From a virus (Duplodnaviria; Caudoviricetes), in IMG/VR virus record IMGVR_UViG_3300027808_000075, positions 1 through 37,219 of that record: a stretch of 37,219 bases of DNA; one strand, given 5' to 3'. The notes under the pieces are model-generated. The model was not told the origin of the DNA. It did no database searches and saw only the letters and a list, made by a program, of their open reading frames with translations. The first letter of the stretch is position 1. Each line of letters opens with the position of its first letter. Made by a program: the position numbers and the translations under genes. This document shows positions 1-37,219 of the stretch, piece after piece.

Positions 1-158
1 TGCACGAAGCGGAGCGCACAATGGGAGACCCGCAACTTTGGGATGAATACCAATCATACCTATCGGACGCGATGAGGAATATTGGCTGGATTTATCACGC
101 AACTGCCGCCCAACGCGCAGAAGCCTTTCTCAGAACACTGAACCTATGGACACCATGA
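1..158 (+). CDS. Partial (5'-truncated) small phage protein, ABA-sandwich-like family
   Basis: Manual translation from base 3: HEAERTMGDPQLWDEY...ATAAQRAEAFLRTLNLWTP*. The HEAE...ATAAQRAEAFL pattern is recurrent in small phage proteins. Its stop overlaps the next start (ATGA at 155-158). Confidence 0.6.
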   Translation, partial: HEAERTMGDPQLWDEYQSYLSDAMRNIGWIYHATAAQRAEAFLRTLNLWTP

Positions 159-517
159 AGAACGAAACTGAAATCTGGAGATCACGCGCTTTGGCGCACG
201 AAGAGAACTACTATCAAATGCTCAAGCGAGTTGACTCTTTGACCGAGCAACTGAGAGAGTCACAAGAATACGCTGACAAGTTGGTTGAACACAAAGACAT
301 GATTTGTCTGCCAAAAGATCTTGAGGTCTTGCGCGAAGCAAACCTAGGACTAGCCAAAGAAAATGCATTGTGGCAGGAGGAAGCCAAACGCTGGCGCGAC
401 ATGTATTTAGAATACGATGAGATGCTTGAGGAGCGAGTGAACGAAGCCGTCCAGAGACTTGAGAAAGTCTGGGACGGACTCGATGAGTTGAAGAAGAAAG
501 TCGAAGATGAGTATTGA
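155..517 (+). CDS. Coiled-coil hypothetical protein
   Basis: ORF track 146..517. Start at 155 preferred because of the ATGA overlap. Heptad-rich E/K/L composition. Confidence 0.7.
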   Translation: MKNETEIWRSRALAHEENYYQMLKRVDSLTEQLRESQEYADKLVEHKDMICLPKDLEVLREANLGLAKENALWQEEAKRWRDMYLEYDEMLEERVNEAVQRLEKVWDGLDELKKKVEDEY

Positions 518-710
518 GTTGCAGTGGTGCCGTCGATGCCAGCAGGATAAACTTAAGCGTGAGTTCTACGAGTGCCACCGAACCAGATGCATTAGTTGTC
601 TGAGCGAGATCAGAAAAGCACAATACGCTATACCCGAAAACCGAATCAAGAAACTTGAACAAGTAAGAAGATATGAAAACGCTATTCCCAAAGCAAAGAA
701 AGTCAGTTGA
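507..710 (+). CDS. Small Cys-rich Zn-finger protein resembling the N-terminus of phage HNH/EndoVII-type endonucleases
   Basis: CRRC...EFY...CISC motif. No nuclease domain follows. Overlaps the helicase start. Confidence 0.5.
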   Translation: MSIELQWCRRCQQDKLKREFYECHRTRCISCLSEIRKAQYAIPENRIKKLEQVRRYENAIPKAKKVS

Positions 711-1980
711 CTTCTTAAAAGAAGCACTACGCATACACCAAGGCGCATTAGATAGCAGCCAAACTGGGGTTGGGAAAACCGTTATCGCTAGCCATGTAGC
801 CTTAGAGTTTGGCAGTCCGGTCGTTGTCGTATGCCCTAAGATTGTGATCCCGCACTGGGAGCGCGAGTTCAAGGAGGTCGGCATCAAACCCCTTTTCATT
901 TTAAACTATGAGAAACTGAAACGGGGCAACGAGCACATCGTAAAGGTCGCTAAGAAGATTTATCGTTGGCAACTGCCGGAGGGCACTTTAATTATCTGGG
1001 ACGAGTGCCATAAGTGCAAAGCCCCATTTAGTCAGAACTCTCAGATGCTTGTCGCAGCGAAGCAAGCTGGATACTTCAACCTAATGCTCTCTGCTACCGC
1101 GTGCCAAGACCCCACAGAAATGAGATCTTTAGGTTTTGCCTTAGGTCTGCACTCGTTGAATAAGCCGGAGGGGCAGAAGAAAAGTTGGTTCTCTTGGATG
1201 ATGCAGTACGGCTGCAAGAGAGACCCTTGGAATAATTGGGTGGCTGGACCCGTACCAAAATTGGTACCTCTTAACCAGCAACTCTACTCCACCAACTGTG
1301 TAAAGCTGACACCTAAGGATCTGCCAAATGCTTTTACAGATAGTCATGTTATTACGGAACCACTCGCTTTCTCCTCGCTAACGGACATTGCTCGCTTCTA
1401 CAAACAACACGGAGTTACCCCAGAAATTGTAGACCAGTTCCTTGAAGATGGCGGTGCGTCACCCCATATTCTTGTAGAGATCCTCCGCGCCCGACAACTT
1501 GCCGAAGCTGCCAAAGTCTCCGATATCTTAGACATGATTGCAGACGCGTGTGCCGAAGGATACAGCGTTGCGGTGTTTGTAAACTTTACCGATACCGTCA
1601 AAGCTATTGCCGAATCCCTGCCAAACGCTTCCGTAATTGTCGGGGGGCAGACCGCAATGGTGCGAGAGGACAACATCCAACGGTTCCAAACGAACCAGAC
1701 GAACGTGATTATCTGCAACATCGCGGCAGGTGGAGTCGGCGTATCCCTGCACGATACGGAAGGTGGACACCCGAGGATGAGTCTCATCTCCCCCACGTTT
1801 AACGTGAAGGACTACATCCAAACCCTAGGGAGAATACATCGAGTTGGCGCGAAAAGCCCTGTGGTTCAACGGGTTCTGGTTGCCTCAAAAACAATCGAAG
1901 AAAAAATCGTTGACAAGCTGGAGAAAAAAAGATTGGCTCTGGACACGCTTCACGCGCAACAAGGGACACCAAACACATGA
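673..1980 (+). CDS. Superfamily 2 (SNF2-like) helicase
   Basis: Walker A QTGVGKT, DECH box, SAT motif III, AGGVGVSL motif V, QTLGRIHRVG motif VI. Confidence 0.92.
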   Translation: MKTLFPKQRKSVDFLKEALRIHQGALDSSQTGVGKTVIASHVALEFGSPVVVVCPKIVIPHWEREFKEVGIKPLFILNYEKLKRGNEHIVKVAKKIYRWQLPEGTLIIWDECHKCKAPFSQNSQMLVAAKQAGYFNLMLSATACQDPTEMRSLGFALGLHSLNKPEGQKKSWFSWMMQYGCKRDPWNNWVAGPVPKLVPLNQQLYSTNCVKLTPKDLPNAFTDSHVITEPLAFSSLTDIARFYKQHGVTPEIVDQFLEDGGASPHILVEILRARQLAEAAKVSDILDMIADACAEGYSVAVFVNFTDTVKAIAESLPNASVIVGGQTAMVREDNIQRFQTNQTNVIICNIAAGGVGVSLHDTEGGHPRMSLISPTFNVKDYIQTLGRIHRVGAKSPVVQRVLVASKTIEEKIVDKLEKKRLALDTLHAQQGTPNT

Positions 1981-2210
1981 GCACAGACACAACATTCAGT
2001 GAACTTAAAAAAGCAAACAAAACCGTTGCTGGCAAACACACCGCACAGGTTACTCTAATCGATTTTATGGCTGGTATTGCCTTTTTAGGTTACGCCTTCA
2101 ATAAATTTGAGAATCTTAGCGTTCCTGAAGGTAGCACATTGGGCGAAGAAGTAAGTCGCGAAAGCTACGAATGGGCAAAGGCGATGTGCGAAGCTAAAAA
2201 GAACATTTAA
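1977..2210 (+). CDS. Hypothetical protein
   Basis: 77 aa. ATGA overlap with the helicase and 1 nt from the next start. Confidence 0.7.
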   Translation: MSTDTTFSELKKANKTVAGKHTAQVTLIDFMAGIAFLGYAFNKFENLSVPEGSTLGEEVSRESYEWAKAMCEAKKNI

Positions 2211-2211
2211 T

Positions 2212-3345
2212 ATGAACACCGTAGACCACTCCGAACGCGCACACGCTGAATTTGGCCCTTCATCTTTGAAGTATTACTCCATCTGTTCCGGCTATCACGG
2301 TAAAGATGGAACAAATCCTGCCGCTGAAATGGGAACCCGTATCCACGAAGCCCTTGAGGTAAGGGATACGAGTGCCCTACACAACGAAGAAGAGGTCCAG
2401 ATATACGAGCGTATGCTTGCCGAAGAACTCGAAACCTTTGACAATGTGTTTGGGGGTGTTGAGGGGGTGACCATTAAACGAGAAATGCGACTGGTGCTCG
2501 ACCTTGACTGCAAGACACCAACCTTCGGAACGTCTGACATCGTAGCGTGGAAGGGCAACGTCGGTCTTCAGATTGACTACAAGACAGGCATTAGCAAGAT
2601 TGACTCGCCAAACTCCAACTGGCAGGCGAAAGCTTATGTACTTGCTACATTCCAAATGTTCCCGCACCTTGATACTGTTCACTTTGCTTTCTTAGTTCCT
2701 AAGCGCAATGAGATTCTTATCGGTCGCTTTGAGCGGAGCGGGATGGATCAACTCCGCAAAGAGATCTCTGATGTCATTATCGCCGCTGAGACCACACGAC
2801 CTAAGTGGGGCAACAAGACCATCGATCTGGATGACCTCAACCCCTCCGTGAACTGCCGCTTCTGCCGCCACGAAGAACACTGCCCCGCATTGGGTGCCGT
2901 TGCTATTGAGGTGGTGCGGAGATATCGACCTGACCTTTTGCCGGATGGGCCAATCGCCGCAAGCGAGATCGAGGACACAGAGACGATTGAAAAACTTTAT
3001 ATCGTAGCTAAGATCGTCGAGAACTGGGCATCCGGCATCAAGCATAAAGCAACCGGAATGGCACACGATGGTGTTGAGTTTGAATCACTTAAACTGAAAT
3101 CAATGGGGGCACTTAAGAAAACTAAAGAGAAAAATTATCTTGCCCAACTCGCAGTTCGTCACGGTTTGGACTTGACGGAAGTAATTGAGGCAGCAGACTT
3201 GACCCTCAACCAACTCTCAAAGGTGCTGCACGAAAAGGCTCCGAAAGGAAAAAAATCTTTTATCGTTGACAGCTTCGAAAAAGAAGCTATTGATCTGGGC
3301 ATCGTTGAGGTTGGTCCTACACGATACACACTTTCCTCCAAATGA
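2212..3345 (+). CDS. Cas4-like PD-(D/E)XK exonuclease (DUF2800-type)
   Basis: HAEFGPSS, AEMGTRIHE, GTSD...IDYKTG, NWQAKAY and C-terminal CRFC...CP. Typical position before SSB/PolA. Confidence 0.85.
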   Translation: MNTVDHSERAHAEFGPSSLKYYSICSGYHGKDGTNPAAEMGTRIHEALEVRDTSALHNEEEVQIYERMLAEELETFDNVFGGVEGVTIKREMRLVLDLDCKTPTFGTSDIVAWKGNVGLQIDYKTGISKIDSPNSNWQAKAYVLATFQMFPHLDTVHFAFLVPKRNEILIGRFERSGMDQLRKEISDVIIAAETTRPKWGNKTIDLDDLNPSVNCRFCRHEEHCPALGAVAIEVVRRYRPDLLPDGPIAASEIEDTETIEKLYIVAKIVENWASGIKHKATGMAHDGVEFESLKLKSMGALKKTKEKNYLAQLAVRHGLDLTEVIEAADLTLNQLSKVLHEKAPKGKKSFIVDSFEKEAIDLGIVEVGPTRYTLSSK

Positions 3346-3417
3346 GGAGACTGGGAGTTACGGTTGTCCCCATTAGTAAGCATACGCAACAACCGATCTT
3401 AAACAGAAACTGAAACC

Positions 3418-4077
3418 ATGAGTAGTAAAGCAGAAACCGCAAACGTAGTAGTGAAAGAAACCGAAGCACTGGCGACCCCCGCCAACAATAGTATGTCCTT
3501 CTCCGCACAGGATATCGACATCCCCCGTCTTAATGTCATCCAAAAGATGTCTGAGATCAAGGGCCCTATTGGTGCTGTTGTCATCGATCAGGATTCCGTG
3601 TTGCTTGAGGCCGAACAGAAAACACCCGTCGTCGTGATTGGTGCCACTAAACGGTGGAAAGAGAACGTCCCATTTGGTGAAGACTACATCCCGAAGATTG
3701 TTTCCTCGGAGTCTGAAGCAAAGGAACTCGCCAACGATAGCTCGTATGAGGTCATTGAGTTTGCAGAAATTATTCTGCTAATCCCACAGACCGGAGACGA
3801 TGATAGTTTGTTCCCGTATCCAATTGGGGAGGGGAACTATCAAATCGGGCGTATCACAGTACAGAAGGATGCCTATCGTTTGACGTATAAGCGTCTGTTC
3901 ACCTTCCAGACATTCAACCCAGATATCTCAGTCGCTACTCGCTTCTGGAGCTTTGGGACCGAATTGATGTCTAAGGGTAAGTATAGCTGGTATGTGCCTA
4001 CCTTGAGCATTACGAAGGAGAATGCTCCAGCCGAAGCTATCGATTTCGCAAACCGCCTAACGAAAGGATCAAACTAA
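3418..4077 (+). CDS. Probable single-stranded DNA-binding/annealing protein
   Basis: Lies between the exonuclease and PolA. DIDIPRLNVIQKMS N-terminal motif and KGKYSWYVP C-terminal motif as seen in phage SSB-like proteins. Confidence 0.55.
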   Translation: MSSKAETANVVVKETEALATPANNSMSFSAQDIDIPRLNVIQKMSEIKGPIGAVVIDQDSVLLEAEQKTPVVVIGATKRWKENVPFGEDYIPKIVSSESEAKELANDSSYEVIEFAEIILLIPQTGDDDSLFPYPIGEGNYQIGRITVQKDAYRLTYKRLFTFQTFNPDISVATRFWSFGTELMSKGKYSWYVPTLSITKENAPAEAIDFANRLTKGSN

Positions 4078-4310
4078 TGGAAGCTCTACAGAACCCGTTG
4101 GCTATTCTGAAACGTGAAGCTGATTCAATCCGTGCTGTCATCAAGACCATTGATGGCAACATCGTTGAGTTGCAAAACCAGATCGTAGAAGTCTCAGTCC
4201 AAAAAGCATCGCTCACTCTTGTTGCACAAGCAATTGATAACGAGATGGATCGTATCCGTGTGTCGAACCCCATTGTCGAACAACTGGAGTTTGAACTAGA
4301 CCCTGAATAA
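4077..4310 (+). CDS. Coiled-coil hypothetical protein
   Basis: 77 aa, TAATG coupling, heptad pattern. Confidence 0.7.
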   Translation: MEALQNPLAILKREADSIRAVIKTIDGNIVELQNQIVEVSVQKASLTLVAQAIDNEMDRIRVSNPIVEQLEFELDPE

Positions 4311-4317
4311 TAAACCA

Positions 4318-4356
4318 ACCCTGCACGATAAACCGCTTAAGTTTATCGTGCAGGGT
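4318..4356 (+). terminator. Long stem-loop, likely intrinsic terminator or processing site
   Basis: ACCCTGCACGATAAAC-cgcttaa-GTTTATCGTGCAGGGT is a perfect 16-bp stem just after a stop codon, followed by CTCTTT. Confidence 0.7.
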
Positions 4357-4408
4357 CTCTTTACGCCTTGAAACTGGAATCAGAATACCAACAAACCAAC
4401 AAACTAAA

Positions 4409-4945
4409 ATGAACCAACACACCAAAACGAACATGCATATAGTATACGGACCATCTATGAGTGGTAAAACATTGAATGCGGAGGGAATTATGAAACTCAT
4501 TGGTTGCGATGCAGTCTATGATTGGAACGAACAATTATTCATCCGCCGCGCCCTCGATTCTGGATCGAACGTACTTGTCCTAGCCCACGAAAAGAACCCT
4601 CTCGTATTCAAAGGTAGAGGACTATCTGGTCTTTTTGACGGTGCTATCGCAACGTCAATCGAGGTTATTCGTCATGTCATGGCAGACGAGTGGCTAACTG
4701 ATGAGAAGAAGAAGAAGGGAAAATATATGGTCAATCAATATGTGTCTTTATTCCACCAAAGCTGGAACTTCGTTACGACTGTACGCAACGGAAAAAACAT
4801 TATGGAATTCCAATCGAAAGAAGAAGCTGAGAAGTGGATTGCGGATCACCAGTTTGTTAGCGACCCCCATGACGTAATTAAGAAAATTAGTTACCAAGCT
4901 ACACGCTTTTACCTACCGCGTAAACCAACCAAATACCAACCATGA
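4409..4945 (+). CDS. Hypothetical protein with N-terminal P-loop
   Basis: HIVYGPSMSGKT Walker A-like motif. ATGA overlap with PolA. Confidence 0.6.
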   Translation: MNQHTKTNMHIVYGPSMSGKTLNAEGIMKLIGCDAVYDWNEQLFIRRALDSGSNVLVLAHEKNPLVFKGRGLSGLFDGAIATSIEVIRHVMADEWLTDEKKKKGKYMVNQYVSLFHQSWNFVTTVRNGKNIMEFQSKEEAEKWIADHQFVSDPHDVIKKISYQATRFYLPRKPTKYQP

Positions 4946-6711
4946 AAACATACGCACTAGACTTTGAGTCCTATTACGATAGCGACTGCTCCATCACAAC
5001 CCTCGGCCCGAGAGGTTATTTCTCCCATCCGGCATTCGATGCCTATATGGTTACCGTTGTAGGAGAGGAGGGACAAACCTATGCAGGACACCCCAAGAAC
5101 TTTAATTGGGATTCACTTAGGGGTAACAACGTAGTGATGCACAACGCATCGTTCGACGAATCGCTCTACCTTTACGGGGTTGAACAAGGATGGTATCAGA
5201 AGGTAGACTTTAACTGCTACTGCACTGCTGACATGGTAGCCTTCTTAGGCTTGCCGAGGTCACTCAAGAACGCCACAGCGGCAGTCTTCGGCACTGAAAT
5301 CACGAAGACCACACGGGATAACATGAAAGGCAAGCAGTGGGGTAACATGACTGAGGACTTCAAGAAAGAAGTCAAAGAGTATGCCATCAAGGACGCTGAA
5401 CTCTGTTTGAAGCTGTGGCAGGAACTGTCGCATAAGTGGCCGGAATCGGAACGCCGGATCAGTCATGTGAACCGTAAAGTGGGTCAGCGTGGACTCCCTA
5501 TTGACACCGACCTCTTGCAGAAGAACCTGAGTCAGATCAAAACAGAACTATTTGAAGCAGAGCAAAGCATCCCGTGGATCGGAGACTACACCCCCCTGTC
5601 CCGCAAAGCGTTTAATGAGCAATGCCGCAAGCAAGGAATCACGCCACCATCCTCGCTCGCTCAAGATAGCGAAGAGGCCGATGCGTGGTTTGCTGCACAT
5701 CAACAAGCCTGTCCTTGGGCGCGTGCTGTTCAAAGCTATCGCCGGATCAACGCCTTCCTCCGCAAGCTTGAAGCTTTCGATGCCGGAACCATGCCCGACG
5801 GTCGCTATTACGGTGGGCTTATGTATTGCGGGGCGAACCCCACGGCTCGCTTCAGCGGTAGTGGCGGTAACCTGAACCTGCAAAATCTACCGAGAGACGC
5901 TATGTTCGGGGTCAACTTCCGACACATGATTAAACCAAAGGACGGATATAAGCTTATCGTGGTTGACTTGTCACAGATCGAAGTCCGCACCCTTTGCTGG
6001 CTTTCAAAAGACACGAAAGCCCTAAACCTGATTCGGGAATCCGATGACATCTACCATGCGTTCGGTGTGTTGTTGGGTCTGCACGATCCGGCTAACGGCC
6101 AACTTAGGGAATACGATAAGGCACTACGGCACAAGGTGAAGTCAATCGTCTTAGGCTGCGGATACGGGATGGGACCAAACAAGTTCTCCGTATTCAGCAA
6201 CATGCCAATGGCTGAAGCAGAGGTTGCCGTTAAGACGTATCGCGATAAGATGTCCACCGTCGTCAAATACTGGCGCAGTCTGGATCAGGATATGGTGATG
6301 GCATATAATCTTGAAGAACCTTTTGGTTTGGATCTACCGTCTGGCCGCTCTATGCAATACGGCAAGCTCAAACGGATGAAGGAGACAGGCGGAATGAATC
6401 GTTTCCGCTACATCGGCAAACTAGTCCGCAACGGCCAGATGCGCGACTTCGCCCTATGGGGCGGGATCTTAACGGAAAATATGTCTCAAGGATTAGCCCG
6501 AGATATTTTCTCAGACATGATGATTCGTGTTGACGCTGCTGGCTATCCTGTAATTCTCCACGTCCATGACGAAATGGTCTGCGAGGTTCCTGAAGAGCAC
6601 GCAGAGCAAGCCCTTTCCGATATCCTTAAAATCATGCACACAGCACCGTCATGGATTCCTGACATTCCTGTTGCCGCTGAAGGAGAAATCTTAGACTTTT
6701 ACACCAAATGA
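4942..6711 (+). CDS. polA: Family A DNA polymerase with 3'-5' exonuclease domain
   Basis: ExoI LDFE, HNASFD and YAIKD. TARFSG...NLQNLP, motif A DLSQIEVR, motif B RHKVKSIVLGCGYG, motif C HVHDE. Confidence 0.96.
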   Translation: MKTYALDFESYYDSDCSITTLGPRGYFSHPAFDAYMVTVVGEEGQTYAGHPKNFNWDSLRGNNVVMHNASFDESLYLYGVEQGWYQKVDFNCYCTADMVAFLGLPRSLKNATAAVFGTEITKTTRDNMKGKQWGNMTEDFKKEVKEYAIKDAELCLKLWQELSHKWPESERRISHVNRKVGQRGLPIDTDLLQKNLSQIKTELFEAEQSIPWIGDYTPLSRKAFNEQCRKQGITPPSSLAQDSEEADAWFAAHQQACPWARAVQSYRRINAFLRKLEAFDAGTMPDGRYYGGLMYCGANPTARFSGSGGNLNLQNLPRDAMFGVNFRHMIKPKDGYKLIVVDLSQIEVRTLCWLSKDTKALNLIRESDDIYHAFGVLLGLHDPANGQLREYDKALRHKVKSIVLGCGYGMGPNKFSVFSNMPMAEAEVAVKTYRDKMSTVVKYWRSLDQDMVMAYNLEEPFGLDLPSGRSMQYGKLKRMKETGGMNRFRYIGKLVRNGQMRDFALWGGILTENMSQGLARDIFSDMMIRVDAAGYPVILHVHDEMVCEVPEEHAEQALSDILKIMHTAPSWIPDIPVAAEGEILDFYTK

Positions 6712-8867
6712 AATACCGCTACCTCAAAAACAACCGCGCCGTCGTTACGGCGGCAACTGATGACTTATCAACCCTTACGCATACATGCCCGACATTCGCG
6801 AATAAAGCGGAATACCGAGAGTGGTGTGCTAAGGATTCAACAGACCATTGCTTTTATTCAATGGCTGAAGGCGACTCCCCAAACGCTAGGATTAGCACAG
6901 AGAACCCTGTCAACAAGATTCACGGCTTTGTCGCGGACTTTGATGACGTTCCCGTCGATTGGAATACAATCGATCAAGTGCTTAAGACTCGATGCGACGG
7001 ATCACCCATGCCAACATGGAGGTCCAAAACCTATTCCGGTTTCGTGCGCCTCGTATGGGAGTTCGACTCACCGCTTCCTATCGCGCCAGATATTGCGCCC
7101 GCTTTCTTGAAGCGGCTCTGCGATGCCCTGAAAGCTTCGATGCTCTTAGGCGGGTTTGATAAGACAAGCCTCAAGCCGTCTCAGTACTTTGAGATCGGGA
7201 CTAATTGGACTAAGATCGGAGACCAGATCCCGATTAACTTTGCCCGAACAATCTTACTTAAAGCCGCAAATGATACGCCGATTAGGACATCGGATACGAA
7301 TGTTCCGCTTGATGATATCGCTGCCGAAGTCTTACGTAAGTTCCCAAATAGATGGAAGGGTGATTTCGTAGTCGGTGCAAGGGGTCCGCTATTCTGGATT
7401 GATGATGGCATCGACCGTGACGGCTGTCAGGTTCGAGAAGACGGCATGATCTGCTATTCTGACCGTGCCGGAAAAGGGTTCGCATCATGGCGTGAAATCT
7501 TGGGCAAGAAGTTCCTCGACCAGTTTGAGGAGAAGAAACTGTCTCACCTTATTAACCAATACTGGTTTAATGGTAAGAACTATTACAAACTCCTTGACGG
7601 TAGTCCGGTAGCTATCCCAAAAGATCAGCTTATTCTGGAACTACGAAAGGCTGGTTTCTGCCCTAAGATGAAGAAGAACCAGACGATCACCGAGATTGAG
7701 CAGGCTATCCTCTCTATCTCAAATGATTGCCGTGTCGAGGAAGTCGCACCAGTTGTGTTCTCAAAGGACCGCGTGGTCTGCTTCAACGGTCGCAAGATCC
7801 TCAATAACTGTAGGGCTGTTCCGGTTCAACCTGCGGACAACGGAGATCCAGCCAACTGGCCTTGGATTCACCAGTTCGTAATCCCGTTCTTCGCGGATGA
7901 TGACAACGGAAACTCGACGCTACCCTACTTCCTTGCATGGTATCAGCGGCTCTATTTGGCTATCCTTAACCATCGGCTCGACCAAGGACAACTGTTTATC
8001 CTATTGGGGCCAACGGGGCACGGCAAGACGCTACTGACCAACAAGATTATTGGTGCCTCAGTCGGCGGGTTTAGTGATGCTTCGGATTACTTGTCGGGCA
8101 AAACAAACTTCAACCGCGATCTCTGCGGCTCTGCTGCTTGGGTTATCGACGACCAAACTGCTGCGGCAACCTATGCAGACCAGCGTAAATTCGTGGAACT
8201 TACGAAGCGTTGCGTAGCCAATCCTAGGCTTGAGTATCACGCTAAGTATGCGGACGCTATCCCGCTGCCGTGGTCCGGTCGCGTCATGATGTCTCTTAAC
8301 CTCGACGCAAACTCCCTTGCTGCACTGCCGTCATTGGATAGCAGCAACCGAGACAAGATCATTGCGTTGCGTATCAGTGGCGGGCACAAGGTAAAGTTTG
8401 GGTCAAACGACTTTGTCGAAAGCACAATTGCCACAGAGTTGCCCTACTTCCTTAAGTGGCTTATTGATTGGAAAGCTCCGCTTGAGGTTAAGGATTCAAG
8501 TCGCTTCGGGGTCAAAACCTACATCGACTCGTTTATTGAAGCAGCGGCCTATGACAATAGCTCACGTTCAGCGATTGCTGAAATGGTGGAGTTCTTCGCT
8601 AAGAAGGTCCGTGAGTATACCGAAAGACCCAAATGGCGTGGCACGCTTACCGAGTTCACTGTCGTCCTGCACGAATCAAACGGTGGCCGTAGCGTCGGCA
8701 ACAGCAACAACCTTGAGTTTGTGCGTAGGGGCATGACGGTCCTTGAGGAGGTCAGCAAGCACAACAAAGGTATTCGACCCGTCCGAAGCAGGGGTGACGG
8801 TGGGGGTAAAGTATGGGAGATCGATCTGTCTAAGGACTTCGATATCGACAAGGGCGACGACTTCTAA
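6708..8867 (+). CDS. Primase(-polymerase) fused to an SF3 helicase (DUF5906-like)
   Basis: N-terminal GFVADFD and SKTYSGFVRLVW. C-terminal GPTGHGKT Walker A, WVIDD Walker B and MMSLN. Confidence 0.8.
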   Translation: MKYRYLKNNRAVVTAATDDLSTLTHTCPTFANKAEYREWCAKDSTDHCFYSMAEGDSPNARISTENPVNKIHGFVADFDDVPVDWNTIDQVLKTRCDGSPMPTWRSKTYSGFVRLVWEFDSPLPIAPDIAPAFLKRLCDALKASMLLGGFDKTSLKPSQYFEIGTNWTKIGDQIPINFARTILLKAANDTPIRTSDTNVPLDDIAAEVLRKFPNRWKGDFVVGARGPLFWIDDGIDRDGCQVREDGMICYSDRAGKGFASWREILGKKFLDQFEEKKLSHLINQYWFNGKNYYKLLDGSPVAIPKDQLILELRKAGFCPKMKKNQTITEIEQAILSISNDCRVEEVAPVVFSKDRVVCFNGRKILNNCRAVPVQPADNGDPANWPWIHQFVIPFFADDDNGNSTLPYFLAWYQRLYLAILNHRLDQGQLFILLGPTGHGKTLLTNKIIGASVGGFSDASDYLSGKTNFNRDLCGSAAWVIDDQTAAATYADQRKFVELTKRCVANPRLEYHAKYADAIPLPWSGRVMMSLNLDANSLAALPSLDSSNRDKIIALRISGGHKVKFGSNDFVESTIATELPYFLKWLIDWKAPLEVKDSSRFGVKTYIDSFIEAAAYDNSSRSAIAEMVEFFAKKVREYTERPKWRGTLTEFTVVLHESNGGRSVGNSNNLEFVRRGMTVLEEVSKHNKGIRPVRSRGDGGGKVWEIDLSKDFDIDKGDDF

Positions 8868-9391
8868 ATCGCAATACGCTTCTTCGTCAACTTAAGCGTT
8901 GGCGGATAAAGCTCCGAGATTGGCAACGTGAACTCATCAGCAAAGGAAAGTTTTCCATCGCTGGGGTCCACGTTGCCTTTTGGTAGGAACACTGCACGCT
9001 CAATAAACTCACGGGCAGGCATCCAACCGATAATAGTAGCCAAAGTCATTTGTTGGTTACACCTAACGAAATAGTAAACATTACATTTGCTACACAGCTT
9101 TTCCTTATTGGCCTCGCTACCGTACACACGGGCAACATAATGGGGTTCGGGGACGGCTGCGGCTTTTGTGGTCTTGACATCAATAGTTATTTTGTTGGGC
9201 AGCATAATATCGTAAGCTGGATTAACAGCACCGACACGCTCCCCGCCAATGATCTCTTGCACAAGGATTTCACCCATCATGCCGATCTCATTGCCTGCTC
9301 CTCTTGTAATTGACTTATACAAGACCCCCATTTGTTTAGCCTCAAGACGCGCCTGTTTACGGTTCGCGTCCGAGGGTGTGATGACTTTCAT
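8864..9391 (-). CDS. PD-(D/E)XK-type endonuclease-like protein
   Basis: GMMGE...YD...IDVKT motif. Convergent with the primase (4-nt overlap). Confidence 0.6.
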   Translation of the reverse strand: MKVITPSDANRKQARLEAKQMGVLYKSITRGAGNEIGMMGEILVQEIIGGERVGAVNPAYDIMLPNKITIDVKTTKAAAVPEPHYVARVYGSEANKEKLCSKCNVYYFVRCNQQMTLATIIGWMPAREFIERAVFLPKGNVDPSDGKLSFADEFTLPISELYPPTLKLTKKRIAI

Positions 9392-10332
9392 TAGTAAAGT
9401 TGATACAGGCGACTTTGCGATCCAGTCCCATACGGATCGATATTGAGTCGCGGGATAGCTGCCCCCCTACTGGAGTTAGCTTCTTCCTCCATTAAAAGCA
9501 TACACTGGTTCCAATGGTATTGGGCTCGCTCAATGTCGGCGTTGTCCTCCATCAGGCGACCTAAGAGTCCTTGCTTGATTGCGCCGATATTGCCTACGTG
9601 CACAATTTCATTGTCGTTACGCAAAAGCTGGAATGCCCGCTTGCAAAGCACATGCACTACGGTCTGACCATCGGTAGCCCCATTGATTCTGAATCGGCGG
9701 TAACGGGTTACGCCGCTGTCTGGACCGATTGTTGCAATAGTGGTATTGCTCTCTAAAGCCGTTGTGCGGAGGTCAAAAGATCCGGTCAGGCTGTCATACC
9801 GAACACTCACAATGCTTGTAACGGGCGTATCAAAATTGATACGGTATGGGCCTGTAAGCAAAACCCCAGTATAAAATTGGTCTCCGTCGCTACCGACTAC
9901 TTCGATTACGCTGCCGTCGTCCGGTGAAAAGGTGTGGGCGATACTGGAACCGGATGCGGATACGATGTACAGGTCTTCTACAGGCGCGGCAAAAAGCTGT
10001 TTGGTGGGGGCGTAGCCAGCATCAATCAAACCCCATTGGGTGGTGGCGTTATTGGAAAGGTTGCCGATGCCTACGGATTTAAAGTCATGCCACAAGGACC
10101 GAACGGGAACAGGAAACCCGTCAACCATTGTATGCAATACCGAATCGGCGTCGTCTGGGAGGGTGACGCAGCCATCGACTACGGGCAAACTATACTGCAC
10201 AGTAAGATCACGATAGATCCCCATATTGTAAATACGGGAAAGCACTTGATTTAGGCTGGACTTAAAGTCGCCATCAGGCTCAACGTATGAGTTGAGCATC
10301 GGCGCAAGTTGGCTAAGGGTATAGGCGGGCAT
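9391..10332 (-). CDS. Probable head-tail adaptor / tail tubular A-like virion protein
   Basis: Helical N-terminus (LNQVLSRIY), TLP.D...V motif, beta-rich middle and helical C-terminus. Located in the structural block. Confidence 0.5.
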   Translation of the reverse strand: MPAYTLSQLAPMLNSYVEPDGDFKSSLNQVLSRIYNMGIYRDLTVQYSLPVVDGCVTLPDDADSVLHTMVDGFPVPVRSLWHDFKSVGIGNLSNNATTQWGLIDAGYAPTKQLFAAPVEDLYIVSASGSSIAHTFSPDDGSVIEVVGSDGDQFYTGVLLTGPYRINFDTPVTSIVSVRYDSLTGSFDLRTTALESNTTIATIGPDSGVTRYRRFRINGATDGQTVVHVLCKRAFQLLRNDNEIVHVGNIGAIKQGLLGRLMEDNADIERAQYHWNQCMLLMEEEANSSRGAAIPRLNIDPYGTGSQSRLYQLY

Positions 10333-10353
10333 TGGTTCTTTTTTGTTGAGGCT

Positions 10354-10995
10354 TTACTGCGTTACGGGCAACTGGTTAAAACGACCCTCCACGGCACTTT
10401 GAAAACTCATGGGTTTTTCTTTTTTAATTACGGAAGCCATCTCTTCCATCCGCGTAGCCACACCAGACTTTGCTTCTTTCGCTTTTCGGTACTCCTCATT
10501 ATCCAAGACTTCGCGGGCGGCTCCGGCAAAGTCATTCTGGCTGAGTAATTTTAGAGCTTTAGGTGAGCCAGTAATGTCCCCCCTATACGCCCCAGAAACC
10601 AATTGCGCCTGAAGTTCTGGCGAGAAATCGCTAAACGTGTCGGGCCCAACGAGCCTCTTAGCCAACGTAATCTTCTCGGCAATGGCTTTAGTAGCCAAAG
10701 CTTTGGCCGCTTCCTCATTAATCTCTTTCCCAAAAAAGGGACTGGCTTTGAGATCAGCGTCGGTTCCTTTACCGATTAGGGTTCCGATCCCGACCGTCCA
10801 ATTTTTATTGGTGTCGAGGTACGGCTTCGATCTAAAACCTTCATGCCTACGGATCACCTCAAAGGCTTTATCAGCAAGACCTTTACTCTCATATTCAGGC
10901 ATCGGTTCTTCCTCATCTGGCTTAAAGCCGAATTGGTCAGCACGCAGTTCTTCTGGAGAAGGAACTCTTTTAGGCTTTACGAGGACGGGATTCAC
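10354..10995 (-). CDS. T4-type (GH24) lysozyme, possibly virion-associated
   Basis: HEGFRSKPYLDTNKNWTVGIG contains the E-x8-D-x5-T catalytic triad. Separate from the holin/amidase cassette. Confidence 0.88.
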   Translation of the reverse strand: MNPVLVKPKRVPSPEELRADQFGFKPDEEEPMPEYESKGLADKAFEVIRRHEGFRSKPYLDTNKNWTVGIGTLIGKGTDADLKASPFFGKEINEEAAKALATKAIAEKITLAKRLVGPDTFSDFSPELQAQLVSGAYRGDITGSPKALKLLSQNDFAGAAREVLDNEEYRKAKEAKSGVATRMEEMASVIKKEKPMSFQSAVEGRFNQLPVTQ

Positions 10996-10999
10996 TAGG

Positions 11000-11134
11000 T
11001 TATTTCTTTGCGACTTTGACGGCTCCGGTATGAAGCTCCTTCTTTAGTTTGCCCTGTTCCTTACTGGAAAGAGGCGAAACTTTAGAGAGCAAATAGGCGA
11101 CCTGCCTTTTAGATTTTACATTTGCAGCGGGCAT
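11000..11134 (-). CDS. Small basic protein (44 aa), not in ORF track
   Basis: Manual translation MPAANVKSKRQVAYLLSKVSPLSSKEQGKLKKELHTGAVKVAKK*. Fills the gap and has a promoter 6 nt upstream. Confidence 0.7.
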   Translation of the reverse strand: MPAANVKSKRQVAYLLSKVSPLSSKEQGKLKKELHTGAVKVAKK

Positions 11135-11140
11135 AATTGG

Positions 11141-11169
11141 ATATTAGTGGTTTAGGGAAACAGTGTCAA
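11141..11169 (-). promoter_or_regulatory. Sigma70-type promoter, leaderless
   Basis: TTGACA-17 bp-TAATAT-6 nt-ATG(11134). Confidence 0.75.
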
Positions 11170-11183
11170 GGGTGGATTTAAGG

Positions 11184-11831
11184 CTACGAGTTCGGTTGTA
11201 GTTCGTAACTATACGTTCTCGTATGGGACGTTGTACCATTTGAACGCAGATTTGTCTCTGTCCAACTTAGTAAAGTTGGAGATGTGTCGAAAGAAAAAAC
11301 AATGCGGTTAGTTTCCCAAGTGGGCTTAAACCGCCATACAATATAAAATTTATCTCGGTGGTAGAAAGGTTGGATTTCTCTAATATTAGTCGCGATAGTA
11401 GTGGTTTCATTTGAGATAATAAAACTTTCGCTATTTTCGAACCGTGAGTCAATAAAATCTTGACCCGATAGTCTAAAGAAATTTATGCCTTTTGGACAGG
11501 TGGCTGAAAGCTGCCCCGCATAAAAGCTATTAAAATCTAGTGGCACGTCCTCTCCCGACCCGCCGCCACCTGCCTCAAAAACCTTGACGGATTTATATCG
11601 TTTTAGATTTGCCGAAATGTCGTGAGGAAGGATTCCTGTTCTTACACTTTTGCCTATAACTGTATTCCCGATGTGTGCCCAGTCACAATATTGTTCAAAT
11701 GTTATTTCTCTAAAGGCTTTAAAGTTGGCCTTAATGATATCAAACTCCTCATCGGTTATAGAAGAATACTGTTCGCCCTTTGGGGCTACGATTATAAAAC
11801 TAGGATCGCGTTTTTCTAAAGGGATCGACAT
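11184..11831 (-). CDS. Hypothetical protein
   Basis: 215-aa ORF in the structural block, noticeably AT-richer than its neighbours. Start codon uncertain. Confidence 0.65.
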   Translation of the reverse strand: MSIPLEKRDPSFIIVAPKGEQYSSITDEEFDIIKANFKAFREITFEQYCDWAHIGNTVIGKSVRTGILPHDISANLKRYKSVKVFEAGGGGSGEDVPLDFNSFYAGQLSATCPKGINFFRLSGQDFIDSRFENSESFIISNETTTIATNIREIQPFYHRDKFYIVWRFKPTWETNRIVFSFDTSPTLLSWTETNLRSNGTTSHTRTYSYELQPNS

Positions 11832-11839
11832 AAACTCTA

Positions 11840-12787
11840 TTACTCTTCAAACTTTTTAAATTTGGTCATTGCAGATAACGTGATGTACCCATATTCATTA
11901 TCTTTGATGCAATAAAAGTCTATAGGTATGCCGGAAACAAAATAATCGTCTTCTGTTATTGTTTCTCCCGACAGCGAATCTCTTATCTCTTCTGGGTAAC
12001 GGTCTTCTGGGTCTGGGTCAACACTGATTGTGTTTGAGTCTTGGACATACACGACCATCGCACTCTGCTTGTCCGCCGAAAAAAGCAACAACGGGGTTTG
12101 GCTCACCATCGATGACGCTCTTTCATTTCCTGCGCGTCGAGATATCTCGTTACTTTCGGGGTTCTTAACACCCTGCTCCGACTCGTTAGAACGAGCAGCC
12201 CGCGAGTCAGAGGCGGCTAGCTTACTGTCTGAAACAGAACTAGAATCGGACGAGGCAGGATCAACCTTACCATTCTCTACAGTAGAACTAGACTTGGCGT
12301 CTGTTTGATTGTAAGCCCCCCTTTGAATACTAGGCTCTTCAATTTGCGGTACCGGAGGGGGTGCGCCCGTCGGTGGTGGTGGTGGTGGTGCGCCCGTCGG
12401 TGGCGGTGCGTCTGTTTGATTGTAAGCCCCCCTTTGAATACTAGGCTCTTCAATTTGCGGTACCGGAGGGGGTGTGCCCTGCCAATTTTGTTTAGCCCAT
12501 TCATCTGATGCCTTAGACCCTGTAGATAATGAGTAATCCATGTTTCCCCCAGAAACCGTTGGGTATACCCCATTGATCGAGGTATTTTTAAGTAAATCAA
12601 ACATTACTTGTGACACATCGTCTTTAGATAATGAAGAAATATTGCCAGTAGTATTGGTGTTGCCACTGTTTATGTTTGGCTGTAGCCCTTGACCACTAGT
12701 GGGCATACTGCCGCCCGCTGATGATCCAATACCCCCAGACGCAGGGGCCGTATTATCCGGTGTTATGATTCCAAGAGTAGTTGCCAT
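11840..12787 (-). CDS. Low-complexity probable virion protein with an internal duplication
   Basis: 315 aa, Ser/Pro-rich. PPPVPQIEEPSIQRGAYNQTDA occurs twice. Confidence 0.7.
   Translation of the reverse strand: MATTLGIITPDNTAPASGGIGSSAGGSMPTSGQGLQPNINSGNTNTTGNISSLSKDDVSQVMFDLLKNTSINGVYPTVSGGNMDYSLSTGSKASDEWAKQNWQGTPPPVPQIEEPSIQRGAYNQTDAPPPTGAPPPPPPTGAPPPVPQIEEPSIQRGAYNQTDAKSSSTVENGKVDPASSDSSSVSDSKLAASDSRAARSNESEQGVKNPESNEISRRAGNERASSMVSQTPLLLFSADKQSAMVVYVQDSNTISVDPDPEDRYPEEIRDSLSGETITEDDYFVSGIPIDFYCIKDNEYGYITLSAMTKFKKFEE
12298..12474. repeat. In-frame direct repeat (~66 bp x2, period 111 bp)
   Basis: GCGTCTGTTTGATTGTAAGCCCCCCTTTGAATACTAGGCTCTTCAATTTGCGGTACCGGAGGGGGTG at ~12298 and ~12409. 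Confidence 0.9.
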
Positions 12788-12791
12788 AAAG

Positions 12792-15305
12792 TTAAACGTA
12801 AACTTCGATTAATTCTGTGACCCATATACCGTGTCTCCAGTGCTCGGACTGGCGAGCCACTTCGATCCAACCATCAAGCGTGGTTGGTGTTGTCGCGGGG
12901 ATAACCACTTTCTCTCCCGAAGGAAGAGACACGTTTATTTCTTCTCTTAAACACTTAGGGATGGATAAAGTAAAAAAGCTAGTGCTTGTAGTTACTGATC
13001 GCGACCTATTCTCAGACTCAGATATAGATGTAGATTCGTTATTTGATTGCGTATCTGATTCTGACTCACCGTCATTAACTGAAGTGCTTTTACCTTTTGA
13101 GCTACTGATTGATTCGTTCTGCCCCTCTTGGGTCGAAGAGCCGCTCGATGAACTGGTTCCGCTCTGGGTCGAAGTGCCGCTCGATGTACTTGTTCCGCTC
13201 TGGGTCGAAGTGCCGCTCGATGTACTGGTTCCGCTCTGAGACGAAGTGCCGCTCGATGAACTGGTTCCGCTCTGAGACGAAGTGCCGCTCGATGTACTTG
13301 TTCCGCTCTGAGACGAAGTGCTGCTCGATGAACTGGTTCCGCTCTGAGTCTGAGTGCCGCTCGATGAACTTCTTGCAGAAGAACCATTGTTACCATCATT
13401 TGATGAGTTTTCTTTTCTGCTATCTACTGTTTCTTTTCTAGATACCTCTGGCGTACTGTTCCAGACGTACCCGCCGTCTCTATTTGTTTGGACCGAAGAT
13501 CGGGTTACCCCACTGCCATTCGAAGCAGACACACTGTAAGAATAGCCGCTCGATGAACTGGTTCCGCTCTGAGACGAAGTGCCGCTCGATGAACTGGTTC
13601 CGCTTTGGGACGAACTGCCGCTCGACGAACTGCTTCCGCTTTGGGACGAACTGCCGCTCGACGTACTGGTTCCCTGTTGGGTCGAACTGCCACTCGACGT
13701 ACTGGTTCCCTGTTGGGTCGAAGTGCCGCTCGATGTACTTGTTCCGCTCTGGGTCGAAGTGCCGCTCGATGTACTTGTTCCGCTCTGTTCTGAAGTGCCG
13801 CTGCTCTTTGACGTTCCTTTTGTTTCGCTTTCGGAAGTGCTTGTGGACCTAGAGGTGGACGAACTACTCGATATGCTCCTCGACGAGTTTACAGAGGAAC
13901 CCTTAGACGTACCACTATTACTAGACTCACTTATCGATGTGCTCTTTGAAGTGTACTCAATAACAGCTTGAAAAGCTTCTGAGGCCCATACAGTGCGGGT
14001 GTTTGCAGAATCAACATCGGGGGGTGGTCCGTGTGTGAATGATCGCGTTGTTCTGGATTTTAAGGGCCCATCAGGCACGCGCTTCCATGTGGGAACCGCT
14101 ACATACCGCTCTAAACCGATTACATCAATACTTAATAGAACTTCAGGTAAGTTTTCTCGGCGTAAGCCAAACCATACTTGTGGTGCTGGTAGTGATTGTA
14201 GATACGTCGTGCTACGAGTAGAGTGCCATTGATCTTTGGGTTGGATATCAACGGACCCAAAAGACCCATCAGCACCGTAATAAAGACCGCCACTTTCAGA
14301 GTTTGATGGGATTATGCTGGAAGAGAAAGCAAGAGGAACCCCATATCGACTGTCTATCTGCGCCCCGTAAATTGTAGGAAACAGAACATTACCATTAGCG
14401 TCTTTTGGTGCTTCGATGGTTACTTTAACGCTCTGCCCATTACCTAGAACCGAAACAGAACTATCAAGAATACCGTAGCCGGATTCAGTAGTTTCGCCGT
14501 CTTCTACAAGAGATTCTTTTCGGGTAGCTACGACGCCACCATAGTCATTCACAATAAGCTGCCCATTCGGTAAATTAACTGGGAGAACTAATTCGGCTCT
14601 TTTAGCCCTCTTAACCAGTTTAACACTTGGGTTAAGCTGGTCTTCGGTGACTGAAAGCTCATCGCTAGCTAGGGTTGGCGCGGATGCAAGGCCCTCCTCG
14701 ATGTATTCTACCGACACAGTAGGGAGAATACTACGGAACTTTTCCGGTACGACTTCCGGTTTTTGTGCTCCGTGGCTCAGCTTTAAATCTAAAAAGCTCT
14801 CCTCTACATAGTTACGTTCCTCGATAACATAAAGAGAATCCAGTTCCGGCTCGCTCTTGGCTTGCTTCTTGTCGAAGAACAAATAGTTAATGCCATCAAA
14901 TGTGCTCTCCGGCACTTCTGGCATTGGGGTCTTGAACGCAGGAAACAGCGGATCGAACTCAGACCTTAGAGTTAAATAGGTTCGTGTTACTACACGAAAC
15001 TCACGACCACCGACGTTACCAATAATGTTGCGGTAGCCAAAAGAAAAGTTGTACCTGTCTTGTTCTTCTCTGTCCGCTGCGTAGAAAAACTCAAAAATTC
15101 CGTCGCGTTCAATATCGACAGTCTTAACAAAGACAAGTTTATGGTAAGGCCACTTGGCGGAATCAGGATGTGGGGTTCCGTATGCAGGGATATCGGAGCG
15201 GCTGCAATCTTTTACCTGACTAAACAATACGTCGCCGCTATCGGGCGTTGGATAAATCCGACGATCTTGTCTAAAAGGAGCTTGGGGTAATTGGGAGACT
15301 GGCAT
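12792..15305 (-). CDS. 837-aa probable tail/ejection protein with a giant Ser/Thr-rich symmetric tract
   Basis: Globular-looking residues 1-451, Ser/Thr/Gly tract 452-776 and a short globular C-terminus. Located directly downstream of the fibre genes. Confidence 0.75.
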   Translation of the reverse strand: MPVSQLPQAPFRQDRRIYPTPDSGDVLFSQVKDCSRSDIPAYGTPHPDSAKWPYHKLVFVKTVDIERDGIFEFFYAADREEQDRYNFSFGYRNIIGNVGGREFRVVTRTYLTLRSEFDPLFPAFKTPMPEVPESTFDGINYLFFDKKQAKSEPELDSLYVIEERNYVEESFLDLKLSHGAQKPEVVPEKFRSILPTVSVEYIEEGLASAPTLASDELSVTEDQLNPSVKLVKRAKRAELVLPVNLPNGQLIVNDYGGVVATRKESLVEDGETTESGYGILDSSVSVLGNGQSVKVTIEAPKDANGNVLFPTIYGAQIDSRYGVPLAFSSSIIPSNSESGGLYYGADGSFGSVDIQPKDQWHSTRSTTYLQSLPAPQVWFGLRRENLPEVLLSIDVIGLERYVAVPTWKRVPDGPLKSRTTRSFTHGPPPDVDSANTRTVWASEAFQAVIEYTSKSTSISESSNSGTSKGSSVNSSRSISSSSSTSRSTSTSESETKGTSKSSGTSEQSGTSTSSGTSTQSGTSTSSGTSTQQGTSTSSGSSTQQGTSTSSGSSSQSGSSSSSGSSSQSGTSSSSGTSSQSGTSSSSGYSYSVSASNGSGVTRSSVQTNRDGGYVWNSTPEVSRKETVDSRKENSSNDGNNGSSARSSSSGTQTQSGTSSSSSTSSQSGTSTSSGTSSQSGTSSSSGTSSQSGTSTSSGTSTQSGTSTSSGTSTQSGTSSSSGSSTQEGQNESISSSKGKSTSVNDGESESDTQSNNESTSISESENRSRSVTTSTSFFTLSIPKCLREEINVSLPSGEKVVIPATTPTTLDGWIEVARQSEHWRHGIWVTELIEVYV
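13128..13372. repeat. 36-bp tandem repeat block (~6.5 units, SGTSTSSGTSTQ), C-terminal arm
   Basis: GAAGTGCCGCTCGATG(T/A)ACT(T/G)GTTCCGCTCTG(G/A)G(T/A)C units with no spacers. Confidence 0.95.
13546..13803. repeat. 36-bp tandem repeat block (~7 units), N-terminal arm
   Basis: Same unit as 13128-13372, separated from it by ~170 bp of unique coding sequence. Confidence 0.95.
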
Positions 15306-15306
15306 A

Positions 15307-17337
15307 TTACACTAGAGGAAACACACTAACATTCATTTGATCTACAGTTACTTCATCACCATTAACTACATTCTCAACAAACACCTCAATAAACTCGGTC
15401 GGTAGAAGTTCGATAATACATTGACTTGAGACGTGAGCTAATACATTAGCCGCCGAACCTGTTGCTTGGAGCTTCGATGAAGCTATTGGGATGGCATCTT
15501 TTGCAATAGAAAAAGAATATTCAGTCCCATTGGTTCCGTGAAAACTAAGGGACACACTCACATAAAACTTGCGGGTTGCTGTTCCTGTATATGTTAAACG
15601 ACCATTAGAATGCGAGAAATTAGACAGAAGACCCTCCGTAGTAGTTCCACTAACTTTTGTTGGGGTATCCACTGTTGCTATCGCAGTTTCAATAATGGTT
15701 GTGAGGTAAAGTTCACCATAAGCGGATTGACTAACCCCCGTCCCACCGTTAACAACGGGCAATACGCCTGAGACTCCCGATGTCAACGGCAAGCCCGTGC
15801 AGTTGGTGAGAATACTTCCGGCTGCAGGAATACCCAATACTGGAGTAAATAGGGTAGGAGAGGTTGAGAGCACGACTGATCCAGTGCCCGTTGAAGTCGT
15901 AACATTAGTACCACCGTTCGCGACAGGCAAGACACCACTAGCATCGGCTAGCGAAACGCCTGACGTAGTGCCAGTACCGCCGTTTGCAAGAGGGAGAATT
16001 CCAGATACATGGGTTGTAAGACCTACTTTACCATAAGATGGAGCAACCGTAACACCCCCAGAAAGAAGCACATTTCCAGTAGCAGCAGACGGAAGCTTTG
16101 CCAGAGCTGTATCAGAGTTTGCGTATAGGATATCCCCAATAGAATAGAGTGACTGACCCGTACCACCACTGGCGGCACTTAGTGTCCCTCCGACATCGCT
16201 TAAAGTTATAGCCGACCAAGAGGGGGCACCTGCTCCGTTTGCTTTTAGGAACCCACTTGAGGCGGTGGGCAACATCGCCGTAACGCCAGCATTCGACTGA
16301 TATGGTATTGAACTAGCACCACCACCGATAAGATTAGTGGCGTTAGTAGCATTGGTGGAGTTAACAGCAGTAGTTGCTGCGTTTGTGATCTCGGTTTGTA
16401 GTGTCGAACTGAGATCCGTTTTGGCAATGCTAACCCAAGTTGGAGCCGCTGCACCGTTGGACTTAAGGAAAGTGCCCGAAGCACCTGCTAGCAATACAGT
16501 AGTGTCGGCTGCTGATTGATACGGGATGCTGCCTGTAGAGCCGCCAGCTAAGTGTGTAGCTTTGGCGGCGGTGCCTGTCGTGCTTTGGTTTAGAGTTGGA
16601 AAATCGGCAGCAATAGCAATAGACGGGACACCTGTTGCGGTTGTGTTCTTAACAATCCCCGTCGCGAGCGAAGACATCTCAACATTGTTAATCTTCGTAA
16701 CTTTAAGCACGCCGCTAGCATCGGTAACGTCTCCGGTATGGGTGATGTTCGAAACTTTAGCGGTATTGGTCGTGATCTCAGTGGACAACGCCGAACTCAA
16801 CATTGTCTTCTCAACAGCAGACCAAGATGGCGCGGCTGCGCCGTTTGACTTTAGCACGGTGCCCGATGTGCCGGAAGCCAACAAAGCCGTAGAATCATTT
16901 GCGGTTTGGTACGGGAGAGATCCCGTAGCACCACCAGCAATGTTCGTGGCTTTGGTAGCGGTTGTGGCTGTCAACGCATTGCCTGTCGTGCTTTGGTTAA
17001 GGGTGGGGAAGTCAGAAGCAATAGCAATAGACGGGGCACCTGTTCCGGTCGTGTTCTTAACAACGCCCGTTGCAAGGGAGGACATCTGGACATTGTTAAT
17101 CTTCGTAACTGTGAGCACGCCACTAGCATCAGTAACGTCTCCGGTATGGGTAACATTACCTACTTTAGCAGTATTAGCTGTGTGTTGATTAAAGATAGTG
17201 GGGCTCATCAACCCACTAACGCTCGATGTCGCTGTTGATATTGGATCGCTGCCACCAGTAATATGAGAAGCAGCATGAGGAGCCGGAATAGATACGCCAG
17301 TATCGGAGATTGTAAGGGTATAGGTATCGGATGGCAT
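15307..17337 (-). CDS. Tail fibre protein
   Basis: Gly/Ser/Thr/Ala-rich with LPVANGGTG repeats and GSLPYQ...G..LKSNG..AP.W modules. 136-aa internal duplication and a C-terminal beta-sandwich-like head. Confidence 0.8.
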   Translation of the reverse strand: MPSDTYTLTISDTGVSIPAPHAASHITGGSDPISTATSSVSGLMSPTIFNQHTANTAKVGNVTHTGDVTDASGVLTVTKINNVQMSSLATGVVKNTTGTGAPSIAIASDFPTLNQSTTGNALTATTATKATNIAGGATGSLPYQTANDSTALLASGTSGTVLKSNGAAAPSWSAVEKTMLSSALSTEITTNTAKVSNITHTGDVTDASGVLKVTKINNVEMSSLATGIVKNTTATGVPSIAIAADFPTLNQSTTGTAAKATHLAGGSTGSIPYQSAADTTVLLAGASGTFLKSNGAAAPTWVSIAKTDLSSTLQTEITNAATTAVNSTNATNATNLIGGGASSIPYQSNAGVTAMLPTASSGFLKANGAGAPSWSAITLSDVGGTLSAASGGTGQSLYSIGDILYANSDTALAKLPSAATGNVLLSGGVTVAPSYGKVGLTTHVSGILPLANGGTGTTSGVSLADASGVLPVANGGTNVTTSTGTGSVVLSTSPTLFTPVLGIPAAGSILTNCTGLPLTSGVSGVLPVVNGGTGVSQSAYGELYLTTIIETAIATVDTPTKVSGTTTEGLLSNFSHSNGRLTYTGTATRKFYVSVSLSFHGTNGTEYSFSIAKDAIPIASSKLQATGSAANVLAHVSSQCIIELLPTEFIEVFVENVVNGDEVTVDQMNVSVFPLV

Positions 17338-17342
17338 GGGAA

Positions 17343-17690
17343 TTAAGCGTCGTTGGTGGTTTGTGCGCGAGCAGTAAGCGATCCGTAAAGCAAACGCTCT
17401 CTTTTTGAATTACGATCCATGAATAGATCCCACTCGTAGATGCCTTTGCCCGCACGCAAAGTTTTGGTCTGGGCTTTCGTAATGATTATTTGAACCTGCC
17501 CGTCCGTTGCGGTTTCGTAGATCGCGGGAGTGAGGTCCAGCACTTCTTTCTTCGAAGCAACCTCACGAACATCAGCGTAAAATTCCGCATCCGTAAGGTC
17601 GACGGCAACGCCAGCCTGATTCTGAATCGTCAGAACGAAGCTGTAATCCGCTGCGCGGTCGAGAGTGATATCGTAATTTGCTGCGAGCAT
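17343..17690 (-). CDS. Fibre adaptor / baseplate-like small beta-sandwich protein (paralog of 20310..20654)
   Basis: YDITL.R..DY.F.L.I...G..VDL...T..L......Y.WD.F.......LLYG pattern shared with 20310..20654. Confidence 0.7.
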   Translation of the reverse strand: MLAANYDITLDRAADYSFVLTIQNQAGVAVDLTDAEFYADVREVASKKEVLDLTPAIYETATDGQVQIIITKAQTKTLRAGKGIYEWDLFMDRNSKRERLLYGSLTARAQTTNDA

Positions 17691-17696
17691 TGAAGA

Positions 17697-17725
17697 AGTC
17701 TATAGGATTCAGGGTTCAGAAGCAA
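17697..17725 (-). promoter_or_regulatory. Sigma70-type promoter, leaderless
   Basis: TTGCTT-17 bp-TAGACT-6 nt-ATG(17690). Confidence 0.55.
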
Positions 17726-18071
17726 GTTCCATTTGTGGGGTGATATACTCAAAGGCCGTTCCGTTGAAAACGATGTCAGTGCGACCAGCAGTTACAGGAG
17801 CGCGGGTGGTAAACTGTGGCACAGCGAGCGCGTCCAGACTGGCGTTGACTTGCACACCCAATGCGGTATTGGCGGCGAACGTAGCGAGCGTAGCAGGAAT
17901 GTCGGCGTTCAGCACGGCAAGCAAGCGGTCAGTTGGGAGACTCCAGAACTGCGCGTTGGTTGTGGTGAGCGTGCTGGCAAGATGGTGAGTCGCCTCTCCA
18001 GCTTGCAGGACGAGTTGTTCTTTTGCCTGTAAGTCGGCTTCAGCTTGGGTGAGTTGACGGATAATGCTCAT
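17709..18071 (-). CDS. Hypothetical protein (possible fibre chaperone)
   Basis: 120-aa ORF directly after a fibre gene. Confidence 0.65.
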   Translation of the reverse strand: MSIIRQLTQAEADLQAKEQLVLQAGEATHHLASTLTTTNAQFWSLPTDRLLAVLNADIPATLATFAANTALGVQVNASLDALAVPQFTTRAPVTAGRTDIVFNGTAFEYITPQMELASEP

Positions 18072-18077
18072 AGGGGA

Positions 18078-20309
18078 TTAACTGAGTTTTGTTGCGATGA
18101 TGTATGCTCTTTTTCTGGTAAGCGAAGCTGTGGCATCTGTTGTGGCTTGAGAATATTCGATAGAAAGTTCTGTTCCAGCAGTGATAATTTCAACAATGCC
18201 TGTTACGCGTCTACTGAATGTGACTCCAGAACCAGCAGACTTTGGTGATGCGGTGAAAGTATCGCTCGCAATGGGGTTACTTACATGAGCCGTATTGTCG
18301 TTACCATAATTTTCGTACGCAGTGATTCTAATGTTGTGACTTGATCTCAGCCCAATAGTGCATAACGCAACAGTGCCGTGGACGGATGCAACAAGAGAGT
18401 CAATCTGATATACTCCAATAGGCAGGACCACAGAGGCTACTTTTATTGGCGTAGTATCAGTGGAAGAAACTTGCGGGATTGAAACACCATTGTATAACGC
18501 ACCATACCTTGAATCCCCATCACCTTTCGTGATCAGACTGCTTGCGGGTGCTGCTGCAAACGTAGCAGTGGTTGCCGAACTGGTTGGGCGGGTGGTGGAG
18601 TTGAATATCTGCGCTCCTGTGAACGTCTGTGTGCCGCTTGATGGGTTGGTCAGCGCGACCGTGCCGGATGCGTTTGGAAACGCAATGGAGCGGTTGGCAG
18701 TGGGGCTGTGGGAGAGCGTGGTGGTGTTGCTGCCGTTGAAGAGGTTGAAGGTCGCGCGTGTCTGGATGTAGGCGTCGCTTCCGGTTGTGGAGATGTGCGC
18801 CAGATATCCGTTTGTGTAGATAGTAGAGGTGCTACCTGTGGTGTAAATGGGTGCGCCATCTCCGGCTGTATAAATAGTGGCACTAGTTCCATTTGTGAAG
18901 ATATGTCCATCCTGACCGTTTGTATGAATGGTCGCATCATAACCGTTTGTGTAGATGGTGGCATTATCTCCATGTGTGTAGATGTGGGCGTTAATTCCAT
19001 TTGTATGAAAGCTGGCGTAGACTCCGTTTGTGGAGATGCTGCCATTGTCTCCGTCTGTGTAGATGCGGGCGAATTCTCCGCTTGTGGAGATGGTGGCGTT
19101 TGCTCCGCTTGTGGTTATGTTAGCGTCGCTTCCGAGTGTGTAGATGTGGGCGTTGTCTCCTTCTGTGTAGATGTGGGCGTTGGCTCCGTAAGTGTAGATG
19201 TGGGCGTTGGCTCCCTGTGTGGAGATCTCGGCGTTGATTCCGACTGTGAAGATAGAAGCGGTTTCTCCGCCTGTGCTGATGTAGGCGTTTGCTCCGCTTG
19301 TGGCTATGCTAGCGTTGTCTCCTGCTGTGGAGATGGCGGCGTAGGTTCCTGCTGTGTAGATGCTGCCGTAGGCTCCGCTTGTGGAGATGCTGGCGTTGTC
19401 TCCTTCTGTGGAGATGGTTGCGTTTGATCCGCTTGTAAAGATATTTGCGTTGCTCCCGCTTGTGGAGATTCCGGCACGGACTCCGGTTGTGGTGATGCTG
19501 GCGTCGGTTCCGCTTGTGGAGATGGTGGAGTTGGCAATGATAGCTTCAAATGCAACACCGCCCTCCGCGTTGAACTCAACCAGCTTGCCAGCATCCGCTG
19601 CTCCGTTGCCTCCGGTGCTGGACTGAGTAGCTTGCTCTACCCAAACGGCAGCATCCGCTGAACCGTCAGTACAAGCATAGGCGGTGCTATCGTCTAAGAC
19701 CCAAAGCGATCCAACAACAAATCCTTTTGTGCTGTCGTCAAAAGCCGTTGGTGCAATGTTCCGGCAACGGTCAACGCGGCGAATGGTAAAGCCGTCCTGC
19801 TCCATTGTGTATAGGCGACCCGCATCCCACTTGAGTTCGTAGTCAACCGAACACTTGAGCGCAATGCCGCCGTTGCCGCCTAAGCCAGCGTCCGTCGTGC
19901 CCTTCTTGAGCTTGGAGCCGTTGTCGAAGGTGAGCGAGTCACCTGAAAGGTGCGCCGAATTGGTCGTGATCGTTTCAGCGTGGAAGCCATTAGGCTCGAC
20001 ATACGCGTATAAGCCAGTGTTTACGCCGTCTTCTTTTTGCTGAACTCCGAAACCCCAGCCGCCGACCTCTGAGTCTGTGCTGAAATCGTTGATATCAGGA
20101 GTTACATCGAGCGTGATAATGGCATCAGTATCCATTGCGCCGCCAGCGAGTGGTAATAAGCTATCACCATCTCCCACTGGTCCTTCCGGTCCGGCTGGTC
20201 CAGTTGGTCCAGTTGGTCCGGCTGGTCCGGCTGGTCCAGTTGGTCCGCTCAACGAAAGCGTCAAAGTACTGCCGTTAACTACACTGAGATTGTATTCTGA
20301 ATTAGCCAT
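18078..20309 (-). CDS. Tail fibre/spike with a collagen-like stretch and 11-aa repeats
   Basis: (GPx)8 near the N-terminus, PT..DD...G..VGS.W module, and more than 20 copies of A.I.T.G.NA. Confidence 0.8.
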   Translation of the reverse strand: MANSEYNLSVVNGSTLTLSLSGPTGPAGPAGPTGPTGPAGPEGPVGDGDSLLPLAGGAMDTDAIITLDVTPDINDFSTDSEVGGWGFGVQQKEDGVNTGLYAYVEPNGFHAETITTNSAHLSGDSLTFDNGSKLKKGTTDAGLGGNGGIALKCSVDYELKWDAGRLYTMEQDGFTIRRVDRCRNIAPTAFDDSTKGFVVGSLWVLDDSTAYACTDGSADAAVWVEQATQSSTGGNGAADAGKLVEFNAEGGVAFEAIIANSTISTSGTDASITTTGVRAGISTSGSNANIFTSGSNATISTEGDNASISTSGAYGSIYTAGTYAAISTAGDNASIATSGANAYISTGGETASIFTVGINAEISTQGANAHIYTYGANAHIYTEGDNAHIYTLGSDANITTSGANATISTSGEFARIYTDGDNGSISTNGVYASFHTNGINAHIYTHGDNATIYTNGYDATIHTNGQDGHIFTNGTSATIYTAGDGAPIYTTGSTSTIYTNGYLAHISTTGSDAYIQTRATFNLFNGSNTTTLSHSPTANRSIAFPNASGTVALTNPSSGTQTFTGAQIFNSTTRPTSSATTATFAAAPASSLITKGDGDSRYGALYNGVSIPQVSSTDTTPIKVASVVLPIGVYQIDSLVASVHGTVALCTIGLRSSHNIRITAYENYGNDNTAHVSNPIASDTFTASPKSAGSGVTFSRRVTGIVEIITAGTELSIEYSQATTDATASLTRKRAYIIATKLS
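18780..19530. repeat. 33-bp degenerate coding tandem repeat (~23 units)
   Basis: Recurring GTGGAGATG/GTGTAGATG...GCGTTG.CTCC every 33 nt, encoding A-x-I-x-T-x-G-x-x. Confidence 0.85.
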
Positions 20310-20654
20310 TTAAGTTAAGTGCGTGATATTGGCTGCTACGGTAACGTCTCCGTAAAGCAACTTGTGCGTGACATCCGCCGCGTCGAACCAGAAGAAGTCC
20401 CACTTATACCGTTTGTTTACATCCAGCGCGAGAGTTTGCGTGTCTGTCAAAACGAACTTCAGAGTGCCGTCACCCAAAGAAGTGATGGTGAAAGCCGCAG
20501 CCAGAGGCTTGCGGTCAGCTTCACGGATCTCTGCTTTGCCATATACCGGATTGGTGCCTAAGTCAGCAGGCTCATCCAACGAGTCCAGAATACGCAAGGT
20601 GAAGTTATAGTCTTCACCTCTTGGGATTACGAGATCGTGTTTGGCAGCAGACAT
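20310..20654 (-). CDS. Fibre adaptor / baseplate-like small protein (paralog of 17343..17690)
   Basis: HDLVI.RGEDYNF.L.I...QT..L....YKWDFF...KLLYG. Confidence 0.7.
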   Translation of the reverse strand: MSAAKHDLVIPRGEDYNFTLRILDSLDEPADLGTNPVYGKAEIREADRKPLAAAFTITSLGDGTLKFVLTDTQTLALDVNKRYKWDFFWFDAADVTHKLLYGDVTVAANITHLT

Positions 20655-20664
20655 TACGTCGGAT

Positions 20665-20693
20665 AAGGTATCCCGTTACAAACGAAATGTCAA
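20665..20693 (-). promoter_or_regulatory. Sigma70-type promoter, near-leaderless
   Basis: TTGACA-17 bp-TACCTT-10 nt-ATG(20654). Confidence 0.7.
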
Positions 20694-20699
20694 CTAAGA

Positions 20700-21266
20700 T
20701 TATTGTGCAACTAGCCAATTAACAAGGCCATTGGCATAAGCGCGGGCCAGTTCCTCACGATGAGCGGAGAAGAAGGCGGTGTCCTTTGCGTTGCTCCCGA
20801 AGAACGGCTCGCAAATGAGTGCGGGACAGTGGCTCTTACGCAGGAATAAACCGCCTCGGTCGGCAGCGTTGATTGATTTAAGTCCCCTATTTCTCTGTTC
20901 GGGAAAGGCTTTTGCAAAGCTTGTGCTTACTTTGCTGGCTAGGGTCAACCCTCTAGGGCTACAGAACCAGTGCAGGAACTCATAGCCTGTTGCCATCGGG
21001 CCCGCAGAATTGAAGTGCAGTTCGATAGCGGCATCGACTTTGAGTTCTTTCAGCCTTTTAGCGAGCCAGAGCATTGCGGAACTGTAGCTCTGGCCTTCGT
21101 AGCGATCCACAAGAACGGTCAAGTGACCCGATTCTTGGATCAGTTCGCAGACGCGCTGAGCAAGAGGCTGGTTAAAAGCCCACTCAGAAACGCCCTCGCT
21201 GTTCACTGCGCCTTTATCTCCGGCGCGGCTATGACCGACGCAAATAGCTACTAGTTTTTTTGTCAC
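20700..21266 (-). CDS. Endolysin, N-acetylmuramoyl-L-alanine amidase (Amidase_3)
   Basis: Zn-binding/catalytic motifs VGH...GA...SE, IELHFN and PALICEPFF. Confidence 0.9.
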   Translation of the reverse strand: MTKKLVAICVGHSRAGDKGAVNSEGVSEWAFNQPLAQRVCELIQESGHLTVLVDRYEGQSYSSAMLWLAKRLKELKVDAAIELHFNSAGPMATGYEFLHWFCSPRGLTLASKVSTSFAKAFPEQRNRGLKSINAADRGGLFLRKSHCPALICEPFFGSNAKDTAFFSAHREELARAYANGLVNWLVAQ

Positions 21267-21496
21267 CAGTTGTGGTTCTTGTTGCCAATGATTACGGCCC
21301 GCTCATAGCTGTACTGGCTATGGAACTTCTGGCCGCGCCCCTCTAGATCGCCCTCAACGAATTGGTAACGAACGGACGGCTTAAGCGTCACGGTCACCGG
21401 ATCGTAGAGTGCGCTTTCGTTGGAGCCTTTGTGAGAGTCGTTCCAACCGCAGCTTGCTAGAGCCATCCCCAATAGAAGCGAGCCGATCCAGTTCAT
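21263..21496 (-). CDS. Outer-membrane spanin (Rz1-like lipoprotein)
   Basis: MNWIGSLLLGMALAS-C lipobox. Starts inside the preceding gene in another frame. Confidence 0.65.
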   Translation of the reverse strand: MNWIGSLLLGMALASCGWNDSHKGSNESALYDPVTVTLKPSVRYQFVEGDLEGRGQKFHSQYSYERAVIIGNKNHNW

Positions 21497-21599
21497 CTTC
21501 AATTGCATCCAGTTCTGTCTCGCGTTGCCAAGATACCCACTGTGAGTATGCATTGCACGCTGCGACAAAAGCGGTGAGCGATGCAAGGAGGGCATTCAC
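21381..21599 (-). CDS. Inner-membrane spanin (Rz-like)
   Basis: N-terminal hydrophobic helix then a coiled coil. Overlaps the lipoprotein gene and follows the holin. Confidence 0.6.
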   Translation of the reverse strand: MNALLASLTAFVAACNAYSQWVSWQRETELDAIEDELDRLASIGDGSSKLRLERLSQRLQRKRTLRSGDRDA

Positions 21600-21755
21600 T
21601 TACTTGGTTGAGTCTGCGGCTTTGATGAGTCCGATTCCGGCGGTCACGCCAGTAATCAGAACGCCAATATCGAAGGAGCCGCTCTTCAAAAAAGAAATAG
21701 CAGCAAAACAAATAGCGGATACGATAGTCAGGGAACCGAGGATAGTAGTCTTCAT
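21600..21755 (-). CDS. Holin (2 TM, 51 aa), not in ORF track
   Basis: Manual translation MKTTILGSLTIVSAICFAAISFLKSGSFDIGVLITGVTAGIGLIKAADSTK*. Confidence 0.75.
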   Translation of the reverse strand: MKTTILGSLTIVSAICFAAISFLKSGSFDIGVLITGVTAGIGLIKAADSTK

Positions 21756-21762
21756 GGGCACA

Positions 21763-21791
21763 AGACTACACCTTTACGACCCTTTGGTCAA
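21763..21791 (-). promoter_or_regulatory. Sigma70-type promoter for the lysis cassette, leaderless
   Basis: TTGACC-17 bp-TAGTCT-7 nt-ATG(21755). Confidence 0.7.
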
Positions 21792-21798
21792 GCGGTTT

Positions 21799-22119
21799 TT
21801 ATCGACGCTTCATCGAACGCTCGATTGCGACCATAAAGGAATTACCTTTAGGGGTGTCTTCCTCTTCTTCCTGTCCGTGCATCTCGCACTTGCCTTTGCC
21901 GCCGCACTTGTCGCACTTACCCTCACCACCCTCATACTCCTCGTCTTCACCCTCTTCCTCGCCCTCATGTTCGGGCATGGCGACGGGCTGTCCACCCAAC
22001 TCCAGTGGCATGAGCTTACCACCCATGACGACAAACATACCACTCAATTTGAACGGTTTAGTGTTGCCGTCTTGTGGTACTTCAAGACCTTCAGGGATTG
22101 GGATGTGCATTGATTTCAT
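21799..22119 (-). CDS. Small acidic protein with a CxxCxGxGxC knuckle (paralog of 22279..22542)
   Basis: IPIPEGLEVP N-terminus, Glu-rich linker, CDKCGGKGKC and C-terminal SFMVAIERSM. Confidence 0.75.
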   Translation of the reverse strand: MKSMHIPIPEGLEVPQDGNTKPFKLSGMFVVMGGKLMPLELGGQPVAMPEHEGEEEGEDEEYEGGEGKCDKCGGKGKCEMHGQEEEEDTPKGNSFMVAIERSMKRR

Positions 22120-22277
22120 TTTCTAAGGACGTTAAACAAAGAGATCAGTCCGACAAGCAATCCAACAAATAAAGAAGCGGTGCGTAGGTGGGCATCAAGT
22201 TGATCTTGAAAAGAAACAATGACCCCCAAAGCGGGGGCCACTGATCCGGTCACGGCGTTAAAGCTACGCTCGAACAT
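22116..22277 (-). CDS. Small membrane protein, holin/antiholin-like (53 aa), not in ORF track
   Basis: MFERSFNAVTGSVAPALGVIVSFQDQLDAHLRTASLFVGLLVGLISLFNVLRK*. ATGA overlap with 22119. Confidence 0.65.
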   Translation of the reverse strand: MFERSFNAVTGSVAPALGVIVSFQDQLDAHLRTASLFVGLLVGLISLFNVLRK

Positions 22278-22278
22278 C

Positions 22279-22542
22279 TTACATTTTTGGCTTCTTCATT
22301 GCCATCTCCACTGCGCTAGCAAAGGAGTTCGGCCCTTCGGGCATTTCCTCTTCAGGCATTTCCTCTTCAGGCATTTCCTCTTCAGGCATTTCCTCTTCAG
22401 GTGCCTCAATATCAGGAAAGGCAATGCCACCAACCGCAAGCGGGTAAAGCTGCCCGCCATCAACGGCATACGTAGTGACAAGATCGAAGGTCTCGCCTTC
22501 AGGGATCTCAAGTCCTTCGGGAATAGGTAGGTAAGCAGGCAT
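22279..22542 (-). CDS. Small acidic protein with EEEMP repeats
   Basis: LPIPEGLEIP N-terminus, 15-bp repeat x4 (~22340-22400) and C-terminal SFASAVEMAM. Confidence 0.75.
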   Translation of the reverse strand: MPAYLPIPEGLEIPEGETFDLVTTYAVDGGQLYPLAVGGIAFPDIEAPEEEMPEEEMPEEEMPEEEMPEGPNSFASAVEMAMKKPKM

Positions 22543-22544
22543 AA

Positions 22545-22724
22545 TTACGGTGTTGTTGGTTCTACGGTACTCTGTTTAAAAGCTTCCCACTGCAAAGGAT
22601 TAGGTGGGGAGGGGGGTGGGAGCGACATCAACGGCGGGAGTGGTGGGAGCGGTGGCAGCACCATAGACGAAATATCTGGCAGCGGGGGGAGCGGCGGAAG
22701 TGGTGGTAGCGTAGGGATATCCAT
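22545..22724 (-). CDS. Pro/Leu-rich microprotein (59 aa), not in ORF track
   Basis: MDIPTLPPLPPLPPLPDISSMVLPPLPPLPPLMSLPPPSPPNPLQWEAFKQSTVEPTTP*. Flanked on both sides by TAA-TT-ATG junctions. Confidence 0.65.
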   Translation of the reverse strand: MDIPTLPPLPPLPPLPDISSMVLPPLPPLPPLMSLPPPSPPNPLQWEAFKQSTVEPTTP

Positions 22725-22726
22725 AA

Positions 22727-23485
22727 TTACTTTTTCGTTGTGCGATAAATCTTAAGCGCAAATTGGTTTGGGGTCAAGGCTTCCGATCCTTCTTGGCCCA
22801 TAAGGGAAGTAATTGATGCCATCTTCTTCTTATCCGCACTGGATTTAGGATCAAAGGTAGAGCCGTGAGTCTTCGCAAAGAGCATAGCTGCACGATCCGC
22901 ATCTACTGCGGGTGCGGGTGTCTCGCCCAACCTAGGAGAGGGCGCACCAGTAACAGGACTGACACGCATATCAATAGGACCGCCTTGGGTAAGGTCTGGA
23001 GATGGTTGTTTTGCTGTGTCTAAAAACGGACGAGCGGGAGCTTCGCCCAACCTAGGAGAGGGCGCACCAGTAACAGGACTGACACGCATATCAATAGGAC
23101 CGCCTTGGGTAAGGTCTGGAGATGGTTGTTTTGCTGTGTCTAAAAACGGACGAGCGGGAGCTTCGCCCAACCTAGGAGAGGGCGCACCAGTAACAGGACT
23201 GACACGCATATCAATAGGACCGCCTTGGGTAAGGTCTGGTTGCATCCGCTGATTCACAGCGTCCATAAAGGTTGGCTCAACTGCTGGCGACCCCTTAGGA
23301 GAAGCAGAAGCAGAACTAATATCAGACAAGAGCTTCTTGTTTTTGGTAATGTCTTTGACAACCATCTCCGCATCAGGAGCACCCGTTTCTGGGTTGACAT
23401 TAGGGTTCTTACTAAGAAGAGCCATTAGCTCTTCTCTGCTACGTGTAGGAGAGGCAGACGGTTTTTCTACTCTAAGTTCAGCCAT
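22727..23485 (-). CDS. Probable internal/minor head protein with 40-aa tandem repeats
   Basis: PDLTQGGPIDMRVSPVTGAPSPRLGE three times. Downstream of the capsid gene. Confidence 0.7.
   Translation of the reverse strand: MAELRVEKPSASPTRSREELMALLSKNPNVNPETGAPDAEMVVKDITKNKKLLSDISSASASPKGSPAVEPTFMDAVNQRMQPDLTQGGPIDMRVSPVTGAPSPRLGEAPARPFLDTAKQPSPDLTQGGPIDMRVSPVTGAPSPRLGEAPARPFLDTAKQPSPDLTQGGPIDMRVSPVTGAPSPRLGETPAPAVDADRAAMLFAKTHGSTFDPKSSADKKKMASITSLMGQEGSEALTPNQFALKIYRTTKK
22924..23239. repeat. 120-bp perfect tandem repeat (~2.6 copies)
   Basis: Lines 22981-23100 and 23101-23220 are identical. Confidence 0.95.
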
Positions 23486-23584
23486 AAGTCAAGTGAGGAA
23501 AAGGGGTTCCTGCACCCTGTTTCAAGATGCCTGCTGTAAAGATACATGAGGCAAGAGTCGAGAAACAGGATACAGGATGGGGGG

Positions 23585-23773
23585 TTATACGGTGATGCCA
23601 AGAGCGGTGGCAAAACTAGCGACCGTAATCGTTTTCACCTTCTGGGTTGACACATCATACACTTGAATAAGATCAAGCTCGTCGAGAGTGGTGGTAGTCT
23701 CAGTTGGATTAGCACCTACAAGAGTCGTAGCTGTAAGCTTAGGGATAGTTGGGGCGTCGTCGAGAGTAGGCAT
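23585..23773 (-). CDS. Small head decoration/fibre-like protein
   Basis: 62 aa directly after the MCP. D.I.VYDVS..K.K.IT motif typical of fibre shaft modules. Confidence 0.6.
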   Translation of the reverse strand: MPTLDDAPTIPKLTATTLVGANPTETTTTLDELDLIQVYDVSTQKVKTITVASFATALGITV

Positions 23774-23797
23774 CGTTTTAGTAAGTTAAAGGATGAA

Positions 23798-23831
23798 GCT
23801 AAGGGGTTCCCTTTTACAGGAACCCCTTAGC
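23798..23831 (-). terminator. Stem-loop terminator after the major capsid gene
   Basis: GCTAAGGGGTTCC-8 nt-GGAACCCCTTAGC is a perfect 13-bp stem 9 nt past the stop codon. Confidence 0.75.
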
Positions 23832-23840
23832 GTTTAGGGT

Positions 23841-25127
23841 TTAGGCAGCAGGAGTGGTGCTGGTCCGCTTGAAGAGGAACACATAACCAAACTCGGTTTT
23901 GATCGGCTTCGTAGCGGAGGCGAGAACGCCACGGAAGAAACCAATCGTGCCATCTGGGTTGAGGTCAACCGAAGGAATGTTCTTCCAGTTGAACTTACCG
24001 CGATAGTTGACGGGATCGAAGGTCAGACCATTGGAACCGCTGATTGGCTCAGGGATCTGGCTTTCCATGACATCCATGTGGAGCACGTAAGCGGCTTCGT
24101 AGGTTGCGGTTTCGTACGAGGCATTAAGGGTGATAACACCAGCAGTAGCCGTATATGGTTGGACACGGGTGAGAGTGCCGTCGCCGTCGTCATCCGAGTG
24201 AGTGAAGCGAGGAGCAAGATCGTCGATCAAGTGGTAGAAACCACGGAAGGACTTCTCGATTCCCAATGGCGCAATCAGATCGCTGACCTTTGCATTGTTG
24301 TAGCGAACGTCGTCGCGGAATCCGGCTTCGGTTTGCAGCGCGTAGGATGCTTCCGACGAGCAGACAAGGGCGAAGACAGGACGAGCGTTTTCACGACCGT
24401 AGGCATTCGTGCCTGCGCCAGCGCGGACCAACTTGAAGTAGGCACTATCAAGAACCTTGTTACTGATGTTGGCGGTAGGGGCGACGACAGTGGAACCAGC
24501 GGTGGCGGTATTGCTGTAAGCGGTCGAGGTGGTCGAAGCGGATGCAAGACACACAACAAGATTGCCTGCAACCTTGTCATATTGATCGCGATAACGCTCT
24601 TCCCACGAATACTTCGTGGACTCCGTCATGGCATCCATGATGGCGCGAAGCTGTTCGGTGCGATAAGCAGCGAAGCGGAGATCCTCAACGTTGATCTTAG
24701 GCGACTCAACAGTGGCGCGTTCCAGCGAGTACTGTTTGAGTTGGCGACCGAAGGCAAGGAAGCTCTTACCAGTTCCAGCACCAATGTTGGTGTCTGGTGC
24801 TCCGACAAGGATCTGGTCAAGGGTGCTACCAGTAGCGAGGGTATCTTGTGGGTTTGTGCCAACACCAGTCCAGATCGAACTTCCGGCAAGCGTAGAGCCG
24901 TTAGCCTCAGTGGTCGGAAGCGCACGATCATAGATCAGCGTGCCGAGGGTGTAGCCCATTCCGTCAGGGAAGGAGGTTTGCTTGATGAGGTCCATCCACG
25001 GGGAGGTGTGGAGGGTACGACGGTAGATGTCTTGACCGATACGGTTAGCCTCTTGAGTGAGGATGGTATCGATTGCGGTGGTCGAATTGGTTGGATTCGA
25101 GAAAGTTTGTAGACCGTTTGAAGCCAT
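23841..25127 (-). CDS. Major capsid protein
   Basis: 428 aa, portal-scaffold-capsid order, long leader and downstream terminator. Sequence features (F.DGMG, S..I...DL, G..GF..G) consistent with HK97-fold capsids. Confidence 0.8.
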   Translation of the reverse strand: MASNGLQTFSNPTNSTTAIDTILTQEANRIGQDIYRRTLHTSPWMDLIKQTSFPDGMGYTLGTLIYDRALPTTEANGSTLAGSSIWTGVGTNPQDTLATGSTLDQILVGAPDTNIGAGTGKSFLAFGRQLKQYSLERATVESPKINVEDLRFAAYRTEQLRAIMDAMTESTKYSWEERYRDQYDKVAGNLVVCLASASTTSTAYSNTATAGSTVVAPTANISNKVLDSAYFKLVRAGAGTNAYGRENARPVFALVCSSEASYALQTEAGFRDDVRYNNAKVSDLIAPLGIEKSFRGFYHLIDDLAPRFTHSDDDGDGTLTRVQPYTATAGVITLNASYETATYEAAYVLHMDVMESQIPEPISGSNGLTFDPVNYRGKFNWKNIPSVDLNPDGTIGFFRGVLASATKPIKTEFGYVFLFKRTSTTPAA

Positions 25128-25381
25128 AATAGTAGGTAGTTAAGAAGTTAAAAGGGGTTGTTGAATTAGAAAGAATACACGGTTGTCGCTGAAGCAGGCG
25201 ACAGGCGCATAGGCCCAAGCTTCAAATAACCCTTATATCTACTCAACTACTAGAACCAAATTCTCTCTTGCGAGACGGTATGGAGCAAACCAATAGTGTT
25301 GTAAAGTTTCAGGTCGAAGGAAGCTTCGTATAAAACTGATTACTTGTCAACTCAAATTTTATACGAAGCCATAACTTTTAT

Positions 25382-26491
25382 TTAGCCGAAGGCAGCGGCA
25401 ACGGCATCAACGAAGGATTTGCCGTCAAGTGCTGTAGGCGCGGAGCCAGTATTCAAAGATCCGCCTCCAGCTTTAGGTGTTGATCGGTCGTAGTCTGCAA
25501 GCCTTTCAGTCAGCGAATCGATCTCTTTCTGGAGGCTCATGTACTGCCCAACCATCTTAGGAAGCAGCTTCGCGGCCATTGCTTGATACGTGCTATTCAC
25601 ATGGTCAAGGGTAGCGGGATCGATCTGTGCCGCTTCTTTCGCAAGCTGGTTTAGATCCACGCCATCGACGCCACTGAGGAACGCTACTTTGCTGCGTAGT
25701 TTGTCGGCAACCGCATTAGCGGCTTCCTGACGCTGCTGGACGCGCTGCACTAGTTCCGCTTTGTGGTGTTCCTGATCAAGGGCTTGAGCCTCTTGTAGGG
25801 CTTCCTGTGCGTTCTCTTGTAGCACACGGCGTTGTTCAAGGATTGGTTTTACTTCCTCGATGATCTTGTAGATACGGAACTTATCACGGTCACTTGCAGC
25901 AGCAAGCAGTTCGGCAAGTTGTTCTTCTTGGGCTGTCTCATCGCTCATGGCGATAATGTCAAGCAGCCCGTTGCCGTCTACTTGATACTTCTCTGCAATG
26001 GCATCTGCTTCGTTCACAAGGTTGAGTAGCGGCTGTTCAACAAGGCTTTTGTACGCCTGACTCTGTTCCAGATTCGAAACAATCATCTGCTGCTCGTATT
26101 GAGCAACACGATCCTGTAGGTTGGCGTATTCAGGATTGTTGGCAACGGCTTCAAGTTCCTGCAAACGGCTGGCTTTATGGGCCGTATCCTGCTCAAGTTC
26201 GTCCGCACGGGTCTTGTAGGTTTTCAACTCAGCCTTGAGTTCCTTGAATCGCCGTGCCGCTTGTGGGGTCCAGTCCTTTGCATTGTCCTCAAAGTCAAGA
26301 TCGGACAGGGGTTCGTTGGACTTAGGGGTTTCCGATGGGGCTTCTGCTTGTGCGGCAGGAGCTTGGCTTTCAGCTTGTGGGCTATCCAACGAATCGAAAA
26401 ACGAATCGAGGGATTCAACAAACCCACCGTTATCGGGTGGTGCGGACTCCATTGCTGGAGCTTCAACTGGTGCTGCTTCTAGTGCGCTCAT
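25382..26491 (-). CDS. Capsid scaffolding protein
   Basis: Acidic disordered N-terminus, RFKELKAEL coiled coil, long helical body and short C-terminal helix. Directly upstream of the MCP. Confidence 0.75.
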   Translation of the reverse strand: MSALEAAPVEAPAMESAPPDNGGFVESLDSFFDSLDSPQAESQAPAAQAEAPSETPKSNEPLSDLDFEDNAKDWTPQAARRFKELKAELKTYKTRADELEQDTAHKASRLQELEAVANNPEYANLQDRVAQYEQQMIVSNLEQSQAYKSLVEQPLLNLVNEADAIAEKYQVDGNGLLDIIAMSDETAQEEQLAELLAAASDRDKFRIYKIIEEVKPILEQRRVLQENAQEALQEAQALDQEHHKAELVQRVQQRQEAANAVADKLRSKVAFLSGVDGVDLNQLAKEAAQIDPATLDHVNSTYQAMAAKLLPKMVGQYMSLQKEIDSLTERLADYDRSTPKAGGGSLNTGSAPTALDGKSFVDAVAAAFG

Positions 26492-26507
26492 AATTTATGG
26501 TAGAGGA

Positions 26508-26798
26508 TTATTCAATGTGGGACCATTCTTCCGGCACACTGTTTCGTGATGTCGGAGACTTAGTAAGTTTCTGTAGGTCTCGGTAAAAATCAGTATATCC
26601 GCCTAGCCAACAGATGCGTTCGTTGTTGCCGGAACTACCGACAATACTTGAGTAAGTTGGCTGTGCTGCATTGGTTAAGGTAGCACATGCAGTTTGCAGG
26701 ATAGGATCATCGAGGATCTCTCGGAGTCGGGTAATTGCGGCAATATCGTTAAACCAATGCTCTAGTGGCTTCGGCACGGTAGCTTTACGTGGAGACAT
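26508..26798 (-). CDS. Small head-assembly hypothetical protein
   Basis: 96 aa between portal and scaffold, with its own putative promoter. Confidence 0.7.
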   Translation of the reverse strand: MSPRKATVPKPLEHWFNDIAAITRLREILDDPILQTACATLTNAAQPTYSSIVGSSGNNERICWLGGYTDFYRDLQKLTKSPTSRNSVPEEWSHIE

Positions 26799-26804
26799 GT
26801 GGGG

Positions 26805-26833
26805 ATAAAACCGTAAAGCTTACGGTTTGTCAA
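26805..26833 (-). promoter_or_regulatory. Putative leaderless promoter with an inverted repeat in the spacer
   Basis: TTGACA-17 bp-TTTTAT-6 nt-ATG. AAACCGTAA-3 nt-TTACGGTTT overlaps the spacer. Weak -10. Confidence 0.5.
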
Positions 26834-26842
26834 ATACTTTAT

Positions 26843-29095
26843 TTACTTTGTTGCGTTGCCGGAAAACTTCAAGGCTCGCTCTGCATCCTTCAACGCAAGG
26901 TCTTGGTCTGCCTTAGCTTGCTTGATCTGCATTTCGATCTGAGCTTTCTGCTGCGCGATCTGCATCTTAAGCTGGTGCTCTTGCATCTTCATCTCGGTCT
27001 GGGACGGGCCTGCTTGTTGCCCCTCTTGTGGTTGGCCTTCGGCTTGACCTGCCTCCATAGCCTTGCGTTGTTGCGCTTGCAGCTTGCGGTTGAAGTTGGT
27101 GATGACCTCCTGTGCAATCTGCAACAGTTGTTTCGATTCTGCGATCTGTGCCTTAGCCGATGGATCAGCCGAAAGGTATTGCAGATGCTCGGAGCAATGC
27201 TGGAACACAGCCTCAACCAACGGAAGGGCTTGCATCGGGTCAACCTCGCCGGAATCAATTCCAGCCACAAGTTGTTGCAGTACGGGGTTGTGGACCCTAA
27301 GGTGCATTCCGTGTAGCTCACTATCGAGAACGGTTACGGGCTGGCCGGATTGCATTGCTTGATTTTCGAGCATCGCGATCTTCGCATCAACAGTCATTCG
27401 TGGCTCTGGATTTGCTGGCGCATAGCGATCAACAAGATCACGACCAACCCGTTCCGAAGTGATGTCGCGGATCAGATTGCGGCGACCTACTTCATCGTAG
27501 CTTCCGGCAATCTGGTTAAGCTCACGGAGAGCAAGCAAGCGGTTGGCGGCAGAGCCAGCACCGATCGCCTTAACGGCGACAGTCTTATTGTGGTCAATTG
27601 ATTTAATGACCTGTTCGCTCACGCCGCGCTCAGCGCATCGGGCAAAGAAAGCCTTAGTGCGCTCATCGCGTCGAGGATTGCTCACAGCGCGTCGTACGAC
27701 CTCCCTTAGTAGTCGGGCCCAGCTAGCGTAAAACAAATTGATTGTAGAGCCTGTCAGGCGCGAAGAAACGGCAAGGTCGTGTTCGGTCTGGAGGTTGTTC
27801 CGGTACGGGCTGCTTTGGTTGCCATACGTCGACACCAAATCGACATTGGCGGAAAGTTGGCTTTGCAGGTCGCTCAGAGCCGGAATCATGTTCTGCGACA
27901 GATTCGGCGCGGCCTTCTCGATGACCTTCACGTTGGGTGAGAGAATCGAGTATGGCCCGTACATCGTGAAGGATAGGTCTTCAAGCGCACGCTGCGTCTC
28001 CGGCTGGATCATTACCGCGCCGGACATCATCGCGCTGTCGAGCATCTGGCAACGGATACGGTTGCTCGTCTGGACATGGTTGAAGATGCGGTGGCCCAAA
28101 CCGCGAACCGAATGGTAGGTGCCGTTCGTGCCTACGCCATACGAGAACAGCACGTATGCTTGTTCGGGCTTTTCAAACATCCGTGTTTGTTTAAACATGA
28201 AGGACTTTGGGGTCTCTTCGGAAAACATCAGCAAGGAAACAGAGCCGTCAAACTCACGGACCCACATGTGCACAACCTGAACAGTGGTGTTCTCCAAACC
28301 TGTATACAGGTCGTTGTTCTTCATCTCGCGTTGGGTGCTCTCCCAGTCAGCATAGGTGTTGCTGCCGTTGCGACCGGAAGTGCGGGCGTTCTTGATGATG
28401 ACCCGCTTCACCTCTTCAACGTCCCAGCCAACCTTCTCGGCGGCTTCAGGATTCTTGATGAAGGCATAGAGTTCGTGAAGCAGATACTGGCGACGGGCAC
28501 AGGCTACTTCGATGTACTCCTCGGATGCAGGGGTCTGGCGAGGAATGAGGAAGTCGCCCAATCCGCATACACGAAACTTCCAACTGTGTGGGTCTTCGAA
28601 GTAAGCGACGCCGACTCCGTGTTTGGTGAACTCGGTGCAAAGGCGAAGGTAGCTGCTGTGGAACTCAGGCCACTCACGCAGCATTTGGGTAAGCTCTTCG
28701 GCAATGATGTCGTCAGAGTCTTGGCGCGTTGCCGCCTCACCCAACCGCGTCTTGACGTTCATCAGCTTATCCAACGATGTGTAGAGGTCAACATACGCCG
28801 ACATCGACACATCCAGATACCGCTGGGCCTCACCGAAGTTTAGGTTGGTCCGGTTGCCTTGGCCCGTCGAATACAGCACTCGCTGATCGTACGGAGGTGC
28901 TCCGTCAAACATAGCGTCAGTGCGAGCGCGATTGCTTGATGCCTTCTCGTCAGCTTTTCGTAGGGTATCATAAATTGAGTTTGCGGCTTTGACATCACGA
29001 AGGCGTGATTCAGGTGGCGTTCCCGTTACAGGATCGAGGTTAAGCAGGTCAAACTCGTTTAGACCGGAAGGAGTAGCGGGCGAATTTTGCGTCAC
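26843..29095 (-). CDS. Portal protein
   Basis: ~750 aa, first gene of the head module. HG.G...F, RG.G..IF...Q..NR and a Gln-rich C-terminal coiled coil as in P22-like portals. GTG at 29095 preferred from promoter position. Confidence 0.8.
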   Translation of the reverse strand: MTQNSPATPSGLNEFDLLNLDPVTGTPPESRLRDVKAANSIYDTLRKADEKASSNRARTDAMFDGAPPYDQRVLYSTGQGNRTNLNFGEAQRYLDVSMSAYVDLYTSLDKLMNVKTRLGEAATRQDSDDIIAEELTQMLREWPEFHSSYLRLCTEFTKHGVGVAYFEDPHSWKFRVCGLGDFLIPRQTPASEEYIEVACARRQYLLHELYAFIKNPEAAEKVGWDVEEVKRVIIKNARTSGRNGSNTYADWESTQREMKNNDLYTGLENTTVQVVHMWVREFDGSVSLLMFSEETPKSFMFKQTRMFEKPEQAYVLFSYGVGTNGTYHSVRGLGHRIFNHVQTSNRIRCQMLDSAMMSGAVMIQPETQRALEDLSFTMYGPYSILSPNVKVIEKAAPNLSQNMIPALSDLQSQLSANVDLVSTYGNQSSPYRNNLQTEHDLAVSSRLTGSTINLFYASWARLLREVVRRAVSNPRRDERTKAFFARCAERGVSEQVIKSIDHNKTVAVKAIGAGSAANRLLALRELNQIAGSYDEVGRRNLIRDITSERVGRDLVDRYAPANPEPRMTVDAKIAMLENQAMQSGQPVTVLDSELHGMHLRVHNPVLQQLVAGIDSGEVDPMQALPLVEAVFQHCSEHLQYLSADPSAKAQIAESKQLLQIAQEVITNFNRKLQAQQRKAMEAGQAEGQPQEGQQAGPSQTEMKMQEHQLKMQIAQQKAQIEMQIKQAKADQDLALKDAERALKFSGNATK

Positions 29096-29103
29096 AAGGA
29101 AAA

Positions 29104-29132
29104 ACAATAGAGAGAGCTATCGCAAAAGTCAA
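29104..29132 (-). promoter_or_regulatory. Sigma70-type promoter for the portal, leaderless
   Basis: TTGACT-17 bp-TATTGT-8 nt-GTG(29095). Confidence 0.7.
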
Positions 29133-29686
29133 GAAATTGTTTCTGCGTCACCGAAGATGCTATTGACGAGTTTCTTGATGGGCAACCGACGACGCTTGCC
29201 GTCATCGTCTGTAAGCTGCACACACCATTGGTGGCCTCTCGGATGGATGACGGGAGTCACACGGTGGGTCATCCCGGCAGTACGGCCTCTTGATGCAGGA
29301 TGGACTCGGAAGACAGTGCCGTCAAAGGCGATGGCATATTTCGAGTAGTTCGGGATTATGGTGAGTTCGGATGGGGTAGTCATGTCGAGGGGCAAAATAG
29401 GGGCAAAAGGCAGCTTGTCAATTTCTTTCTGAATTATTCTTCGGACTGGCTTGCGGCGACGGCGTATCGGAAACAGGGCAGAGACAAACCTTTCCTTCTT
29501 GGGTTTCTTATGTTTCACCCTAAGGAGGTTCTGCTCATGGTATTTCGTAGTCTGGGTGAGTCGGAGAAGATCGAACCGCTCTCGCGAAACCCAATACTCC
29601 GAATTGCGGCAAGTGCTCCGGTAACCCCAGAACACAAAACCGTCCTCTCGCACATCGCCGTGTCGTAATCGCTTCGCTTCTTGCAT
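29129..29686 (-). CDS. Homing-endonuclease-derived DNA-binding protein (C-terminal NUMOD4-like, no HNH)
   Basis: N-terminal R.GDVREDG.VFWGY motif and C-terminal IPNYSKYAIAFDG.V...VQL..DG.RR...I..LV...F. Start at 29686 from promoter TTGATG-17 bp-TATGGT-7 nt-ATG. Confidence 0.55.
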   Translation of the reverse strand: MQEAKRLRHGDVREDGFVFWGYRSTCRNSEYWVSRERFDLLRLTQTTKYHEQNLLRVKHKKPKKERFVSALFPIRRRRKPVRRIIQKEIDKLPFAPILPLDMTTPSELTIIPNYSKYAIAFDGTVFRVHPASRGRTAGMTHRVTPVIHPRGHQWCVQLTDDDGKRRRLPIKKLVNSIFGDAETIS

Positions 29687-30213
29687 GAGCGAGACCATAA
29701 GGCAAAACCCAAACCCCATCAAGTATTTTGTTCAATTAAAATTACAATGTGAATTAATGCTAGTGTATACTATATATATCTTTTCCCCTTTAGGTAATTC
29801 ATATTAACTCAATAATTCAATAATACCTTTTTTAATTGAATTATTGAATTATATTGAATAACACTAGTTTGAGAAACTCTTCACATTTTCCTCCCGTGTA
29901 GTAAAGCCCATCCAAAACACCAAAAGTCCTCTCAAATAATTTCTGACTTACTGAATAGAGCCGAATCCTGTACCCTGAATCCTGAATCCGGTGGTGCGAT
30001 TGTGGTCCGCGAGACAGCCCCGCCTTGTTGAAAACTCTGCTCACTATTTTCAACAAGCTGACCCCTTCCTGCTAGATGTATGTTAGATCTAGCACAAAAA
30101 AGCGTGTGCCGACACCGACACACGCCCTAAAAAGCAAGTCTTATCTTGCAATAATGCAACTTTTATCCTAATCAGGATACCGGATTATGCAATTAGGATA
30201 CCGGATACAGGTT

Positions 30214-30441
30214 TCACGCGCTTTTGGCTTCGTTATAGCGTAACTTCTTGCGTTCCAACAGGTTTTGCCTGTGTGTCAAGTAGTATTCTCGCTGATATTT
30301 TCGAGTTTTCTCTTGCTTTTCTGGGTTTAGTTCGGCGTCGAGCTCCCTTTTTCGGCGTAGGTCGTCCTTTTTAGCGTTGTAGTACGCCTTCTGGTACTCT
30401 TTTCGGGCTTCTTTATTGCGCTTGTAGTAACTATCGTCCAT
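30214..30441 (-). CDS. Small basic Tyr/Lys/Arg-rich helical protein
   Basis: YYKRNKEARKEYQKAYY repeats like those preceding phage HNH domains. TTGACG-17 bp-AATAAT upstream. Confidence 0.6.
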   Translation of the reverse strand: MDDSYYKRNKEARKEYQKAYYNAKKDDLRRKRELDAELNPEKQEKTRKYQREYYLTHRQNLLERKKLRYNEAKSA

Positions 30442-30811
30442 AATTTTTGTTCGTAAAAGCACGTATTATTGCTGCCACACCCCGATCCGTCAACCTCAAT
30501 TATTTTTTTCTCTGGGGGTATATACATATAAGACTACCTGCGTAAAAACGTGCACCCTACCCGTAGCCTGTCCCTGCATCCTGCATCCGTCACCTGCGCC
30601 CGCTCCCCTACCTATGGGGGGGTGGGGGGGAGGAGGCTACCCCTACGGGGTAACGGGATGCCGGATGACGGCTACAGGATACATGATGCAGGGCGCAGGG
30701 TACATGATGCAATGCATCTGAGTGTGTCACGTTCACGTGTTGAGACCCCCACCGTGGTAAGGTCAATGCCGACAATCGGCGACAAACAAACAAACAAACG
30801 AAACTAACGAA

Positions 30812-31315
30812 ATGAAAAACAATACTGCATCCATCACCGCCGCCGCCACCGCCACCGCCACCGTCCTCTGGACTTGCGTTGAGTCCTCGCATAACCTAAC
30901 CCTTGCCATCGCCACGCTTTGCCAAGCATCCGGCGAGAATTACAAGGAAGCGGGCCAAGCTCTTGCTCTTGCATGGGCTGAGATCGGCGGCGGCGTGAGC
31001 GAATCACAAGCTACCCGTCACCTCGTAGAGGCTTGCCATCAAACCAGCATGGATCGCAAGTCTGCTAGCAAGTTCTTGAACGGTGTCGGGCTTGTGACGA
31101 AGCAGCGCATCGCTCAGCTCCTGAGCGTGGTCTTCGACGGCGACGCAAAGGCTAACCGAAACAATGGCAAAGCCGACAAGCCGGAAAGTCAAGACGGTCT
31201 TGACAAATCCGGCTTCACGTTCGAGCAAATCCTCGCCGCGATCAAGTCCCTGCCTTCCATCACGAAAGAACAGGCACAAGTCGCCGCTGCCACCCTTGCA
31301 AGCAAGATCGCCTGA
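30812..31315 (+). CDS. Hypothetical early protein (first gene of the + strand block)
   Basis: 167 aa with an A/C-rich leader. Contains palindrome copy 1 in frame (SQDGLD). Confidence 0.75.
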   Translation: MKNNTASITAAATATATVLWTCVESSHNLTLAIATLCQASGENYKEAGQALALAWAEIGGGVSESQATRHLVEACHQTSMDRKSASKFLNGVGLVTKQRIAQLLSVVFDGDAKANRNNGKADKPESQDGLDKSGFTFEQILAAIKSLPSITKEQAQVAAATLASKIA

Positions 31316-31323
31316 ACCCTGCA

Positions 31324-31363
31324 TCCTGCATCCGGCAAGGTTCGACCCCTGCCGGATTCAGGA
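31324..31363 (+). other. Intergenic stem-loop (processing site or terminator)
   Basis: TCCTG-c-ATCCGGCA ... TGCCGGAT-t-CAGGA with GGTTCGACC at the tip. Confidence 0.55.
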
Positions 31364-31374
31364 ATCAAATCACC

Positions 31375-31901
31375 CCAAACCAAACCAGAAACAAGACACA
31401 TGAAACAAGAACTAACCGGACAATTAAAGTATCCACCCCACTACGAAGTAGCTCGCAAGGGCTATTTTGAAATAGAGTATCTAACCTCCAAGGGAGGTTG
31501 GCGTGGTGTTTTCGGGATGGCAGCGGGAAAGCCGAAGGCATTCCGCTCGAGCAAGGCCGCGCTTGCGGCGGCGGTGAAGCACAATGCCAGCCTCATAGTA
31601 TACTGGCTAGAAGAGGGCGAGACTACATACAATCGCCTCACTCTCTTCGGAACGAAACTTCTGCCAGACATGGATGTCTCGGCAGAAAAAAGTCAAGACG
31701 GTCTTGACCATCTTCACCGCTTGCGGTGGTGGTATTCGAACGCATTGGCAGCCGCCAATGAGGCGGACTATGATGGCGATGCCGCCACCGCCGCAAAGTG
31801 GGATGAGGAAGCCCGCCGCCTGCGTGAGGAGTATACCCAACTGGAAGCAAACCTTTGACCAAACCAAACCAAACCAGAAACAAGACACATGAAACAAGAA
31901 C
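31375..31901 (+). repeat. 38-bp direct repeat spanning the leader and first four codons of two adjacent genes
   Basis: CCAAACCAAACCAGAAACAAGACACATGAAACAAGAAC at 31375-31412 and 31864-31901. Confidence 0.95.
31400..31858 (+). CDS. Hypothetical early protein
   Basis: 152 aa. Contains palindrome copy 2 in frame (SQDGLD). Confidence 0.75.
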   Translation: MKQELTGQLKYPPHYEVARKGYFEIEYLTSKGGWRGVFGMAAGKPKAFRSSKAALAAAVKHNASLIVYWLEEGETTYNRLTLFGTKLLPDMDVSAEKSQDGLDHLHRLRWWYSNALAAANEADYDGDAATAAKWDEEARRLREEYTQLEANL

Positions 31902-32077
31902 AGTCCATCACAATCACCGCCGCCATCACCTATCTGATGGCGAAGAATCCTGCAGCACTGCAAGCATTAGACAAACCCACCCCCGTAATTGGCCGTGGCT
32001 TGTGCTTCTGGATACCGTCCCGCTTGTCCACCTTGTCCTTCGACCTGCCAGCATTGGCAAAAGGAATCCGTCTGTAA
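31889..32077 (+). CDS. Hypothetical early protein
   Basis: 62 aa. Same leader and MKQE start as 31400. Palindrome 3 nt after the stop. Confidence 0.7.
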   Translation: MKQEQSITITAAITYLMAKNPAALQALDKPTPVIGRGLCFWIPSRLSTLSFDLPALAKGIRL

Positions 32078-32125
32078 GAAAGTCAAGACGGTCTTGACTA
32101 ACTGAAACTACTAAACGAAAACAGA

Positions 32126-33004
32126 ATGAAGAACTATACACCTAAAATGACCCATGCCTTGGGTCTGACAATCGCATCCGACCTCATTAAAGGGGCGACC
32201 GACAGTGCCTTCCGCTTCCTCGGACAGGAACCGCTCCGCGCCTTGTCCAAGGGCACATGGGAGAACGTAGTCTCCAAGCTTGTGAACGTGGCAAGGGAAC
32301 CGCAAGCGGCCTTCTCCATCTTCACGGCGGGTAATGGCAAGCTACCGTTCGTCTGCTTCTCATCGATGGCAATCCTTGACTGCCCCGGTGCAGGTGAGTG
32401 TGCAGGCTGGTGCTATAGCAAGCAGGCATGGAGACAACCCAATGCATGGGGCAGGCAGGTATCCAACTCCATCCTGCTTCGTAGCGAGGCGGGTCGTGGC
32501 CTAATCCGGCAAGCGTTCCTTGCCTTGCCTAATGGCATCGCAGTCCGTCTCTATGTAGACGGGGACTTCGCCAGCGTCGAGATCCTCCGCTTCTGGATGG
32601 ACCTCATCCATGAGCGGCCCGACCTTAAGGTCTACGGCTACTCAAAGTCTTGGGTAGAGTTCATACAGCTTCATCTGTCAGGCTACGTATGGCCGAAGAA
32701 CTACACCCTCAACCTTAGCGGCGGAAGCAAGCACGGCGAGCGTATGCTAGAGATCATGCGAGACCATCCGGTAGTGCGAGGCGAGTTCATTGCCGTGCCT
32801 GTAGAGCGGCATCACATGAGAAGCGGAGCCTATCAGTCCAAGCGGCACGAAGGTCATGCAGCCTATGCGAAGAACGTGCGAGAGTCAGCAGGCAAGCGAG
32901 TCTTTGTCTGCCCCGGCAAGTGTGGAGATTGCCTGCCCGATGGGTCTCATGCCTGTGGGTCTTCCCGCATGAACGGCGTGACAATTGCCATTGGAGTTCA
33001 CTGA
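32126..33004 (+). CDS. Gp88-like Cys-rich protein (radical-SAM-related fold suspected)
   Basis: GN.KL, CPGAGECAGWCY, VRLYVDGDF, YGYSK and C-terminal CP..C..C....AC match the phage gene-product-88 pattern. Confidence 0.75.
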   Translation: MKNYTPKMTHALGLTIASDLIKGATDSAFRFLGQEPLRALSKGTWENVVSKLVNVAREPQAAFSIFTAGNGKLPFVCFSSMAILDCPGAGECAGWCYSKQAWRQPNAWGRQVSNSILLRSEAGRGLIRQAFLALPNGIAVRLYVDGDFASVEILRFWMDLIHERPDLKVYGYSKSWVEFIQLHLSGYVWPKNYTLNLSGGSKHGERMLEIMRDHPVVRGEFIAVPVERHHMRSGAYQSKRHEGHAAYAKNVRESAGKRVFVCPGKCGDCLPDGSHACGSSRMNGVTIAIGVH

Positions 33005-33086
33005 GAAGTCAAGACGGTCTTGACTTTCTACTGCGTAGCTTACCGCATAGTTGTAGCACCAACACTAAAACAAAACAAACAAGAAC

Positions 33087-33266
33087 ATGAACACACCTTT
33101 AAGAACATACACGATCCCTGTATCATGGGAGTGCTACGGCCACATAGAAATCGAAGCATCCTCTCTCGATGAAGCCGTCGAGAAGGCAGAGGATGCTGGT
33201 CTGCCATGCGGTGAATACATCGAAGGCAGCTTCCGCATCGATCACGAAGTGCTGTCTGATACCTGA
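33087..33266 (+). CDS. Small acidic protein (59 aa), not in ORF track
   Basis: MNTPLRTYTIPVSWECYGHIEIEASSLDEAVEKAEDAGLPCGEYIEGSFRIDHEVLSDT*. The EIEA.S..EA pattern is common in small phage proteins. Confidence 0.8.
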   Translation: MNTPLRTYTIPVSWECYGHIEIEASSLDEAVEKAEDAGLPCGEYIEGSFRIDHEVLSDT

Positions 33267-33323
33267 ACCAATCTGCGTAGCTTACCGCATAGTTGCAGCA
33301 CCAACACTAAACGAAACACACAT

Positions 33324-33482
33324 ATGCATTTGGTAATATCAGTAAGAAACGGATGGGTTGACTACCGTATGGGGGACCGAACAGGTATGCACCCCATCGG
33401 AGACGACCTGCCCTCGCAAGTCATCGCTTACCTTGTGCGGATAATCAATCCGGCATCACATGAGGTCAACTACTACCCTTAA
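33324..33482 (+). CDS. Small hypothetical protein (52 aa), not in ORF track
   Basis: MHLVISVRNGWVDYRMGDRTGMHPIGDDLPSQVIAYLVRIINPASHEVNYYP*. Fills the space between two repeat boxes. Confidence 0.7.
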   Translation: MHLVISVRNGWVDYRMGDRTGMHPIGDDLPSQVIAYLVRIINPASHEVNYYP

Positions 33483-33565
33483 CCCTGAGAAGTCAAGACC
33501 GTCTTGACTTCCCACTGCGTAGCTTACCGCATAGTTGCAGCACCAACGCTAAACGAAACACACCT

Positions 33566-33727
33566 ATGAATACACCTATGAACACACTAGATAAAGCCGT
33601 CCTCGCAGCCATCAAAGCACTCTGGCCTAAGGTCAGGTCCAAGCTTGACAGCAAGACCCAGCAACTAATTGACAACCTGCTTGGCGAAACAGTCAAGACG
33701 GTCTTGACTAAAGCACCTCAAAAATAA
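33566..33727 (+). CDS. Small basic helical protein (53 aa), not in ORF track
   Basis: MNTPMNTLDKAVLAAIKALWPKVRSKLDSKTQQLIDNLLGETVKTVLTKAPQK*. Contains palindrome copy 6. Confidence 0.7.
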   Translation: MNTPMNTLDKAVLAAIKALWPKVRSKLDSKTQQLIDNLLGETVKTVLTKAPQK

Positions 33728-33826
33728 TTGGAAATAAATTCTTGACGGCAAAAGCAAACTGAATTACAAGACTCTCCGGCACGGTCCAACCCCCTGCCAA
33801 CCCAACAAAACAAAAACAAAAATAAT

Positions 33827-34918
33827 ATGACAACGAACAACGCAATCAATCCAATCCGCCCATCCGAACTGCTTCCCCTCGCTGAGGCAGCACTCCTCGT
33901 CAACCGTTTCCTCATGATCGTAGGGTCAGGGGGTGCAGGCAAGACCAGCATGGTCTGCAATGTCCTCGGCCCTCAGATGGGGCGTGAGGTGTGGGACGTT
34001 AACCTCAACGGTCAAGGCCCCCAAGAAACTGTCGGCTACCTTGTGCCCGACTCCGCTACAAGGGACGCATGGTTCTCCGCTCCTGAAATCTGGCCAACCC
34101 TCGACCGTGTCGGTGACAAGCCTGTCCTCTTGTTCCTCGACGAGGTCAACGACTACGACCCACAAGTCAGGGCCTTGCTTCGGTCACTCTACCCTGCATC
34201 CGGTAACCGGAAGGTGGGTTCCCATACGTTGGGCACTAACGTCTTCGTTGTGTGTGCCACTAACCGTAGACAGGACGGCACTCGCTCCGCTGTGGAAGAT
34301 GCCCCGTTCACCGAGCGATGCATCAAGGTGACGCTCGACCCCAACGTATCAGACTGGCTCGACTGGTATGACGGACGACAAGAACTGGTGGCGAGTGGTT
34401 CACACGTTCCGGCATTCCTTCGCTTCGGCACGACAGGTGGTGACGGTCTCGACCATTTCAACCCGCCAGTTGTCATGCCCTACGATGGTGCACCGCATCC
34501 TTGTCCTCGGACATGGGAGGCAGTCGCTCTGCTTGAGCCCATCCGTAAGTCATCGCAAGAAGTTTACCGTAAGGCAGTCAAGGGTAGCATCGGTGACCGT
34601 GCGGCAACTGCGTTCTTCGCATTCTTGCAGCACGTTGACAAGCTGCCTGACATTGCCAGCCTCCGCAGCAATCCTGACGGGTTCAAAGTGCCAGATGATC
34701 CGGCCTCGCAGTTCGCTCTTGTCTCAGCCTGCCTGAGTCAGGCAACGAGGGGCGTGAAGGACATCCCGATTGCGGTGCATAGCGGAGGCTTCGACTGGCT
34801 TGTTACCCTACTGCTCAAATGCAGAGGCGACATCCGCGAGTTCGGTGCACGTTCCGCCGAGCGTCGAGGCATCCCCCTCAGCGAGCATCCTAAGTCCCAT
34901 GCCTTGATCCTCGGATAA
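33827..34918 (+). CDS. MoxR/AAA_5-like AAA+ ATPase
   Basis: GSGGAGKTS, LLFLDEVN, VVCATN, arginine finger (TER) and PCPRTWE. Confidence 0.88.
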   Translation: MTTNNAINPIRPSELLPLAEAALLVNRFLMIVGSGGAGKTSMVCNVLGPQMGREVWDVNLNGQGPQETVGYLVPDSATRDAWFSAPEIWPTLDRVGDKPVLLFLDEVNDYDPQVRALLRSLYPASGNRKVGSHTLGTNVFVVCATNRRQDGTRSAVEDAPFTERCIKVTLDPNVSDWLDWYDGRQELVASGSHVPAFLRFGTTGGDGLDHFNPPVVMPYDGAPHPCPRTWEAVALLEPIRKSSQEVYRKAVKGSIGDRAATAFFAFLQHVDKLPDIASLRSNPDGFKVPDDPASQFALVSACLSQATRGVKDIPIAVHSGGFDWLVTLLLKCRGDIREFGARSAERRGIPLSEHPKSHALILG

Positions 34919-35004
34919 GTCAAGACGGTCTTGACTTTCCACTGCGTAGCTTACCGCATAGTTGAAGCGTTCATTAACAACAAAACAAAATAGACAGTAA
35001 CATT

Positions 35005-35886
35005 ATGACAACAACCAATACATCCCTGAACCTGAAGGTCGCTCAATCCCTTGTGCTCTGCCACTATGCGACGACAGCACCTGCCACTACCGCACTCAAC
35101 CGTTCGGCTTCGGCCCGTGCAATCACATCAGCCGGAGCGGAGAAGGACGCAGCCCGCCTATACAATACCATCCTTGCCGCTAAGGGCACGGCGGTGGGCA
35201 AGGCGATCAGCTTGCAGCAGCGGACAGGCGTTGCCGTTCGCCGCTTCGGTATGCTCTGCCAGACTGGCGGGTTCTACCTCCGTGTGAAGGACGTAGGTGA
35301 AGTGCAGAACGTGTTCGATGATGCGATGGTGGAGCTCGATACGATTCGTGAGGACATCCTCGCTACGTATCCTGACCTGCTTAACATCATCAAGGGCAGG
35401 CTTGCTGGCTTCGCCAACGAGGTCAACATCCCATCCGCTACGGAAGTGGCGAGCAAGTTCACGATGCGCTTGTCCGTCATCAATCGTCCGGTGTCCGTCA
35501 ATGAGGCGGTGCTCACTGGCTTAACCGAGGAGGTAGCTAATCGGGTAAGGGCAGACAGCCAACGCCAGATCGAAGAGGACTTCCGCACCTCCCATGCGGG
35601 GCCTGTTCGTGACCTCAAGAAAGTGATCGAGGACTTCACCGATGCGATGCGTAACGCCGACCGCTTGCACCTGACACAGTTTGACAAGCTGCGTGACGAG
35701 GCAAAGCGTGTGAAGAATCTAAACTTCCTTGACCTGCCCGAGATCGATGAGGTAGTAAGGCTTGCCGCCGATGCAGCGGCACTGCCAATCGGGATACCGA
35801 CAAAGGATGAACGTGCAGTCATCGCCGCGAAAGCAGACAAGGCAATCAGCAAAGCAGACGAGACGCTCGCCGCCCTCGGCCTGTAA
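35005..35886 (+). CDS. DUF3150-like protein
   Basis: 293 aa, mostly helical, P.A.EV..KF motif. Position between the AAA ATPase and the vWA gene. Confidence 0.55.
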   Translation: MTTTNTSLNLKVAQSLVLCHYATTAPATTALNRSASARAITSAGAEKDAARLYNTILAAKGTAVGKAISLQQRTGVAVRRFGMLCQTGGFYLRVKDVGEVQNVFDDAMVELDTIREDILATYPDLLNIIKGRLAGFANEVNIPSATEVASKFTMRLSVINRPVSVNEAVLTGLTEEVANRVRADSQRQIEEDFRTSHAGPVRDLKKVIEDFTDAMRNADRLHLTQFDKLRDEAKRVKNLNFLDLPEIDEVVRLAADAAALPIGIPTKDERAVIAAKADKAISKADETLAALGL

Positions 35887-35907
35887 CCTGTAACCTGTAA
35901 CGGGATG

Positions 35908-35938
35908 GTTCAAGGTCGCACACTGCGATCTTGAACCT
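35908..35938 (+). other. Intergenic stem-loop
   Basis: GGTTCAAGGTCGCA-cac-TGCGATCTTGAACC, 14 bp with one G-U pair. Confidence 0.6.
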
Positions 35939-35963
35939 CCCCCACCTAACCTAAATAAAATAT

Positions 35964-37219
35964 ATGAAATCAAATACAATAGATCCAACATCGTTCCCTT
36001 CAGACCATCCGCTTGCCGCTGCCATGCGTAGCGTCAGTCGCCACTGGTTCCTCGCATACAGCAAGCTCATGTCAATGGAGTGGGAGTGGTCCGATGCCAT
36101 CCCCTACGGCGCAACCGATGGTCGCCGCCTGCTGCTCAACCGCAGTGGCATCGATAAACTTTGCCGCCAGCCCAATGCGACTGGCCTGATCGCATTCTTG
36201 CTGGTGCACGAATCCCTTCATGCCCTATTGGGGCACGGCTGGAGACTGGCTAAGCTGACAGATGCGAAGCGTGCAAACATCGCCGCCGACTACGTCATCA
36301 ATGCGATGATCGCGATGCGTAACCGTGAGCTCAAGCGGGAGGTGTTCCCCTTCATCGAAGGTGTGCTGCTCGACGAAGCATTGTCTGGCGACAAGTCAGT
36401 CGAGCAACTCTATCGAGAACTCAGCAAGCCACAGCCCAAACAAGAACCACAACCACAACCACAACCACAACCACAACCACAACCTAAACAACAAGACAAT
36501 GAACCTGAACAAGACACGGATGAAACTAATGAAGGACAAGACAAGTCTGATACCGAAGACGAAAGCGGAGAAGACGATAGCAAACAAGGTGATGGCAAGT
36601 GTGATGCCGACGGAGGAGAGGACGATGTCAGCGTCGGGGAAAGCGAAGGCGGGGAAGGCGAAGAACTACAAGGGTTACCGCAAGAGCTAGACAGCGACGA
36701 CCTCTCCGACTTCGTAGGAACCGGAGCCGATGACAACATCGAACCGGAAGCGGAGGAGGGTGAGACACAAGCCGAGGCAATCGACAAGATCGAGGAGGAC
36801 AACGACCGTATCCTCATAGCTGACGAGATTGATAGGAGACAGCAAGCGAGCGGCGGATCTACCGGACAGCGTGTCGGTAGCCAGCGCAGCTACGGTTCGA
36901 CGTTAGGTTGGCCTGACCTGCTGCGTGAGTGGCTCACCAATCGTTCACGCTGCGGATGGGATGCGCCGTTCAATGCTCCGGTCTATTCCACAACAGGAGT
37001 AGTGGGTGCTGGCAGACGTAACAAGAAGGCAGGCGAGATCGTGCTGGTGCTTGATACCTCCGGCTCAATCGGACAGCGCACGTATGACCGCTTCCTACAA
37101 GAGGCACAGTGTATCCTCGACGAGCTCAAGCCGGAGCGTCTGCACCTACTGTCCGTGTCCCATGTCGTAGCCGATGTCGTCTCTCTTGAGGCAGGTGACA
37201 CAGTGCCTGACAAACTGAG
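35964..37219 (+). CDS. HEXXH metallopeptidase + vWA protein (DUF2201-like), runs off the window end; absent from ORF track
   Basis: Manual translation: GATDG, LLVHESLHALLGH, NIAADYVIN, (QP)n/acidic linker and in-frame VLVLDTSGS MIDAS at 37041. Confidence 0.88.
   Translation, partial: MKSNTIDPTSFPSDHPLAAAMRSVSRHWFLAYSKLMSMEWEWSDAIPYGATDGRRLLLNRSGIDKLCRQPNATGLIAFLLVHESLHALLGHGWRLAKLTDAKRANIAADYVINAMIAMRNRELKREVFPFIEGVLLDEALSGDKSVEQLYRELSKPQPKQEPQPQPQPQPQPQPKQQDNEPEQDTDETNEGQDKSDTEDESGEDDSKQGDGKCDADGGEDDVSVGESEGGEGEELQGLPQELDSDDLSDFVGTGADDNIEPEAEEGETQAEAIDKIEEDNDRILIADEIDRRQQASGGSTGQRVGSQRSYGSTLGWPDLLREWLTNRSRCGWDAPFNAPVYSTTGVVGAGRRNKKAGEIVLVLDTSGSIGQRTYDRFLQEAQCILDELKPERLHLLSVSHVVADVVSLEAGDTVPDKL

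What the first reader, a model, noticed from the sequence alone, without database searches (positions are those of the whole stretch)
12972..13955. Giant symmetric Ser/Thr beta-hairpin with matched repeat expansions: candidate self-measuring tail or DNA-ejection tube
Seen: in the 837-aa protein the polar tract runs from residue 452 to 776 (midpoint 614), and the turn-like RDGGYVW with the tract's only Trp sits at 609-615. Two blocks of the same 36-bp repeat (SGTSTSSGTSTQ) lie symmetrically about this centre, with outer edges ~339 and ~336 nt away and six full units each. Even-period Ser/Thr/Gly repeats fit extended beta strands. Known: phi29 gp11 lower collar and anthrax protective antigen build long beta-barrel tubes from one polar, Ser/Thr-rich hairpin per subunit. 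Inference: each subunit donates a ~160-residue-per-strand hairpin (about 54 nm of strand at 3.3-3.4 A per residue, less after tilt). Both arms must grow equally to stay in register, so repeat number would set tube length. No tape measure, tail tube or large T7-like ejection protein is recognisable in this otherwise complete-looking virion module.
Basis: partly seen in the sequence, partly recalled or inferred. Interest (0 to 1): 0.85.

Follow-up and report, generated by a model that had tools for sequence, protein, structure and literature searches.

The report
Ser/Gly-lined hairpin tail extension with plug
A freshwater phage tail gene carries a 325-residue Ser/Thr/Gly stretch whose two halves lengthen together across relatives, in step with a spacer in the next gene, so it likely folds into one giant hairpin that builds a narrow, roughly 30-nm tail extension holding a length-matched plug.

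Summary
Observation confirmed. The giant hairpin is strongly supported by sequence. The arms co-vary (r 0.96 over 8 lineages). One face of both arms is almost only Ser/Gly/Asn/Gln and 82-96% conserved, against 27-44% for the other face. Lys/Arg on one arm face Asp/Glu on the other. No structure prediction folded the arms.

(1) The window is a 66%-complete fragment; five near-complete relatives, one with a long hairpin, carry a 3,000-4,500-aa ejection-like gene, in the three mapped just past the window's last genes. (2) The inner face is unlike phi29 gp11's charged lumen, so a 12-mer tube is unlikely. (3) Two pairing registers four residues apart imply about 56 degrees of tilt and about 30 nm, not 54 nm.

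New: the next gene has an anchor motif found in 15 of 15 long-hairpin loci and 0 of 38 short ones. Its disordered spacer scales with arm length (r 0.99, 7 lineages).

Best reading: a hexameric nozzle ending in a narrow 12-stranded barrel plugged by that protein (0.45). A trimeric needle (0.3) is the main rival.

The parts
12792..15305 (-). 837-aa tail protein (candidate nozzle/hub)
   Evidence: 258 homologues; 1379 clusters at E<=0.001; no Pfam or PHROG family
14796..15233 (-). Conserved N-terminal domain (res ~25-170); weak likeness to Dit/VgrG-hub ring barrels; likely docks on the adaptor (inferred)
   Evidence: model of a short homologue, res 80-170 vs lambda tail-tip chain 8iyk_M Z 5.6 and 2p5z Z 5.2; below the tool's Z 8 trust level
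14196..14783 (-). Three ~60-aa four-stranded repeats; number varies widely in the family (one member is 3330 aa)
13953..14195 (-). Hairpin base domain, first half (res 371-451)
   Evidence: alignments; AF2 strand 445-462
13506..13952 (-). Outgoing arm (res 452-600); Ser/Gly/Asn/Gln face alternating with Thr/charged face
13545..13802 (-). 36-bp repeat array in the outgoing arm
13419..13505 (-). Hairpin tip (res ~601-629) with the RDGGYVW turn; pairing centre at res 613.5-615.5
12978..13418 (-). Returning arm (res 630-776)
13132..13370 (-). 36-bp repeat array in the returning arm
12795..12977 (-). Hairpin base domain, second half (res 777-837)
11840..12787 (-). Gene X (315 aa): anchor motif near res 55-100, disordered spacer, C-terminal beta domain from about res 230; candidate length-matched plug
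11184..11831 (-). Gene Y (215 aa), highly variable; candidate tip/receptor-binding protein (inferred from position and variability only)
   Evidence: no family hit
9391..10332 (-). Candidate head-tail adaptor (313 aa)
   Evidence: Atlas feature hit 0.97 to a cluster with 24% SU10_adaptor members, a lead; conserved in relatives
15307..17337 (-). Tail-fibre-like gene directly upstream, preceded by an LtfC-like gene (17343-17690)
   Evidence: LtfC-like hits phrog_3304 and PF23926 below cut-off; fibre role inferred from sequence and position

Best explanation
The 837-aa protein is likely the tail nozzle of a short-tailed phage, and its 325-residue Ser/Thr/Gly tract likely folds as one antiparallel beta-hairpin that would join those of neighbouring subunits (probably six) in a narrow barrel about 30 nm long, predicted to hold the next gene's product as a plug. 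Shown from sequence: matched arms, strict two-face alternation, a conserved small face, cross-arm charge pairing, and a spacer in gene X that scales with arm length. Inferred: (1) each strand has two partners four residues apart in register, giving about 56 degrees tilt and 1.8 A rise per residue. (2) A hexamer, because complete genomes show no other nozzle gene below an SU10-like adaptor. That gives 12 strands, radius about 15 A and a free bore near 23 A only if the lining is Ser/Gly, which would explain why Thr and charged residues are excluded. (3) X anchors at the base, runs through the bore and caps the tip, perhaps carrying Y. On receptor contact X would leave, then the ejection proteins and DNA would pass. 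The cassette would lengthen the tail's reach; it does not replace the ejection proteins.
For: Faces: in the window, 5 of 148 inner against 83 of 148 outer positions hold Thr, charged or bulky residues (p 1e-25); outside the repeats 5 of 70 against 46 of 70. Inner identity is 82-96% and outer 27-44% in four equal-length homologues. Four further homologues show the same split. Arms: r 0.996, slope 1.01 for 10 divergent proteins by tip motif; r 0.96, slope 0.79 for 8 lineages by a motif-free tip finder; 19 of 22 records have the tip at 45-54% of the tract. Charges: best-register score reached by 0, 1 and 0 of 1000 shuffles for P0004, P0003 and P0047. Pooled over 15 proteins, offsets -1/+1/+3 score 43/22/42, or 33/9/26 without P0004, against background -0.6+-3.6. 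Asn/Gln lies opposite Gly in 3 of 5 non-repetitive homologues (p<=0.002). AF2 pairs the base strands 445-462 and 765-782 and folds the same element as a confident hairpin in a short homologue (strands 475-500 and 505-532, pLDDT about 90). X: motif in 15 of 15 long and 0 of 38 short loci; spacer against arm r 0.99, slope 0.73, 6 of 5040 permutations; Y length, X total length and pre-hairpin length do not correlate. No other nozzle-sized unassigned gene in G001 or G006. G006 (long) and G002 (short) are 97% identical in portal, capsid and adaptor candidates and 85% in the giant protein. Hexameric nozzles under 12-mer adaptors: PMC9509320.
Against: AF2 monomer leaves 457-771 at pLDDT about 20; the Atlas model has pTM 0.16. 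The window's own charge peak is not significant alone (80 of 1000 shuffles). With one protein per clade the +3 register is weak (19/6/9), and P0009 and L047 show no clear peak. Single-arm repeat-unit differences exist: P0001, P0005, P0006, L004, L006, L008 and P0142 (92 vs 176); L037 lacks the tip. Oligomer number was not measured. A 23-A bore is below the 25-31 A reported for SU10 and 32 A for phi29, and it is uncharged where tail tubes are reported as negative (PMC9022992). No beta-propeller, the core of T7/P22/SU10 nozzles, appeared among the models' listed matches. The X correlation rests on 7 lineages; r falls to 0.90 without the two longest. Presence in virions is untested.
Confidence: 0.45

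Rival explanations
1. Trimeric needle: three hairpins form a six-stranded barrel (radius about 8 A, bore about 8 A) on the tail axis, a His-free analogue of the T4 gp37 tip. It reaches the cell and is shed before DNA exit; X runs as one chain inside or along it.
For: All hairpin evidence applies equally. The high curvature of a 6-strand barrel best explains the lack of Thr inside (geometry; formula recalled). One X chain needs about 54 square A and the bore offers about 51. Podophage needles are generally trimers (PMC13730344; PMC9509320). The family is modular, with swapped C-termini.
Against: It leaves no nozzle gene in two complete genomes. No His-x-His motifs as in gp37/Stf; hhalign probability 0.4%. 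X spacers are rich in Lys, Arg and Glu, a tight fit for 8 A. The short form's four-stranded unit looks like the flat sheets of very wide pores (weak, generic matches).
Confidence: 0.3
2. phi29 gp11-like 12-mer: a 24-stranded DNA tube of about 32 A bore and about 42 nm.
For: Same topology of one long polar hairpin per subunit with a small tip loop (PMC6542822). An X slope of 0.73 fits a taut chain at 37 degrees tilt (3.6 A per residue). The tip resembles gp11 res 174-190 by eye.
Against: gp11 is charged on both faces. A wide bore gives no reason for a Ser/Gly-only face. A four-residue register step would give a 53-A bore with 24 strands. gp11's base is all-alpha, this one all-beta. hhalign probability 0.3%.
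Confidence: 0.1
3. The tract is a disordered or glycosylated low-complexity linker whose symmetry comes from repeat turnover.
For: AF2 pLDDT about 20; repeat-unit indels on one arm; a DUF3431 gene follows the hairpin gene in 5 long-hairpin loci.
Against: Alternate-residue conservation, cross-arm charge pairing, symmetry in lineages without repeats or with different units on the two arms, and the matched X spacer.
Confidence: 0.05
4. Membrane-inserting pore stem like anthrax protective antigen (features recalled, not fetched).
For: Generic fold matches of the short homologue's hairpins to MACPF/gasdermin pore sheets (E>=1e-3, rmsd 9-25 A).
Against: No two-strand hydrophobic belt near the tip; the outer face is 3-20% hydrophobic and scattered.
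Confidence: 0.04

Closest known systems
phi29 gp11 lower collar (also P68, Andhra)
   Same: One long polar antiparallel hairpin per subunit closing a multi-subunit barrel; small turn at the distal tip (PMC6542822 passages; PMC13730344 section 10).
   Different: gp11: 156 residues, 12-mer, charged wall, all-alpha base. Here: 259-740 residues, variable by tandem repeats, uncharged Ser/Gly/Asn/Gln face, all-beta modular base, matched partner protein; no detectable homology.
T4 gp37 / lambda Stf needle domain
   Same: Long Ser/Gly/Thr-rich hairpins forming a six-stranded antiparallel needle (PMC7291167 passage); Gly spacing partly alike.
   Different: His-x-His motifs and bulky core residues there, none here; much shorter; fibre tip rather than tail axis; no homology.
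SU10 (Kuravirus) nozzle gp17 and needle gp18; T7 gp12, P22 hub
   Same: Short-tailed architecture with an SU10-like adaptor lead, ejection-like genes, and repeated small beta domains that lengthen the tail (PMC9509320).
   Different: No beta-propeller seen; elongation by a fixed hairpin barrel, not by refolding; the plug candidate is a disordered spacer protein, not a coiled coil.
Tape-measure protein inside a siphophage tail tube
   Same: A partner whose length scales with tube length and would leave before the DNA.
   Different: Here the barrel sets its own length and X must match it; X's spacer is short and Pro/charge-rich rather than a long helix.

Membership tests
phi29 gp11 lower collar | Sequence or profile homology | tested here: not met
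   hhalign probability 0.3%, E 0.17
phi29 gp11 lower collar | One long antiparallel hairpin per subunit | tested here: met
   sequence evidence only; not reproduced by folding
phi29 gp11 lower collar | Charged (Arg/Lys-rich) inner wall | tested here: not met
   11 charged of 1434 inner positions against 21-46% on both gp11 parities
phi29 gp11 lower collar | All-alpha collar domain | tested here: not met
   base is beta in both models
phi29 gp11 lower collar | 12-mer, 24-stranded barrel | not testable with these tools
   complex tool limited to 4 copies and 1000 residues
T4 gp37/Stf needle | His-x-His metal sites | tested here: not met
   no His in res 452-776; 7 motifs in the gp37 tip
T4 gp37/Stf needle | Homology to the gp37 tip | tested here: not met
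   hhalign probability 0.4%
T4 gp37/Stf needle | Trimeric six-stranded barrel | tested here: inconclusive
   geometry allows it; subunit number not determined
T7 gp12/P22/SU10 nozzle | Seven-bladed beta-propeller core | tested here: inconclusive
   strand pattern and listed matches point to small four-stranded units; domains were not folded alone
T7 gp12/P22/SU10 nozzle | Sits below the adaptor in a phage with ejection proteins | tested here: inconclusive
   adaptor lead; giant gene present but with no family hit; location in the virion untested
Aerolysin/protective-antigen-type pore stem | Alternating hydrophobic belt on both strands near the tip | tested here: not met
   ladder; the defining feature is recalled
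Tape-measure protein (gene X) | Length scales with tube length | tested here: met
   r 0.99, 7 lineages
Tape-measure protein (gene X) | Determines tube length; long alpha-helical protein | not tested
   spacers look disordered, 3-16% Pro; causality needs deletions

The most novel reading that the evidence does not exclude
A widespread, unnamed phage family builds its whole tail conduit from one polyprotein. Six chains stack four-stranded repeats into rings and end in a 12-stranded, highly tilted barrel lined only with Ser/Gly, the narrowest protein tube able to pass double-stranded DNA. Length is tuned from about 24 to 65 nm by paired tandem-repeat expansion in two arms and in a threaded plug protein, and the unit is swapped between near-identical phages as a reach cassette.
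Probability: 0.3. Interest if true: 0.9.

Novelty: new variant of a known kind. Interest (0 to 1): 0.74.

Why it matters
Known hairpin-barrel tails (phi29 type) have fixed, short, charged walls. This one would be two to four times longer per strand, uncharged, and length-tuned by repeats that must change together in three places (two arms and the plug spacer). That gives a direct test of how a short-tailed phage extends its reach without a classical tape measure, and of the smallest bore that DNA can pass. It would also be a natural, length-programmable protein nanotube. The family is large (1379 clusters at 50% identity) and has no match among 50,697 deposited phage records.

Tried and rejected
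Three-copy complex prediction of res 449-781: no verdict, score 0.00, controls not folded; not used as evidence. Pfam and PHROGs gave no family for the protein. PDB sequence searches gave only an Ig-like C-terminal extra and low-complexity matches. Foldseek PDB gave nothing at E<=0.001; BFVD gave one uncharacterised phage protein; VIA gave no Z>=8 for either model. No gp37 or gp11 chain was among the listed rows, which does not exclude them. The Atlas gave no usable hit for the protein. No match in deposited phages or prokaryote genomes, so the host is unknown. A second homologue search with res 352-452 added no new proteins. My recalled idea that the 12-residue unit equals the gp37/Stf unit was only partly right: those repeat at 14 and 9 residues. 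Covariation on 192 short-form domains recovered three hairpin-like registers and a weaker strand 1-strand 4 signal (z 4.5), but face parities were inconsistent, so it was not used to fix the oligomer. Public-run contigs break inside both arrays: repeat counts in records are unreliable, and real single-arm variants cannot be told from collapses. DUF3431 papers gave only listings on fungi. Earlier-findings look-ups were empty.

Full report
OBSERVATION. The ORF 15305..12792 (-) encodes 837 aa. The tract T452-S776, the central RDGGYVW with the only Trp, and six 12-aa units on each side are as described.

CONTEXT. The window is a linear, 66%-complete virus record. It holds replication genes, two lysis enzymes and fibre genes. 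Portal (26843-29107) and capsid (23841-25127) are my assignment from size, order and conservation, with no family hit. The 313-aa gene has an SU10-adaptor lead. Relatives are about 60 kb. In G001, G002 and G006 a giant ORF (3916; 3045+1206; 4532 aa), two mid-sized ORFs and the terminase gene follow homologues of the window's last genes. Three of 4 further records searched match the giant; the miss is 80% complete. Its ejection role is inferred from size and position, since it has no family hit.

FAMILY. There are 258 homologues of res 1-451 (120 listed and used) and 1379 clusters by profile (150 listed). The layout is an N-domain, a variable number of ~60-aa repeats and a C-terminal domain. 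Of 146 sequences, 96 had the short C-terminal type, 21 the long and 29 other. AF2 on a 623-aa short member (77 sequences, pLDDT 81.6) gives three hairpins in the C-terminal domain. By motif alignment (by eye, as hhalign aligned only res 1-301) the window's tract is the second hairpin enlarged, with the first and third reduced to turns.

IS IT A HAIRPIN? Four lines of evidence say yes. (1) Arms co-vary. For 10 divergent proteins r is 0.996 and slope 1.01 (several share one length). With a motif-free tip finder, 19 of 22 records have the tip at 45-54% of the tract and r is 0.79 over all 22. For 10 lineage representatives r is 0.994, but for two lineages I chose the most symmetric sibling; without those two, r is 0.96 and slope 0.79. 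The exceptions differ by roughly whole repeat units. Each has a symmetric sibling or relative (L005, L007, P0007, L047), and assemblies break in the arrays, so collapse is likely but not proven. L037 lacks the tip and was not counted. (2) Two faces. Pooled over 10 proteins the inner face is S781 G340 Q111 N105 T62 of 1434 with 11 charged; the outer has 420 Thr and 215 charged. Inner identity is 82-96%, outer 27-44%. (3) Cross-arm charges peak at one register, significant in 3 of 4 proteins tested and not in the window alone (p 0.08). (4) AF2 pairs the base strands. Against: the arms themselves are not folded by AF2 (10 sequences, pLDDT about 20). My confidence in the hairpin is about 0.9.

WHAT KIND OF BARREL? 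Pooled charge scores have two peaks, at offsets -1 and +3 (43 and 42, with 22 between; 33/9/26 without P0004; 19/6/9 with one protein per clade). I read them as intra- and inter-subunit registers, with moderate confidence. With the standard barrel formula (recalled; a 3.3, b 4.4 A) a four-residue step gives 56 degrees tilt, 1.83 A per residue and 29 nm for 160 residues. The free bore with Ser would be 8 A for 6 strands, 23 A for 12 and 53 A for 24. phi29 gp11 is charged on both parities in the ranges I chose (95-150, 165-225), and its wall is Arg/Lys-rich with a 32-A bore (PMC6542822, passages). The gp37/Stf needles use His pairs (PMC7291167, one passage). Neither is homologous. A 12-mer leaves the small face unexplained, so a trimer and a hexamer remain. 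I favour the hexamer: neither complete genome shows another nozzle gene, the N-domain weakly resembles six-fold ring folds (Z about 5.5), and nozzles under adaptors are hexamers in SU10 and A1002 (PMC9509320 passages and section 12; PMC13730344 abstract and sections 9-10). This is inference, not measurement.

A MATCHED PARTNER. The next gene, X, has an N-terminal motif in 15 of 15 long-hairpin loci and 0 of 38 short ones. Three loci with little downstream DNA were dropped; the profile was built from 8 long loci, and L047, not among them, scored E 2e-8. The distance from this motif to X's C-terminal beta motif is 146, 161, 170, 174, 183, 262 and 308 aa for left arms of 135, 175, 173, 170, 190, 274 and 370 (r 0.99, slope 0.73+-0.05, 6 of 5040 permutations; r 0.90 without the two longest). 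Three control lengths do not correlate. L078 lacks the C-motif and L037 is cut, so both were left out. X stays short (226 aa) in L078 despite a 1693-aa partner, so it tracks the hairpin and not the repeats. X is identical in length in L004-6 and near-identical in L007/8, and fits the symmetric versions, which supports collapse in L004 and L008. A tight linear relation suggests confinement in the bore; an outside tether is not excluded.

CASSETTE. G006 (long) and G002 (short) are 97% identical in portal, capsid and adaptor candidates, yet differ in this gene, X and Y. The long form is thus an exchangeable distal module, likely altering reach or host surface access (inference). The best-matching runs are labelled freshwater metagenomes; the host is unknown.

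NOVELTY. The topology is known from gp11 and gp37. The scale, uncharged lining, paired repeat tuning and matched plug were not found in my searches (mostly listings, with passages read of PMC9022992 and 10.1101/2024.07.22.604663). The library lacks most subscription papers and I opened no supplements.

VERDICT. A real feature and a new variant of a known kind. Hairpin about 0.9; hexameric plugged nozzle 0.45; trimeric needle 0.3; phi29-like 12-mer 0.1. Interest 0.74.

Noticed in passing
L007:13105-13698, L008, L045:10113-10709, L046, L077:10753-11352: A DUF3431 gene (Pfam E 1e-12 to 1e-16) sits directly after the long-hairpin gene in 5 loci of 3 lineages and matched no other locus held. If it is a glycosyltransferase (recalled, unverified) it might modify the outward Thr/Ser face. 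Absent from the window.
   Followed up: partly
P0121 (3330 aa), P0130 (2571 aa), P0171 (2122 aa): Family members with dozens of ~60-aa four-stranded repeats; P0121 has a minimal hairpin. Repeat number may be a second way to set tail length (polyprotein tube or fibre).
   Followed up: partly
P0008, P0011, P0054 and 15 more: 18 of 146 sequences carry a second copy of the N-terminal domain, most with a different C-terminal domain.
   Followed up: no
window 13461-13505 vs phi29 gp11 res 174-190: The hairpin-tip turn resembles gp11's flipped-back tip loop by eye; it was hhalign's best local match but not significant (probability 0.3%).
   Followed up: partly
window 18948-19535: 27-bp (9-aa) repeat array of about 19 units in the 743-aa fibre gene, beta-solenoid-like.
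   Followed up: no
window 22923-23239: Perfect 120-bp repeat, 2.6 copies, in the Pro-rich 252-aa gene after the capsid gene.
   Followed up: no
window 21799-22119 and 22279-22542: Two small paralogous-looking acidic genes, one with a 15-bp repeat; relatives carry similar genes.
   Followed up: no
window 10354-10995 and 20700-21266: Two separate cell-wall hydrolases (lysozyme and Amidase_3) flank the tail genes.
   Followed up: no
L028:15669-18506 (G001): Terminase large subunit with an intein-like insertion (Pfam below cut-off).
   Followed up: no
L033:613-13399 (G002): The giant gene appears as 3045+1206 aa, against a single 4532-aa ORF in close relative G006.
   Followed up: no
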